Shown in pieces: positions 1 through 64,000 of a stretch of 64,000 bases of DNA. Each line of letters begins with the position of its first letter. The first letter of the stretch is position 1. The notes under the pieces were generated by a model. The model had not been told where the DNA came from. It was given only the letters and a program-made list of their open reading frames with translations, and made no database searches. This DNA is from an uncultured Verrucomicrobiae bacterium (GTDB taxonomy: Bacteria; Verrucomicrobiota; Verrucomicrobiia; Chthoniobacterales; UBA10450): the NCBI GenBank assembly GCA_963815455.1, contig CAWFGO010000005.1, positions 1-64,000 of the forward strand, in the 5' to 3' direction. Position numbers and translations under genes: made by a program.

Positions 1-584
1 TTATGCGCTGGAGGAAAGCATCGCCGAGTTCAGGGCAAAACCGTACCGGCAATTGGTGACGGTTGGTTGCCAAATCCTTACCGGAGTCAACGTGGAAGAA
101 GGCGAAGATCAGGCGTCTTATGCCGCGAAACGTCTGGTCTGGCTCGGTTTGGAGCAGGAATTTGTGCGGGCCGCTCCTTCACCGGTCAAATATCGCGATC
201 GAACCTATGCCTCGGCCGTGGCTCTGAAGCATTGGTTCGAAGACGAACAATCAATCGGTTAACGCGATCAATCTGGTCACGCTGGGGCCGCACGCCCGCC
301 GGAGCCGGTTGTTATTCGAAAAGGCTTTCCAGGGAAAAGTGCGCGTCGGGATCATCTCGATCGAGAACCGCGAGTACGACCCCGGTCGCTGGTGGCAATC
401 GAGCGAAGGAGTCAAGGAAACGATCAGCGAAGCTCTGGCCTACTGTTATGCGCGGTTGTTCTTCTATCCGACCGCGCAGCGTTGTAGTCAGTGCTCGTCA
501 GATTTCAGCAGAATCAGCGTCTCAGGTTATTCCGTCCGTAGTCATGTCAGCCGTCCGAGGTCATGGTTTTCATTGCACACATGA
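1..584 (+). CDS. YdcF/DUF218 (ElyC-like) family protein, 5'-truncated by window edge, apparent frameshift near 250
   Basis: Frame 1 ...[16 protein letters not shown] continues in another frame as [25 protein letters not shown]...[14 protein letters not shown], typical DUF218 motifs. Confidence 0.65.
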
Positions 585-1798
585 ACCGATTTGAAACTCT
601 CTCGGAACAGCTCCGGGCCTCACCCAAGATCTGGCTGGTCACCGGTGTGGCCGGTTTCATCGGGTCCAACTTGCTGGAGACATTGCTTCGGGCCGGGCAG
701 GAAGTGGTCGGGATCGACAATTTCGTTACCGGTAACCCGGCCAACCTGGCGGATGTAAGCCGACACGTGGACCCGGCGGCGTGGGAACGGTTCCGAATGA
801 TCGAGGGAGATATTTGCGACCCGGAAACCTGTCGCGATGCTTGTGCCGGCGTGGATTACGTTCTGCATCAGGCTGCGCTCGGATCGGTCCCGCGCTCGTT
901 AGCCGATCCGGTGGCGACAAATGAGAGCAATGTCAGCGGGTTCGTCAACATGCTTCACGCGGCAAACAAGGCCGGTGTGCGCCGGTTCGTTTTCGCCTCC
1001 AGCAGCTCGGTCTACGGCGATCATCCTGCTCTGCCCAAGGTTGAGGAACAGATTGGCAATTGCCTTTCGCCTTACGCCGTATCGAAACGGGTTAACGAAT
1101 TATACGCGGACGTTTTTTCCCGCTGTTACGGAATGGAGTGCATCGGGTTGCGTTACTTTAACGTGTTCGGTCCCCGGCAGGATCCAAACGGCGCTTATGC
1201 GGCGGTCATTCCCAAATGGATCGCCGCCATGATTGAAGGGGAGCCGGTGGAAATCAACGGCGACGGGGAGACCAGCCGCGATTTTTGCTACGTGGCCAAC
1301 GCGGTCCAGGCCAATCTCCTGGCGGCCACGGTCGAGAACAGTGAAGCCGTCAATAAGCTCTATAATATAGCGGTCGGCCAAAGGACGACGTTGAATCAGT
1401 TGTTCGAGCTGCTCCGGGAGCGATTATTGCCCGAGTTTCCCCAGCTCGCCGGCATCGAGCCGCACTATCGCGATTTCCGGCCCGGAGATGTGCGGCATTC
1501 TCATGCCGATATCAGCCGGGCCCGCGCGCTTCTGGGATACGAACCAACCCATCAGATCGAGGATGGCCTGGACGAAGCGCTGGAATGGTATGTGGCGAGG
1601 GCGAAGGGGGAGAAGGTGGGGGTTGGTAAAGCTCAAAAGCTGAAAACTGAAACGCTGACAGCTGAAATGAAAAAAAAGCGAAACAATGAGTCGATTGTCA
1701 GAGGATCTGCGGGAAAGGACCAAGCGATTCGCATCGGGGGTGATTCATCTCTACGTAGCGCTTCCGAAGCGGCGCAAAGAGGTCGACGTGTTGGGTAA
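581..1798 (+). CDS. wbpP: UDP-GlcNAc/GlcNAcA 4-epimerase (WbpP/TviC-like extended SDR); C-terminus runs into the repeat arm and next gene
   Basis: [17 protein letters not shown] site, SPYAVSK catalytic Yxxx[25 protein letters not shown]; similarity ends about EWY, then a long tail. Confidence 0.88.
1628..1667 (+). repeat. Left arm of four-helix-bundle cassette 1 (7-8-nt units, AAAGCTGA-like)
   Basis: aaagctca aaagctga aaactga aacgctga cagctga; reverse-complementary to 2061-2112. Confidence 0.85.
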
Positions 1799-2054
1799 TC
1801 AACTTCTCCGCTCTGGCACATCTGTCGCTGCGCATGCGCGTGAAGCGTCACGGGCACGCTCGGATGGTGAATTTTGTTCCAAGCTGGATGGGTTGCTCCA
1901 GGAAGCCGATGAGTCTCAGCTTTGGCTCGAGCTATTGCGGGACGATTGCGCGATTAGGGATCAGGCTCTTCCGAGTCTCCACGGTGAAGCAGACGAACTG
2001 CTCGCGATATTCAGCACGATGGTGGCAAAGGTGAGGCGCGATCCATCGGCCTAA
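1686..2054 (+). CDS. Four-helix-bundle protein (23S rRNA intervening-sequence protein / Avd-like) #1
   Basis: [10 protein letters not shown]...[46 protein letters not shown] family motif. Confidence 0.9.
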
Positions 2055-2060
2055 GCTTCG

Positions 2061-2112
2061 TTTCAGCATGTCAGCGTTTCAGCTTTTCAGTTGTCAGTTT
2101 TTCGGGTGTCAG
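2061..2112 (+). repeat. Right arm of four-helix-bundle cassette 1 (TTTCAGCN units)
   Basis: tttcagca tgtcagcg tttcagct tttcagt tgtcagt; pairs with the left arm. Confidence 0.85.
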
Positions 2113-2117
2113 TAGTC

Positions 2118-3596
2118 ATGTCTTCTCCTCTTATCGCCATCGTCGGCCTGGGTTACGTTGGTCTTCCGCTGTCGATCCAGTTCGCCCGGTCGTGCACGAC
2201 CGTGGTCGGGATCGATGTCGATCCTCAAAAGGTCGAGCAACTCAACAAGGGAAAGAGTTATATCAAACATATCGACTCGGCCGATATCGCCGAGCTGGTG
2301 GAAACAGGGAAGTTTTATGCCACCACCGATTTTAGCCGGATCCGGGAGGTCGAGGCGGTGATTATTTGCGTGCCGACGCCGCTGAACAAGAATCGCGAGC
2401 CGGACTTGTCGTATGTCCTCGACACAGGGCGGGCGATCGCGCCGCACCTGAAATCTGCGGAACATGACAACAACACTCAACGCTCAACGCTCAACGCTCA
2501 ACGCTTGAAGAAGCTGGTCGTTCTAGAATCTACGACTTACCCGGGAACGACGGAGGACGAACTCCGAGCGGTATTGGAGGAGAATTCGCCCTACATCGAC
2601 GATACGACAACAAACAACAGACAACGGCCAACAGAGGACGGAGGACGGAAGACGGAACTCAGCGATCAGACGTCAGAGGTCAGTAGTCAGTCGTCGGTGG
2701 TCTGTGGTCCGACCCGGCGCCGCATGCGCGCCGGCCTGGATTTCCATCTGGCGTTTTCGCCGGAGCGGGAGGACCCGGGTAACGAATTGAGCAAGGTGAA
2801 ACGTATCCCCAAGGTAGTTGGCGGTTATACTCCCGCCTGTCTGGAACGGGCCGTGGCCCTCTACAGCCGGGCCATCGACACCATCGTCCCGGTGTCGTCG
2901 TGCCGAGCCGCCGAGGCGACCAAGCTCTTGGAAAACATTTTCCGCAGCGTGAACATCGCGCTGGTTAACGAGCTGAAGATCATCTACGGGGCGATGGGGA
3001 TCGACGTCTGGGAGGTGATCGAGGCGGCCAAGACCAAGCCGTTTGGGTTTATGCCATTTTATCCCGGGCCGGGTCTGGGAGGTCATTGCATACCAATCGA
3101 TCCGTTCTATCTCACTTGGAAAGCGCGGGAACACGGGCAGCATACCCGATTCATCGAGCTGGCGGGGGAGATTAATACCGCCATGCCCGAGCACGTTGTC
3201 CATCGGGTTTCGGACGCTCTCAACAATCAACGAAAAACCATCAACGGTTCCCGCATCCTGATTCTGGGCCTGGCCTACAAGCCGAATGTCGATGATGAAC
3301 GGGAATCACCCAGCTATGTGCTCATGAGACTCCTTTGCGAACGCGGCGCGGAGGTGGATTATCACGATCCCTACGTCCCCGAGATTAAACCGACCCGGGA
3401 ACATTCCCAGTTTGCCGGGAAAAAATCGGTTGCCTGGAACCGATTGACCATCGAAAGCTTCGATCTGGTTCTGATCGCCACGAATCATTCGTCAGTGAAT
3501 TATCAGGAGCTCGGCGACTGGGCCCAGTGCATCGTCGATACCCGCAACGCAATGGCAGGGATCGACGCGGCGAAGGGGAAGGTTTGGAAGGGGTAG
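2118..3596 (+). CDS. Nucleotide-sugar dehydrogenase (UDP-GlcNAc/ManNAc 6-dehydrogenase, WbpA-like) with two in-frame repeat insertions
   Basis: IVGLGYVGLPL, ICVPTPL, LESTTYPGTT, SPEREDPGN, GPGLGGHCIPIDP, GLAYKPNVDDERESP; ATG at 2118. Confidence 0.92.
   Translation: MSSPLIAIVGLGYVGLPLSIQFARSCTTVVGIDVDPQKVEQLNKGKSYIKHIDSADIAELVETGKFYATTDFSRIREVEAVIICVPTPLNKNREPDLSYVLDTGRAIAPHLKSAEHDNNTQRSTLNAQRLKKLVVLESTTYPGTTEDELRAVLEENSPYIDDTTTNNRQRPTEDGGRKTELSDQTSEVSSQSSVVCGPTRRRMRAGLDFHLAFSPEREDPGNELSKVKRIPKVVGGYTPACLERAVALYSRAIDTIVPVSSCRAAEATKLLENIFRSVNIALVNELKIIYGAMGIDVWEVIEAAKTKPFGFMPFYPGPGLGGHCIPIDPFYLTWKAREHGQHTRFIELAGEINTAMPEHVVHRVSDALNNQRKTINGSRILILGLAYKPNVDDERESPSYVLMRLLCERGAEVDYHDPYVPEIKPTREHSQFAGKKSVAWNRLTIESFDLVLIATNHSSVNYQELGDWAQCIVDTRNAMAGIDAAKGKVWKG
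2471..2505 (+). repeat. Heptamer array (CAACGCT)n, in frame in the dehydrogenase
   Basis: caacact caacgct caacgct caacgct caacgct, read as NTQRSTLNAQRL. Confidence 0.85.
2600..2712 (+). repeat. Composite heptamer-repeat insertion, in frame in the dehydrogenase
   Basis: acaacaa acaacag acaacgg / aggacgg aggacgg aagacgg / agcgatc agacgtc agaggtc agtagtc / ggtggtc tgtggtc. Confidence 0.8.
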
Positions 3597-3609
3597 CGCA
3601 CGCTAGGCG

Positions 3610-3650
3610 CGGAAGACGGAAGACGGAAGACCGAGGACGGATGACGGGTA
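3610..3650 (+). repeat. Left arm of four-helix-bundle cassette 2 (CGGAAGA units)
   Basis: cggaaga cggaaga cggaaga ccgagga cggatga. Confidence 0.85.
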
Positions 3651-3684
3651 GCGTGACCGCAACAATGGACTGGGAAGGGTAAGC

Positions 3685-4083
3685 ATGGCCGAGAGAATAC
3701 TGAGTTTTAGAGATTTGCGGATTTACAAACTAGCCTTTGCCCTTCAGCAGGAAATCTTCGAAATTTCCAAACGATTTCCAGTGGAAGAGCGATATGCTCT
3801 TACGGATCAGATTCGGAGAGCATCACGATCAACCGGAGCTAATATATCGGAAGCTTGGCAGAAGCGGCGATATGTCGCCCACTTCGTGAGCAAGCTGACG
3901 GACGCGGACGGCGAGCAAGCAGAAAGTCAGCATTGGATAGGTTGTTCTCTGGCTTGCCGATACATCTCTGAATCAGAACATGAAGCCTTGCTGCAAAAGT
4001 GTTTCAGGATTGGTCAGATGCTCGGAGCAATGATGGCTGATCCCGATAAGTGGTGTCACAGAGAATACGAAGATCGTAAATAG
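3685..4083 (+). CDS. Four-helix-bundle protein #2
   Basis: FRDLRIYKLAF...FPVEERYALTDQIRRASRSTGANISEAWQKRRYVAHFVSKLTDADGE. Confidence 0.92.
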   Translation: MAERILSFRDLRIYKLAFALQQEIFEISKRFPVEERYALTDQIRRASRSTGANISEAWQKRRYVAHFVSKLTDADGEQAESQHWIGCSLACRYISESEHEALLQKCFRIGQMLGAMMADPDKWCHREYEDRK

Positions 4084-4122
4084 CCAACTAAGCAAACACA
4101 TGGGGAAACGTCAGCTCTCCAT

Positions 4123-4153
4123 TCGGTCGTCGGTCCTCAGTCGTCAGCCCTCA
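4123..4153 (+). repeat. Right arm of four-helix-bundle cassette 2 (TCGGTCS / TCAGTCG units)
   Basis: tcggtcg tcggtcc tcagtcg tcagccc; imperfect complement of 3610-3650. Confidence 0.75.
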
Positions 4154-4160
4154 ATCAATT

Positions 4161-5156
4161 ATGCCCCCTCCTCCTAACGAAAGCGCGGTCCCAGCCGGGG
4201 AACTGCCGACATCAACGTCTCCGTCCGCAACATTTTCCCTTCGCGGGCGTGTGGCCGGTTTTGCTGTCTGCGCCGCTTTGCTGATTGCGGCCTTTATAAA
4301 ACCGCTGATCGGCCTCGTTCTTCACGCTGCCCACAGTGAATTACATTCCCACATTCTGCTGGTACCGTTTGTAACGGCTTATCTCCTCTGGATTCGACGT
4401 GAAGAATTGCCGCGCACATTTAGCTCGTCGCCGGGCTGGGCTTTGCTGGCCGCACTCTTCGGCGGCGCCAGCTTGATGGCAGCGGTTTTGAGCCATGGCT
4501 TGAGTTACAATGATCATCTTGCCCTCCTGATGCTTGCCTTTCTCGGGTTCCTCGTTGCCCTCGGTTTTCTTTTTCTGGGACGCGCCTGGATGTGGTCGGC
4601 CGCTTTCCCGGTTTTCTTTCTCATTTTCATCGTCCCGATGCCTGATGGAATGGCCGATAATCTCGAGACAGCTTCAAAACTGGCTTCCACGGAAGCAGCC
4701 AACCTCTTCTTCATTATCAGCGGAACGCCAAACATTCGGGATGGCACTACGTTCCAGTTGCCTAACATCGCCATCCAGGTAGGCCAGCAATGCAGCGGAA
4801 TCCGCTCCAGTTGGGTCCTGGTCATCACCAGTTTGCTGGCCAGCAACCTGTTTCTCACCAGTAACTGGCGCCGGGCGGTCTTGGTTGCGTTCGTGTTTCC
4901 ACTGGGAATCATCCGGAACGGTTTTCGGGTATTTGTGATCGGGACCCTGTGTATTCATTTCGGCCCCCAAATGATCCACAGTATCATTCACCATAAGGGC
5001 GGTCCGCTTTTCTTCGCTCTGTCGTTGATTCCCCTGTTCCTGCTCCTTTGGTGGCTGAGGCGGGGAGACGACCGACAGGTCGCCAGCGATAAGAGGTCAG
5101 AGATCAGCGGTCAGAAGTCAGCGGTCAGCGGTCCGTATTCTTCACAAAGGCCTTAG
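4161..5156 (+). CDS. Exosortase (probably the VPDSG-CTERM-type, XrtC-like)
   Basis: Multi-TM protein with HSHILLVP, catalytic Cys in QQCSGIRS, RNGFR and HHKGG; VPDSG/VPEGG targets nearby. Confidence 0.88.
   Translation: MPPPPNESAVPAGELPTSTSPSATFSLRGRVAGFAVCAALLIAAFIKPLIGLVLHAAHSELHSHILLVPFVTAYLLWIRREELPRTFSSSPGWALLAALFGGASLMAAVLSHGLSYNDHLALLMLAFLGFLVALGFLFLGRAWMWSAAFPVFFLIFIVPMPDGMADNLETASKLASTEAANLFFIISGTPNIRDGTTFQLPNIAIQVGQQCSGIRSSWVLVITSLLASNLFLTSNWRRAVLVAFVFPLGIIRNGFRVFVIGTLCIHFGPQMIHSIIHHKGGPLFFALSLIPLFLLLWWLRRGDDRQVASDKRSEISGQKSAVSGPYSSQRP
5092..5133 (+). repeat. Left arm of four-helix-bundle cassette 3 (AGCGGTC / AGAGATC units)
   Basis: agaggtc agagatc agcggtc agaagtc agcggtc agcggtc; 5099-5115 is a perfect 17-bp inverted match to 5548-5564. 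Confidence 0.9.
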
Positions 5157-5508
5157 GTTCCCTGATCAACTTGCCGAGAATTGCCCCAATCTCATACTGT
5201 TGCTGGGACAATCTGCTGTGCTCGTCCTTTGACAAGTATTGGCAATCCAGAGCAAAATCGAGCCAGGCTTGGGTTTCGCTATTTTCGCCGTCTGCATCGG
5301 TGAGTTTGCTTACAAAGTGGGCTTCGTAACGCCGCTTCGACCATGCTTCGCGGATATTCGTGCACACCGATCGAGAAGAGCGCCTGATTTGATCAGTCAG
5401 CGAGTACTTCTCCTCTGTTGGAAAGTTTTTGCTTAATTCAAAAACGCGCATGGCTAATGCATACGCTTTTTGATACAGAATAAGATCCTTGGGCGACTTA
5501 ATTTGCAT
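5125..5508 (-). CDS. Four-helix-bundle protein #3, antisense to the operon
   Basis: MQIKSPKDLILYQKAY...FPTEEKYSLTDQIRRSSRSVCTNIREAWSKRRYEAHFVSKLTDADGE; ATG at 5508, 127 aa. Confidence 0.92.
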   Translation of the reverse strand: MQIKSPKDLILYQKAYALAMRVFELSKNFPTEEKYSLTDQIRRSSRSVCTNIREAWSKRRYEAHFVSKLTDADGENSETQAWLDFALDCQYLSKDEHSRLSQQQYEIGAILGKLIREPKAFVKNTDR

Positions 5509-5530
5509 TGGTAATACAGTATTGTGAAAA

Positions 5531-5565
5531 ATATCTGATATCTGATCTCTGACCGCTGATCTCTT
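5531..5565 (+). repeat. Right arm of four-helix-bundle cassette 3
   Basis: atatct gatatct gatctct gaccgct gatctct. Confidence 0.9.
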
Positions 5566-5590
5566 CATATCTATCCAGTTGAAAACCTCC

Positions 5591-6232
5591 ATGAAATTCC
5601 GCCAGGGTATCGCCCTCGCATTAGTTATTTCACTCGCCGCGCTACCTGGCTGCAAGAGCAGCGACGAAATGATGACAGGCGGTGAATCGACTACGGATTC
5701 GACTCCGGCGCCGGTAACGGCCGCCGGGCCAATTACCGCGTCAACTCCGGTAAAACTCTCGGCCGGCGATGTGATCAAGCTGACCTTTTCAGGTGCGAGC
5801 GAATTAAATCAGTCCCAGAAGATCAAGGCCGATGGCAAGGTAAACCTGCCGTTGATTGGAGAGGTGGAGGCTTCGGGGAAAACCCTGGTTGATTTCCAAA
5901 AGGAACTGATCGGTCTCTACAAATCGCAACTCCGAAACAGCGAGGTTTTGGTCACGTTGGAAAGCGGGATAGCGAATGTTATCCTTTCCGGTTACATCCA
6001 TAAACCAGGCAAGCTTTCCTTTGACCGACCGACGACGGTTTTCCAGGCAATCATGGAAGCAGGCGGCGCGACCGAGTATGGGAACCTGAGCAAGGTCCGG
6101 CTGGTCCGGACCGTTGATGGGCAACAAAAAACTCAGATTCTCAATCTGCGACCAGCCATCAAGAAGGAATCCGCCCCGGTCGATTACGTTAAGGACGGCG
6201 ACGTAATTTATATCCCGCAAAGACTATTCTAG
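5591..6232 (+). CDS. Polysaccharide export lipoprotein (Wza/Poly_export + SLBB)
   Basis: Lipobox LPGC, LSAGDVIKLTF, DGKVNLPLIGEVEASGKT, AIMEAGG, KDGDVIYIP. Confidence 0.88.
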   Translation: MKFRQGIALALVISLAALPGCKSSDEMMTGGESTTDSTPAPVTAAGPITASTPVKLSAGDVIKLTFSGASELNQSQKIKADGKVNLPLIGEVEASGKTLVDFQKELIGLYKSQLRNSEVLVTLESGIANVILSGYIHKPGKLSFDRPTTVFQAIMEAGGATEYGNLSKVRLVRTVDGQQKTQILNLRPAIKKESAPVDYVKDGDVIYIPQRLF

Positions 6233-6328
6233 TGCCCCGCAGGCGGGCCGGCCCGCCATGGATGGACTCGCCGCGGGAAGCGGCGCTCGAACAACTTGGC
6301 TTCGATCAGAGAAACGAAAGCCGAACGA

Positions 6329-7612
6329 ATGATGCAGATGCAGGCTAACACGCAGTCGCGATCGGGACCGATCACGGTGGGCCTGCTTTTCGCTTTGTTC
6401 CTTTTGCCAATATTTGTTCAACCAACCGGGGCTCGAGCCCAGGGACTTGCGCCGGAGGGAATCAGCCAGGAACAGAGCTCTACGGAGGAAGACGCTTCGG
6501 CTCCGACTCTGCAGCCTCCGCCCTTCCATATCACGGCCAACGTGCAAGGCGGATACGACGACAATTCCGGCGGATCGGCGGGCGGGGGGGGATCATCATT
6601 TGTTCATGGAGGATTGACCCTGTCCTATGAACTGCCGGGCGAACGGCCGCATCTTGGAATGAGCGCCGGCGCCAGTCTGGCGTATTATCCGGACAGCTCC
6701 GCTCGAAGCACGAGCGTAAACACCTACCTGAACCTGTCTCTCGGTTACCCTGTCTCCACCCGTCTGAGCCTCGGCGGAAGTATCAATGTCGCCTATCAAA
6801 CCGAGCCGGATTTCAGCTCGGATGTGGGCGTGGAAAATCGCCGGGCTAACTTCGTGCACATGAGCGGCTCGGTCTCGGCGACTTATAATTGGTACGAGCG
6901 GTTGTCCACCGTCACCAGCGGTTCCCTCCGCCTGGTGCGCTACGACAGCTCGTCCATCGGACTTTCCCAGGACCGAACCGAGGAATCCATTGGGCAGCAA
7001 TTTCGGTTTAATCTGGCAGACGAGGATAATGTCCTGGTGGCGGATTATCACTTCCAGATTGTGGATTACGACAGTTTCCCGCGCGATTCCACGACCCATA
7101 CTGTTCTGGGCGGTATCGATCATGGGTTCACCGAGCAACTGAAGGGCACGGCCCGGGCGGGGGCGACATTCCGTTCCTATAACGGTGGGAGCGATCGGAC
7201 CGATCCACATTTCGAGAGCTCGCTAAATTACTCCGGCGCTCACAACTCCTCGTTGAGCTGGACTGCTCGCTACGGCATTGAGGAACCGAATGCGACCAGC
7301 GCTCAATCTCGAACCACCTTTCGAACCGGCTTGGCGCTTGGCTACGGCGTGACCGCCCGGATTTCCGCCAGTCTGACCGGCTATTATCATCATGACGAAA
7401 ACCACGGATTCAGTTCGGGAGTCATTTTCCCCGCCCAACCCAGCCCGGGTTTTTCCGAAGACGCCATTGATGTCTCAGTCGGCGCGCATTACACGATCAA
7501 CACTCGATTCAGCTGCAGCGTCAATTATCACCGCTCCGAGATTATTTCCGGACGGGCCGGTCGCGAATATGGCCGAAATCGTTATTCGGCCGGCCTAACG
7601 TTCACCTATTAG
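6329..7612 (+). CDS. Outer-membrane beta-barrel protein of the EPS/PEP-CTERM locus (start uncertain)
   Basis: Signal peptide, GYDDN, alternating amphipathic strands, C-terminal GLTFTY. Confidence 0.78.
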   Translation: MMQMQANTQSRSGPITVGLLFALFLLPIFVQPTGARAQGLAPEGISQEQSSTEEDASAPTLQPPPFHITANVQGGYDDNSGGSAGGGGSSFVHGGLTLSYELPGERPHLGMSAGASLAYYPDSSARSTSVNTYLNLSLGYPVSTRLSLGGSINVAYQTEPDFSSDVGVENRRANFVHMSGSVSATYNWYERLSTVTSGSLRLVRYDSSSIGLSQDRTEESIGQQFRFNLADEDNVLVADYHFQIVDYDSFPRDSTTHTVLGGIDHGFTEQLKGTARAGATFRSYNGGSDRTDPHFESSLNYSGAHNSSLSWTARYGIEEPNATSAQSRTTFRTGLALGYGVTARISASLTGYYHHDENHGFSSGVIFPAQPSPGFSEDAIDVSVGAHYTINTRFSCSVNYHRSEIISGRAGREYGRNRYSAGLTFTY

Positions 7613-7627
7613 CAAAGAAAGGCCAGA

Positions 7628-7697
7628 GGCTGAAAAGCTGACAAACTGACACGCTGATCCGAATGTCAGCTTTTCAGCTGTCAGTTTGTCAGTTGTC
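7628..7697 (+). repeat. Gene-less inverted-repeat pair of the cassette-1 family
   Basis: gctgaaaa gctgacaa actgacac gctga - short spacer - tgtcagct tttcagc tgtcagt ttgtcagt. Confidence 0.85.
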
Positions 7698-7762
7698 CCG
7701 TGGTCCCGTGGTCTGTGGTCTGTGGTCTGTGGTCTGTGGTCCGTGGTCTGTAGTCCCGTAAT
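7697..7762 (+). repeat. (CTGTGGT)n array, complement of the cassette-4 GACCACA family
   Basis: cccgtggt cccgtggt ctgtggt x4 ccgtggt ctgtagt. Confidence 0.9.
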
Positions 7763-7767
7763 CCCCA

Positions 7768-8910
7768 CTATTTCTTCATGGAAATGTTAGCGATCTTTGG
7801 CGAAGAAGTGGCATAGCCGCTGCCCGCAGTGAGAGTCATGGTAGCTGTCTTGGTCTGGTTCGGACCTTTGATGACTGTCAGCGTAACCGTGGCCGAGCTG
7901 GCTCCGGCCGGGATGGTAACCTGTCGCGTTGGCCCGCTCAGAGTATAATGTGTTCCCAATTTGGCGGTGCCGCTCATGCTGTAGTTGATCGTCAGCGGGC
8001 TGCTTGGACTTACCGACGCAGTGATTGTGTAGTTCGCGCTTTGACCTGTTTTCACCTTGGCTGAGGGTGCAGTGACGCTGACGGCCGGCGTGGAAGTCGG
8101 AGTTGGAGTGGGCGTTGGGGTGGCGGTTGGTGACGGGCTGGGCGTTGGTGTAGGCGTTGGGCTCGGCGAAGGTGAAGGCGTTGGCGTCGGAGTCGGTGAC
8201 GGAGCGGACGCACTAATCGTGACCGTGGCGCTCTTGGCCGACGACAGGGTGTAGCCGCTCCCCGTCGAGAGAGTCATGGTGGCGGTCTTGGGATTATTGG
8301 GGGTTTTGATGGCAGTGAGAGTGACCGTGGCGGAGCTGGCTCCGGCCGGGATGGTAACCTGTCGGGTTGGCCCGCTCAGAGTATAGTGCGTTCCCAAAAT
8401 GGCCGTACCGCTCATGGTATAACCAATCGTGACCGCGGCATTCGGGTTTATTACCGACGCGGTGACGGTGTAGGTGGAGGTTTGCGTTGCTTGCACCGTG
8501 GTTGGGGAGGCCGCGATTGAGATAATGGGCGTAGGAACTGGGGTCGCTGACGGTGTTGGGGAAGGCGTGGCGGTCGGGCTTGGAGTGGGAGTGGGCGAGC
8601 CACCCGGGGCGGTATAGGAAACCTCGTTCGAAGGCGGGCTTTCGACGATATCCGTGTTGTATGCGGTTACGGCAAAGAAATAGGTGTGGCCCGGAACAAG
8701 GTTTGAAACGAGCGTTGTGGTGTTCGATCCAACCTCGATCGTTTGGGTATAAACGCCGCTATTCACGCCTGAATAGAGGCGGTAGCCGGCAATATCTGGC
8801 TCGGGGTTAGGGTCCCAGGCTAGAGTGACCTCTGCGGCGTGCGTCGCCCGGGCTGCCAAGGAGATAGCCAAAGCCATGGCGAGCGAAAAACGGGTAAGGC
8901 GATGCTTCAT
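7768..8910 (-). CDS. Secreted fibronectin type III protein with Pro/Thr linkers and two duplicated Calx-beta-like domains
   Basis: MKHRLTRF signal peptide; [19 protein letters not shown]...[10 protein letters not shown]; duplicated [36 protein letters not shown]. Confidence 0.82.
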
Positions 8911-8939
8911 GTTATAAATATGACTACTATGACAATTAT

Positions 8940-8955
8940 AGCAGGCTTCGTGCCC
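8940..8955 (-). promoter_or_regulatory. Putative sigma54 (-24/-12) promoter for the FN3 gene
   Basis: Minus strand GGGCACGAAGCCTGCT = GG-N10-GC about 30 nt before the ATG. Confidence 0.5.
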
Positions 8956-9062
8956 AATTGCCGAAATCGGGATACCCGTTCTTGCAGGGCCGCCAGATGG
9001 GTTGAACAGGGTAAAAAAGGTCCCGCAATCATCGCTCAGGGCGAAACAAAGGAGATCCACCG

Positions 9063-11213
9063 GTGACATTGGATTCATCGATCGCTTTTCTGGCTGCACT
9101 TTTCAGTGCCGCTTTGGCCGCCGCCGTTCTGTCCCGCAAGCGGCGATCAGTGGCCGCCTGGTGCTTCTCTGCCGGGATGCTCGTTTTTGCTCTGGAAAGC
9201 CTGTTGGCCGGGATGAGTCTCGGAGCGGTTTTGCCCGACGATATTGCGTTCTGGCAAACTCTCGGCTTCCTGGCCAAATCGTTCCTTCCCGGAATTTGGC
9301 TCTGTTTTAGTCTGACCTATTCGAGGGCAAACCGTCGCGACTTTGTTGTCCGATCATGGTTCCTTCTCGTAGCGGCCTTTCTGATTCCTCTTTGTTTACT
9401 GCCTGCATTGTACGGGCCGTTTCTTTACGTTCACGCGATCACTCCGTCCGCTCAGGGATGGTCGATCCAGTTTGGCGAAACTGCGAAAATCCTCAACGGC
9501 CTCATCCTTGTTTCAACCATCCTAATTTTGACCAATCTTGAGCGAACCTTTCGCTCAGCCGTCGGAACGATGCGGTGGCGGATCAAGTTTCTCGTGCTGG
9601 GGCTCGGAGTCATTTTTGGCACTCGGATATATACCCGGAGCCAGTCTTTGCTTTTTTCTGGGTACAATCTGGGCCAGTTAGACCTCGAAACCGCCGCGCT
9701 AGTCATTGGATGCGGGTTGATAGCGATTGGCTATTTCCGAAGCGGTTTTGGCGAAGTCGATGTCTACCCGTCGAGCGCGGTTCTGCATACGTCGGTGACT
9801 GTGCTATTGGCTGGGGCTTATCTTTTCGTGGTGGGCGTGTTGGCCAAGGTTGTGGCTCGCTTCGGCGGTGCCGGCAGTTTCCAGATCGCCGCTTTCCTGG
9901 TCCTTTTGGGAGCCGCTCTTCTGGCTGTGCTATTGCTTTCCGATCGGTTGCGCCAGAACATTCAACTCTTTGTTAGTCGCCATTTCAAGCGCCCGCAGCA
10001 CGATTTCCGGCTGGTATGGACGCGATTTACCCGCAGGATCGCGCCCATTGTCGATGAGCCTGGTCTTTGTTTGGTGACGTCGCGATTCATTGCCGAGACC
10101 TTTAATGCCCTTTCCGTTTCCGTTTGGTTATTTGACGAACATCGACAGCGGCTTGTCCAAAAAAGCTCGACCGCCGATTCCGATCGCGAATCCGGCGGCC
10201 TTGGCTCAAACGAATTGGGGGAGTCGCAGGAGCTGGACCCCGAGGCATTGAGCGAGTTGCTGGGTCCGTTCGATCTCGACAAGGCAGGGCAGGGGTGCCC
10301 GAAAAATTTAAAGGAGATCGGTGGAGGACAATTTCGGACCGGGGGGAACCGCATCTGCGTGCCGTTGCTGACAGGCGAGTGCCCTCTCGGGGTAATCATT
10401 CTGGCCGATCGGGTGGGGGGGATTCGTTACACTGGTGAAGAGATGGATCTGCTCAAATGCATCGGCGACCAGGTGGCCGCCAGCCTGTTGAATCTGCGTC
10501 TTTCCCGCGAGCTGATGGAAAAAAAGGAACTGGAGGCCTTCCAAACGATCTCCGCTTTTTTTGTCCACGATCTCAAGAACGCGGCCTCGACCCTGGGCCT
10601 GACCTTGCAAAATCTGCCCAAGCACTTCGATGACCCTGAGTTCCGTCAGGACACTCTCCGTGGAATCGGAAGTGCCGCCGACCGGATCAACCAGATCGTC
10701 AGCCGGTTGAACGCTTTCCGCCACGAGTTGCATCTGACCAGCGGCGACGTCGATCTTAACCGGTTGGTCACTGGGGCGGTCGATAGCCTGAACGGCACAA
10801 TGGGCGCCGAAGTCGTTACCCAAATGCAACCTGTTTCGATGATTGCCGGTGATGACGACAAACTACAAAGCGTGGTTACGAATCTGCTTCTAAACGCCCG
10901 CGACGCGGCCGGCGACCGGGGCCGGATCACCGTGGCAACGAGCCAGCACAAGAACTGCGTTGTCCTTTCCGTTTCCGATAACGGTTGCGGGATGTCCCCC
11001 GATTTCATTCGAGATTCGCTTTTCCGGCCCTTCCGGACGACAAAAAAGAAAGGCCTCGGTATCGGGATGTTTCAGGCCAAAATGATTGTTGATGCGCATC
11101 GTGGTAGTATTCAAGTCGAGAGCGAAGTTGGCGTGGGAACGACATTCCGGGTTACTTTGCCGATAATGACGACCACAAGACCACAGACCACAGACTACAA
11201 GACAGCGGGATAA
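9063..11213 (+). CDS. prsK: PEP-CTERM system histidine kinase PrsK
   Basis: N-terminal TMs, GAF, AFFVHDLKN H-box, NLLLNA, DNGCGMS, FRPFRTTKKKGLGIGM. Confidence 0.9.
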   Translation: MTLDSSIAFLAALFSAALAAAVLSRKRRSVAAWCFSAGMLVFALESLLAGMSLGAVLPDDIAFWQTLGFLAKSFLPGIWLCFSLTYSRANRRDFVVRSWFLLVAAFLIPLCLLPALYGPFLYVHAITPSAQGWSIQFGETAKILNGLILVSTILILTNLERTFRSAVGTMRWRIKFLVLGLGVIFGTRIYTRSQSLLFSGYNLGQLDLETAALVIGCGLIAIGYFRSGFGEVDVYPSSAVLHTSVTVLLAGAYLFVVGVLAKVVARFGGAGSFQIAAFLVLLGAALLAVLLLSDRLRQNIQLFVSRHFKRPQHDFRLVWTRFTRRIAPIVDEPGLCLVTSRFIAETFNALSVSVWLFDEHRQRLVQKSSTADSDRESGGLGSNELGESQELDPEALSELLGPFDLDKAGQGCPKNLKEIGGGQFRTGGNRICVPLLTGECPLGVIILADRVGGIRYTGEEMDLLKCIGDQVAASLLNLRLSRELMEKKELEAFQTISAFFVHDLKNAASTLGLTLQNLPKHFDDPEFRQDTLRGIGSAADRINQIVSRLNAFRHELHLTSGDVDLNRLVTGAVDSLNGTMGAEVVTQMQPVSMIAGDDDKLQSVVTNLLLNARDAAGDRGRITVATSQHKNCVVLSVSDNGCGMSPDFIRDSLFRPFRTTKKKGLGIGMFQAKMIVDAHRGSIQVESEVGVGTTFRVTLPIMTTTRPQTTDYKTAG

Positions 11214-11290
11214 AACAAGACCACAGGACCACGGGGCAACCGGACCACGGGGGGACCGCAGACAACAAGACTACTGACCACAGGACGACT
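11171..11290 (+). repeat. Left arm of four-helix-bundle cassette 4 (GACCACA/GACCACGG units), overlapping the prsK 3' end
   Basis: gaccacaa gaccaca gaccaca gactacaa ... gaccacag gaccacgg ... gacaacaa gactact gaccacag. Confidence 0.88.
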
Positions 11291-11296
11291 AAGAAC

Positions 11297-11737
11297 GTGA
11301 GGGACTATAGTAAAATAAAGGCGTGGCAACTCGCTGATGATCTGACCGTTGCGATATACGAACGCACACGATCGTTCCCCCGAGAAGAAGTGTACGGCCT
11401 AACCAGCCAATTGCGCCGCGCCTCTTATTCCGTCCCGGCGAATATCGTGGAAGGAGCGTCACGCGAGAGCAAGAGGGATTATTTGCATTTCCTTTATATC
11501 GCCCGCGGATCGCTGTCCGAAACGCAGTATTTCATCCATCTGGCGCGAAGACTGAGATATCTGTCTGACAAAGACGCTGAAACTCTTCACGAACAGACAA
11601 AAGTGGCATTTGGCTGTTTGCATGGACTCATCCGCGCGGTTGAAAAAGAAGCTGGCAAAGTAATTGCCATGATTACCAGTTTATTAGCAATCGGTTTCGT
11701 TTGCCGGTCAAGTAATCACTTGCCCGTAGTCTCGTAG
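11297..11737 (+). CDS. Four-helix-bundle protein #4
   Basis: YSKIKAWQLA...FPREEVYGLTSQLRRASYSVPANIVEG...YLHFLYIARGSLSETQY. Confidence 0.93.
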   Translation: MRDYSKIKAWQLADDLTVAIYERTRSFPREEVYGLTSQLRRASYSVPANIVEGASRESKRDYLHFLYIARGSLSETQYFIHLARRLRYLSDKDAETLHEQTKVAFGCLHGLIRAVEKEAGKVIAMITSLLAIGFVCRSSNHLPVVS

Positions 11738-11791
11738 CCACAACGATGACAAGAAAAACAGTCCGTGGTCTGTTGTCAGTGGTTAGTGGCC
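11724..11791 (+). repeat. Right arm of four-helix-bundle cassette 4
   Basis: ccgtagtc tcgtagcc ... cgtggtc tgttgtc agtggtt agtggcc. Confidence 0.75.
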
Positions 11792-11805
11792 AGGCGTGAC
11801 GTTAT

Positions 11806-13218
11806 ATGAAGCCCAGATTGCTCGTGGTCGATGACGATGCGGAGATCCGCACCCAAATGAAGTGGGCGCTCGGCTCCGACTACGATGTTGTTTCGGCCGA
11901 AGATCGCACCGGAGCGGTGAAGGCTTTCAAGGCCGAGCAACCTGCAGTCACCCTGCTCGATTTGGGCCTGCCGCCTCGCCCAAATGACTGCGAAGAGGGT
12001 CTGGCCGCCCTAACGGATCTGCTGGCGATCGGCCCGCAGGCGAAAATTATCGTCATTTCGGGCCAGGGAGAAAAGAAAAATGCCATCCAGGCCGTTGGCG
12101 CAGGAGCTTACGATTTCCTCTGCAAACCGGTGGACGTAGAAGAGCTAAAGCTGATCCTTCGGCGGTGTATCTACGTGGTTAATCTCGAAAACGAGTACAG
12201 GGAAATACAACGCAAAACGCAGCCCGGCGCATTTGAAGACATGCTCGGAACGAGTCCGCAAATGCAGGGCGTTTTCGGGTTTATTCGCAAAGTGGCTGGG
12301 ACGACCGCGCCGGTGCTGTTGCTCGGTGAAAGCGGCACCGGGAAGGAAATGGCTGCCCTGGCCATTCATCGCCGCAGTCCCGGGGAGAAGGCCCATTTAT
12401 TGCCATCAATTGCAACGCCATCCCGGAAAACCTGCTCGAGAGCGAGCTATTCGGCCACGAAAAGGGCTCCTTTACCGGCGCTCATGCTCAACGCAAGGGG
12501 CTGATCGAAAGTGCCGGCGGCGGCACTTTGTTCCTGGACGAGATCGGCGAACTTCCACCCTCGATTCAAGTCAAGCTGCTCCGCTTTCTGCAGGAACAAC
12601 GCTTTCAGCGGGTCGGCGGCCGGCAGGAAATCCAAATCGATACCCGGGTGATCGCCGCCACCAACGCCGATCTCAAAGAGTCGGTGTCGAACGGAAAATT
12701 CCGGGAGGACTTGTACTTCCGGCTGGCCGTGGTCGTCCTCAAGCTGCCTCCGCTGCGCGATCGCGGAGACGATGTCGATCTTCTGGCCCAAAATTTCCTG
12801 CAGCAGTTTGCGGTGCAATGCGAGAAGAAGCGTTTGACACTTGCGCCCGATGCGCTCCGGGCCATTCGACGCCATGCCTGGCCGGGGAACGTCCGCGAGC
12901 TTCAAAACCGAATTAAGCGGGCGGTCATCATGGCCGATGGAAAGACGAATTTCCGCGGACGACCTGGAATTAACAGGAGGCAATGAGCTGGTGGTACCGG
13001 CTACCTTGAAAGAGGTGCGCGAAAACGTCGAGCGCGAGCTGGTGGAGCAAACGCTCAAACGTCACGCCGGCAAGATCACATCGGCGGCGGCCGATCTTGG
13101 AATCAGCCGGCCAACCTTGTACGAATTGATGGAAAAACTCGGCATTGCGCGCACCGACAAAGCGCAATCCTTGGGCTCCTCCGATGCAGAAGCTGCGACT
13201 GAACCGCAGGAAGCATGA
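11806..13218 (+). CDS. prsR: PEP-CTERM-box sigma54 response regulator PrsR (two apparent frameshifts, about 12380 and 12945)
   Basis: Receiver [46 protein letters not shown] and Fis-type [12 protein letters not shown], across three ORFs. Confidence 0.9.
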
Positions 13219-13273
13219 GGAAATGGCGGGCCTTGATTCCTGAATTCGAGTAAGATCGAGAGGGTTGAAAAAT

Positions 13274-16200
13274 ATGCGAAAACTAATTGTTAACTTCCTG
13301 GTCGGAACAGCTTTGGTAGAAATGATCCTTCCGCTTTCAGGTTGCTCGAAATCGGTCCGGACATCCCGATTCATCGAGCAGGCAGATCAGTACTATAAGT
13401 CGGGGAACTACGACAAGGCCAAGATCCAATACCTAAACGCTCTACGCCTCGATCATCAGAATGTTCGGGCATTCGAACAACTCGGCTTGATTTGGAGCGA
13501 GCAGGGGGTCCCCCTTCGGGCCATCCCGTTTCTTTTGAAAGTTCGAGAACTTGCCCCGAAACATACTCCGGCCAGAGACAAACTCGCCCTGGCCTTGATG
13601 GCACTGGGCGACCGGACGGAAGCCAGAAAGGAAGCAAAGGCAATCCTCGAGCAAGACCCGAAGAACTCCGATGCCATCATCTTGATCGCCGATACCGCCC
13701 AGGGCAAGGAAGACTTTGCCGCCACCGAGGAATACCTGAAGAAATTTCCAGACAAGCAAACAGCGGCCTACCATCTGGCCGGGGCCAGCCTGGCCGTTAA
13801 GAAGGGAGAGATCGGAGCCGCTTCGGATGAAGTCCAGCAGGCAATCGCCGCTGAGCCGAAATCAGCCCGGGCCCATCTTGTCCTGGGTTTCCTCTACCTT
13901 CTTCGCAAAGACAAGGCTCGGGCCGGAGAGGAATTGAAAACCGCGGCCGATTTGGCGCCGCTCCGGTCGGACGAACGAATCAAGTACGCCGAGTTTCAGG
14001 CTGCCGATGGAAATCGTGAGGAGGCCAAACGAGTTCTCGGGGAGATAACGAAAGCGGCCCCCGATTATCTGCCGGCGTGGCGGGATCTGGCCCAAATTGC
14101 CCTAACGGAAAAGAAATACGACGAAGCTCTGACGTTTCTGGAGAACATGATTGGCCGGGATCCCGACAATCCCGAGGCCCGGCTTCTGCAATCCAGCGTT
14201 TTTCTGGCCAACGGCGAGGGGCACAAAGCGGTTGCCAGCCTGGATAGATTGAACGCGAACTATCCAAAGAATCCGCTGATCAAGCTTCAGATCGCGAAAG
14301 CGTATGTGCAGACCAGAAATCTGTCCCAGGCGAGCCTCGCGCTCGAACAAGCATTGAAGGCCCGGCCCGATTTCGCCGAAGCCATTCTGGCCCTGGCCGA
14401 ACTGAACCTGCGAACCGGCAAAGCCCAGGCCGTGGTTGCGCCGATGGAGGACCTGCTCAAAAAACATCCGGAGATGTCGCAGGCGCGCGTCTTGTTAGCC
14501 GATGCTTACCGGGGGTTGGGGAAATTGGACAAGGCGGCCGAGCTTTTTCGCGAACAAATCAAGGCGAAGCCAGATTCGGGGGATTCGTATCTTCTTCTTG
14601 GGTTGATTCTTCGCCAGCAAAAGAAGGAGGAAGAAGCCCGGCAGGCATTTGAAAAAGCAGGGGAATTGGCTCCAGACAACCTCCTCCCGATCGATCAGCT
14701 GATCGACATGGATTTGCGGCAGAAGCAGTTCGACAATGCCGAACAGCGTGTTCAACAACTGTTTCAAAAAATCCCGGATTTTCCTCCGGCCCACGTGTTG
14801 CAAGGCAAGATTTTCGCCGCCCAAGGGAAGTGGGACGCGGCCGAGGCGGAATTCAAAAAAACAATCGAGCTGAAACCGGACTACGCCCCAGCCTACGACT
14901 TGTTGATTCAGGTCTATCTGATCTCCAAGAGAGTGCCGCAGGCCATCGACGAGTTGCAAAAGCTCGCGTCAAAACAGCCAAAAGACCCGCGCCCCCTGAT
15001 GTTGCTGGGACATCTATACGATCGAACGAATGATTTTCCCAAGGCGCGAGAAACATATGAAAGAGTGCTGGCCCTGAACCCGGACTCCGTCTTCGCCTTA
15101 AACAACCTCGCCTACATTTACGCCGGGCCATTAAACGACCTGGCCAAAGGCCATGAACTGGCAACCAAAGCGCGCTCGTTGCAACCGAATGAACCCTCCG
15201 TTGCCGATACTCTGGGCTGGATTCTATATAAGAAAGGAGAGTTTCAGCAGGCTCTGGCCTTGCTTCAGGAAAGCGTGAGCAAGCAGCCCGACAACGGGGA
15301 AATGCAGTTTCATCTTGGCATGACTTATTACATGATGGGGCAATCCGACGCGGCCCGCGCGGCTTTGGAGCGGGCGGTCCAGGTGACTGGCGACTATCCC
15401 GGAAAGGATGAGGCGCAACGCCGGCTCGCCGCATTACAACAGTCGGGAACCCAGCGCACCACGACCGAACTGGAGGCCGACCTGAAGCAGCAGCCAGACG
15501 ACCCGCTGGGACTCATGCGTCTTGGGGAAGACTACGAAAAGCAAGACAAGGCGGCAGAGGCAGCGGTGGCATTTGAAAAGGCTTATCAGCTCAACCCCAA
15601 GCTCCCCGGCCTCGCCTTGAAACTCGCCCAACTGTATGCCGGACCGCTGCATAAAAGTGACAAAGCTCTTGAGATGGCTAAGAAAGCGCGCGACCTGGCG
15701 CCAAACGATGCCACGGTGGCAGGTACCCTGGGGGCCGTGGTCCTGAAGGCGGGTAACTATCAGTGGGCTTATACTCTTCTGAAGGAAAGCGCCCGGCTGA
15801 GCGCGAACGACCCTGGCGTGCTACGCGACTTGGCCTGGGCGGCATATTATTGTGGCAAAGTTTCGGAGGCGCGCCAGATGATGCGAAAACTCCAGACTGC
15901 GGCTGATTCTGGTTCCTCAGACCAAAAAGAGGCGGAGCAATTTCTTGGCTTAACGAGTATCGAGGAAGGTCCCACCCGCCTGCTGGCGGTGGAAGATCAG
16001 ATCGATCCTGTGCTTCAAGCGCGCCCAGATTATCTTCCGGCGCTGATGGCGCACGCCGCCCTGCAAATCAAACAGGGGAACATTGACGCCGCGATCAAGA
16101 GCTACAACGAAATCCTGGGTCGCTATCCGGACTTTGCCCCGGCCCAGCGAGACCTTGCCACACTATATGCTGCGAGTCCTGGTTCGCTGGACAAGGCCAA

Positions 16201-16513
16201 GGAACTCGCTACCCGCGCGCGCAAGTCGCTCCCGGAGGATTCGCGTCTGGCCCGCCTGCTTGGTCAGGTTAACTTTCAAAGCCAGCAGTATAACAACGCG
16301 ATCCAGTTCTTTAAGGAGAGCGCACGGAAGACACCCCTGGACGCCGCTTCGCTCTATCAACTGGGCATAGCGGAAATCGAAACTGCTAAGACGGCCGACG
16401 GCATCGAACATCTTCGTCGTGCCGTGGCGGGTGGCCTTGATGGCGCCTTAGCCGCAGACGCCCAGCGGCGGATGGCAGCAGCGGAACAAAAAAAGGTCAA
16501 TAGCCGCGTTTAA
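13274..16513 (+). CDS. PrsT-like TPR lipoprotein #1
   Basis: Lipobox LSGC, many TPRs, ALNNLAY, VADTLGWILY, FHLGM. Confidence 0.85.
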   Translation: MRKLIVNFLVGTALVEMILPLSGCSKSVRTSRFIEQADQYYKSGNYDKAKIQYLNALRLDHQNVRAFEQLGLIWSEQGVPLRAIPFLLKVRELAPKHTPARDKLALALMALGDRTEARKEAKAILEQDPKNSDAIILIADTAQGKEDFAATEEYLKKFPDKQTAAYHLAGASLAVKKGEIGAASDEVQQAIAAEPKSARAHLVLGFLYLLRKDKARAGEELKTAADLAPLRSDERIKYAEFQAADGNREEAKRVLGEITKAAPDYLPAWRDLAQIALTEKKYDEALTFLENMIGRDPDNPEARLLQSSVFLANGEGHKAVASLDRLNANYPKNPLIKLQIAKAYVQTRNLSQASLALEQALKARPDFAEAILALAELNLRTGKAQAVVAPMEDLLKKHPEMSQARVLLADAYRGLGKLDKAAELFREQIKAKPDSGDSYLLLGLILRQQKKEEEARQAFEKAGELAPDNLLPIDQLIDMDLRQKQFDNAEQRVQQLFQKIPDFPPAHVLQGKIFAAQGKWDAAEAEFKKTIELKPDYAPAYDLLIQVYLISKRVPQAIDELQKLASKQPKDPRPLMLLGHLYDRTNDFPKARETYERVLALNPDSVFALNNLAYIYAGPLNDLAKGHELATKARSLQPNEPSVADTLGWILYKKGEFQQALALLQESVSKQPDNGEMQFHLGMTYYMMGQSDAARAALERAVQVTGDYPGKDEAQRRLAALQQSGTQRTTTELEADLKQQPDDPLGLMRLGEDYEKQDKAAEAAVAFEKAYQLNPKLPGLALKLAQLYAGPLHKSDKALEMAKKARDLAPNDATVAGTLGAVVLKAGNYQWAYTLLKESARLSANDPGVLRDLAWAAYYCGKVSEARQMMRKLQTAADSGSSDQKEAEQFLGLTSIEEGPTRLLAVEDQIDPVLQARPDYLPALMAHAALQIKQGNIDAAIKSYNEILGRYPDFAPAQRDLATLYAASPGSLDKAKELATRARKSLPEDSRLARLLGQVNFQSQQYNNAIQFFKESARKTPLDAASLYQLGIAEIETAKTADGIEHLRRAVAGGLDGALAADAQRRMAAAEQKKVNSRV

Positions 16514-16552
16514 TTACGCTTTCACTTACGTCGCACATACGAAACCAAGATT

Positions 16553-19500
16553 ATGAGTAGGATAAAAAATCTGATTTTACGGGCCTTTCTCGTGTTATGC
16601 ATAACAAGCCTTTCCTGCGGCTGCTCGCGGGCAAACAAAGCTCGCACCGCCGAGCAGGCTCAACGCGATTTGGACGCAGGCGAATACGACAAGGCGAAGA
16701 TCGATTACCTGAAGCTATTGCGAATCGACCAGGAGAATGTCGTCGCGATGGAACGGCTGGGCTCAGTGTGGCTGGATTCAGGCGCTCCGTTGCGGGCATT
16801 ACCGTATCTTCTACGGCTGCGCCAACTAGCGCCTGAAAACCTTGAAGGACGAACTAAGCTGGCCCGCGCTTTTCAAGCCATCGGCGGCGATTCCGAGGCC
16901 AGGAAGGAAGCCGCTGCGATTTTGGAGCAGGATGCAGCCAACCTCGATGCCATCACGATTCTGGCCGAAACCAGCCGAAGCAAGGATGAGATAGCCGAGG
17001 CGCAGGAGCAGCTAGAACATTATCCGGCCAAGAACACCGCGGCATTTCACCTTGCCGCAGCCAGCCTTGCTGTCCGACAAGAAAACATCGGCACAGCCTC
17101 AGATGAAGTGCAGCAGGCAATCGCCGCCGAACCGAAATCGGCCCGGGCTCATATGATCCGGGCCTTCATCTATCTCCTTCGCAAGGACAAGGCCCGGGCG
17201 GAACAGGAATTGAAAACAGCCGCCGAACTGGCGCCACCCAGGTCGGAGGAACGAATCAAGTACGCTCAGTTTCTGGCTGCCAATGGAAATCCTGACGCAG
17301 CCCAACGAGTCCTCAAGGAGATAACGAAAGCGGCGCCCGATTACCTGCCGGCCTGGCGGGATCTGGCCCAGATTGCCCTAACGGAAAAAAATTACGACGA
17401 GGCGCTCTCTCTCCTGGAAAATATCTTCAGCCGGGACGCCGAGAACCCCGAAGGCAGGGTCCTCCAGGCAAATGTTTGGCTAGGCAAGGGAAATAGCGCC
17501 AAAGCAATTGAGTCCTTGGACAAAGTAAGCAAAATCTATCCCGACAATCCGCTCCTCAAATTCTACCTTGGTCGCGCTTACTTGGCCGGCAACAAGCCCG
17601 CTCAAGCCGTTTCCGCGTTGGAGCAAGCGATTTCTTTAAAACCAGACTATGCGGAGGCGGCTCTGATGCTGGCCGAACTGAATATGAGGTTAGGGAAACC
17701 TGAAGCTGTCGTTTCAACGATGGAGGATTTAGTCAAGAAAAGACCGGACTTAATCCAGGCACGACTGCTTCTCGCCAATGCCTATCGAACGCTGGGCAGA
17801 TTGGATGAAGCTGCGACGCTCTTCCGACAGCACGTCAACGCCATGCCTGGGTCATCTGAAGCCCACCTTTTTCTCGGCATGATCCTGCGACAGCAGACAA
17901 AGAACGATGAAGCCCGGAAGGAGTTTGAGAAAGCGGCAGAACTAGCGCCGGCAGATGACACGCGCTCGATCGATCAGTTGGTGGAAATGGATCTGGCCGA
18001 CGGTCACTATGATGTCGCCATGCAAAGGGCCCAGGAACAACTTCAGAGAAATCCGAATGCAGCAGTTGGTTATTTCCTGAAAGCCAAGGTCGATGCCGCT
18101 CAGCACCACTGGCAGGAGGCCGAAGCAGCTCTCCAAAAGGCCATCGACATCGATGCGCAGTTTGCCCCGGCTTACAACTTTCTCGTGTCCGTTTATGTGG
18201 CACAGGACAAGATACCGCAAGCCATCAGCAGGCTCGAAGCAGAGGCATCAAAGAATCCAGACAACTCGCGCGGCCTCATAATGACCGGGATTCTTTATGA
18301 ACAGATCAAGAATTACGACAAGGCGCGGGATACCTATGAGCGAGTTCTCACTCGGATGCCAAATTCAATTCTTGCCCTTAACAATCTCGCCGTCCTCTAT
18401 TCCGAGCGATTTAATCAGCGTGATCGGGCGTACGAGCCTGGCCCAGAAAGCACACACCCTGGAGCCGAATAATGGCGCCGTAGCCGACACGCTTGGATGG
18501 ATTTTGTACCGACGCGGCGAATACAAGAAGGCGTCGCTGCTGCTCCAGGAAGCTGCCGCCGCCCGTTCTGACGACGGGGAGATCCAATTTCATCTTGGCA
18601 TGGCCTATTACATGTTAGGGGAATCCGATCCGGCCCGCCTGGCTCTGGAACGCGCGGTAAAAGGGACCGGCGATTATCCAGGCAAGGCGGAAGCGCAGGA
18701 GCGGCTGGCTGCGCTTCAAAAATCGGGCCCTCAGGCTTCCACCAGCGATTTAGAGGCCAGTCTCAAACAACAGCCAAATGATCCGGCGGGTCTGATGCGC
18801 CTGGGCGAACGCTACGCCAAACAGGGCAAGACGGACGATGCGGCGGCCATGTACGAAAAGGCTTATAAGCTCAATCCAAACCTCCCCGGCCTCGCGATTG
18901 GATTGGCTCAACTTTATTCCGGACCGTTGCACGACCGGGAGAAAGCCCTCCTGTTCGCCAAGAAGGCCCGGGATATCGCCCCGACCGACGTCAAGGGAAC
19001 GGCCATGTTGGGCCGCATTGCCCTGGAGGCGGGAAATTTTGCCTGGGCCTACAGCGTTTTACAGGAAAGCGTGCGAATGGGGAACGATGATCCCAAAGCC
19101 ATTTACGATCTCGCCCTCGCTGCCTATGCCACGGGTAATGTCACCGACGCGCGAAAAAATATGGAACGACTGGCCGGCGCAAACCCGAGTGCGGACCAAG
19201 CGGCGGCAACCAAGCGGTTTCTGGCCATGACCGGCCTGGAAGAGCCTTCGGCTGAAGCGCTGGCGTCGGAATCCGAAGTTCAAAAGATTCTTAAGGAGCA
19301 ACCGGATTACGTCCCGGCCCTGATGGCGAAAGCTGCGATCCTCATGCAGCGCAACCAGGCCAAGGACGCCGAGGCCGTTTACTCTCAAGTCTTGCAGAAG
19401 TATCCCGATTTCGCTCCAGCGCAGAAACGATTGGCCGCGATTTACGGGGAAGAATCGAACAGCTTGAACAAGGCTTACGACCTGGCCATGAAGGCGCGAA

Positions 19501-19772
19501 AGACTCTTAAAGATGATCCGGAACTGGATCGGACCCTCGCTCGGATCAGCTTCAAGCGAAAAGAATTTCCGTATGCCGTACAATTGTTCGAGCAAACTGC
19601 TGCCAGGAAGCCTCTCGCAGCCCAGGACCTTTATTATCTGGGAATGGCCCAGTTCCAGAGCAAGCAGGAGGGTAAGGGACGGCAGTCGCTCGATTTAGCT
19701 TTGAAAGCGGGTCTTTCCGGGCCCCTTGCTGAAGAGGCGAAAAAACGCCTCGCCAATCAGCCATCAAAATAG
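16553..19772 (+). CDS. PrsT-like TPR lipoprotein #2 (apparent +1 frameshift about 18435)
   Basis: ORFs 16553-18472 and 18297-19772 together align end to end with TPR #1. Confidence 0.83.
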
Positions 19773-19898
19773 TTCTACGGCGGGCCTGGTTCGAAACGCT
19801 CCGATTCATGATGTGGCCGAATGCTGGTTGCCGCGAATTCTCGAGTTCAACTGCCGCTTCGTGGTGTCTTCTCCGGATTTCTTAATGCTTCGGTATTT

Positions 19899-20009
19899 CG
19901 TCGGAAATTCTTACGGTTTGATTAGAGCTACCCCAGAAAGCGTAAATGTATAAATGGTTGGTTCACAGTAATTTATACAAAATCATATCGCCGTGGCACG
20001 TTAGGTGCT
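19899..20009 (+). promoter_or_regulatory. Upstream motif CGTCGGAAATTCTTACG plus sigma54 promoter TGGCACGTTAGGTGCT
   Basis: Motif 19899-19915; GG-N10-GC at 19995-20008. Confidence 0.85.
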
Positions 20010-20062
20010 AAGCGGTGTGGGGAAAGTTCAACCCTCAAAAATTTGAAAGCCCAAAAAAAAGT

Positions 20063-20584
20063 ATGAAAAAAATCGCGTTACTCGCCGTCATTTGGAGTTT
20101 GGTTTTGTCAGGCTCCCAGCTCCACGCAAATACACTGACGTTAGTGAACTCTGCTACGCCAATCACTGGCACCTACGATTGGCATTACACGGTCGTCTAC
20201 GTGAATAGTCAGCTGCGGAACGGCGATTTCGTCAGCCTCAGCGGTGCGGGTGGCATTACATCTGCCACTGCCCCCGCGGGATGGACAACGACTTTTACCG
20301 CAACCTCTGTTCTCTGGACCTGGATGGGCGGAACTACGACTCTTGGCGCCTTTGGCTTCATTCCGGGCTTTGACCTCCACAGCCTTGGGGCAGTCCCCAC
20401 CTCAGGCCATTATGCTTCCCAAGATCACGTAGCCAGCGGAACTGGAGCAGGTACCATATCAACAGCCTCAGGCAGCGTAGACGTTCCCGTTCCCGAAGGT
20501 GGTTCGGCACTTGTTCTCCTGGGTATCGCGCTTACGGGGGTTGAAGGGATGCGCCGGCTTGTGGGTCGTTCACGCAAGCCGTAA
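20063..20584 (+). CDS. VPEGG/PEP-CTERM sorting-domain protein A1
   Basis: Signal peptide; C-terminal VPEGGSALVLLGIALTGVEGMRRLVGRSRK. Confidence 0.9.
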   Translation: MKKIALLAVIWSLVLSGSQLHANTLTLVNSATPITGTYDWHYTVVYVNSQLRNGDFVSLSGAGGITSATAPAGWTTTFTATSVLWTWMGGTTTLGAFGFIPGFDLHSLGAVPTSGHYASQDHVASGTGAGTISTASGSVDVPVPEGGSALVLLGIALTGVEGMRRLVGRSRKP

Positions 20585-20612
20585 TCAAACCAAGGCCGGA
20601 CAGGATGAATTT

Positions 20613-20646
20613 GCCCGAGCGGGTAATCGCCCCGCTCGGGCTTTGT
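20613..20646 (+). terminator. Intrinsic terminator
   Basis: GCCCGAGCGGG-7nt-CCCGCTCGGGC then TTTGT. Confidence 0.75.
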
Positions 20647-20914
20647 CTCTCTATTGCAACGGAAAGAGATTCTCGGCTCCGGAGCTGGCCCAACGCCTTC
20701 AATTTGTTGCTGGAGCCTGCATCTCCCAGACACACTCAAGGTTGTCCGATTCTTTGCTACCCGTTTTCAATTCTCCGTGCCCGGTAAGCCAGGCGATGCC
20801 ATGGGGGCTGCTCAACGCTCGATCGGGCACTCAAAGCGGCTTGTCTCGTCTTGGCGGAAGAAGTCAACAAACGCCGCACCGATTAAGGCTAAGAGAGCGA
20901 GCGATCATGTGGAT

Positions 20915-21023
20915 CGTCGGAAATCCTTACGAATATCTCACTTGAGGGAATCTGCTTAAAAACATAAGCCATTCGCCATCAATTACTTATGTATAATCGA
21001 TCGGATTTGGCATCCTCCATGCT
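20915..21023 (+). promoter_or_regulatory. Upstream motif CGTCGGAAATCCTTACG plus sigma54 promoter TGGCATCCTCCATGCT
   Basis: Motif 20915-20931; GG-N10-GC at 21009-21022; IHF-like ATCAATTACTTA in between. Confidence 0.85.
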
Positions 21024-21069
21024 GATCTGATTGGCTGTCAACTTAAACCGCTATAGAAGGACAAGCACA

Positions 21070-21603
21070 ATGAAAACGAATATGAAAAAGACGATCACTC
21101 TGATCGCAGTAATTTGGGGTTTGGTACTGGCAGGCTCCGCGCTGCAAGCGAACACACTAACCCTGGTGAATTCTGCTACGCCGGTCACAGGCACCTATGA
21201 CTGGCACTACGATGTCGTTTACGTGAATAGTGCATTGGAGGATGGTGATTTCGTCAGCCTTACCGGTGCTGGTAATATTATATCCGCGACAGGGCCGGCG
21301 GGATGGATGGTGACGTTTACCTCATCCTCAGTTCTTTGGACCTGGATGGGTGGATCTACGACTCTAGGCGCCTTTGGTTCCCTTACGGGCTTTGACCTCC
21401 ACAGCACTTCGGGAGTCGCTACCTCGGGCCATTATGATTCCCAGGATCACGTGGCCACCGGATCGGGTGCAGGAATGATATCGACTGCCTCTGGTAGCGT
21501 CGACGTTCCCGTTCCCGAAGGCGGCTCGGCACTTGTCCTTCTGGGTATCGCGCTGACCGGAATCGAAGGAATGCGCAGAGTGGTTCGGCGTAAAGCGGCG
21601 TAA
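21070..21603 (+). CDS. VPEGG/PEP-CTERM sorting-domain protein A2 (close paralog of A1)
   Basis: ANTLTLVNSATP...WTWMGG...VPEGGSALVLLGIALTGIEGMRRVVRRK. Confidence 0.9.
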   Translation: MKTNMKKTITLIAVIWGLVLAGSALQANTLTLVNSATPVTGTYDWHYDVVYVNSALEDGDFVSLTGAGNIISATGPAGWMVTFTSSSVLWTWMGGSTTLGAFGSLTGFDLHSTSGVATSGHYDSQDHVATGSGAGMISTASGSVDVPVPEGGSALVLLGIALTGIEGMRRVVRRKAA

Positions 21604-21635
21604 TAGATAACGCCAGAGCATTTTCAGCTAATCGT

Positions 21636-21668
21636 GCCGGGCGAGGGAAATCCCTCGCCCGGCTTTTT
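21636..21668 (+). terminator. Intrinsic terminator
   Basis: GCCGGGCGAGGGA-aa-TCCCTCGCCCGGC then TTTTT. Confidence 0.85.
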
Positions 21669-21855
21669 AGTTTCGACAAGACTTCCGTGCGAGCCTTTCA
21701 CGCCGCTCGGATTCCTTGCCCGATCAAGAGACATTCCCCGACCAGACGGTTTCGCTAACGGCTACCGGCTCAGGAACGGTGTGGCATTGCAGCCGGGTGC
21801 GGAACTTTCATCTTCTGCTAGCTTGCCACTTGGCTTCCACGTATTCGGATCGAAG

Positions 21856-24800
21856 ATGGGAAATTTGAGGATCCAACTCACACGCGCGCTTCTCGGGCTC
21901 CTGTTGGTGATCTGCACCACCGCCTGCTCAAAGGACGCGAAGAAGGCGCGATACCTCGAGCGAGCCGAAAAATTCTATCAGGCCGGCCAGCACGAAAAGG
22001 CCAAGATCGAGTATCTGAACCTGCTCGATCTCGATCACCAAAATGTAGTCGCCTTCGAGCGAGTCGGTTCGATCTGGCTCGAACAGGGCGCTCCCCTCCG
22101 GGCCATCGGGTTTCTCGCCAAAGTTCGCGAATTTTCACCGCACAATGTCGCGGCCCGGGTCAAACTGGGACTGGCCTATTCTTATATTGGGGCATTGTCT
22201 GAAGCTCGAACCGAAGCCGTCGCAGTCCTTCAGGAACAGCCAGATAACCCCGAGGCCATTGTCCTCCTGGCTGACTCCTCCCAGACCCCGGATGAAATGG
22301 CGGCCGCTGTGCAACAAATCGAGAAATTCCGGGACAAGAATCCGGCGGCGTTCCATCTGGCCTCGGCCAGCCTGGCTTTGCGCCGCGGACGGATTCGCCT
22401 GGCTGAACAGGAACTCGAGAACACGCTCGCTGTCGATCCAAAATCGCCCCGCGCTCACGCCGCGCTGGCCCGGATCTATCTCGCCAGGAAAAATCTGGCT
22501 GACGCGGGCAAAGAACTCAAGGTCGCTGCCGACTTATCGCCATTGCGTTCAAGCGAGCGCATTGCCTACGCCGAATTTCAGGTGGCCAACAACGCCATCG
22601 ACAAAGCGAAGGCGGCTGTCCAGGAAATTACGCAGAAAGCTCCGGATTATCTCCCGGCCTGGATTTTTCTGGCCCGAGCCGCCTTTACCGAAAAGCACTA
22701 CGATCAATCCCTGCTTTTTCTGGACAACGTCTTGAGCCGGGATGCCAATAATCCAGATGCCCGTTTGCTTCAGTCGGAAGTCTTGATCGTCAAGGGCGAG
22801 TCGGACAAGGCCCTATCGATTCTGGACGCGTTGAGCGTGACTTACCCGCGAAAAGCCGAGGTGCGATATTTGCAGGGGCGAGCTTATGTGGCCACAAATA
22901 ATCTGCTTCAGGCTAATCAGGCCCTGGAACAGGCAGTCAGCATGAGCCCGGACTATGTCCCCGCGGTTCTTCTGCTCGCCTCATTGAATTTGCGCGCCGG
23001 CAAACCCCAAGCCGCTGCCATCGCCATCGAAAATCTCCGCAAGAAGCACCCCGATCTTCCCCAGGCCCGAATTTTGTTAGCGGACGCCTATCAAGCAATG
23101 GGTCAGTTTGATAATGCGGCTTCATTTCTACGCGAACAACTCAAGATTACTCCTGATTCCGCGGCGGACCATTTTTTGTTGGGGCTCGTGTTGCGGCGGC
23201 AGAAGCGCAATGATGAAGCCTGGCTCGAGTTCGATAAGAGCTTGGAGCTGGCGCCGGATGACTGGCGCAGCGTCGATCAAATGGTCGAGATGGACCTTGC
23301 CGAGGAACGGTTCGAGGCGGCTGGACAAAGAATTGAACGTTACCTCGCGGCAAATCCGAAGGCAGCCGCTGGCTATCTCATGCAAGGCAAGATGGACGCG
23401 GCTCGACGAGACTGGGTTAGCGCGGAAAAAGCGCTGGGGACAGCGATCGAGATCGACCCCAGCCTTGAGGCGGCCTACAGCGGACTTGTCTCGGTTTACA
23501 TCGCGCAAAAGAACCTCCCACTGGCGGTGGCTCAGCTGGAGGCAACGTTGAAAAAGAGACCTGATGATCCGCGGACCCTGTTGGCCCTGGGTCTTGTTTG
23601 CCAGCAGATGAAGAATTACGAAAAAGCGCGGGATGCCTACGAGAAGCTTCTCGAGGTGAGACCCGATACGATCGCCGCCCTGAATAATCTCGGCTACATT
23701 TACGCCGAGCATCTGAACCAGCCCGATCGGGCCTACGAGTTGGCTCTGAAGGCGCGATCCCTCCAGCCGGCGGATGGAGCGGTGGCGGATTCGTTTGGCT
23801 GGATCCTCTACAAGCGCGGGCAGTTTCAGCAGGCGCTGGCGTTGCTCCGCGAAAGCGTGATCAAACTACCCGACGATCCGGAGGTTCAATTTCACCTCGG
23901 CATGATCGCATACGTTATGGATCAGCTCGATGTCGCTCGGGCTGCATTTGCCAAAGCCGCCGCGGCAACTGTTGATTTTCCAGGCCGGGAGGAAGCTCGA
24001 CGCCGTCTCGCGTCGTTGGAGCAGCCGGCCGCTCCGGCGAAAACTGAGGCCGGCCGCGATGCTTCCACCCTTACGAACAACCTGCCAACTGACACGCCGA
24101 TGCTGATGAGGCTCGCCGAGAGCCAGGAAAAGAAGGGCAATGCGGCGCAAGCAGCCGCGACCTACGAGCAAGCGATGAAGCTTAACCCGAATCTTGCAGC
24201 CGCTGCACTAAAGCTCGCTCAGCTTTACGCTGGACCATTGCAAAAACCGGATAAAGCGATGGAGTTTGCCAGCAAAGCGAGGGAGTTGGCCCCAGATGGT
24301 GGCAGCTCCTCTGAAGCCGCGGCTGCTCTGGGACGGGTCGCGTTTCAGACTGGCAATTTTAACTGGGCGTACAGCCTTCTCCAGGACAGCGCCCGTCAAG
24401 CCACCGATATTACTGCCAATCTTTACGACCTGGCTTGGGCCAGTTACGCGGTAGGCAAAGTCACCGATGCCAGAAAAACCATGGAACGGTTCTTGAAAGC
24501 GGCGCCCAATGCCACCCAAGCCAGCGATGCCAGCCAGTTCCTGCATTTCACCGCCCTTGATGAGTCGTCAGCCTCTGGGTTAGCTGCCGAAGCTGAGGTC
24601 GGCAGAATGTTGAAAAAGCAGCCCGACTATGTGCCGGCTTTGATGGTGCAAGCGGCGATTCAATTAACACGCAATGAGACTCATGCCGCGGTCGAGAGTT
24701 ACCTGAAAGTTTTGCAGAAGTATCCTGGCTTTGCGCCGGCGCAGAAGAATCTGGCTTTATTATACGCCCAAAATCCGGAAGATCTTTCGAAGGCGTTCGA

Positions 24801-25113
24801 TCTGGCGATTAAGGCGCGGCGCAGTCTTCCGGACGATCCGGATGTGGCGCGGACCCTGGCCGAACTGAGCTTTCGACGTGATGAGTTTGGTTACGCGATT
24901 CAGTTGTTTCAGGAAAGCGCGAAAAACCGGCCGCTGCCACCTAACGATTTGTTTTACTTGGGGATGGCGCAGCTAAAAGCCAACCAGAGCACGGCAGGCA
25001 GCGAGACCCTCCGGGCGGCATTGGCGAACGGGCTTCAGGGCGACCTCGCCCAGCAGGCAAGGAGCGCCCTGGCGAGAGATAGAGCCAAAGCGAACAATTC
25101 CACCGGCGAGTAA
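21856..25113 (+). CDS. PrsT-like TPR lipoprotein #3
   Basis: MGNLRIQLTR...CTTAC lipobox; collinear with TPR #1 and #2. Confidence 0.85.
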   Translation: MGNLRIQLTRALLGLLLVICTTACSKDAKKARYLERAEKFYQAGQHEKAKIEYLNLLDLDHQNVVAFERVGSIWLEQGAPLRAIGFLAKVREFSPHNVAARVKLGLAYSYIGALSEARTEAVAVLQEQPDNPEAIVLLADSSQTPDEMAAAVQQIEKFRDKNPAAFHLASASLALRRGRIRLAEQELENTLAVDPKSPRAHAALARIYLARKNLADAGKELKVAADLSPLRSSERIAYAEFQVANNAIDKAKAAVQEITQKAPDYLPAWIFLARAAFTEKHYDQSLLFLDNVLSRDANNPDARLLQSEVLIVKGESDKALSILDALSVTYPRKAEVRYLQGRAYVATNNLLQANQALEQAVSMSPDYVPAVLLLASLNLRAGKPQAAAIAIENLRKKHPDLPQARILLADAYQAMGQFDNAASFLREQLKITPDSAADHFLLGLVLRRQKRNDEAWLEFDKSLELAPDDWRSVDQMVEMDLAEERFEAAGQRIERYLAANPKAAAGYLMQGKMDAARRDWVSAEKALGTAIEIDPSLEAAYSGLVSVYIAQKNLPLAVAQLEATLKKRPDDPRTLLALGLVCQQMKNYEKARDAYEKLLEVRPDTIAALNNLGYIYAEHLNQPDRAYELALKARSLQPADGAVADSFGWILYKRGQFQQALALLRESVIKLPDDPEVQFHLGMIAYVMDQLDVARAAFAKAAAATVDFPGREEARRRLASLEQPAAPAKTEAGRDASTLTNNLPTDTPMLMRLAESQEKKGNAAQAAATYEQAMKLNPNLAAAALKLAQLYAGPLQKPDKAMEFASKARELAPDGGSSSEAAAALGRVAFQTGNFNWAYSLLQDSARQATDITANLYDLAWASYAVGKVTDARKTMERFLKAAPNATQASDASQFLHFTALDESSASGLAAEAEVGRMLKKQPDYVPALMVQAAIQLTRNETHAAVESYLKVLQKYPGFAPAQKNLALLYAQNPEDLSKAFDLAIKARRSLPDDPDVARTLAELSFRRDEFGYAIQLFQESAKNRPLPPNDLFYLGMAQLKANQSTAGSETLRAALANGLQGDLAQQARSALARDRAKANNSTGE

Positions 25114-25129
25114 CGCAATGCTATCGTGC

Positions 25130-25445
25130 AAATTCTTCGTGGCTTGCGGAGATTTTTTCGGACTCAGCGCGCAACTCATTCATGGCTGCCGATTATCGGC
25201 TATGGGAATTCGACTAAGGTCGCGCTCTCTAACCGTTATTCTCCCCAATTTTCGTGTCTGTTGGCGTATTTAGTGGGCCAAAGAACAAGCGGTTTAGCCC
25301 ACGAAACACGCGAATGAAACGAAAAGAAGAGGAGCTAAGACGGGAGTCACACGGAAGATTTCTTTTGAAATTTCGGGTAATCTCGGGTCTGTGGTGGTCC
25401 TCTGTCCTAACCGCGCCATCCGTTTCATCCGTGGTCAAAAACTTC
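25130..25445. repeat. Cluster of degenerate short tandem / inverted repeat arms
   Basis: tttcgtgtctgttggcgtatttagtgggc versus gcccacgaaacacgcgaatgaaacgaaaa; ttcgggtaatctcgggtc; atccgtttcatccgtggt. Confidence 0.55.
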
Positions 25446-25480
25446 GGTTGCGGCAGAGCCGCGCTGGGGAATCCGCAGTT

Positions 25481-25600
25481 CGTCGGAAATCTTGACACTT
25501 TCTCAATTTTAGATAACTTCGCTAGAAATATTATATCGCATAATATACTCAACAATAGATAGTTACAGTGTATAACTCGCAAATTGGCACTGCAATTGCT
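25481..25600 (+). promoter_or_regulatory. Upstream motif CGTCGGAAATCTTGACA plus sigma54 promoter TTGGCACTGCAATTGCT
   Basis: Motif 25481-25497; near-consensus -24/-12 at 25584-25600. Confidence 0.9.
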
Positions 25601-25676
25601 TTGAAAGGTGATGGAAAACCGATTCGGTAATCGGGTGGGTTGCATCGCCGAAAACCGAGAAGGTTACCGCAAGAGT

Positions 25677-26261
25677 GTGAAAGTAATAACCAAAACAATC
25701 TGCCTCGGTTTCATTATCGGCGCATTATTCAGCCAGCAGGCCCAGGCGGTATTTGTTAACGGCAATATCACCTTTGCGGGAAATGTCACGCTGAATACAT
25801 CGTCAGCCGGTACCGCAACCCAGGTCACAGCGTGGTCTAATACCACCGTGCAGAGCGCCGATGGAAGCTTCACAGGCAATACCGGCGCTGCGGTCGCTTT
25901 TACCTCCCCTTGGAGCTTCAACACGGTTGCGGCTATACCCAACTTTTGGAGCGTCGGGGGATTTTCCTTTGAGCTGACTCAATCTGCAATCGATGCACAA
26001 GGTTTTGATGCCGGGACTGGCGACGGTTTTGTGATGGTGAGCGGAACGGGATGGATTAGCGGCAACGGTTTCGACCTAACCTACGGAACGTGGAATTTTT
26101 CTACCCAGGACGCGGGAGGTGGCGGTGCTCCACAATTCTCCTTCTCCGCTGCCAGCGGCGCGGTTGGCGTTCCCGAGGGTGGCTCGACGCTGGGGCTCCT
26201 GACGCTTTCCCTGGCCGGGATCGGGATCCTGCGGCGGAAGATGGCGAAGCCGAAAGGCTAG
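25677..26261 (+). CDS. VPEGG/PEP-CTERM sorting-domain protein B1
   Basis: Signal peptide ending AQA; C-terminal VPEGGSTLGLLTLSLAGIGILRRK; GTG start chosen downstream of the promoter. Confidence 0.88.
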   Translation: MKVITKTICLGFIIGALFSQQAQAVFVNGNITFAGNVTLNTSSAGTATQVTAWSNTTVQSADGSFTGNTGAAVAFTSPWSFNTVAAIPNFWSVGGFSFELTQSAIDAQGFDAGTGDGFVMVSGTGWISGNGFDLTYGTWNFSTQDAGGGGAPQFSFSAASGAVGVPEGGSTLGLLTLSLAGIGILRRKMAKPKG

Positions 26262-26370
26262 GACGGGCCGTAATTGGACCCTAACGAGTTTTTGAAACCC
26301 CTGCCTCTTTCTCTTTTTGCTAGACTGGATGGTCCCGGAAATACTAAAATTCAAAGTAAATTCTAAAATT

Positions 26371-28215
26371 ATGAGAAAGATTAACACGCTTAGAGGCTTG
26401 GCCATCGCTGTCGTATTGCTGATCATGACGGGAAGTCTTAACGCTGCGCAGATCAACGGCTTGATGAATTTTAATGGGACGGTTACCCTCAACACCGGTT
26501 CCGCTGGCACGGCTAACCGAGTAACGGGTTGGTTCGGCCCTAACGGTAATCCGAACGTCGCCGGCGCCACCGGTGACTTTGCCGCGTTCCTGACTCCAGG
26601 CACGAGCACGGCGGCGTTTGTAGCGCCGTGGTTTTTCAGTTCTCCGGCGATTCCCGGGTTCTCGATGGCGGACGGATTTACTTTCAACCTCACGGAGTCG
26701 CATATCACCTTCCAAACCGGTAGCGCAGTCGCGGTGAGTGGGACCGGTTTCATTACCGGCAACGGCTACGATCCAACGCCTGGCGTCTGGACTTTTACAA
26801 CTCAAAATCCTTCAGCCGCCGGAAGATTTAGCTTTTCAGCGTCAATTCGAGCAGTGCCCTGCACGGGCCAGATCGGCGATTTTGTTTGGCAGGACACGAA
26901 TAGGAACGGCTGTCAGGATCCCAACGAACCGGGCATTGCCAACGTCCAGGTTGATCTCTATTCCCATCCTGCGCCTTCAACAAATTGCAGTTCGAATGGC
27001 GTCTTTGTTAGAAGCACCATGACGGACATGAACGGCTTTTACCACTTCACCGATCTGTGCGCCGGAGATTATACCGTAGTATTCCACCGGCCAGACGGAT
27101 TCGAGCGAACCACTCCGCATGCCGGTTGCGGTCCGGGCGGCGCGCCCAACCCCGAGACGGATAGTAATTGTGACTGCGCCGACGGCGACACCTGTGGGGT
27201 ATGTGTGAACCTGCCGACCGACAACAGCCAGGATTTGACCATCGATTGCGGGTACGTCACCTGCGTCGCCTGTGTCTTAGCTTCGCCGAACCCGCTGCCC
27301 GAATGCGGCACGAGCGGGAACACGTTGAGCGGCCCCGCTGGCATGGCCTCTTACCAGTGGTCAATTACGGCTCAGACCGGGCCCGGTTGGGCTATCACTG
27401 GGCCAGCAGACATGCAAAACGTGACCTACACGGCTGGGACATCTGGGACCGCAACCTTCCATCTGGTCACTTTCAGTCCAGGCGGTTGCCGCGAGGAATG
27501 CGAAGTGACTTTCGGCTGCAACCAGCAGTGCGTCTGCGCGCCTCACGACATCAAGTACAACTTTAACGGCACCCAGATCCTTTTCCAGCCGGCAAACGCG
27601 CAAAATTATATCTGGTTCATCAGCGATGGCGTAGTCAAACAGCTGCCGAACAATCAGATCACAACGCTCACCATCTATGACCAGACCATTACCATCCCGG
27701 TAAACCCACCGATCGTGATACCGGTGCCCAATGCCATCATCACGTTCAACCCGAACGCGACGACCGCCACGACCGACTTTAATACGGCCATGAATCGTTG
27801 GGAATCGACCTTCCCGACCTCGGGACTCTCCGGTAACATCTTCTACGCAGGGGTGGCCTTTGCTGTCCCGGCGGGTGGATTGCCGGGAGGGATCAAGAAC
27901 GTGGATTGGAGCGGGAAATTCAGCACCGCCACGCCCGGTTTGGAGGTGAAGTGGCAATGGCATGCGGCCGTCTATAACATGTTTACCACCAATTACACGA
28001 ATGCCCCGGGAGGCCTCGCGGTCAAACCGACCGATGACAACCATAAGAGTGCTTACCAGAACAGTGACCACGCCGGGACTCCTGAAGGGACCGATACGGC
28101 TCACAACAAACTCTGGAAGACATATGTCGTTGGCGGAGCCAGTGGTGGTGGCGGCTCCAATTACACCGGCTCGGGAAGCTCTACTATTTCCTTCCCGCCG
28201 TGCCTATGCCCATGA
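26371..28215 (+). CDS. Secreted protein: B-family domain + SdrD B-like domain + Cys-rich region + C-terminal beta domain; no sorting signal
   Basis: N-terminus homologous to B1/B2; GQIGDFVWQDTNRNGCQDPNEPGIANVQVDLY...TIDCGY. Confidence 0.8.
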   Translation: MRKINTLRGLAIAVVLLIMTGSLNAAQINGLMNFNGTVTLNTGSAGTANRVTGWFGPNGNPNVAGATGDFAAFLTPGTSTAAFVAPWFFSSPAIPGFSMADGFTFNLTESHITFQTGSAVAVSGTGFITGNGYDPTPGVWTFTTQNPSAAGRFSFSASIRAVPCTGQIGDFVWQDTNRNGCQDPNEPGIANVQVDLYSHPAPSTNCSSNGVFVRSTMTDMNGFYHFTDLCAGDYTVVFHRPDGFERTTPHAGCGPGGAPNPETDSNCDCADGDTCGVCVNLPTDNSQDLTIDCGYVTCVACVLASPNPLPECGTSGNTLSGPAGMASYQWSITAQTGPGWAITGPADMQNVTYTAGTSGTATFHLVTFSPGGCREECEVTFGCNQQCVCAPHDIKYNFNGTQILFQPANAQNYIWFISDGVVKQLPNNQITTLTIYDQTITIPVNPPIVIPVPNAIITFNPNATTATTDFNTAMNRWESTFPTSGLSGNIFYAGVAFAVPAGGLPGGIKNVDWSGKFSTATPGLEVKWQWHAAVYNMFTTNYTNAPGGLAVKPTDDNHKSAYQNSDHAGTPEGTDTAHNKLWKTYVVGGASGGGGSNYTGSGSSTISFPPCLCP

Positions 28216-28313
28216 CGACACTGCTTCCTGGTGGCGCGTTTGCAAACACCCCAGACCTGTTTCGTTAGACCTAACTTGCTTCGGCAGAAAAAATACACCC
28301 GCATACCAAAAAT

Positions 28314-30654
28314 ATGACAAAGGCAACCGGAATTAGATGCTTAGCAATCGCTGCTGCGTTGATAGCCATGGCGGGACAAGTTCATGCCGCACAAATCAAC
28401 GGGCTGATGAATTTTAACGGGACGGTTACGCTCAACACCGCTTCTGCCGGCACTGCCAATCGGGTAACGGGTTGGTTCGGGCCTAACGGCAATCCAAACG
28501 TGGCCGGCGCCACCGGTGACTTTGCCGGATTTGTTACCCCAGGCACGAGCACGGGGGCGTTTGTGGCGCCGTGGTTTTTCAGCTCCGCGGCAATTCCCGC
28601 GTTTGCCATGGCCGGCGGATTCACCTTCAACCTCACCGAATCGCACGTCACTGTCCAAACCAGCAACGCCGTCACCGTAAGCGGAACCGGTTTCATTACC
28701 GGCAATGGCTACGATCCAACCCCCGGGGTGTGGACTTTCACTACCCAAAACCCTTCCGCAGCCGGCAGATTCAGTTTCTCAGGCTCGATCCGAGCCTTCC
28801 CCTGCACGGGGAGGATCGGCGATTTTGTCTGGCAGGACAACAACAGCAACGGCTGCCAGGATCCGGGCGAGCCTGGAATTCCGGGAGGTACAGGTCGATC
28901 TGTATCAGGGCTGTGTCGTTCCCGGTGGCATGCCGTTCAAAACCACCATGACGGACAGCGACGGCAAATATATTTTTGAGGGGCTTTGCGCGGGCGTGTA
29001 CACGGTGAGCTTCCACACCCCGGGCGGCTATACTCACACTTTGCCTAACCAGGCATGTAATGTGAACGGACAACCTGCCGACGAAACCGACAGTGATTGC
29101 GATTGCACGGGAGCCGGAGTCTGCGGCGTTTGCGTGACTTTGCCCGCCAATACCAGCGAAAATCTGACCATCGATTGCGGTTACATCCCGGAATGCGCTC
29201 TGAGCGTTACCAAGGGCTGCTCGGTGCCCCCCCCGCCTCCGAGCTTCGACTGTAGCGGAGCCAAGCCAATCCTCAGCTTCAAGGTAAGGTGGAACGGAGC
29301 GACCTCTCCAATTTGGGTGAAAGCTTGGAACGGCTCCATCGCAGGCAAGGGTGTTGCCATGACGACGTTCGGTCCGGTGAATTCAGGCGATGTAGTCACC
29401 TTTACCCGCTCGAGCTCCAGTACGCCGAACGACGTCTATTTTGAGATTTTCTCGTGCGCGGCCATGACTTCGGCCTGCAAACTTGGCAATTCCACCTTTC
29501 ATCTTTCCTGTTCGGATTCGGACATGAACGGCCCAGAGGACTGCGGCAAACCGGAAGGAGATGGCAAGGGCGGCAGCGGTTATATCAACACTTGGGCTTT
29601 TGAGGGAATGGCGGGTGCCTCTCAGGGATTTGAATGCACGACCATGCCCCCGCCTCCAAGCAGTAACTGCTCTGTGCCGGAGATGGCAATGCCCAATTGC
29701 GACACCGTGGGCAAGCCTACTTCGCTGACCTTTCGTTATACCGGCGGAGGCTGCGCGGCCAGCAATAACCCGCAATCAGGCAAATTTACCTGCTCCGGGT
29801 CGGTCAACTCGGCTTTGCCGATCTCTGTGGCCAACAGCAACGGCTATACGATTTCTCCGACGATGGTCGCGCCCGGCGGAGAATTCACGGTCAGCGCAGG
29901 GAGCTTTAAGGCGCAGTCCGGTTTCACTCTTACAAACGCCGGTGGAACCGAGACTCTGTCGATTCATACGTCGTGCTCCCAGACATTGGAAGTTGGCAAT
30001 GTCTTTGGCGACCTCACCTTGGTGGGCTTTAACGGCCAGACCGGCGGTAGCGCGATCGATTACGATTACGCCGTCACGAACAACGGTCCATTCATCCTGA
30101 ATAATGTCTATTTAACCGACAACCGACTGGGTCCTCTGGCTGGCCCGTTCACCCTGCAGCCCTTTGAGACCAGGATGTTCTCGGCCCAGGCTCAGATTAA
30201 TGGCACCACCGACAATGTCGCCACCGTCTATATCGACAACGGACAAGGGCCGACCTGCCAGATGATGAGCAATCAAGTGACCGTAAACGTGATCGCAAAC
30301 TGCCCCGTTTGGGCCAATGCGGCGACGTTCAGCAGCAAGCAACTAAAGCGGTCGATTTCCAATACCGGATCGACCAAGGTGACTTTAACCGGGTTAATGC
30401 TGAGCTGGCCGGCGAGCAACGGAAAGTTGGTCAAGATCAAGTTCGACGGCGACACGGTATGGGATAAGCAATCCGCTCCCGGCGCTACCAGCATCACCAT
30501 CGATTCGGCCAGCCTGACGAGCGACCCGAAAAAGAAGAGTATTGATCCAGGTGCCACTCGCGTATTTATCCTGGAGTTCCAAAACAACGCCTCAACGAGT
30601 CTGAACCAGTATTCGGGCAGTCTGTCATTTGGATCGTGCACGCTTGGTTTCTAA
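28314..30654 (+). CDS. Secreted protein: B-family domain + SdrD B-like + Cys-rich beta domains (apparent +1 frameshift about 28885)
   Basis: IGDFVWQDNNSNGCQDPGEPGIPG continues as VQVDLY in ORF 28705-30654; FHLSCS and IHTSCS motifs. Confidence 0.78.
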
Positions 30655-30883
30655 GTTAAACGCCAGAGTTTCGCTCCTAATCGGAAGATCGGTCCGGACT
30701 TCTCTGGGGGGTTTGGACCCGCGGCTACGGTTGCCCGGGTAATTCCAGGTATCCATACCGCATCTTCCCAGAAAGGAATGACTAAGGCTTGAGCCGCCTA
30801 CTGCCCGTTCTGTTCGTGGAGAGGACAGCCGTCGGCTTGCTCACGCGGGCCTAAAAGCTTGCGTCCTTTGGCGGGCAGGGGAT

Positions 30884-30994
30884 CGTCGGAAATCTTTACG
30901 TTTATTCAGTTTCTTGATAGTGATACAAAATTTATAACTACCTGATGATAATCCACTTAAGTCATTCTACGATTCGCTTGGCATTCACTATGCT
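30884..30994 (+). promoter_or_regulatory. Upstream motif CGTCGGAAATCTTTACG plus sigma54 promoter TTGGCATTCACTATGCT
   Basis: Motif 30884-30900; GG-N10-GC at 30980-30993. Confidence 0.88.
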
Positions 30995-31023
30995 ATAGGA
31001 TGATCGACACGTTGGTCTCACTT

Positions 31024-31650
31024 ATGAAGTTAACCAAAATTAGTCTTGCCTTGCTTGCCAGCAGCCTGGCGATCAGTGCGCCGCTTTGCCGTCAAGCTCA
31101 GGCCTCGCAGCTTAGCGGCGAGATTAGTTTCGCGGGAACGGTCCAGCTTAATAACACTTCAGCAGGGAATTCGAGCGGCGTGATCGGTTGGCACGGCGCC
31201 GGTGGGGCAGGCAGCCCAATTGTCACCGATGCGACCGACGATTTCGGGATGTTTGTATCGAGCGGAGATCCAGTGACGTTCTTGGCGCCTTGGTCATTCA
31301 ATTCCGGATCACTGGCCAATTTTTGGACGGTCGGGGGCTTCACCTTTAGCTTGTCCAGCTCTTCCATAGAGAGCCAAACCGCCCCAACAAGGCACGACAA
31401 GGCCGGGAGGTGGCTCGATGGATCGGTGACCGTCGTTGGAACCGGTTTCGTGTTTGGTAATGGCTTTAGCAACACGCTGGTCGACTTTACTTTCATCACT
31501 CAAGATTCCGGTAATGGTGCCCTGGCTACATTCTCATTCACCGACCCAACTGCGCCTTCGGCCGTTCCCGATAGTGGCGGAACTGTAGCGCTCCTCGGCC
31601 TTTCTCTGGCTGGTATCGGTCTTGTTCGCTGGAAGCTGCGCTGTTCCTAA
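31024..31650 (+). CDS. VPDSG-CTERM sorting-domain protein B2
   Basis: Signal peptide; C-terminal AVPDSGGTVALLGLSLAGIGLVRWKLR. Confidence 0.92.
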   Translation: MKLTKISLALLASSLAISAPLCRQAQASQLSGEISFAGTVQLNNTSAGNSSGVIGWHGAGGAGSPIVTDATDDFGMFVSSGDPVTFLAPWSFNSGSLANFWTVGGFTFSLSSSSIESQTAPTRHDKAGRWLDGSVTVVGTGFVFGNGFSNTLVDFTFITQDSGNGALATFSFTDPTAPSAVPDSGGTVALLGLSLAGIGLVRWKLRCS

Positions 31651-31672
31651 CCCTTAGGTTGCCCAATTCGTC

Positions 31673-31702
31673 GGCGGTGGCAAAGTTGCCCCCGCCTTTT
31701 TT
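31673..31702 (+). terminator. Intrinsic terminator
   Basis: GGCGGTGGCAA-ag-TTGCCCCCGCC then TTTTTT. Confidence 0.75.
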
Positions 31703-31920
31703 CTGTACCGGCGCCCGCCTGGCTTTTTGGATTGTTCATTCATTACTTTTCACAAGCGTCTGCCAATTGCGTCGGCCACACCTCGTTAACGTATTTGTTA
31801 ATGGCTCGATTTGGATGGCGATCTTTCTCAGGCTTCGGAAAGAGGGTGCGGTACGTGCCACGCCAAGTCCAATGCGCGATTCCCTCGAGCGGTTTGCGGG
31901 CCTGATGGCTGCAGGAATTT

Positions 31921-32040
31921 CGTCGGAAGCCTTTACGTTTTGCCACACGATCGTTGTCGTTTACAAAAATTTTCGCGATGTAAATGCCTATTCTGCAGGC
32001 TATTATAAATACAGCCAAGTCGGCTCGCATTGTACCTGCT
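31921..32040 (+). promoter_or_regulatory. Fifth upstream motif CGTCGGAAGCCTTTACG with a degenerate sigma54 site (TCGCATTGTACCTGCT)
   Basis: Same 17-mer family; CG-N10-GC 105 bp downstream, the same spacing as the 25481 copy. Confidence 0.55.
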
Positions 32041-32235
32041 AATGTCCCTTCCGACACTGCGAATGAACCATCTACAGACTAACAGCCTAGCAGGAAATCG
32101 GAGGCGGCCGCTCCAGTTACAGGCGGCGAGATCACTTTCTCTGCCGAATTCGAGACCATGATTACCGACTGTTACGCCTTGAAAAGTCGCGAAACACCGC
32201 TAGCGTCTGCGGGCTTTGGCCTTTCACAGTTCATC

Positions 32236-32784
32236 ATGACGCATTCCCGCGAGGATCTCGCCCGCTCAGACACGCCATATTGGTTTTGCCTGAGGACACA
32301 GCCGAAGCATGAGCATGTCGCAGCCACCGGGCTGCGCCGCCAGTTGGAGGTGCCCTGCTTTTCGCCCCGGTTGCGTTACAAGAAAGCGACCCGGCGCGGG
32401 GCCGTCTGGTTTGTCGAAGCAATGTTTCCTGGATATTTGTTCGCTCAGTTTGTTTATCCCGCGCTGCATCGGCGGGTCGAGCACGCATCCGGAATCCAAG
32501 GCATCGTTCACTTCGGTGATTACTTGGCGACGGTTGATCACGACACCATCATGGCGCTGCGAGAAAAAGCCGGGGAAGAAGAAGTCGTTACGATTGATCC
32601 CGAAATAAAAGTCGGTCAATCGGTCAAGATTGCCGAAGGCGCATTCCAGGGAATCGAAGCGCTCGTTACCTGTCTGCTTCCGGCCAAGGAACGGGTGAGA
32701 GTGCTTCTCGAATTTCTCGGTCGCTCGGTCGAAACCGAGATTTCGATTCCGAAGGTGCTGCCGGTATCGTCGATTCGATCGTAG
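32236..32784 (+). CDS. RfaH/NusG-family transcription antiterminator
   Basis: WFCLRTQPKHE, MFPGYLF, KOW VKIAEGAFQG, RVRVLLEFLGR. Confidence 0.88.
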   Translation: MTHSREDLARSDTPYWFCLRTQPKHEHVAATGLRRQLEVPCFSPRLRYKKATRRGAVWFVEAMFPGYLFAQFVYPALHRRVEHASGIQGIVHFGDYLATVDHDTIMALREKAGEEEVVTIDPEIKVGQSVKIAEGAFQGIEALVTCLLPAKERVRVLLEFLGRSVETEISIPKVLPVSSIRS

Positions 32785-32827
32785 CGGATCGGATATTGGA
32801 ACCCGGACGCTCCCTGGCGGGGTGACA

Positions 32828-33052
32828 TCAACGGTGCACAGCGGCTGATTCCAGTTTTGTGCTCTTTAGGGAGGGAGTCGCTTCCTGTTGTTTCAAATGT
32901 CTTTTAGAAAGGACCCGAGCGCCTGGTGCGCGTTTTCGGAAGAGATGGAAACCCTGTTCATCCTCGTACGCTTCCGGAGCCTTTCGTAAAGACACATAGA
33001 TCACCGATAACGCCATGGAGGCTCCCCCTAGCAGTCCCAGCAATAGGCTCAT
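32828..33052 (-). CDS. Small single-TM hypothetical protein
   Basis: GGAGG RBS; hydrophobic N-terminus then RKAPEAYEDEQGFH. Confidence 0.55.
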   Translation of the reverse strand: MSLLLGLLGGASMALSVIYVSLRKAPEAYEDEQGFHLFRKRAPGARVLSKRHLKQQEATPSLKSTKLESAAVHR

Positions 33053-33366
33053 ACCTCCAAGTCGAGCACACTGTGTGCCCGGGCGCAAATGATGGCAGTC
33101 GATCTCAAGATATAGTGCAAGGGCTCCTGAAAACGCTGAATTGTTCCGACGAAGCTGTTGTTTTTTTATACAAAGGTGTCAACTATTCGAGGTTGCAGCC
33201 GAGCGAAACCAATCGTGTTGCAACATCATGCGGCGCAATCGGCTGGCGATTTTTGCCTATGGCCGTCAACGCTTGGAAGACGGCTTTCCCGAATCGGCGC
33301 TTCTCGATGCGCATAAAATTCGGCACCCATCTTCGCTTCTTGACTCACGCGTCACTTGCTTGCCAG

Positions 33367-33427
33367 GCCGGAGCCTTGGCGTAGGCTGGTCACTTACTTG
33401 TCACGCCGGAGCCTTGGCGAAGGCGGA
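33367..33427. repeat. Two direct copies of GCCGGAGCCTTGGCG(T/A)AGGC
   Basis: 33367-33388 and 33404-33427; related copy inside the racemase at 34698-34727. Confidence 0.75.
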
Positions 33428-33441
33428 TCACTCAGCTTTGC

Positions 33442-33513
33442 GGGCGGTTAGCTCAGTGGTAGAGCGTCTCGTTTACACCGAGAGGGTCGGGGGTTCGAAA
33501 CCCTCACCGCCCA
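33442..33513 (+). tRNA. tRNA-Val(TAC), CCA not encoded
   Basis: GGGCGGT/ACCGCCC acceptor stem, AGCTCAGTGGTAGAGC D-arm, TCTCG-TTTACAC-CGAGA anticodon arm, GGTTCGAAA T-loop. Confidence 0.97.
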
Positions 33514-33608
33514 GTCTTTTGATTTTCGGATTTTGATTTCCGATTGTCGATTGCTGCATAGATAATCATGTAATTTTCTCTGGCGCCGCCTTAAGCTGCC
33601 GCGATCAA

Positions 33609-34025
33609 ATGCTTGAGCTTTCCGTGCAATCAAAGATCCGTGGTCGACAGTCGGCGGCTATAGCGCTGACTGCGCTGGCCGCGGCAATTTTGACGGGTTG
33701 CGCAGGCGGCCGGCATTATCATGCCATTCCGGCGGAGGGGCCGCGGCCGACTCCGCGATACCTTGAGATTCAACGAGAAGTCTCGGTTGCGACACTGCAT
33801 TTTCCGGCAGGCGTGTATTCGCTGAACGCGGAAGACGATGTTGGATATTATTACGCGGCGCCGCGAAAGGTTATGCAGCACACGGCGATCGGGTCGAAAC
33901 CTCGCGACGGGGGAGTTTATGTGAACAAGCGGGACCCGAAGAAGTTGCGCGGTTATGTGTATTGGGCGGGCGCGCGCACGCATGTGGGCAATTTCTCGAG
34001 AGTGAAATACGAATTCCGGGAGTGA
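33609..34025 (+). CDS. Hypothetical lipoprotein
   Basis: Lipobox ILTGC; start uncertain. Confidence 0.6.
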   Translation: MLELSVQSKIRGRQSAAIALTALAAAILTGCAGGRHYHAIPAEGPRPTPRYLEIQREVSVATLHFPAGVYSLNAEDDVGYYYAAPRKVMQHTAIGSKPRDGGVYVNKRDPKKLRGYVYWAGARTHVGNFSRVKYEFRE

Positions 34026-34118
34026 CAATTCCTGCCCACGAAATTCACGAAACGTAGGAAAGGTTTTTTAAAAATTGGTGTTTTTCGTGTCCTTTGGTGG
34101 GTCGATTAGACTGATCCG

Positions 34119-34556
34119 ATGAAGATCGACAAGTTTATGGAGGCGGCGATCGCCCAGGCCCGGAAGAGCCGGGCAGAAGGCGGGATTCCCATTGGGTCGG
34201 CCCTGGCGCGGGGTGGGGAATTGATCGCGGTGGGCCACAACAAGCGCGTTCAGGAAAGCGATCCGGTTACGCACGCGGAGATCGATTGTCTGCGCAATGC
34301 CGGACGGCTGGGCAGTTTTCGGGACACAGTGCTCTATTCGACGTTGATGCCGTGTTACCTCTGCGCCGGCGCGGTGGTGCAGTTCGGGGTCAAGAAAGTC
34401 GTTGTCGGCGAAAGCCGAACTTTTTCAGGCGCGCCGGACTTTATGCGCAGCCACGCCGTCGAAGTTGTCGATCTTGATCTGGCGGAATGCGTGCACCTGA
34501 TGCAGCAGTTCATAGCCGAGAATCCGGCGCTTTGGAATGAGGACATTGGCCGATAA
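34119..34556 (+). CDS. Nucleoside/cytosine deaminase (zinc, CDA fold)
   Basis: EGGIPIGS, HAE, PCYLC, WNEDIG. Confidence 0.9.
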   Translation: MKIDKFMEAAIAQARKSRAEGGIPIGSALARGGELIAVGHNKRVQESDPVTHAEIDCLRNAGRLGSFRDTVLYSTLMPCYLCAGAVVQFGVKKVVVGESRTFSGAPDFMRSHAVEVVDLDLAECVHLMQQFIAENPALWNEDIGR

Positions 34557-34565
34557 GCTCGGCCA

Positions 34566-35294
34566 TCAGGGTGCAAGCATTTCTGTGACGGCCGCCTGGC
34601 AATGAATGAGCGTCGTGTTGAGGAATGGAATGCCGTTGTGCTCCGGCGCGCGCAGTATTAGAGGGAGCTCGGTTCCAGCGAGGATCACGCCGTCGATGCC
34701 TGCACCGCCGTAGCCGTGCGAAGGCATGTCGATCTTCGTCTTCATGCGATCGACGATTGTCAGCAAGCCGGCTCGCGTCTCATCCCGGAAAATCCCATTC
34801 ACCAATTCGCTCATGTATTTGTCATGGATGTATTCCTGGTCCGCAAGGTCGGGCGCGATCAGTTCGATTCCTTCGCGCGAAAAAACTTTCGGATAAAAAT
34901 TGCCCTGCATGGTGAAACGCGTGCCGAACAGCGCGAGTTTTTTTAAGCCGCGCCTTTTGGCGTCGGCGCAGGTCGCTTCCACGATGCTAAGCAAAGTAAT
35001 CGGCGATTTCTCGAGAACGTCGTCGAAAACGACGTGGGGGGTGTTCGCGGAGATCAAACCGAAATCAGCGCCGGCCTTGGCGAGCTTTTGAATTTCCTCC
35101 AGCAGATATTCTGTCATTCTGCCCAGTTCGTTAGCGCTTATCATCGCAATTCCCTTGCTGAGATCGATGCTATTGATCAGCAACGACGGATAGCTGCCAT
35201 CGCGGTTTTGTTCCCGATAAAGCGCGATGATTTTTCCGTAATAGTCGATTGTCGATTCCGGTCCGAGGCCACCGATGATCCCGAGCGTTTTCAT
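34566..35294 (-). CDS. Aspartate/glutamate racemase family protein
   Basis: MKTLGIIGGLGPESTIDYY, ANTPH, LFGTRFTM, ILAGTELPL. Confidence 0.88.
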   Translation of the reverse strand: MKTLGIIGGLGPESTIDYYGKIIALYREQNRDGSYPSLLINSIDLSKGIAMISANELGRMTEYLLEEIQKLAKAGADFGLISANTPHVVFDDVLEKSPITLLSIVEATCADAKRRGLKKLALFGTRFTMQGNFYPKVFSREGIELIAPDLADQEYIHDKYMSELVNGIFRDETRAGLLTIVDRMKTKIDMPSHGYGGAGIDGVILAGTELPLILRAPEHNGIPFLNTTLIHCQAAVTEMLAP

Positions 35295-35671
35295 CGTTTT
35301 AGTGGAAGTGACGCCGAAAGATGCCGTGCGGGAGGTGCTGGGCCGAATGGACCTCGGCGCAGTCGGCTGTAAATCAGAACGTGGGTCACGCTGATAAGCG
35401 GCACAAGAAACGTTGGGAGCAAAACTAATGGAAGCTCGCGCAGTGGTGTAAAATGCAGGCCCACAAGCCACCGAAGATCGACAATCGCCGCCCAATTGCG
35501 AATGGTGGGAATGATCCCGCAAAGGAGCAGTGCCATTCCCGTCAGCGTCCAGACAGTAATTGCAATCCTGGGCGCCCTCGCGTTTTGAAACGAACCGCAA
35601 ATGCCCGCGGTTAGAGCCAGACCGAGCCAGGCGGCTAGAATAGCGAGAACTAGTTTCGGCTGGTTTTGCAT
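35291..35671 (-). CDS. Hypothetical membrane protein
   Basis: Several hydrophobic segments from MQNQPKLVLAILAAW; overlaps the racemase start by 4 nt. Confidence 0.55.
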   Translation of the reverse strand: MQNQPKLVLAILAAWLGLALTAGICGSFQNARAPRIAITVWTLTGMALLLCGIIPTIRNWAAIVDLRWLVGLHFTPLRELPLVLLPTFLVPLISVTHVLIYSRLRRGPFGPAPPARHLSASLPLKR

Positions 35672-35740
35672 GTGGCGTTCTGGCTGGATGGCTTTCGATT
35701 GCACTTCCTCATCCAGTGGCGGCCAATTAGAATCCTGAGC

Positions 35741-37549
35741 GTGAAATCGATCAATCATTTCCTCATCGCGTTTGTTTTGTTCGCGGAGACGGTGTTCCAA
35801 GTCGGGGCACAATCCTCGTCGCCGGGCCAGTCGGACGTTTCGAACAAAGCGCTCATTACCAAAGCGACACCAAATTTGAGCTCGGATGCATTGAAGAAAA
35901 GCATGGGAAGTGAAATCGCGGCCTTGCACAAGATGGCGGAGGACTATTATGCGTGGCGCAATGAGGCCTATCCGGTCCAGAGCAGCGATGCCGGGTTACA
36001 CACCTGGGACGATCGATTGACCGACTATGCGCCGGCGAAGATCGACGAGCGGGCGAAGCATGTGCGCGAGCTGCTTGACAAATTGCGGGCCATGGACGGC
36101 ACGAAGTGGCCGAAGAATGATCGGATCGATTGGATTTTGTTTCGGGCGCAGCTCGAAAATGTCGAGTTCGGCGACCGCGTTTTAAAGTTCGAGCGAACGA
36201 ATCCACAGGTTTACGTGGGCGAATGCACCAGCGGGATATTTTCTTTGCTAAAAAAGGAATACGATACGCCAAAGAAACGCGCGGTGGCAGCCACCTCGCG
36301 CCTCAAGCAAATGCCGGCCCTTTTAAAGCAGGGTCTGAGCAATTTGCAGAGCCCGGTGCGACTCTACGCGCAGCTCGCGATTCAATCGGCCCGCGCTATT
36401 GACCCGCTTTTTACCGGCAGTTTGATGGCGTTGGATGTCGATCTTCCGAAGGCGCAACATGATGAATTGATTAAGGCGCGGGATGCTGCGCTGAGGGCGC
36501 TGCACGATTTCGCCGACGCATTGGAGAAGCGTCTGTCTGCGATGGTCGACTTCGCTCCAATGGGCGAGGCGAATTACAATTATTATCTCAAACACGTCTT
36601 GCTTCTTCCGCTCGACGCTGCGGAAGTGGAAATGATCGGGCGCGTTGAGCTGGCCCGTTATCGAGCGCTGGAAGCGCTCCTGCCCGATCCGAAGCTGGCC
36701 GATCCCGACCCCAAACGCAGCGGCAACATTCCGCCGGATCAACAATCGTTTTTGAAAGCCTACCAAGGCCGGGAGCAGGAGATGATCGACTTCCTGAAGC
36801 AACACAAGCTGATCACGATTCCGGATTATCTCGGCCCCTTTGAAATTCGGCAGTTGCCGGAGGCGTTCAAACCGACCAGCCCGGGCGGCTTCATGAATCC
36901 GCCCGGCGTTTACGACAAGGATCCGACCGGGTTCTATTTTATTCCCACTTACAATCCCGATTCGAAGAACTTTTACATTCGCGCCGCGATCGAAGATCCG
37001 CGGCCGATTCTCGGCCACGAAGGAATCCCCGGGCATTTCCTGCAGCTTTCAATCGCCAATCACCTGAGCGATGAAATTCGGCGCCAGCATCAGGACGGCG
37101 TATTTGTGGAGGGCTGGGCACTCTACGGCGAAGAGATGTTAATGCGCACCGGGCTTTATCCGAACAATTCTCCCGCGCAGGGCCAAATCCTGCGATTGTC
37201 CCGGTATCGCGCGGCCCGGATCGGCGTGGACGTGAACCTGCACACCGGCCGATGGAACTTCGAGCAAACGGTGAAATATTTCATGGAAGCCGGCGGACTT
37301 GACCGCGAGGCAGCGGAGGGAGAAGCGGCGGGGGCGGCGTCAAGCCCGCACCAAAAGATCAGTTACATCGTCGGCAAATGGCAGATCATGAATTTGTTGG
37401 GACGTTACAGGGACCAAAAGGGTGAAACTTTCCGGCTCGGCCAGTTCCACGACGACTTGATCAAAAACGGTAGCCTGCCGTTGTCGATCATCGAATGGCT
37501 GTTGCTCGATGACGACACCGCGATTCAAAAAGCTAACGGGAAAAAGTAA
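35741..37549 (+). CDS. DUF885 family protein (HExxxxH putative metallopeptidase)
   Basis: HEGIPGHFLQ, FVEGWALYGE, RAARIGVDVNLH, SYIVGK, FHDDLIKNGSLPL. Confidence 0.88.
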   Translation: MKSINHFLIAFVLFAETVFQVGAQSSSPGQSDVSNKALITKATPNLSSDALKKSMGSEIAALHKMAEDYYAWRNEAYPVQSSDAGLHTWDDRLTDYAPAKIDERAKHVRELLDKLRAMDGTKWPKNDRIDWILFRAQLENVEFGDRVLKFERTNPQVYVGECTSGIFSLLKKEYDTPKKRAVAATSRLKQMPALLKQGLSNLQSPVRLYAQLAIQSARAIDPLFTGSLMALDVDLPKAQHDELIKARDAALRALHDFADALEKRLSAMVDFAPMGEANYNYYLKHVLLLPLDAAEVEMIGRVELARYRALEALLPDPKLADPDPKRSGNIPPDQQSFLKAYQGREQEMIDFLKQHKLITIPDYLGPFEIRQLPEAFKPTSPGGFMNPPGVYDKDPTGFYFIPTYNPDSKNFYIRAAIEDPRPILGHEGIPGHFLQLSIANHLSDEIRRQHQDGVFVEGWALYGEEMLMRTGLYPNNSPAQGQILRLSRYRAARIGVDVNLHTGRWNFEQTVKYFMEAGGLDREAAEGEAAGAASSPHQKISYIVGKWQIMNLLGRYRDQKGETFRLGQFHDDLIKNGSLPLSIIEWLLLDDDTAIQKANGKK

Positions 37550-37968
37550 CCCATAGTTTCTAGATAAACCATAAGTTAGACCGGCCCGGATTGTGCTTTT
37601 TCACGTTTGGGATGAGCGGGGAATCGCAAAAAGACTGCGCCCTTCAGGCCGCGGCTGGGAGGATTGAGTTGATCGAGGGATTGCAGCGCGCCATCGATCG
37701 CAAATATCGGTACCTGCTCGGGGCGGCAAGAGCCGACTGGCAGCGCCTGTTTGCTGAGAAAGATTCGCGTGACGCCTCCGTGAAAGCGCACATCTCTGTA
37801 GCACTTCCAGCCAAGACGCTGGGATCGCCCGGATCCGGTTTCCTCAAACCGCGCAAGCAGCCGCACCCGAAAGACGCAGGAAAAGGCCAGGTCGCGCGTT
37901 TCGCAAACTGACTCGAAAGTCGGAGGCTGGTAATCCGCCGTTCACTAAGGCGGCGTATGGCGCGCTGC

Positions 37969-38394
37969 CTACTTCGGCATGCCGACCTTGGCACTGCCGA
38001 GAAACGTGGCGTTCTCATCAACCACCAAACGTGGCGCTTCGATATCACCGCGCAGCGTGCAGCCCGCCTGGAGTTCGCAGCGTTCCGTTGCGGAAATATT
38101 GCCCTCGACGGTGCCGCGCACTTTCATTGATCTAGTCCGGATCTCGCCGCGGATGCGCGCGTGTTCGCCGATAGTGAGTGTTCCGGTGGATTGAATTTCG
38201 CCTTCAACCTCGCCGTCGATCAACAGCTCGTTGTGAAACTTGACCGTGCCCTTGATCGATACGCCCCTCGACAAAAGACCACCGGATCGGCTTTGCATCG
38301 GTGCTCGGGACTGATCCGAGGGTGCCGAGGAATTGGTCGGCTCGTACGAAGTCGTCGGGGATGGCTCTTGTTTGCGGCTTGAAAACATCTGCAT
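37969..38394 (-). CDS. Bactofilin (polymer-forming cytoskeletal protein)
   Basis: IKGTVKF..LLIDGEVEGEI..LTIGEHARIRGEI..GTVEGNI..GDIEAPRL. Confidence 0.88.
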   Translation of the reverse strand: MQMFSSRKQEPSPTTSYEPTNSSAPSDQSRAPMQSRSGGLLSRGVSIKGTVKFHNELLIDGEVEGEIQSTGTLTIGEHARIRGEIRTRSMKVRGTVEGNISATERCELQAGCTLRGDIEAPRLVVDENATFLGSAKVGMPK

Positions 38395-38471
38395 TCTCTC
38401 AGTTCCTCCAGGTTTGGCTTTCTGTAAAGCTGATCTTATGCCGACCGGTCCGGTTAATGGTTACAGGGCGA

Positions 38472-40955
38472 TCAATCCGGCGACGCCTTCGCTGCGACCT
38501 TTCGCGCGCCAATTTTCTTCGCCCGCGGTGTTTTCGCGGCAAACTCGAATCCGACTTTGCCGTTCTCGAGTTTTAGATGTGCAGAAAATGGGCGGTTTTT
38601 CTTGGAAATGAACTTGGGCAAAAGATCGGTCTTTCCCTCGGTAATGAGCTTCTGCACCTGTTCCTTCGGAATCTCGCGGTGCAGAATCGTTTTGCTCACG
38701 CGGAAACTGCAGGTCTTTGGCGAGGCTACGGCATTTTCGCAGGCGTAAGCCCGGTCGAGGACATAAATCTGGCCTTTGTGGCAAATGGGACATGGCCCGA
38801 GCGCTTCGTGTTTTTCGGCATCGATCTGAACGTGCCCGTCTTGGGAGCCTTCGCCGAAGTCGAATGCCTGCTTGAATTCCTCCCCCAGTTTTACGATCGC
38901 GCTGAAAGGGCGGCCCATTTTGCTGCGAAAGCGCTCCAACGGTCCTACCTTGCCTTCGGTCAGGAGCTTCTCCATCTCCTCGCGTTCGAAGAGCCGGCCC
39001 GCCATCGTCTTCCAAATGATCAAGCCGCAGGATCGACACTTAAACGTGCGATAGTCCTCGTCGAAAGGTCCGCCGCCGCACTTTGGGCACTTCACTTCCA
39101 ACGTCTCGAAATCGCCGCTGATCGTGTCGCCCTCAAAGTTTTTCGCTTTTTCGACAATCTCGCGCGTAAACGCCTTGATCTCGGTCATGAATTCTTTGCG
39201 CTTCAACGCGCCTTGTTCCATGCGTTTGAGCTTGGATTCCCATTCACCGGTCATTTCCGGTGAGCACAGCGCCGAAGCGCCGATCCCGCGCAGAAGTGTG
39301 ATCAACGCCATCCCCTTGGCTGTTGCGATCAGGTCGCGTCCCTGCCGATAAACGTAGCCATCGAGAATCAAGCCCTCGATAATCGCGGCCCGGGTGGCCG
39401 GTGTGCCGAGTCCTTTGGCCCGCATCGCTTCGCGTAGTTCTTCGTCCTCGACCAGTTTGCCCGCGCCTTCCATGGCCGAGAGCAGCGTGGCTTCGTTGAA
39501 ACGCGCCGGCGGTTTCGTTTCGTTTTCCGCGACCTCGATGTCGAGAACCTTTGCCGGCTCGTTTGGCGCAATCGCCACCAAAGTCTCGCCGCTTTCGTCC
39601 TGAACCGCGCTTCCCTTGCCGTAAACGGCCAGCCAGCCGGGATCTTTAATGATTTTGCCTTCGGTCTTGAACGCGTCCTTGTCCACGCGCGTGATCCGGG
39701 TGGTGACCTCGAACTGCGCCGCTGGGAAAAAGACGCTGATAAAACGGCGCACGATCATGTCGTAAATTTTCTGCTGGACCTCGTCCAAGCCGTGCGGCGC
39801 GGTCCCAGTGGGCACGATGGCGAAGTGATCGGAGATCTTCGCGTTATTGAAAATGCGCTTGGAAGGCTTGACCCATTTGTTATCCAGCGCCGTGCGCGCG
39901 TGAGGATTGTCGATCTTGCCCAATGTCGACTTGACGGTCGCGAGATAGTCTTCCGGCAAATAACGCGAATCGGTTCGCGGATAGGTCACAACCTTGAAAC
40001 GCTCGTAAAGTTGCTGCGTGATTTGCAGCGTCCGCTTCGCGCTAAACCCGCGGCCATTGGCATCGCGTTGCAAACTGGTCAGGTCGTAGAGCAACGGCGG
40101 CGCCTGCGTTGTTGGTTTGCGTTCCTCACTCGCGACTCCCGTTTTCCCCAGGCAACGGTTCTTGATCTCTTCGGCGGCGGTCTTATCCCAAATCCGCTCG
40201 GCCCGCGCGTCCTCATCGCCATCCTTGGAAAATTCTTCACGGAACCATCGGCCCCGATATTCACCAGCTGCGACCCCGAAATCGCCAAAAACCTCAAAGT
40301 AAGGGCGGGACCTAAAGTGATGAATCTTGTCCTCGCGCTCGGCCAGAATGGCGAGCGTGGGAGTTTGCACCCGGCCGACTGGGGTGAGTTGGAAACCACC
40401 GGTCTTATTATTAAACGCGGTCATCGCGCGTGTTCCATTGATCCCCACCAGCCAATCGCTTTCGGAGCGGCAAACCGCGGCCTCGGATAGCGGGATCATT
40501 TCCTCATTCGAGCGCAAATGTTCAAACGCCGCCCGGATCGATTCTGCCGTCATTGATTGCAGCCACAAGCGCCGGACCGGTTTGTCGATCCCGCTCAGTT
40601 TCACCAGATACCGGAAGATCAGCTCGCCTTCGCGGCCGGCGTCGCAGGCATTGATCAGAAGATCGACATCTTTCCGCTGCATCAAGCGTTTTAGCAGGTT
40701 GAAACGCGGCTTAGACTTCTCGATTGGCCTGAGATCGAATTCTTCGGGAATAATAGGGAGATTAGCGAAGCTCCATTTGCCCCGTTTCACGTCCATTTCG
40801 CTGGGCAAAGCGAGCTCCACCAGGTGCCCGATCGCCGAAGAAATGACAGATTTATCGCTCTCGTAATAGTCGTCGTGTTTCTTAAAACCGCCGAGGGCGC
40901 GAGCCAGATCGCTGGCTACGCTGGGCTTCTCGGCAATGATGAGTGACTTGGCCAT
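38472..40955 (-). CDS. topB: DNA topoisomerase III
   Basis: IIAEKPSVA, ACDAGREGELIF, GRVQTPTL, TYPRTDS, GLGTPATRA, C-terminal repeats. Confidence 0.93.
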   Translation of the reverse strand: MAKSLIIAEKPSVASDLARALGGFKKHDDYYESDKSVISSAIGHLVELALPSEMDVKRGKWSFANLPIIPEEFDLRPIEKSKPRFNLLKRLMQRKDVDLLINACDAGREGELIFRYLVKLSGIDKPVRRLWLQSMTAESIRAAFEHLRSNEEMIPLSEAAVCRSESDWLVGINGTRAMTAFNNKTGGFQLTPVGRVQTPTLAILAEREDKIHHFRSRPYFEVFGDFGVAAGEYRGRWFREEFSKDGDEDARAERIWDKTAAEEIKNRCLGKTGVASEERKPTTQAPPLLYDLTSLQRDANGRGFSAKRTLQITQQLYERFKVVTYPRTDSRYLPEDYLATVKSTLGKIDNPHARTALDNKWVKPSKRIFNNAKISDHFAIVPTGTAPHGLDEVQQKIYDMIVRRFISVFFPAAQFEVTTRITRVDKDAFKTEGKIIKDPGWLAVYGKGSAVQDESGETLVAIAPNEPAKVLDIEVAENETKPPARFNEATLLSAMEGAGKLVEDEELREAMRAKGLGTPATRAAIIEGLILDGYVYRQGRDLIATAKGMALITLLRGIGASALCSPEMTGEWESKLKRMEQGALKRKEFMTEIKAFTREIVEKAKNFEGDTISGDFETLEVKCPKCGGGPFDEDYRTFKCRSCGLIIWKTMAGRLFEREEMEKLLTEGKVGPLERFRSKMGRPFSAIVKLGEEFKQAFDFGEGSQDGHVQIDAEKHEALGPCPICHKGQIYVLDRAYACENAVASPKTCSFRVSKTILHREIPKEQVQKLITEGKTDLLPKFISKKNRPFSAHLKLENGKVGFEFAAKTPRAKKIGARKVAAKASPD

Positions 40956-41104
40956 GGGGGCAGAAATCGAAGCGCAGTTTTAGGGTAATTGCAAATCGGG
41001 TAGAGCAAGTCGCGGGCGAGGAAGTCGTTAGGAGCTATAAAATTCCAATCCCTATCGGCCAAGATTCAGTTTGTCGATCCTCGATTCGTGATCCAAAAGA
41101 AGGC

Positions 41105-41806
41105 ATCAACCAGAGCACCACCTCATATCAACAGCCGGAGCGGGTCCGGCAAATGTTCGGATCGATCGCCGCCCGCTACGATTTGGCCAATCATCTCCTG
41201 AGCTGCGGGATCGATTTCTACTGGCGCAAACGGGTCGCTGACATCGTGGCGAGCTGGCAGCCGAAGACGATTGTCGATCTTGCCACCGGCACGGGCGATT
41301 TGGCGCTGGCGTTACAAAAGAAACTGCCCGAGGCCGAAATCACCGGCGCCGATTTTCTGCCGGAAATGCTGGAACTCGCGAAGCGCAAAGGTGTGCGCCA
41401 GACCATTGTGGCCGATGCAATGAACCTGCCTTTTCCCGATTCCTTGTGCGATTGCGTCACCGTCGCCTTTGGCTTGCGCAACATGGAGAATTGGAGCGGC
41501 GCACTGCGCGAAATGTCGCGAGTGTTACACGCGGGCGGGCATCTGGCTGTGCTTGAATTCTCGCTACCGACGATGTCGATCTTGCGCGGCATTTATCGCT
41601 TTTATTTGCATCGCGGCCTCCCGTTGCTCGGGTCGATGCTGACCAAACAAAAGCGCGCCTATGATTATCTGGGCGACTCGATTGAAGAATTCCCCAGCGG
41701 CGACGTGATGCTGGCCTTGATTGAAGGGAGCGGATTTAACGACGCGCGCGCCGAAGCGCTCACCGGCGGGATCGTGACGATTTACACCGCGGCGAAATTG
41801 GAATGA
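41105..41806 (+). CDS. ubiE: UbiE/MenG ubiquinone/menaquinone methyltransferase (start uncertain; first ATG 41153)
   Basis: MFGSIAARYDLANHLLS, DLATGTGD, VAFGLRN, YDYLGDSIEEFP. Confidence 0.85.
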   Translation: MNQSTTSYQQPERVRQMFGSIAARYDLANHLLSCGIDFYWRKRVADIVASWQPKTIVDLATGTGDLALALQKKLPEAEITGADFLPEMLELAKRKGVRQTIVADAMNLPFPDSLCDCVTVAFGLRNMENWSGALREMSRVLHAGGHLAVLEFSLPTMSILRGIYRFYLHRGLPLLGSMLTKQKRAYDYLGDSIEEFPSGDVMLALIEGSGFNDARAEALTGGIVTIYTAAKLE

Positions 41807-41812
41807 CGGAGC

Positions 41813-43663
41813 CTAAGGCGTTGCGCTTGGGCTGGGCGCAGGAGTAGGGGAGGAGGCGGGAGATGCCGCCGCCTGGCTCACCAGGGGCAATTTGAGCGCA
41901 CCGAAATCCGGATTGCTGATGACGAACGTGCCTTGTCGATCATCCACGTGCGCGAACCACATACCGTCCCCGGCAGAGGCGCCGATCTTCAGCGTTCGCG
42001 AATCGGTTTTTTCCGGTCCGTACATGAACGCGATTGTGATCTGGGGCTTGTCCAGACCATGTTGAGGCGTCGTGGCCCCGACCCAGCGCACCGCCCGCAG
42101 ACTCGACAATGTGTTGATCAGTGATTGCACGTTGGCTTGATTGATCTCGCCCTCACCCTGGAGCCAGCGCCATTGCTTTTTCTCGTCGCGTTCCATCCAG
42201 CGCTCTTTGTCGGTGGCAACGCTGAAGCGGTGAATTTGTTCGGGCTTGAATTGGAAGATCGACAATTCCTCCCATTGCACCGGGTCGGCAAAAATCTGGT
42301 CGAGGATTTCTCGACGCACCGTGACGATGAATGGCTCATCGTCGACGCGCGCGTAAACGTGGTCGCCCTCCACCTTGCCGAACGCGACCGTCGCGAATGG
42401 GCGCTCGCCCGCTTTGGTTTCGGGAGTGTTCTCGGATGCGAACGAACTGAAGATCACCTGCAGCTGCGGTTTATCGAGTCCGTATTTCGCCAGGTTCGAT
42501 GCAATATCCTCCACGAACTTGGCGACTTGTTCGTTTTGCATCGTGTTAATCAGACGGGTGACTTCGCTTGAATTTGCCGGCGCGTTGTTCAGGCTGGCGA
42601 TGTTCCAGGTTTCCTTGTTGCGGGCCAGCACCGTCTTGCCTTTGCCAGGCGCATCGATGGTGATCCGGTCGAGAATGTTCGTGTCGATCCGGACCAGATG
42701 GCGATCACGAAGGTCATCTGGTTTCGTGTTGAGGATCTCTTCGATTTTCTTCGGCAATGTGTAAACAAAACCGCGCGCCGTAAACCGCGCGTAAACTTGC
42801 TCCTTTTCTCCCGGATTGCCGATCTGAAGCATCTGGCCCTGCTCGCCAGCCCGTCCGGCGGGTTTTTCATTCTCCTGAAACAGCGTGATCGACCCGCGCG
42901 GCTCGGCCAAACCGTAGGGATGCAGATCGCCGCCATCAGTGGCCACAAATTTTTCAATCCGCGCATTGGTAACTTGCGCGATCAGATCGTTCACTTTCTG
43001 ATCGTCGCCTCTCGCCCGCAGCGGCTTCACGATTTCCCAGTGATCGGCTTTCTTCTGCAGTTCCATTTCGCCGGCTCTTGTCTTTAACACGACTCGCGCC
43101 ACCTGGGCCGGGGTCAAATCGGTCAATCGCTTGTCGCGAAATTCCTCCGGCTTTTTCTCGATCTCCTTCCGAACCGATTGACCCACCAGGTACGACTCCT
43201 TCGAATTCTCGAAGCGCACATACATTTTTCCTTCCAGGGCCGCGTCTTTGCCGAACAGAATTTCCGGGGGCGCTCCTTCGCCGATCAACTTCAGGCGCAG
43301 CTTGGCCCTGTTCAGTCCGTACTCAGCCAGCTTGTTCTTGTCCGCCTCGATTTCTTTCGCGGAAATGGTTCCCTCCTTCTGCCAGCCATCGAGATCGGAA
43401 AGCAAATTCTGAATCAAGGAGGCATCGGCCTGGTCTTTAATGGGAGTTTCAAGACGCCATTTGTCGTCTTTTCGGCGGATGTCGATCTTGTCGTCGCCAT
43501 TTTGAATCACAATGCCGCGGATTTTGTCGCGGTCGAAATTGACCACGTTCAGCGATTGCCGCGCTGCTTCCGCGGTGTCGGGCCGCCGCAATTCGTAGTA
43601 CTTGAGGTAAAGACCGAGCCCGACAACGACGACGAGCAAACCTACGGTGGTTTTCCAGTTCAT
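41813..43663 (-). CDS. DUF4340 domain protein (three repeats), ABC-system associated
   Basis: N-terminal TM; repeated YGL.KP and RD(K/R).L motifs. Confidence 0.8.
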   Translation of the reverse strand: MNWKTTVGLLVVVVGLGLYLKYYELRRPDTAEAARQSLNVVNFDRDKIRGIVIQNGDDKIDIRRKDDKWRLETPIKDQADASLIQNLLSDLDGWQKEGTISAKEIEADKNKLAEYGLNRAKLRLKLIGEGAPPEILFGKDAALEGKMYVRFENSKESYLVGQSVRKEIEKKPEEFRDKRLTDLTPAQVARVVLKTRAGEMELQKKADHWEIVKPLRARGDDQKVNDLIAQVTNARIEKFVATDGGDLHPYGLAEPRGSITLFQENEKPAGRAGEQGQMLQIGNPGEKEQVYARFTARGFVYTLPKKIEEILNTKPDDLRDRHLVRIDTNILDRITIDAPGKGKTVLARNKETWNIASLNNAPANSSEVTRLINTMQNEQVAKFVEDIASNLAKYGLDKPQLQVIFSSFASENTPETKAGERPFATVAFGKVEGDHVYARVDDEPFIVTVRREILDQIFADPVQWEELSIFQFKPEQIHRFSVATDKERWMERDEKKQWRWLQGEGEINQANVQSLINTLSSLRAVRWVGATTPQHGLDKPQITIAFMYGPEKTDSRTLKIGASAGDGMWFAHVDDRQGTFVISNPDFGALKLPLVSQAAASPASSPTPAPSPSATP

Positions 43664-43676
43664 GGCCCGGGGAGAA

Positions 43677-45210
43677 TCAGGTGCGGCGCTGCCACCAAAC
43701 GAGGCCGCCGATCACGGCCGGGATTAACGGAATCAGCACCAGGATGATCCACCGCAGGTTGCGCAAAGCATCCTCGCTCAATCGGAACGTCAGCGCTTTG
43801 GCAACTTTCGGCGCAATGCCGATGAGCTGCTCACGGCTGAGGAGCCAGTTAATGCTCCCGGAAACGAAATCGAGCCCTTGCTGATCCTGGGTAAGAGCAT
43901 TGTCCTGAACGAACGTCGCGTTGCCAACAACGATCATGCGCGCTGAATTGACTTGAACGCGCTCGTCCGCGCTGCCGCCTTGTTCGATCGCGGCCGCCGA
44001 TAATTATCGGCGGCGCGCCGGAAGATTTGGTGGCGTCGGCCTGAAATTTCGCCTGATCATTCGAGTTGTAATCGGTCTCGGCAAAGTAGTTTTTCTCGGC
44101 CTGGATCAACGGCTTGATCTGGATATTGGCCGCGCGCACTCGATCGGGCTCGAGAGTGAGCGAGCAGGTGCCGCCGAAAAATAGTCCGCGCGCGCCAGCC
44201 AGTCGTTTGGTGACGGGACTACCTCCCAGGAAAAGAGCCTGCACGTCGCGGGTAATCGCCACTTCCTGGATCCCCGTTCGCAAGAAAGCCATTAGCCGGT
44301 CGTCGTTCACTTTCAATCCGCGCTCGGCGAGGAATGCCGTCAACTTTGGTGTTTTGGCCGCGGGATCGAATAACAACAGCACCCGCCCCTGTTTGTCCCA
44401 GAAATCGTGCAGTAATTTCATTTCGCGATCCGAAAAATCGTATTGCGGTCCCACGATCATGATCGCCTTCATCTCGGGTGGAATCGCGCCGACCTCGAAC
44501 AGATTCAATTCCTGAAACTTGACATTCTCGTTCTCGATAAATGTCTTGAGGATCGAGATGGGTGAACCGGCCTGCGGCGGGCCGCCGAATGGCGCCGGCG
44601 TCGGCTCCGCAATCGACGGTTCCTTGTGGCCGGTTACGTAACCGACGACATTCTTCTTGCCCTCGAGCAAATCCATCATCGCGCTGGTGATGGCTTGTTC
44701 GCCTTTGAACCCAACTACGCGAGGGCCTTCGCCGAACATCGCAGCGCTGCGGTCGATCTCAGCCATTTCTGTTTCCTTGACGGTTTTGTTGCGTCCGTCG
44801 TAATCGATCACCAGCAGTGGTTCATCCGTAACGACTTTGTATTTTTCGAACAACTCCTTCGCTCGAGAGAGATTCCGCTTCGGATCGACGTATTCGATGT
44901 CGATCTTGCCTTTGCCCGCGTATTGATACTCGGTCAGCAGGTTTATTACATCCGCGGTCAAAGCGGAGTCGGGCGGGAAAAAATTGGTGATGCGAACCTT
45001 GTCCTTCACTGTGGTCAGGAATCGCTTCGTCTTGTCGGAGAGGGCGTATTTCTGGTCGCGCGAGAAATCCCAGCGCTTGTAATGCTTGAATGCGATCGAA
45101 TTGATCATCAAGACCAGGAGCGTCAGGAGAAACGCTTGCGCGAGAACGTTTACTCCGATCTGAACGCGGCGGATTTTCTTTGGCTTCGGCGTTTGCTCTG
45201 GTTCGGCCAT
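43677..45210 (-). CDS. GldG-like ABC auxiliary component (apparent frameshift about 43995)
   Basis: WDFSRDQKYALSDKT, YVDP, GEQAITSA, GHKEPS, C-terminal TM ending WWQRR in ORF 43677-43937. Confidence 0.82.
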
Positions 45211-45212
45211 TG

Positions 45213-45968
45213 TCACAGCCTCCATTTGCGGGTTTGAAGCGCCTGATAGGTCAATGCCAGCATCAGAAAAGTCATGCTGAGGTAGAGCACGACGGGTCGG
45301 GTATCGATGATGCCGCGCGACAGCGTTCCCATGTGCTCGATCGCCGAGAAATAGCCCAGCAGGTCGGCTGTCGTTGAGCTCACGTCGAGAAGAAGAAACC
45401 TAATCAGGCCAAGGAAAAACAGGAGCGTGATTGCGCAGAAAGAAATGACCGCGGCAATGATCTGGTTCTTGGTCAGCACCGAAGCGAAGCAGCCCACCGA
45501 GAGGTAGAACATCCCCAGCAACAACAGCATCAGATAGGTGCCCCAGTAGGCGCCGGCCGATCCTCCCGCAGCTTCGCCGGTCATTCGTTGAAAAATTGCG
45601 AAATAGAGAAGCGTCGGGATCCAAAGCACGATATAAAACACGAGCGCGCCGAAAAATTTCGCCAGCACAACCTGCAAGTCGCGCACCGGCGCAGTCATCA
45701 AGGGTTCGATGGTGCCGAGCTTAAATTCCTCGGCAAACAGGCGCATGGTGATGAGGGGAAAAATCAGGACGAAAGCGAACCAGAAAAACACCGAATTAAA
45801 AAATGCCTCCTGCACGGTGTATTCCACCGGGCGCTGGTTCATGAAAGAGATCTGGAGACAGAAATCGACCCCGCTCACGAGCAGGAAGAAGATGAGAACG
45901 ATGTAGGCGACGGGGGAGTAGAAGTAGCCCCGAATTTCGCGAGTGAGGAGTGTCCAGAATTTTCTCAT
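45213..45968 (-). CDS. ABC transporter permease (GldF-like)
   Basis: REIRGYFYSPVAY, PLITMRLFAEEFKLGTIEPLMTAP, TKNQIIAA. Confidence 0.88.
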   Translation of the reverse strand: MRKFWTLLTREIRGYFYSPVAYIVLIFFLLVSGVDFCLQISFMNQRPVEYTVQEAFFNSVFFWFAFVLIFPLITMRLFAEEFKLGTIEPLMTAPVRDLQVVLAKFFGALVFYIVLWIPTLLYFAIFQRMTGEAAGGSAGAYWGTYLMLLLLGMFYLSVGCFASVLTKNQIIAAVISFCAITLLFFLGLIRFLLLDVSSTTADLLGYFSAIEHMGTLSRGIIDTRPVVLYLSMTFLMLALTYQALQTRKWRL

Positions 45969-45983
45969 GACACGCGGGAGCTT

Positions 45984-46098
45984 GTCATCCCGAGCCGCGC
46001 AGACGGCGAGGGATCTCGCGCAAGCTGTTTCGTTTGCGCGAGACCAGTTGCCTGGCCCAGGCAATTTTCGCGAGATCCTTCGCTTCGCTCAGGATGAC
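45984..46098. repeat. Palindromic GTCATCCYGAGC...GCTCAGGATGAC element (MITE/REP-like)
   Basis: Terminal inverted repeats plus internal AGGGATCTCGCG / CGCGAGATCCTT; relatives at 58240 and 60391. Confidence 0.8.
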
Positions 46099-46142
46099 GA
46101 GCAATTGGTGTTGAATCGATATTTGGCACGTTTGTCATGGTG

Positions 46143-47078
46143 TCACACCTGATCCGAGTGCGTAATCTCCACGAACACGTCTTCGAGCGTTGCCCGTCGC
46201 TGCGATAGCTCGCGCACGATCCACCTGCGTGTTGTGGCCAGCCGGAAAATTTCTTCGCGAACATCGGCGCCAGATTCCACGCGAAGGGAGAATTTCTTCC
46301 AATCACCATCGACATCGGTGATCACATCGCGCACGCCGGAAATCTTCTTCAATTCTTCCGCGCCATTGTCGTTTCCCACTTTCGCCTCCACAATTACGCC
46401 ACCAGCCTGGCGGATTCGGCCGAGCAAATTTGCCGGCGTGTCGCAGGCTTCGATCCGGCCTTTGTGAATGATGATGACCCGGCTGCAAGTCATCTCCACT
46501 TCCGGCAGGATATGGGTGGAAAGCAGGATGGTGTGCTGCTTCCCGAGGTTTTTGATCAGTTCGCGCACTTGCCGGATCTGATTTGGATCGAGACCGATGG
46601 TCGGTTCGTCGAGAATGAGCAGGTCGGGTTCGGCAACCAGCGCGTCGGCCAGGCCAACCCGTTGCCGGTAACCCTTGGAGAGAGTGCCGATCAATTTTTT
46701 CTCCACGTCTTTCAACCCGCAAAGTTCCTTCACGTCGCCGACTCGCTCGTCTACGCGCCGGTGAGGCACGCCTTTAAGAGCCGCGCGATAATCGAGATAC
46801 TCCGTCACGCGCATATCATTATAGAGAGGGACGTTTTCGGGCATGTAACCGAGATGAGCCCGGGCCTGTAGCGATTGAGTAAAAATGTCGAAGCCGGCGA
46901 TGGTGGCGCGTCCCGACGTAGCTGGCATGAAGCTGGCCAGAATCCGCATGGTGGTGGTCTTGCCTGCGCCGTTCGGCCCGAGAAATCCCATGATCTCGCC
47001 CTTGCCGACCTCGAAGTTGAGATCCTTGATCGCGGTGTGGCCGGCGTATCGCTTGGTGAGATTTTCGACTTTAATCAT
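46143..47078 (-). CDS. ABC transporter ATP-binding protein (GldA-like)
   Basis: GPNGAGKTT, LSKGYRQRVG, ILDEPT, STHIL. Confidence 0.92.
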   Translation of the reverse strand: MIKVENLTKRYAGHTAIKDLNFEVGKGEIMGFLGPNGAGKTTTMRILASFMPATSGRATIAGFDIFTQSLQARAHLGYMPENVPLYNDMRVTEYLDYRAALKGVPHRRVDERVGDVKELCGLKDVEKKLIGTLSKGYRQRVGLADALVAEPDLLILDEPTIGLDPNQIRQVRELIKNLGKQHTILLSTHILPEVEMTCSRVIIIHKGRIEACDTPANLLGRIRQAGGVIVEAKVGNDNGAEELKKISGVRDVITDVDGDWKKFSLRVESGADVREEIFRLATTRRWIVRELSQRRATLEDVFVEITHSDQV

Positions 47079-47137
47079 GCTCCGGTGTTTTTATGAGACA
47101 ACTCAAGTCTTATCACGTTGCGAAAATTTTCCGAAAG

Positions 47138-48289
47138 TCAACGGGCGGTGAGAGTCAAGGTTTCCACCCGCTGGCCGCGCCCGCGCGAGCGGACCACGCC
47201 AACGGCAAGATCGATATTCGTCCCGCTGCGCACCCGGCTGAGCAACCCCTCGACCTGCCGGACGGAATTTACGTCGTATGTGCCGATGCGATAGATAACA
47301 AGCCCGCGCTCGATCCCCGCTTGGTCCGCCGGGCTGTCGGGCTCAACTGAAGCGACCAGAACGCCGCGCCCGGGCGCGTAACCGAGAGCATTGGTTAGTT
47401 CGTCGGTGAGATCCTGAAGCTGCATTCCCAGCAAGCGCTCCACGTTCGATACCGATGTTTCGTTGGGTGCGGCCTGTTTTTCCGGTGGCGGCTGTTTCTG
47501 CGCGACTTTTTTGAATTCAGTAACCGTATCGCGCACGATATTGGCCGGGATGGCGAAGCCGAGTCCCTGTGTCGGCACGCCTTGCGGGGTAAAAGCCATT
47601 TTTGCCGAACTCATCCCAACCAGGCGACCGGAAAGATCGACCAGCGGGCCGCCGCTGTTGCCTGGATTAATGGCGGCGTCGGTCTGGACCAGGTCCTTGT
47701 ATTCGATGTTGTCGATGGTGATGTCGCGTTTGAGCGCGCTAAGCACCCCGCGGCTGATCGAGCTGCCATATCCGACCGCGTTGCCCACTACAATAACGGT
47801 TTGCCCGAGCAGGTTCGGGGAAATGTTATCGAGGCTGATGTACGGAAGATCGACTTTGGGGTCGATCTTGATCAGGGCCAGGTCCTTCTTTTCGTCACCG
47901 GTGATGAAATGCGCGTTGTAGGTCTTGCCGTTCTCGGTCGTGACCTGGATTTTCAAGTCGGCGGCCCGTTCGACGACGTGCTGGTTTGTCACGATGTAGC
48001 CAACAGGATCGACAATGAAACCGGACCCGAGACTTTGCACCCGCTGGCGAATCTCCCGCGGCCTGGCCCGATAGTTCCCAAAGAACTGAGCGTAGAAATC
48101 TTCGAAGGGATCGCGGACCTGCCGTCGAAGAACGCGCTCGGTGTTAATGCTCACCACGGCCGGCAAAACTTTGGCGACCGCCAAAACGCCCGGCTCGGAC
48201 GCCGCCTCAGTAAGAGCCGTTTGCGCAAAAGCGGATACGGATGATGCGAGGATCAAGACTGCGGTCAGGACTTTCCCTTGAGTTTTCAT
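47138..48289 (-). CDS. HtrA/DegP-like serine protease with PDZ domain
   Basis: GSGFIV, TNQHVV, DLALIK, QTDAAINPGNSGGPL. Confidence 0.92.
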   Translation of the reverse strand: MKTQGKVLTAVLILASSVSAFAQTALTEAASEPGVLAVAKVLPAVVSINTERVLRRQVRDPFEDFYAQFFGNYRARPREIRQRVQSLGSGFIVDPVGYIVTNQHVVERAADLKIQVTTENGKTYNAHFITGDEKKDLALIKIDPKVDLPYISLDNISPNLLGQTVIVVGNAVGYGSSISRGVLSALKRDITIDNIEYKDLVQTDAAINPGNSGGPLVDLSGRLVGMSSAKMAFTPQGVPTQGLGFAIPANIVRDTVTEFKKVAQKQPPPEKQAAPNETSVSNVERLLGMQLQDLTDELTNALGYAPGRGVLVASVEPDSPADQAGIERGLVIYRIGTYDVNSVRQVEGLLSRVRSGTNIDLAVGVVRSRGRGQRVETLTLTAR

Positions 48290-48807
48290 AGCTGCTTGAC
48301 GATTTCTGCTGGAACGAGGTGACGCATCTTTGGATACGCTTCGGCGATTCGCATCAGATCGAGCTCGTCCTTCTTCCGCTTAGTTGATCTGCGCTTTTCG
48401 TCCTCCCACGCCCAAACCTTCCCGCGAATAATATTTTCCAGCTGCGCGACTGGAACAGGAATCCCGAGAACTTCGCGTTCGGTGGTGTCCTTAACAAAAT
48501 CCTGATAACGAGCGTCAGTTGTGAATTGGACATTGAGTTTGCTCCCGGAACGTTGCGCATTCATTGAGTGCTCGGATCGCTTAACCTCCTTAAATCCAGC
48601 TTCTTCGAGCTCCCGCCCAATTTGTGAAAGTTTCGTTGTCACCACGACAAGATCGACATCGACGGTATAAACAGGCTCGACGTAGCAATTGACCGCTAGC
48701 CCGCCAATCAGGCACCACGGCTTGTTCCGATTCAGAATCGTGACGACGCCGGCGAAATCGCTCGCCCCGCCGTTTGTTACCGATTCATAAATTTCTGTCG
48801 CCGTCAT
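48286..48807 (-). CDS. Nucleotidyltransferase-fold protein
   Basis: CLIGGLAVN...TVDVDLVV motif and C-terminal R..KD..DL. Confidence 0.65.
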   Translation of the reverse strand: MTATEIYESVTNGGASDFAGVVTILNRNKPWCLIGGLAVNCYVEPVYTVDVDLVVVTTKLSQIGRELEEAGFKEVKRSEHSMNAQRSGSKLNVQFTTDARYQDFVKDTTEREVLGIPVPVAQLENIIRGKVWAWEDEKRRSTKRKKDELDLMRIAEAYPKMRHLVPAEIVKQL

Positions 48808-48879
48808 GCGCAGCAAGTAACGAGTCCGGCCCAAGCCTGTCAACTTGCCGGCCTGCGTATTGGCTGCAGATTAACCATC

Positions 48880-51623
48880 ATGCGCACTTCGATTGCTGCC
48901 CGGGCAAACCTCGATCTGATCGAGGAGAATTATCGCCGCTGGCAGGAGAATCCGGGCTCGGTCGACTCCGGTTGGTCGGCATTTTTTGAAGGATTCGAGC
49001 TTGGGAATTTGCCGCAGAAGAACGGCGCTGCGGTGACCGAGACTGACGATCGCGAGATTGCTCTGCAAACGCGAGTCGATGGGGCGATTTACGCCTACTG
49101 CTCGCTGGGTCACACGATCGCGCGCATTGATCCGTTAGCCGAAAAACAACCGCAAAATCCATTGCTGACTCTGCCCGAGCTGGGTTTCAAGGAGGGCGAT
49201 CTCGATCTGCGCGTCTCTTCGAAATTCTTTTTGGATAACCAGCCGATGACGTTGCGGGAAATGATCGCTGGGCTGGAAAGAATTTATGCCGACTCGATTG
49301 GCTCCGAGTTCATGCATATCCAGGATACGCGGATGCGAGAGTGGGTGCGGCGACGATTGGAAATGCGACCGAACAAACATTCGACCCCGCGGACGGTCCA
49401 GGTCGCGCTATTGCGGGCGTTACTGGAGGCGGAAACGTTCGAGACCTTCCTTCATACTCGTTACGTCGGGCAAAAGCGCTTTTCGCTCCAGGGCGCGGAA
49501 TCGCTAATGGTGATTCTCGACACGATTCTTCATCAGTGCCCGGAAGGCGGAGTCGAGGAAATTTGCATGGGGATGGCGCATCGGGGGCGGCTGAACGTGC
49601 TCGCGAATTTCTTGCGCAAATCGCTCGAGGTCATCTTCACCGAGTTTAGCGAGAACTACGTTCCCGAACTCGTCGCCGGTGATGGCGACGTGAAGTATCA
49701 CCTGGGTTATAACTCGGTCCGCAAACTATCTTCCGGCGCCGAGATCGAGATTCGCCTTTCGGCAAACCCGAGCCATCTCGAAGCGGTCGATCCGGTGGTC
49801 GAAGGAAAAGCGCGCGCCCGTCAACGGATTCGAGGCGACACCGAGAAGCGGCGCAAAGTTTTGCCCCTTCTGATTCACGGCGACGCGGCTTTTGCGGGGC
49901 AGGGGATCGTGGCCGAGACACTCAACCTGTCGCAACTGCACGGATACAGCACCAGCGGCACGGTTCACATCATCGTGAATAATCAGATCGGTTTCACCAC
50001 GCTTCCGAAAGATGCGCGTTCGTCGATGTACGCCACAGACATCGCCAAAATGCTCGAGGTTCCGATTTTTCATGTGAACGGCGACGATCCGCTGGCGGTG
50101 AAATTCGTTACCGACACAGCGTTCGATTTTCGACAGGAATTCGGACGCGACGTGGTGATCGACATGTATTGCTATCGCCGTTACGGACACAACGAAGGCG
50201 ACGAGCCGTCGTTTACGCAGCCCGATCTCTACGCGAAGATCGAGAAACGTCCGTCGGTGACGCAATTTTACAAAAACGAATTGATCAAGGCGGGAACATT
50301 GAGCGAGGACGATGCCGCCTCGCTGGAAACGGAGTTCGATCTGCGGTTGGAAATGGCAAGAGACGAGGTCCACGCCATCGAAAAGAGGAAAGCGGGCAAG
50401 AAAGCGGAATTCAAGGAATCGACCGCGATCTTTCAACCCCAATACACGACTTCGTCGATGCCGACCGCAATCAGCGAAAAAATGCTCAAGGCGATTGTCG
50501 ATGGTCTTACGCGCATTCCGGCCGGATTCGAGGTTCAACCGAAAATCAAACGCATCATTCTCGATCATCAGCGCGAAATTTTCGAGGCGGGCGGCCCTTA
50601 TGAATGGCATTACGCCGAGGCCCTCGCTTTTGGGTCGCTGTTGCTGGAGGGAATTCCGGTGCGGCTTTCGGGCCAGGATAGTTCGCGCGGGCACGTTCAG
50701 CACCCGCCATTCGGTGCTTTATCACGCGAAAACGGGGGAACCGTATGTGCCGCTCCTGCATCTGGCCGAGAAACAGGCGCCCATTTGCATTTATAACAGC
50801 CCACTCTCGGAGGCGGCTGTGCTGGGGTTCGATTACGGTTATTCCCTCGAATACCCAAATCTGCTTTGCCTTTGGGAAGCGCAGTTCGGCGATTTTGGAA
50901 ATGGCGCTCAAACGATCATCGATCAGTTCATCACTTCGGCGGAATCGAAATGGCAGCGACCGAGCGGGATCGTGCTTTTGCTTCCGCACGGCTACGAGGG
51001 CCAGGGGCCGGAGCATTCCAGCGCCCGCCTCGAGCGTTTTCTTCAAGAGTGCGCCGAGGACAACATTCAGGTCTGCAATCTCACGACTGCGGCCCAGTAC
51101 TTCCATGTGTTACGCCGGCAGATGAAACGCAAGTTCGTCAAGCCGCTCATCATTATGACGCCGAAAAGTTTGTTGCGCGCTAAGTTCGCGTCGTCGCCCG
51201 CGGAGGAATTCACCAGCGGGCGGTTCGAAGAGATTCTGGCTGCGCCGAAAGTTGGCCTCCGCGGCAAAGACCAAACGTGTGATCTTTTGTTCGGGTAAAG
51301 TTTATTACGACCTGTTGAGTCATCGCACCGAACGGAAGATCGACAACGCCGCGATCATTCGCGTCGAGCAACTTTATCCGCTCGCGGAAAAGAAATTGCG
51401 CGCCATGCTTAAGCCGTTTCCGAAAACGGCCAGGCTCGTCTGGTGTCAGGAAGAATCGCAAAACATGGGCGCGTGGAGTTTCATGGAGCCGCGCTTGCGC
51501 GAAATGTTCGGTCGCGAAGTCGCCTATGCCGGCCGCGATCCGAGCGCCAGTCCAGCCGTCGGCGCGCTGGCTCGGCACAAGCGCGAGCAAGCCTGCCTTG
51601 TTGCCGACGCGTTTAAGGTCTAA
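48880..51623 (+). CDS. sucA: 2-oxoglutarate dehydrogenase E1 (apparent frameshifts about 50690 and 51258)
   Basis: [56 protein letters not shown]. Confidence 0.95.
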
Positions 51624-51708
51624 TTCGTCAGTGTCGTTTACGGATTCCCTGCCTGATGCAGGTCTAATATTGACGAAATGCGCCTAGCCCGCGACGCTCA
51701 CTTGTCGC

Positions 51709-52965
51709 ATGCCAATCGAAGTAAAAATTCCAACTGTTGGTGAATCGATCACCAGCGGCGTCGTTTCCGTCTGGCACAAGAAATCGGGCGAGTTCGTTAA
51801 CGAAGGCGAACCGCTGTTTACGCTCGAGACCGAAAAGGTTTCCAGCGAGATCGTGGCGGAAAAATCCGGCGTGCTGGAAACAAAAGTTCCCGAAGGCCAG
51901 GAAGTGAAAATTGGCGAAGTCGTTGCGATAATTGACGATTCCAAATCAGCGCCGGCGCAATCGGCTGCCCCCGAGAAAAAAGAGTCGCCAACTGTAGCCG
52001 CGGGCGCGGACCGCGGCAGTTCGGCCTCGGCGATCCGCTCCCGAGCGGGAAAAACCGGGGTCAACGCCCCCGGCTACAGCTACAACTCTGTCGCCCGCGG
52101 TGCGCCGTATTGTCGAAGAGGAACATTTGCAGCCGGAGAAAATTTCCGGAACAGGCAAGGATGGCCGGCTAACGAAAGGCGATGTCCTTGGGGCGACAGA
52201 AAACCGCGAGTCTAAATCTGTAGGGGACGCTGACAGCCGTCCCAGAGAATCGCCAATCATCCGATGGCCGGTTCGTTCGCAAGAAGATGTCGCCGTTGCG
52301 CCGGAAAATCGCGCAGCAACTGGTGATGGCGCAGCACACCGCCGCGATCCTGACGACGTTTAACGAGTGCGACATGAGCGCTGTTCAGGAATTGCGAACC
52401 AAATCGCAGGACGCGTTTACGAAAAAGAACGGCGTCAAACTTGGGTTCATGTCGTTTTTCATCAAGGCGGCCGTGGAAGCGCTTAAAGCGGTGCCGCCGG
52501 TCAACGGCCGGATCGAAGACGAAGACTTTATCCAGAACAATTTTTACGATATCGGCATCGCCGTCGGAACCGAGCGCGGGTTGGTGGTGCCGGTGGTTCG
52601 CGATGCCGACAAGAAAAGCTTTGCCGACCTCGAGCGCGACATCGCCGACTACGCCGCTCGAGCGCGCGAAGGGAAATTGAAGACTGGAAGATCTGCGCGG
52701 CGGGACATTCACGATTACCAACGGCGGCGTTTACGGTTCCCTTTTCGCCACGCCGATCTTGAATCCGCCGCAAAGCGGCATTCTCGGCATGCACAAGATC
52801 ATGCCGCGGCCGGTGGCGGTTGACGGGAAGGTCGAGGTGCGTCCAATGATGTTCCTGGCTCTCAGCTACGATCACCGCGCCATTGATGGGAAAGAATCCG
52901 TTACGTTTTTGGTCAAGGTAAAAGAATGCATTGAGGATCCAAGAAAGTTGCCGCTCGATTTTTAG
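51709..52965 (+). CDS. sucB: Dihydrolipoyl succinyltransferase E2 (apparent frameshifts about 52055, 52250, 52682)
   Basis: Lipoyl domain, [38 protein letters not shown]. Confidence 0.92.
51994..52077. repeat. GTAG-type REP doublet within the sucB linker
   Basis: GTAGCCGCGGGCGCGGACCGCGGC ... CCGGGGTCAACGCCCCCGGCTAC. Confidence 0.8.
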
Positions 52966-53054
52966 GTAGGGACGGCTCTCCGAGCCGTCCGTCGAATTCT
53001 GAATTAATGTATTAGTCTCAAAATAAGTCGGACGCCCCGGAGGTGCGTCCCTAC
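52966..53054. repeat. Intergenic GTAG-type REP doublet (second family)
   Basis: GTAGGGACGGCTCTCCGAGCCGTCC ... GGACGCCCCGGAGGTGCGTCCCTAC; related single copy at 52220-52243 in sucB. Confidence 0.8.
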
Positions 53055-53063
53055 CTTTAAAAC

Positions 53064-54470
53064 ATGGATAAATTTGATGTCGTAATCATCGGCTCGGGAC
53101 CGGGCGGGTATGTGGCCGCGATTCGCGCGGGGCAACTTGGGTTGAAAACCGCAATTGTGGAGAAGGACAAGGAACTTGGCGGCACCTGCCTGAACATCGG
53201 CTGCATCCCGAGCAAAGCGTTGCTCACTTCGAGCGATCATTTCGTGTTCGCGAAAAAGGAAGCAGAGAAACACGGCATCATGATCGACAACGTCACGGTC
53301 GATATCGGCAAGATGCAGCAACGCAAAGACAAGGTCGTGAAAACGCTGACCGGCGGCGTGCGGGCGCTGATGAAAACGAACAAGGTGACGACGTTCGAGG
53401 GCTGGGGCACAATCACCGCGCCGGGGAAGGTGTCGGTCAAATCGTCGAACGGCGAGGCGCAGGAGATCGAGACGAAAAATATCGTGATCGCAACCGGGAG
53501 CGTGCCGGCGGAATTGCCGTTCGCGAAATTCGACGGCGAGACGATCGTCAGCAGTACCGAAGCGCTTTGCTTTACTGAGCCGCCGAAAAAATTGCTCGTG
53601 ATCGGCGCGGGCGCGATTGGTCTCGAACTCGGTTCGGTGTGGAACCGGCTGGGGTCGGAAGTGACAACGCTCGAATTTCTCCCGCGCATCGCCGTCGGGT
53701 TCGATCTCGAATTATCGAACTTGCTCCAGCGCTCGCTCACCGCGCAAGGCATGATGTTTCATCTCGAAACCAAGGTGAGCGCGGTCAAGATCGACAATGC
53801 TCGCGTGACCGCGACGGCGACCAAAGGCGGGGAAGAAATGAAGTTTGAAGCCGACAAGGTGCTGGTGTCGGTCGGTCGCAAACCATTTTCGGAAGGTCTT
53901 GGCGCGGAGAAGGTGGGAGTCGAGTTGGACGAGAAAGAGAGAATCAAGATCGACAAAAATTTCCGAACGAATGTCGAAGGCATTTACGCCATCGGCGACG
54001 TGATCGCCGGGCCGATGCTGGCGCACAAAGCAGAGGATGAAGGAATTGCCTGCGTCGAGATCATCGCCGGCAAACCTGGTCACGTGAATTACGATGTAAT
54101 CCCGGGAATCATTTACACGAATCCAGAGTTGGCCGGAGTTGGCATCACCGAAGACCAGGCCAAAGAAAAGGGGATCGATTATCGCGTTGGCAAGTTTCCA
54201 TTTCGGGCCAATGGCCGGGCACTGGCGAATGAAGATGTCGATGGAATGGTGAAGTTCGTGGCCGACGCCAAGACCGACCGCATCCTCGGCGCGCACATCT
54301 TGCAGCATGTGGCCTCGGAATTGATCGCCGAAGCGGCTTCAGTGATGGAATTCGGGGGCAGCTCAGAAGACCTCGGGCGCACCTGTCATTCGCACCCGAC
54401 ACTGAGTGAAGCGGTTAAAGAAGCGGCGCTCAACGTCGAGAAGCGCGCGCTTCATATCGTGAATCGCTAA
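53064..54470 (+). CDS. lpdA: Dihydrolipoamide dehydrogenase E3
   Basis: GSGPGGY, GGTCLNIGCIPSK, GAGAIGLE, HPTLSE. Confidence 0.96.
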   Translation: MDKFDVVIIGSGPGGYVAAIRAGQLGLKTAIVEKDKELGGTCLNIGCIPSKALLTSSDHFVFAKKEAEKHGIMIDNVTVDIGKMQQRKDKVVKTLTGGVRALMKTNKVTTFEGWGTITAPGKVSVKSSNGEAQEIETKNIVIATGSVPAELPFAKFDGETIVSSTEALCFTEPPKKLLVIGAGAIGLELGSVWNRLGSEVTTLEFLPRIAVGFDLELSNLLQRSLTAQGMMFHLETKVSAVKIDNARVTATATKGGEEMKFEADKVLVSVGRKPFSEGLGAEKVGVELDEKERIKIDKNFRTNVEGIYAIGDVIAGPMLAHKAEDEGIACVEIIAGKPGHVNYDVIPGIIYTNPELAGVGITEDQAKEKGIDYRVGKFPFRANGRALANEDVDGMVKFVADAKTDRILGAHILQHVASELIAEAASVMEFGGSSEDLGRTCHSHPTLSEAVKEAALNVEKRALHIVNR

Positions 54471-54552
54471 GCCGGCGAAGAACGGCGCAAGCCGGCGCTT
54501 GCCGGGACAATTTCTTCTCGCCTCTGGGCGGTACATTGCTCAGGCTCCGAGC

Positions 54553-55008
54553 ATGATGAAAACGAAAATCTTTGCTATTATTGCATTATCTTTTGGTTTG
54601 GCTGGCTTCTGCCTGGCGCAAACCACTGCCAAGAGCGCCGGCACGCCCTACACCGAAGGCACAGTCTGGACTCTTACGATGATCAAAACCAAAGCCGGAC
54701 TTGGCGATGATTATTTTCGGCAAATCAGCCAGAGCGTGAAGCCGGTGTACGAGGAAGAGAAGAAGCAAAAGATCATTCTCGATTACAAAATCCTCGAAGG
54801 CGACGCCATGGGACCGGAGGACTTTAACATCATTATTATGGTGGAATATCCGAACATGGCCGCGCTCGATGGCTTGCGTGACAAGATGGACCCGATTGTG
54901 GAGAAAGTGATGGGTTCTCAGGATCAACAACGCGCCACCGCAGTGAAGCGGCTCGATATCCGCGAAATTCTCGGCACGAAGACCATGCGCGAGATCACGT
55001 TGAAGTAA
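54553..55008 (+). CDS. Secreted hypothetical protein
   Basis: Signal peptide; YTEGTVW...ILDYKIL...VEYPNMAALD. Confidence 0.65.
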   Translation: MMKTKIFAIIALSFGLAGFCLAQTTAKSAGTPYTEGTVWTLTMIKTKAGLGDDYFRQISQSVKPVYEEEKKQKIILDYKILEGDAMGPEDFNIIIMVEYPNMAALDGLRDKMDPIVEKVMGSQDQQRATAVKRLDIREILGTKTMREITLK

Positions 55009-55085
55009 TCAGACGTCAGAGATCAGAAGTCAGACATCAGGAATCTGCGTTAATCCGCAGTAATCTGCGGTTGAACTGATTACCT

Positions 55086-56066
55086 ATGACGGTTTTTCTC
55101 GGCGAGGAACAGGTCCGGAAGCATTTGCGCATGCCGGATCTGATCCCGGCGATGGAGAAAGCGCTGATCGATTTTTCCGCGGGCAAGGTAAAGCAGCCGA
55201 TGCGCTCGGTCATCGCGGTCGATCCGCCGGGCGGATTTTTCGGAATCATGCCGGCGGTGGCTGATAGTTTGGGCTTAAAAATCGTAACATTCTATCCACC
55301 GAACAGCGAGCGTGGTCTGCCGACGCACATGGCAACGATTTTTCTGGCCGATCCGCAAACCGGCGCGCCGCTCGCCGTGATGGACGGACGATTGATCACC
55401 GAGATGCGCACTGCGGCGGTTTCCGCGGTGGCGACGAAACTTCTGGCGTCGCCGGACGCGAAGATTCTGGCAATTCTGGGCAGCGGCGTGCAGGCGCGCA
55501 GTCATGTCGAAGCGTTGCGACTCGTCAGAAATTTTTCGGAAGTCCGGGTTTGGAGCGCAACCACGGCGCACGCCGAGCAATTCGCGAGGGAGATTCGCGA
55601 GTCGTGGCATCGGCATCTTGCCGATGGGACATTGGCTGGAAGCCAATGCCACGTGACTGCGGCCGAAGACGCGGTACGCGGCGCCGACGTAATTGTAACC
55701 GCGACAAGCTCGAAGACCCCGATCTTGCGCGGCGGGTGGTTAAAACCCGGCTGTCATGTCAACGCAGTCGGTGCATGTCGTCCCGATTGGCGGGAGCTGG
55801 ACGATGAGACAATGGCAAATGTCGTCTTCGTCGATTCGCGTGAAGCCGCGCTGAAGGAATCCGGGGATATCATCTTGTCCGGCGCGAAGACTTACGCGGA
55901 GCTTGGCGAAGCGCTGGCCGGCAAAGTCCCACCGCGTGCAAATGAGACCACGATCTTCAAATCGCTCGGCATGGCGGTCGAAGACATCGCCGCGGCGATG
56001 CTGGTTTATCGGTCCTGTCTTGACATTGGTGAAAGCAAAGGCGCAAGATCGACATCTGACTCCTAA
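55086..56066 (+). CDS. Ornithine cyclodeaminase / mu-crystallin family protein
   Basis: ITEMRTAAVSAVAT, GSGVQA, HVNAVGA, FKSLGMAVED. Confidence 0.9.
   Translation: MTVFLGEEQVRKHLRMPDLIPAMEKALIDFSAGKVKQPMRSVIAVDPPGGFFGIMPAVADSLGLKIVTFYPPNSERGLPTHMATIFLADPQTGAPLAVMDGRLITEMRTAAVSAVATKLLASPDAKILAILGSGVQARSHVEALRLVRNFSEVRVWSATTAHAEQFAREIRESWHRHLADGTLAGSQCHVTAAEDAVRGADVIVTATSSKTPILRGGWLKPGCHVNAVGACRPDWRELDDETMANVVFVDSREAALKESGDIILSGAKTYAELGEALAGKVPPRANETTIFKSLGMAVEDIAAAMLVYRSCLDIGESKGARSTSDS
55603..55653. repeat. GTGG-type REP doublet, in frame in the cyclodeaminase gene
   Basis: CGTGG-CATCGGC-atctt-GCCGATG-gga-CATTGGC-tggaa-GCCAATG-CCACG, 51 bp. Confidence 0.8.
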
Positions 56067-56078
56067 CGAACACAACCT

Positions 56079-56492
56079 ATGAAGCGATCCCTTTCCGGAA
56101 GAACAATCAGCCAAGCCGTGTTGATCGGCGCCGTCATTTCATTGGCGGGCTGCGGCACGATGACATTTAACAAGCCGAACAGCGACGCGCAGATTGAGAG
56201 TCTGCGAGCGATCCATCTGGCGCTGGTCGATCAATTTGCCGTGCCCCGCAAGCATTTCGATGCCGCGGCCTTTGACGCCAAAGTGGATGAGGGTAACAGG
56301 AAATTTGACGAAGCCCTCGCCCAGGAAAAAGTCGCGGCGCGTCGACCGGTCCTTCGCGATCTGGCCGGCCAGTTCAAAAAGGATGCCGAACATCTGCGGA
56401 GCAAGGCCAGTCGCAAAAAGATCACTTCAAACCTGGCCAGCGATATGAAGCAGGCGATTAACAAAGATTACGATCATGCCCTCGGGAAATAA
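56079..56492 (+). CDS. Hypothetical lipoprotein
   Basis: Lipobox SLAGC; helical, charged body. Confidence 0.65.
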   Translation: MKRSLSGRTISQAVLIGAVISLAGCGTMTFNKPNSDAQIESLRAIHLALVDQFAVPRKHFDAAAFDAKVDEGNRKFDEALAQEKVAARRPVLRDLAGQFKKDAEHLRSKASRKKITSNLASDMKQAINKDYDHALGK

Positions 56493-56946
56493 GAAAAAAC
56501 GCGGGAAAACCGCGCCCAAGAAAACTTCGACGAAGAAATCTGCCAACAAGAAGTCTGCGGCGAAGAAGTCTACGGTGAAGAAGTCTGCGGTAAAGAAATC
56601 CACCGGCGGCGAGTCCGATCTGAACACAACGTTGAATCAAATTAGTGACGAGTCCGTCGCGGAGGCGAAGAAGGAATTCCAGGAGCTGCTGGCCAAAGCG
56701 AAGGGGGACACGGCGGGATTCATTCAGGAAAACGCCCAGGAACTGGAGGAGCGCTTACTCGAGGTTCGAGACAAGAAACTCGATCGGGAAGACTTTAATT
56801 ATTTTGTCGAACGACAAAAGCGCAGTCTGCAAATCTTCATCGACAGCCAACCGGCCCAGGCCCAGGAACGCGCGGAGAAACTTACGATCAGCCTGTTGGA
56901 AATGGCTGCGAAGAAGATCGTGCCGATCTTGATCGCGATGATCTAG
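56476..56946 (+). CDS. Hypothetical protein with histone H1-like Lys/Ser N-terminal repeats
   Basis: KKSANKKSAAKKSTVKKSAVKKST encoded by 15-bp AAGAAGTCT units. Confidence 0.65.
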   Translation: MPSGNKKKRGKTAPKKTSTKKSANKKSAAKKSTVKKSAVKKSTGGESDLNTTLNQISDESVAEAKKEFQELLAKAKGDTAGFIQENAQELEERLLEVRDKKLDREDFNYFVERQKRSLQIFIDSQPAQAQERAEKLTISLLEMAAKKIVPILIAMI

Positions 56947-56952
56947 GAGCTA

Positions 56953-58176
56953 CTACGGCGCGCGGTGAAATTTGGCCAGGATTTCGCGCAGCCGATCGTG
57001 GGGCAACGCTTCCACGCGATGGTTGTCGCGGCCGATCATGGTGTGATTGTCAATCAAAGCGTTAACGACCGCTTCTTCAGTTGCTTGCACCACCCCGGCG
57101 AAGATCGGGTCCAACAAATCGTTCGGGATCGTCTGGACGGTGTGCGTGACTTGATCGGGATTTGCAGCCTTCGGATTGGCGGTTGAAAAAGCGATGAACA
57201 AGTCGCCCGAACCGTTTCCGGAAACCGTTCCCGTCCGGGCCAGTCCGAGCGAGACGCGCCGGGCGAGCCGCTTCAATTGATTCGGTAACAGCGGTGCATC
57301 CGTTGCCACTACGGCAATGCACGAGCCACTTTCCGCTTTGTAAACTTCGCCTGGTATTTCTTTGCCGACCGGCACGCCGGCAATTGTGAGTTGTGAGCGA
57401 CGTCCGAAGTTTGCTTGAAGGAAAACGCCCACCGTGAAAGTGCGAGTAGAGGAGCCGCGGTCGGCGCCCGCGGCTACAGGGCCCTTGATGTCGATCCTGC
57501 GCGACGCGGTGCCGTTGCCGCCTTTGAATTCGTAACAGATCATGCCGGTGCCGCCGCCGACGCTGCCTTCCTCGACTGCGCCGCCGTGCGCGGAATCGAG
57601 CGCGCGGAAAACGTGCTCGGGTTTTACATGAAACCCGTTGATATCATTGAGCCATCCATCCCATGTCTCGGCCACCACGGGCAGGCTCCACCAGTATCCG
57701 GTGTTGTCGGCCGCGCCATGCTTGACCCGCCAGGCAATCACCGCGTCGCGCGCGACGCCAACACTATGTGTGTTTGTAATTGCGATCGGGCCCTCAAGAA
57801 ATCCGCTTTCCTCAACCCAGGCCGTGCCAGTCATTTCGCCGTTGCCATTCAAACTGAAAACGGCGGCGTAAACCGGATCGTTCAGCGAATCGTGGCCGCG
57901 CGGAATGATCGCGGTCACACCGGTCCGGACCGGGCCTTTGCCCGTTTCCAGTTTGCCGTCGCCTTCGATCAACGTCGAATAGCCGACTTCTACGCCGGCC
58001 ACATCGGTAATCGCATTCAGTTTTCCAGGTGTGCCCTCGAATGGGACTCCAAAATCGCGTGCGCGAATGATCGTCGATCCTGCCGGCGGTGATATCTGTG
58101 GCTCGCGTCCGGAAGCATGGATTACGAGCAGGAGCACGAGCACGATGGCGGCGGAAGATGTCGATTTTGTGAACAT
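56953..58176 (-). CDS. P1/S58 family peptidase (DmpA-like aminopeptidase)
   Basis: NAITDVAGVEVG, VRTGVTAI, NGNGEMTG, LPVVAETWDGWLNDI, GSGDLFIAFST. Confidence 0.92.
   Translation of the reverse strand: MFTKSTSSAAIVLVLLLVIHASGREPQISPPAGSTIIRARDFGVPFEGTPGKLNAITDVAGVEVGYSTLIEGDGKLETGKGPVRTGVTAIIPRGHDSLNDPVYAAVFSLNGNGEMTGTAWVEESGFLEGPIAITNTHSVGVARDAVIAWRVKHGAADNTGYWWSLPVVAETWDGWLNDINGFHVKPEHVFRALDSAHGGAVEEGSVGGGTGMICYEFKGGNGTASRRIDIKGPVAAGADRGSSTRTFTVGVFLQANFGRRSQLTIAGVPVGKEIPGEVYKAESGSCIAVVATDAPLLPNQLKRLARRVSLGLARTGTVSGNGSGDLFIAFSTANPKAANPDQVTHTVQTIPNDLLDPIFAGVVQATEEAVVNALIDNHTMIGRDNHRVEALPHDRLREILAKFHRAP
57454..57477 (-). repeat. Single GTAG REP, in frame in the DmpA-like gene
   Basis: Identical to the dnaX copy; reads VAAGADRG. 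Confidence 0.85.
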
Positions 58177-58180
58177 CCTA

Positions 58181-58218
58181 AAACGTCCAACGCTCAACGC
58201 TCAACGTCCAACGCTCAA
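58181..58218 (+). repeat. Heptamer array (CAACGCT/CAACGTC)n
   Basis: Same unit as the in-frame array at 2471-2505. Confidence 0.8.
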
Positions 58219-58239
58219 TGAAGATCAAAGAAACGATCC

Positions 58240-58331
58240 GTCATTCTGAGCGAAGCGAAGCGGAGTCGAAGAATCCCGCGGCGCAACCCAACCGTAACGC
58301 TACGGGATTCCTCAACTTCGCTCGGGATGAG
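58240..58331. repeat. Palindromic GTCATTCTGAGC...GCTCGGGATGA element
   Basis: Same family as 45984-46098. Confidence 0.75.
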
Positions 58332-58405
58332 AATATTTCTGTTTGCTCCTTCGTTTGTTCGATTTTCTGTTTTCACCGGTCGATCAATGCACTTAGATTG
58401 GGGCC

Positions 58406-60037
58406 GTGAGTTACCAGGTCTTCGCCCGCAAATATCGTCCACAGACATTCGACGACCTGGTCGGGCAAACGCACGTTTCGCGCACGCTCAAAAACGCCGT
58501 CGAACAAAACCGGCTGGCACACGCGTACTTGTTCGTCGGGCCACGCGGCGTGGGCAAAACTTCGACGGCGCGGATTCTGGCCAAGGCGCTCAATTGCGTG
58601 AAGGGCCCAACGGTGACGCCCTGCGGTGTGTGCGATAACTGCAAGGAGATTACGGCGGGCAACAGCCTCGATGTCATCGAGATCGACGGCGCGAGTAATA
58701 ACAGCGTCGAGGACGTGCGCGAGTTGCGAGACAACGTGCGTTACGCGCCGGCCAAGGGCCGTTACAAAATTTATCTCATCGATGAAGTGCACATGCTTTC
58801 TTCCGCCGCGTTCAACGCGCTGCTCAAAACACTCGAGGAACCGCCTCCGCACGTGAAATTCATTTTCGCCACGACCGAGCCGCAAAAGGTCTTGCCTACG
58901 ATCCTCAGTCGTTGTCAGCGATTCGATCTTCATCGTATTCCCGCGAATTTGATCGCCGATCATCTGCAATTCATCGCCAAGAAAGAAAAGGTCACGCTCG
59001 AGCCGGCGGCGGCCGCTTCCATTGCCCGCGGCGCGGAAGGCGGCTTGCGTGACGCCGAATCGATGCTCGATCAGTTGGTCGCATTTTGCGGAGAAAAAAT
59101 CGCCGAGAGCGATGTGCTCAACGTTTTTGGGTTCACCAGCGAACAGACGGTGATCGATCTAACCGGACGAATCTTGCAAGGCGAAGCGCCGGCTGCGCTC
59201 GACGTGCTCTATCAGCAAAGTGAGAGCGGCAAGGACATGATGCGGCTCATGTCGGACTTGATCGTTTATCTGCGCGACCTGCTGGTTTTCAAAGCCAAAC
59301 CGGACGCGCTGAAGGAAGATGTCGATCCTGAGGTTCAAAAAGCGCTCGCCGCGCACACGGATCTGATTGCGACCGATCGTCTGCTCGAGCTGATCGACCA
59401 ATTCGCCGAGGCCGAAGGCCGGATGAAATGGGCGCCGAACAAGAAACTGCATTTCGAAGTGGCCATCATTAAGGCGATCCAGAGATTGGGTCAGGCGACG
59501 CTGGATGAAGTGATCGAGAAATTGGGAAATCTTCGCGATGGCGGCGCTGTAGCCGCGGGCGCCGACCGCGGCGGTGAGAAATCACGGGCTGAGAAGGCCG
59601 CGGTCGGCGCCCGCGGCTACAGCGAGGCAACTCGCGTCGCAGAATCGCCACCTGAGTACGCGTCGGCCAAGGCAGGCGCCAAGATCGATCCTGCGGAAGT
59701 GTGGAAACAAATCAGCGCGAAGATTCCTACGCAGAAGGGTTTTCTTCGAAACGCGGCGGCTGCCGCGCATGTCATGGGGATCGAAGGCCGGAATTTTCTG
59801 CTCGGTTTCACTTCGAGCGACAAGTCGTTGCTGGAAATTTTAGGCACACAGGCGAATCGCAAATTTCTCGAGACGACGTTGCGCGAGGTCACCGGTAAAG
59901 ATTTGACGGTAAAAATGAGCATCGATGACAGCCTTCCCTCGAAGCCGGGATCACCGATCCCGGCTACATCGGAGTTTAAGGAAGATCCGCTCATTCAGGA
60001 AGCGATCGAGATGTTTAAAGGTGAAATAAGAACGTGA
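58406..60037 (+). CDS. dnaX: DNA polymerase III subunit gamma/tau
   Basis: ARKYRPQTF, GPRGVGKT, CGVCDNC, DEVHML, TILSRC. Confidence 0.96.
   Translation: MSYQVFARKYRPQTFDDLVGQTHVSRTLKNAVEQNRLAHAYLFVGPRGVGKTSTARILAKALNCVKGPTVTPCGVCDNCKEITAGNSLDVIEIDGASNNSVEDVRELRDNVRYAPAKGRYKIYLIDEVHMLSSAAFNALLKTLEEPPPHVKFIFATTEPQKVLPTILSRCQRFDLHRIPANLIADHLQFIAKKEKVTLEPAAAASIARGAEGGLRDAESMLDQLVAFCGEKIAESDVLNVFGFTSEQTVIDLTGRILQGEAPAALDVLYQQSESGKDMMRLMSDLIVYLRDLLVFKAKPDALKEDVDPEVQKALAAHTDLIATDRLLELIDQFAEAEGRMKWAPNKKLHFEVAIIKAIQRLGQATLDEVIEKLGNLRDGGAVAAGADRGGEKSRAEKAAVGARGYSEATRVAESPPEYASAKAGAKIDPAEVWKQISAKIPTQKGFLRNAAAAAHVMGIEGRNFLLGFTSSDKSLLEILGTQANRKFLETTLREVTGKDLTVKMSIDDSLPSKPGSPIPATSEFKEDPLIQEAIEMFKGEIRT
59549..59620. 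repeat. Perfect GTAG REP doublet (72 bp), in frame in dnaX
   Basis: GTAGCCGCGGGCGCCGACCGCGGC + 24 nt + its exact reverse complement. Confidence 0.9.
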
Positions 60038-60047
60038 CCGACGGCTT

Positions 60048-60359
60048 ATGAATCTCAACAAGTTGATGAAGCAGGCGCAGAAGATGCAAGAGCAGATGGC
60101 CAAAGTGCAGGCTGATCTGGAGGAGAAAACTGTCGAAGTTCAGGCCGGCGGCGGCAAAGTGACCGTGGTTGCGAATGGCGCCGGTGAAGTGCTCTCGATC
60201 AAGATCGACAAGGCAATTGTCGATCCTAACGACGTTGAATTTCTCGAGGAAGTGGTGCTGAGCGGTGTGCAGGGCGCCATCGAGCAAGGCAAGGCGCTCG
60301 CTCAATCGGAGATGAGCAAAATCAGCGGCGGAATGGGAGTGCCGGGGTTAGGGATGTAG
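60048..60359 (+). CDS. ybaB: YbaB/EbfC nucleoid-associated protein
   Basis: MKQAQKMQ, AGGGKVTV, DVEFLEE; follows dnaX. Confidence 0.92.
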   Translation: MNLNKLMKQAQKMQEQMAKVQADLEEKTVEVQAGGGKVTVVANGAGEVLSIKIDKAIVDPNDVEFLEEVVLSGVQGAIEQGKALAQSEMSKISGGMGVPGLGM

Positions 60360-60390
60360 CGTTTTGGTGAAGCGTCGACACCCAATGGCG

Positions 60391-60583
60391 GTGGCGTCCT
60401 GAGGTCGCCGCGGCGACCGAAGGATGATCCTAATAACGTCAATCGCTTTCGCGCAAGGTTCAACTTTAGCTCCGGGCCAGGCCGGCATTTGATTTGATGA
60501 TGTGGATCGCGCACGCGAGATCCTTCGCCGTCGGAGCCTGTCCTGAGCGAGCGCAGCGAGTCGAATGGGCGGCTCAGGATGAC
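60391..60583. repeat. Nested GTCCTGAG..CGAAGGAT / AGATCCTTCG..GCTCAGGATGAC element
   Basis: Same family as 45984 and 58240, with an extra half-unit nested at about 60538-60568. Confidence 0.7.
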
Positions 60584-60646
60584 GAGGCGCAGTAATTATC
60601 CGCGCGGCCACTTGGGCTTGCGCGATGTCGATCTTAGCCGGAGTAA

Positions 60647-61315
60647 TTGCCGGTGCAGCCCCAACTAACCGCGCGTGACCTGGTTCAATCTTTTCAGATG
60701 GGGCGTCGCCGGATTGACGTTTTGCGCGGGATCTCGATCGAAGTCGCGCATGGAGAAGTGGTGTTCGTGTGCGGCGCGTCGGGCGCGGGCAAGACGACTC
60801 TCTTATATACGCTGGCCGGATTGGAGCGGCCCGAATCGGGCACGGTGGAGTTCGAAGGGCGAAAACTTTATGCCGGCAGTTCGGCGTCGCAGGCCAAACT
60901 GCGCAACGAAAAGATGGGTTTTGTGTTCCAGGGTTATTTCCTGCTGCCGGAGCTGACCGCGCTGGAAAACGTTTCGCTGCCGGGAATGATCGGGGGCAGA
61001 TCTCCATTGGAAAAGGCGGAGGAAAGTTTGCGCGCGGTCGGGCTGGGCGATCGAATGCAGCATTTGCCGGCGGAACTTTCCGGGGGCGAACAGCAACGGG
61101 TGGCGATTGCGCGCGCGTTGGTGAACGATCCGGAGATCATTTTTGCCGACGAACCGACCGGCAATCTCGATTCCAAGACCGGCGACGCCATCGTCGATCT
61201 TCTGTTGAATCTGGCCCGGGAACGAAACAAGACGCTGCTGGTGGTGACGCACGATGCGCAGTTGGCCGCGCGCGGCGATCGGACGTTACACATTGTTGAT
61301 GGAATGTTGGGCTAG
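60647..61315 (+). CDS. ABC transporter ATP-binding protein (LolD-like)
   Basis: GASGAGKTT, LSGGEQQRVAIARAL, ADEPTGNLD. Confidence 0.9.
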   Translation: MPVQPQLTARDLVQSFQMGRRRIDVLRGISIEVAHGEVVFVCGASGAGKTTLLYTLAGLERPESGTVEFEGRKLYAGSSASQAKLRNEKMGFVFQGYFLLPELTALENVSLPGMIGGRSPLEKAEESLRAVGLGDRMQHLPAELSGGEQQRVAIARALVNDPEIIFADEPTGNLDSKTGDAIVDLLLNLARERNKTLLVVTHDAQLAARGDRTLHIVDGMLG

Positions 61316-61376
61316 CGGCTGCGACCGCAGTTGTCACTTGAATTGAGGAGAAAACACCGGAGACTTTTTCAAGCCT

Positions 61377-62348
61377 ATGAAAACCACTGACGCAGATACG
61401 ATGGTCATTGATGAACCAGTCACACGCAAAGGGGCGAAGACCGCAGAGGAGAACGCACGGACAACTTCGATGGCTAAGGAATCGCAAATTTATATCGACG
61501 GAAAATTTTGCTCGGAGAAAGACGCGAAGATTTCTGTGTTCGATCACGGCTTGCTTTACGGCGACGGAATTTTCGAGGGCATCCGCTTTTACAACGGCCG
61601 CGTGTTTCGTCTCGAAGAACACCTGGAGCGGCTGTGGGATTCGGCTCGCTCGATCATGCTCGAGATTCCGATGTCGATGCCAGAAATGACGGAGGCGTTG
61701 CTCGAAACGATCCGCAAAAACGGTCTCCGCGACGGCTACATTCGACTCATCGTGACGCGCGGAGTCGGAAACCTCGGGTTGAATCCGGTTCAATGTAAAA
61801 GACCGAGCGTGATCATCATCGTGGCGACGATCGCGCTTTATCCGAAGGAAGTTTATGAAAAGGGATTGACGGTGGTGACCTGCGCGACTCGGCGGACGAA
61901 CCCGAGCTCGCTCAATCCGGCGGTAAAATCGCTCAATTATTTGAACAACGTAATGGCGCGGATTGAGGCGAATCTGGCCGGCGCTGACGAAGGGCTGATG
62001 TTGAACGACGAGGGGAACGTGGCCGAATGCACGGCTGATAATCTTTTCGTGATCAAGCATGGACAGGTGTTCACGCCGCCGATTGCCGCTGGCGCCCTTC
62101 GCGGCATTACCCGCGCGGTTGTGTTTGAGATTGCAACAGAGCTTGGGATCAAGGTCGTTGAGGCAGATATCACACGGCACGATATCTTCGTTGCGGACGA
62201 ATGTTTCCTCACCGGCACGGCGGCGGAATTGATCCCGGTCGTCAAAGCCGACGGTCGCCCGATCGGCAATGGGAAACCGGGACCGATTAGCGCGCGAATG
62301 ATCGCGCGGTTCCGGCAGATTACGCGCGAAACCGGGACGCCGATTTGA
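61377..62348 (+). CDS. ilvE: Branched-chain amino acid aminotransferase (start may be 61470)
   Basis: DHGLLYGDGIFEGIR, KSLNYLNN, LRGITR, ECFLTGTAAE. Confidence 0.93.
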   Translation: MKTTDADTMVIDEPVTRKGAKTAEENARTTSMAKESQIYIDGKFCSEKDAKISVFDHGLLYGDGIFEGIRFYNGRVFRLEEHLERLWDSARSIMLEIPMSMPEMTEALLETIRKNGLRDGYIRLIVTRGVGNLGLNPVQCKRPSVIIIVATIALYPKEVYEKGLTVVTCATRRTNPSSLNPAVKSLNYLNNVMARIEANLAGADEGLMLNDEGNVAECTADNLFVIKHGQVFTPPIAAGALRGITRAVVFEIATELGIKVVEADITRHDIFVADECFLTGTAAELIPVVKADGRPIGNGKPGPISARMIARFRQITRETGTPI

Positions 62349-62438
62349 TCTTAAGATCGTTTGCGCCCGGCCCGGGCGCGGAAGGTGCTGAATTTTCAGG
62401 TTGAATGTTGTAGAGTTTTGTAGGTCTAACTTGCAGAG

Positions 62439-62930
62439 ATGCTTTGTGACGTTTGCAAATGTAATGATGCTACGGTCTTCCTGACCCAGATCCTGGAAGG
62501 CAAGATGCAAAAAGTGAACCTGTGCGATGCCTGCTCCAAAGAGAAAGGCGTGCAGGATCCGACCGGCTTTGCCCTGGCCGATTTACTCCTGGGCATCGGC
62601 GCGGCCGAAGAGATCGAGAAGGGCGCGCCGACGCAGAAGTGTCCGGTGTGCGGATACACGCAGGCCGATTTTAAGAAGACCGGACGGCTCGGGTGCAGCG
62701 CGTGCTACGTTACGTTCGCAGAAGGGTTAAACACTTTACTCAAAGCGATGCATAAGGGGACCAAACATGTCGGCAAATTTCCCCGGCGGGCGCATCGCGA
62801 AATACAACTGGGCGATCGGATGCGCACGCTGGCTGAGAATTTGGAAAAAGCCGTCGCGGAAGAGAATTACGAGACGGCCGCTTCATTACGCGATGAGATC
62901 AAGCAGCTTGAAAGCGAGATCTCGAACTAG
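62439..62930 (+). CDS. mcsA: McsA (CxxC motifs + UvrB/C domain)
   Basis: CDVC, CDAC, CPVCG, GRLGCSACY, ENYETAASLRD. Confidence 0.9.
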   Translation: MLCDVCKCNDATVFLTQILEGKMQKVNLCDACSKEKGVQDPTGFALADLLLGIGAAEEIEKGAPTQKCPVCGYTQADFKKTGRLGCSACYVTFAEGLNTLLKAMHKGTKHVGKFPRRAHREIQLGDRMRTLAENLEKAVAEENYETAASLRDEIKQLESEISN

Positions 62931-62933
62931 ACG

Positions 62934-64000
62934 ATGAAAATTTCCAATGTCATGTCCACCGCGGGCGAATGGCTGCGCGGCGAAGGCCCGCATCATCAGA
63001 TCGTGGTTAGCAGCCGCGTCCGATTGGCCCGTAATCTTCGCAATCGGCCGTTCCCAGGCTGGGCCAAAAAAGCGGAGCGGACGAGCATTCTGGAATTGAT
63101 GAAGCCGGCCGTTGAGGAGCTTCCCGAAATGGAAGACTCGTTTTCAGAAGTGCTTCAGGATCTTTCCGCGCTCGATAAGCAAGTCTTGGTGGAACGTCAT
63201 CTGATTAGCCGCGAGCACGCGGCGAAGGGGGCTGGCAGCGCCGTGGTGATGAACCGGCGACAGACGCTGAGCATCATGTTGAACGAGGAAGATCATTTGC
63301 GAATGCAATCCATTCGCTCGGGTTTGCAATTGAAGCAGGCGTTCAAACTCGTGGATAAGATCGACACGGCGCTCGAGGACAAACTCGAGTTCGGTTACGA
63401 TCGACGCCTTGGATATCTGACCGCCTGCCCAACGAATGTCGGCACCGGCATGCGTGCTTCGGCCATGTTGCATCTGCCTGGCCTGGTTTTGAGCGAGATG
63501 ATCAATCAGGTTGTTCAGGCGGTGAGCAAGATCGGCCTGGCCGTGCGCGGTCTTTACGGCGAAGGCACCGAAGCGATGGGCAACCTGTTCCAAATCTCGA
63601 ACCAGACAACGCTGGGCGAAAAGGAAGACGAGATCATCGGTCGCCTAACCAAGGTGATCGAGACGATTATCGACAAGGAACACGATGCGCGCCAGGTGTT
63701 GATCCAGAAAAAATCGAACACGCTGTGGGACCAAATCGGTCGCGCCTACGGCGTTTTGACTTATGCCCACGCGATGAGTTCGAAAGAAGCGCTTAATTTA
63801 TTGTCGATCATCAAATTGGGCGTGGATCTGGGCGCGTTTCCGGAAGATCGGCGTTTGCCAATCGATCAACTTTTCATCGATACCCAGCCCGCGCATCTGC
63901 AAAAAGGCTCCGATCAAAAGCTAAATGCCGAAGAACGCGACCACCTTCGGGCACAGATTATCCGCGACCGTTTGAAAGTCTTCCCCAAACCTGATATTAG
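62934..64000 (+). CDS. mcsB: Protein arginine kinase McsB (3'-truncated by window edge)
   Basis: My translation: VVSSRVRLARNL, LNEEDHLRMQ, GYLTACPTNVGTGMRAS, VRGLYGEG. Confidence 0.93.
   Translation, partial: MKISNVMSTAGEWLRGEGPHHQIVVSSRVRLARNLRNRPFPGWAKKAERTSILELMKPAVEELPEMEDSFSEVLQDLSALDKQVLVERHLISREHAAKGAGSAVVMNRRQTLSIMLNEEDHLRMQSIRSGLQLKQAFKLVDKIDTALEDKLEFGYDRRLGYLTACPTNVGTGMRASAMLHLPGLVLSEMINQVVQAVSKIGLAVRGLYGEGTEAMGNLFQISNQTTLGEKEDEIIGRLTKVIETIIDKEHDARQVLIQKKSNTLWDQIGRAYGVLTYAHAMSSKEALNLLSIIKLGVDLGAFPEDRRLPIDQLFIDTQPAHLQKGSDQKLNAEERDHLRAQIIRDRLKVFPKPDI

Follow-up and report, generated by a model that had tools for sequence, protein, structure and literature searches.

The window, a stretch of 64,000 nt from an uncultured Verrucomicrobiae bacterium, contains four genes for four-helix-bundle (FHB) proteins, each enclosed by short tandem repeats in inverted orientation. 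In a profile search all four ORFs exceed the curated cut-offs of TIGR02436 and PF05635, and TRF reports period-7/8 arrays on both sides of each gene, which bears out the original prediction of four such genes; the cut-off of the Avd profile PF22296 is passed by FHB3 only (49.7, with a cut-off of 40). The features are as follows.

1628..1671, + strand: 5′ arm of FHB1, a GCTGAAA-type unit of 7-8 nt in ~5 copies, where the epimerase gene ends
1686..2054, + strand: FHB1 gene, 122 aa
2057..2113, + strand: 3′ arm of FHB1, inverted, stopping 4 nt short of the UDP-sugar dehydrogenase ATG (2118)
2471..2505, + strand: gene-less CAACGCT array within a 17-aa in-frame insertion of the UDP-sugar dehydrogenase
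2607..2720, + strand: gene-less mixed heptamer array/hairpin with FHB4-, FHB2- and FHB3-type units, within a 44-aa in-frame insertion of the UDP-sugar dehydrogenase
3605..3647, + strand: 5′ arm of FHB2, GGACGGA-type unit, 8 nt past the dehydrogenase stop (3596)
3685..4083, + strand: FHB2 gene, 132 aa
4109..4153, + strand: 3′ arm of FHB2, inverted and degenerate, stopping 7 nt before the exosortase ATG (4161)
5084..5134, − strand: 3′ arm of FHB3, overlapping both FHB3 and the exosortase ORF at their ends
5125..5508, − strand: FHB3 gene, 127 aa, antiparallel to the operon; its residue S77 covaries with unit base 3
5531..5564, − strand: 5′ arm of FHB3, GATCAGA/GGTCAGA-type unit; the Wza-like gene starts at 5591
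7629..7697, + strand: gene-less hairpin with FHB1-type units, past the stop of the beta-barrel gene
7698..7756, − strand: solo array of ~7 FHB4-type units, past the stop of the convergent FN3 gene
11168..11290, + strand: 5′ arm of FHB4, GAC(C/T/A)AC units, beginning inside the PrsK tail right after ATGA
11297..11737, + strand: FHB4 gene, 146 aa
11717..11792, + strand: 3′ arm of FHB4, inverted and split, stopping ~13 nt before the PrsR ATG (11806)

A cassette thus consists of an intact FHB gene, under strong purifying selection, between two inward-pointing arrays of ~4-5 heptamers each. The proteins are divergent, with identities of 25-31% between FHB1 and each of the others and of 55% between FHB2 and FHB3. 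When the upstream flank was compared with the reverse complement of the downstream flank, the arm-pair scores of FHB1 to FHB4 were 51, 25, 36 and 28, against a median of 16 and a 95th percentile of 22 for control genes; in the score matrix cognate arms exceed non-cognate ones, except at loci having a unit in common. The upstream arrays, described earlier as purine-rich, are so in the four window cassettes (0.57-0.79), but the description does not extend to all units of the genome (e.g. ATTTTCG, AACGTTC and the hexamer TCGTGC). The gene-less arrays at 2471-2505, 2607-2720 and 7629-7756, with unit classes as in the cassettes, had been overlooked.

As claimed before, a Pfam scan of 43 proteins from the window (13 plus 30 of 42 further gene calls) revealed no transposase, recombinase or reverse transcriptase (RT). 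Positions 1-13500 gave no Rfam match, and with protein genes as neighbours a 23S rRNA location of the window cassettes was rejected. Promoter and terminator scans stayed at chance level (4 vs 4.9 and 11 vs 11.7).

Inverted arms, gene-less arrays and empty sites

The predicted enrichment of inverted arrays at FHB genes is pronounced: such arms surround 18 of the 20 FHB-family genes of this genome and 28 of 811 control genes. They were also found at 262 of 306 FHB-family loci from many phyla and at 27 of 31 further loci; at two planctomycete loci (L420 and L421) a 3′-type array lies upstream and the arms do not pair. Searches with FHB3 gave no match in a phage collection and 40 plasmid records, mostly cyanobacterial; two scans of IMG/VR yielded nine loci.

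Period 7 dominates among the repeat arrays, and ~200 solo arrays occur in the genome. Of 199 other 7-mer arrays, 157 differ from some resident arm unit by at most one mismatch (27% under the null), and 124 of these 157 have no partner array. The loops (9-101 nt) of 23 gene-less hairpins contained no significant FHB remnants. Five searched genomes without an FHB match had no match to either array pattern; the reversed-pattern control for this search is uninformative, the pattern being nearly equal to its own reverse. GTGAC-type arrays persist in genomes G007, G011 and G017 (5, 23 and 19 matches), where all nine FHB matches examined belong to other clades.

The arms and gene together were predicted to form a unit, and orthologous junctions support an acquired one: the cassette gene was found at 0 of 6 and 0 of 28 of them, and the CAACGCT array of the dehydrogenase (2471..2505) is absent from 6/6 orthologues. 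At the empty PrsK-PrsR sites the two genes overlap by ATGA in 17 of 28 cases. The sdhA-sdhB junction, compared in 14 genomes, is filled in five, overlapping in two and occupied by a gene-less hairpin of another unit in one. Presence at orthologous sites is patchy, with cassettes gained and lost at stop/start junctions; since one sdhA-sdhB cassette has been kept across five genera, movement is rare.

The proposal of a non-autonomous mobile cassette stands in part. Elements of one kind, present or absent at orthologous sites and found at many sites, are a MITE-like trait, but neither a target-site duplication rule nor a mover was found. No consistent duplication was seen (12/210 vs a null of 1.2%, the top match being an array artefact), and the mean shared word at cassette ends was 3.37 vs 3.09; a MITE or non-autonomous IS with a fixed target-site duplication was accordingly rejected. 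ATGA at both ends of FHB4, and (A/G)TGA..ATGA at sdhA-sdhB, were not counted as such a duplication because selection keeps the stop and the start. All 16 Y1_Tnp matches of the genome lie outside the cassettes, and Y1 transposases were rejected as carriers of the arms (0 of 16 genes have such arms on both sides). The genome (90% complete) has no PF00078 (RT) match, and no autonomous partner with matching ends was found in it.

One could suppose a domesticated regulon, in which each FHB protein serves the host by regulating the ~200 solo arrays in trans and uses its arms simply for autoregulation. The units that solo arrays have in common with resident FHB arms, the lack of either array pattern in the five FHB-less genomes and the strong purifying selection on the protein would fit such a role. 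The GTGAC-type arrays that persist beside FHB proteins of other clades, the patchy presence at orthologous sites and the arrays lying in frame inside genes do not, and we regard this explanation as highly doubtful.

Covariation of protein and repeat unit

The motif GACnAC is kept in 65 of 68 FHB4 relatives, against 4 of 233. These relatives have an amino-acid identity of 0.80 and a third-position identity of 0.37 (third codon positions are near saturation) and occupy 14 or more neighbourhoods (14 upstream-neighbour families among 39). The repeat unit tracks the protein clade, a point that the original prediction had put up for checking; judged from these sequence comparisons, it is set by the clade and not by the site.

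Within the FHB3 clade a single residue, at the position of S77, predicts base 3 of the unit in 44 of 45 loci: asparagine goes with non-T in 10/10 and other residues with T in 34/35, in a test that covered this one subclade and with a residue chosen after the data were seen. The pair is the top non-artefact column of the residue-base scan, the top row by mutual information (unit position 4) having been dismissed as an artefact of a near-invariant column. The rule is followed by 14 of 15 fresh loci, which include only one with asparagine. Per copy, the share of T at base 3 is 0.80 for serine, 0.77 for alanine, 0.61 for glycine and 0.10 for asparagine; two asparagine rows among low-confidence loci have mixed A/T arrays. 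An anchor base common to every clade was sought by visual inspection, and the idea was abandoned.

Most of the agreement between unit and clade is what common descent would produce. Co-inheritance of arms and gene without any recognition, the paired arrays being slow to change since any change has to reach several copies in both arms at a time, would need nothing more, and the poorly resolved tree (5 of 42 branches starred) leaves room for it. Against it, a single clade of asparagine-type rows is rejected (p-AU 0.0015), and asparagine with non-T arises independently on about seven branches (7 on the best tree, only 1 on starred branches). Moreover, the unit outlasts third-position saturation, and no pairing selection that would slow the arms is visible (see below). 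We give this account little credence. The covariation suggests instead that the protein is a candidate for recognition of its own flanks, so the earlier idea of a protein that binds its own repeat gains a sequence-level argument.

The predicted FHB3 model (pLDDT 93.8) resembles four-helix folds such as 2GSC/2RLD (TM 0.74-0.84). A 4-copy model scored 0.56 (best control 0.01), a score that may reflect memory of solved pentamers. In it S77 lies at a predicted inter-protomer crevice, contacting R53, W56 and P6 of the neighbouring copy, and the near-invariant E54 and E78 adjoin this crevice. The fold is shared with Avd, the closest studied homologue (TM 0.72-0.75 to 4DWL/8UBx). Identity with Avd was rejected, as NF033474 reaches at most 48.5 of 80 bits and no RT match was found in the 90% complete genome. 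According to bioRxiv 2023.10.23.563531, Avd is a pentamer; each of its five protomers takes part in binding an RNA stem-loop, and flipped-out bases are taken up between them; we propose that an FHB ring may act likewise.

Possible recognition on RNA or on DNA

The original prediction envisaged arms folding into a long stem, and FHB1 and FHB3 do so (z −2.2 and −2.6); the mean pair probability is 0.85, 0.71, 0.92 and 0.32 for FHB1 to FHB4, with FHB2 and FHB4 pairing weakly. Selection for such a stem is not supported. In the arm pairs of 212 loci 337 G-U pairs face 398 A-C mismatches, and tRNA stems, the control, have a G-U to A-C ratio of 10:1. The pairing of an arm with its own partner is only slightly better than its pairing with the partner of a clade-mate (38.2 vs 33.7, P = 0.10; 36.3 vs 28.4, P = 7e-5). 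The G-U argument is blunted if the protein reads a duplex and ignores flipped positions.

Self-recognition could nevertheless take place on RNA. The ring would bind transcribed repeats, either a single arm or, in the manner of Avd, the stem with its bases flipped out, and the cassette would be the mRNA counterpart of the 23S rRNA intervening sequence (IVS); the stem would juxtapose stop and start or be cut by RNase III, and the protein would tune translation of its own and the next gene. The placement of the arms speaks for this: among 212 loci, 172 have the 5′ arm at the upstream stop (median −1 nt), and in 134 the 3′ arm occupies the ribosome-binding region, at a median of 7.5 nt before the ATG. 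So do the ATGA overlaps at empty PrsK-PrsR sites, the FHB1 and FHB3 stems, an RNase III gene in the genome, the RNA bound by Avd and the Coxiella IVS, which contains heptamers and is a substrate of RNase III (PMC4990558). The missing G-U excess, arms that match the clade consensus almost as well as their own partner, the weak FHB2 and FHB4 stems, FHB3 lying antiparallel to the operon and the many arrays without a partner tell against it. We consider action on RNA a serious possibility, if on balance an improbable one.

The reading we favour, while stopping just short of calling it probable, is that of a cassette that recognises itself: its protein, as a pentamer, would bind the two arms, and the cassette would insert at stop/start junctions, with gene-less arrays as its traces. 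The FHB protein would form the five-membered ring of its family and read one heptamer per protomer in the crevice where S77 lies beside R53/W56 and E54/E78, much as Avd takes up flipped-out bases. Each arm would be a binding site in itself, recognised as DNA or else as a duplex irrespective of strand, so that rings would hold both cassette ends. The held ends might then be moved or copied into new junctions by host or trans-acting recombination machinery, and gene loss might leave hairpins and solo arrays. The 23S rRNA IVS would be a cassette that landed in rRNA and is removed there by RNase III. Two observations count against reading on DNA: the arms follow transcription, in their stop and ATG positions, which action at the RNA level explains more directly, and Avd binds RNA.

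A wider view, which we think rather unlikely, would make these elements a class of selfish cassettes that spans phyla and does without a transposase; the ring protein would recognise tandem heptamers through a residue-to-base code and have a part in seeding them. PF05635 would then be the long-missing partner of bacterial heptamer repeats, rRNA IVS and DGR Avd would derive from it, and GxxExxY nuclease genes, which have 9-10-nt arms, would form a sister branch.

Relation to known systems

The 23S rRNA IVS (S23p; Coxiella helix 45, Leptospira) resemble the cassettes in protein family, length (~450-500 nt) and terminal inverted repeats, which also enclose an S23p-family ORF in the window cassettes. 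In Coxiella, 2-3 GACAGAT heptamers precede the ORF; PMC4990558, the source for these likenesses, has passages that treat them as strain variation and not as protein sites. The same unit type occurs in the FHB2/FHB3 clade. The cassettes differ in that they lie in protein-coding operons, number 20 in this genome, have individual units and show no RNA-stem signature.

In REP/RAYT systems one gene lies between inverted repeats, and gene-less doublets and singlets occur genome-wide. The gene between inverted repeats, the gene-less copies and the junction hot spots are common to both; however, an HUH/tyrosine transposase domain is lacking in FHB, its repeats consist of heptamers in tandem and the local Y1 genes lack such arms. 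With PF05635 as cargo and the Y1_Tnp matches elsewhere, identity was rejected.

Among known heptamer repeats are the cyanobacterial STRR. Dispersed heptamers have been described with the units GGGAATC/GGGGAYT (PMC4692102) and TAACTGA (PMC4679880), in papers whose main texts contain no 'four helix', 'intervening' or 'S23'. Like the arms, they have one strand past stops and the other just before starts without a Shine-Dalgarno sequence, and form inverted pairs; unlike them, the arms comprise many coexisting units, each matching a resident protein clade. Our literature search, with subscription journals outside its coverage, turned up the Coxiella IVS as the sole case in which the PF05635 family has been tied to heptamer arms; for Bacteroidota, tandem inverted repeats flanking small ORFs may have been reported. 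Within that coverage the link of PF05635 protein clade and residue to the flanking heptamer unit appears to be new.

PF05635 is very widespread and its function is not established, and heptamer repeats are a known bacterial oddity without a known binder; a cognate pairing with a one-residue switch, as proposed here, would let a single binding assay address both questions. A small programmable repeat-binding ring is a possible use. Annotators should be aware that false gene extensions and in-frame insertions arise from the arms.

Four-helix-bundle genes and their inverted arms

The FHB cassette, a four-helix-bundle (FHB) gene between inverted short-tandem-repeat arrays (arms), is real and widespread, a variant of the intervening-sequence (IVS) type whose proposed recognition code can be tested. 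The window carries four such genes:

1686–2054, + strand, FHB1
3685–4083, + strand, FHB2
5125–5508, − strand, FHB3
11297–11737, + strand, FHB4

All four ORFs pass the TIGR02436 and PF05635 profiles and each is bordered by period-7/8 arrays, as the original prediction had it. Their neighbours encode an epimerase, a UDP-sugar dehydrogenase, an XrtC-like exosortase, a Wza-like exporter, PrsK and PrsR. PrsR (11806–13218) and a second TPR gene (16553–19772) are each broken into two frames, probably by long-read indels; since the assembly probably has indel errors, the exact reading frame is uncertain at the ends of the epimerase, exosortase and PrsK genes.

In the arm test, upstream DNA was scored against reverse-complemented downstream DNA in a fixed window, with 811 small genes from a crude gene caller as controls. 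Pair scores reached at least 24 in 18 of the 20 PF05635 genes of the genome (at least 30 in 14) versus 28 controls (nine at 30), so that the comparison with other genes bears out an enrichment of inverted arrays. The two PF05635 genes below 24 encode longer proteins whose ends lie beyond the fixed window; rescored at their true ends, they gave 30 and 20. The longer FHB genes at G000:C2:636009 and G000:C1:1594876, both extended at the C terminus, have arms of ∼9-nt units at their true ends, and an FHB fragment at G000:C3:783989 is truncated by a REP-like palindrome cluster. In an all-versus-all arm matrix the cognate diagonal is strongest, high off-diagonal values marking loci with a common unit.

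Distinct FHB loci from relatives, a GTDB scan, metagenomes and IMG/VR score at least 24 in 262/306 cases and at least 30 in 212/306, with 27/31 at 24 in a later set. Loci that lay at the edge of a contig, or matched the profile over a short stretch only, had been removed before the count, and Verrucomicrobiota and the clades of FHB3 and FHB4 are over-represented in these sets. The unit is 7 nt in 161 of the 212 loci, 8 nt in 40 and 6 nt in 11, with a median of four copies per arm by the chain method or 5–6 by motif count. Two loci (L420, L421) have a 3′-type array upstream of the FHB gene, without a pairing partner. Relatives of FHB3 occur on 40 plasmids (matches H1–H25), mostly of Nostocales, a group known for heptamer repeats.

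Repeat units and protein clades

FHB clades show characteristic units across families and phyla, and the proposal that the unit tracks the protein clade was upheld: GACnAC lies on both sides in 65 of 68 FHB4-clade loci versus 4/233 other loci. Third-position identity of conserved codons in this clade is just 37% (n = 67).

For the NxREAW subclade within FHB3, we scanned all protein columns and unit bases over the 45 loci (of 113 in the wider clade) whose 7-mer arms are confident. The top real column was position 77 against unit base 3: Asn77 goes with non-T (10/10), other residues with T (34/35). The pooled per-copy share of T is 0.80 for Ser, 0.77 for Ala, 0.61 for Gly and 0.10 for Asn. The trait changes seven times on a tree from which both tested columns were left out, the starred branches backing only one independent pair; monophyly of the Asn rows, a group defined post hoc, is rejected (p-AU 0.0015). 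A pre-stated prediction agreed with 14 of 15 new loci, just one being Asn-type. Among 17 low-confidence loci only one was callable, and two Asn rows had mixed arrays.

The predicted FHB3 structure is a four-helix bundle (pLDDT 93.8), closest to 2GSC and 2RLD, with Avd next. A four-copy model scored 0.56 (best of three controls, 0.01), above a mark reached by 20/30 solved pairs and 1/23 single chains, a score possibly due to memorisation of solved pentamers by the predictor; runs have at least 88% of contacts in common and pLDDT of at least 86. In this model S77 contacts R53, W56 and P6 of the neighbour, with E54 opposite E78. Q40, R43, S47 and E78 are 96–99% conserved (247 rows).

Gene junctions and orthologous sites

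The 5′ arm starts at the upstream stop codon in 172/212 loci (median −1 nt). In 134/212 the 3′ arm, which occupies the ribosome-binding region, ends before the next ATG (median 7.5 nt). The genome has 291 period-7/8 arrays; by period, array windows number 137 (7), 41 (6), 17 (8) and 14 (9). Outside FHB loci, 66 of 199 7-mer arrays are identical to a resident arm unit and 91 are one base off (shuffled units: 1.7% and 24.9%). These arrays keep polarity: 5′-type arrays lie behind stops (37) or ahead of starts (17), 3′-type arrays ahead of starts (24), behind stops (10) or in called genes (21). PMC4692102 and PMC4679880 describe a similar strand rule for other heptamers and name no FHB-type protein in the main text. 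Two array patterns had zero matches in five searched genomes without an FHB match; arrays are also retained in genomes lacking the cognate clade. Unpublished genomes G008 and G015 entered only the genome-wide counts of FHB matches, the unit–clade comparison and the array patterns, and the conclusions are independent of both. Two more solo heptamer arrays (55008–55040, 58188–58218) lie at gene junctions.

The suggested search for empty orthologous sites found them, a picture of cassette gain and loss: the FHB gene is absent from 6/6 loci with an 80%-identical UDP-sugar dehydrogenase, one of which (L165) conserves the whole gene order yet has no FHB gene, and from all 28 other PrsK–PrsR junctions, 17 of which overlap via ATGA. 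At the sdhA–sdhB junction 14 genomes (two additional loci lack the junction) have an FHB cassette (5), a 4-nt overlap (2), other palindromes (6) or a gene-less hairpin (1, G004) whose unit is that of G004's own FHB arm. This junction (L423–L432) is a hot spot across genera, with cassettes, gene-less heptamer hairpins, REP-like palindromes or a tandem FHB pair (G012). FHB4 relatives (70–82% identical) have 14 upstream-neighbour families among 39 readable genes and 15 downstream protein families among 20.

No target-site duplication rule emerged among the loci compared, no reverse transcriptase match was found in the genome, and none of its 16 Y1 transposase matches has FHB-style arms; a Y1-transposase-like ORF at G000:C3:533951 is bounded by inverted repeats. 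At L162 (G018), in a relative that lacks FHB at this site, the stop of the orthologous dehydrogenase gene has a solo array of the FHB1 type behind it. Within the window's dehydrogenase, heptamer arrays at 2471–2505 and 2607–2720 add 17 and 44 in-frame residues, missing in 6/6 orthologues.

Proposed recognition substrate and related systems

The proposal that arms and gene form a long stem agrees with the predicted folds of FHB1 and FHB3 (z −2.2 and −2.6), not with those of FHB2 and FHB4, which fold poorly. Over 212 loci, arm pairing contains 337 G–U pairs versus 398 A–C mismatches (77 versus 88 by locus; 10:1 in tRNA acceptor stems), and an arm pairs with its own partner only modestly better than with a clade-mate's. 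On these two results each arm mainly fits a consensus that is set by the protein, which favours two putative inward-pointing binding sites over a stem maintained for its own sake.

The FHB protein very probably recognises its own repeat, whatever the substrate; a host regulon, or passive co-inheritance of arms and gene, takes a small share. Recognition on DNA, or blind to strand, has a nearly even chance. Recognition on RNA, which the missing G–U excess opposes, is somewhat less likely; arm placement linked to transcription (stops, starts) speaks for it, as do Coxiella IVS cleavage by RNase III (PMC4990558) and Avd, where bioRxiv 2023.10.23.563531 has all five protomers contacting one RNA stem-loop of the DGR complex and inter-protomer crevices taking flipped-out bases.

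In build the FHB cassette resembles an ORF-bearing IVS. Its genomic ecology resembles that of REP/RAYT. As an IVS, Avd, RAYT or MITE, it failed defining tests in each case. Our literature search, outside subscription journals, found separate pieces only and no link between a PF05635-type protein and heptamer arms.

The genome's two GxxExxY (PF13366) loci, G000:C1:134455–134757 and G000:C2:225115–225455, also lie between inverted arms, with 9–10-nt units and pair scores of 51 and 53. Behind the first (G000:C1:134200–134900), the final ∼50 nt of an upstream nuoK-like gene are duplicated with synonymous changes (by eye), as a mini-ORF abutting the next ATG.
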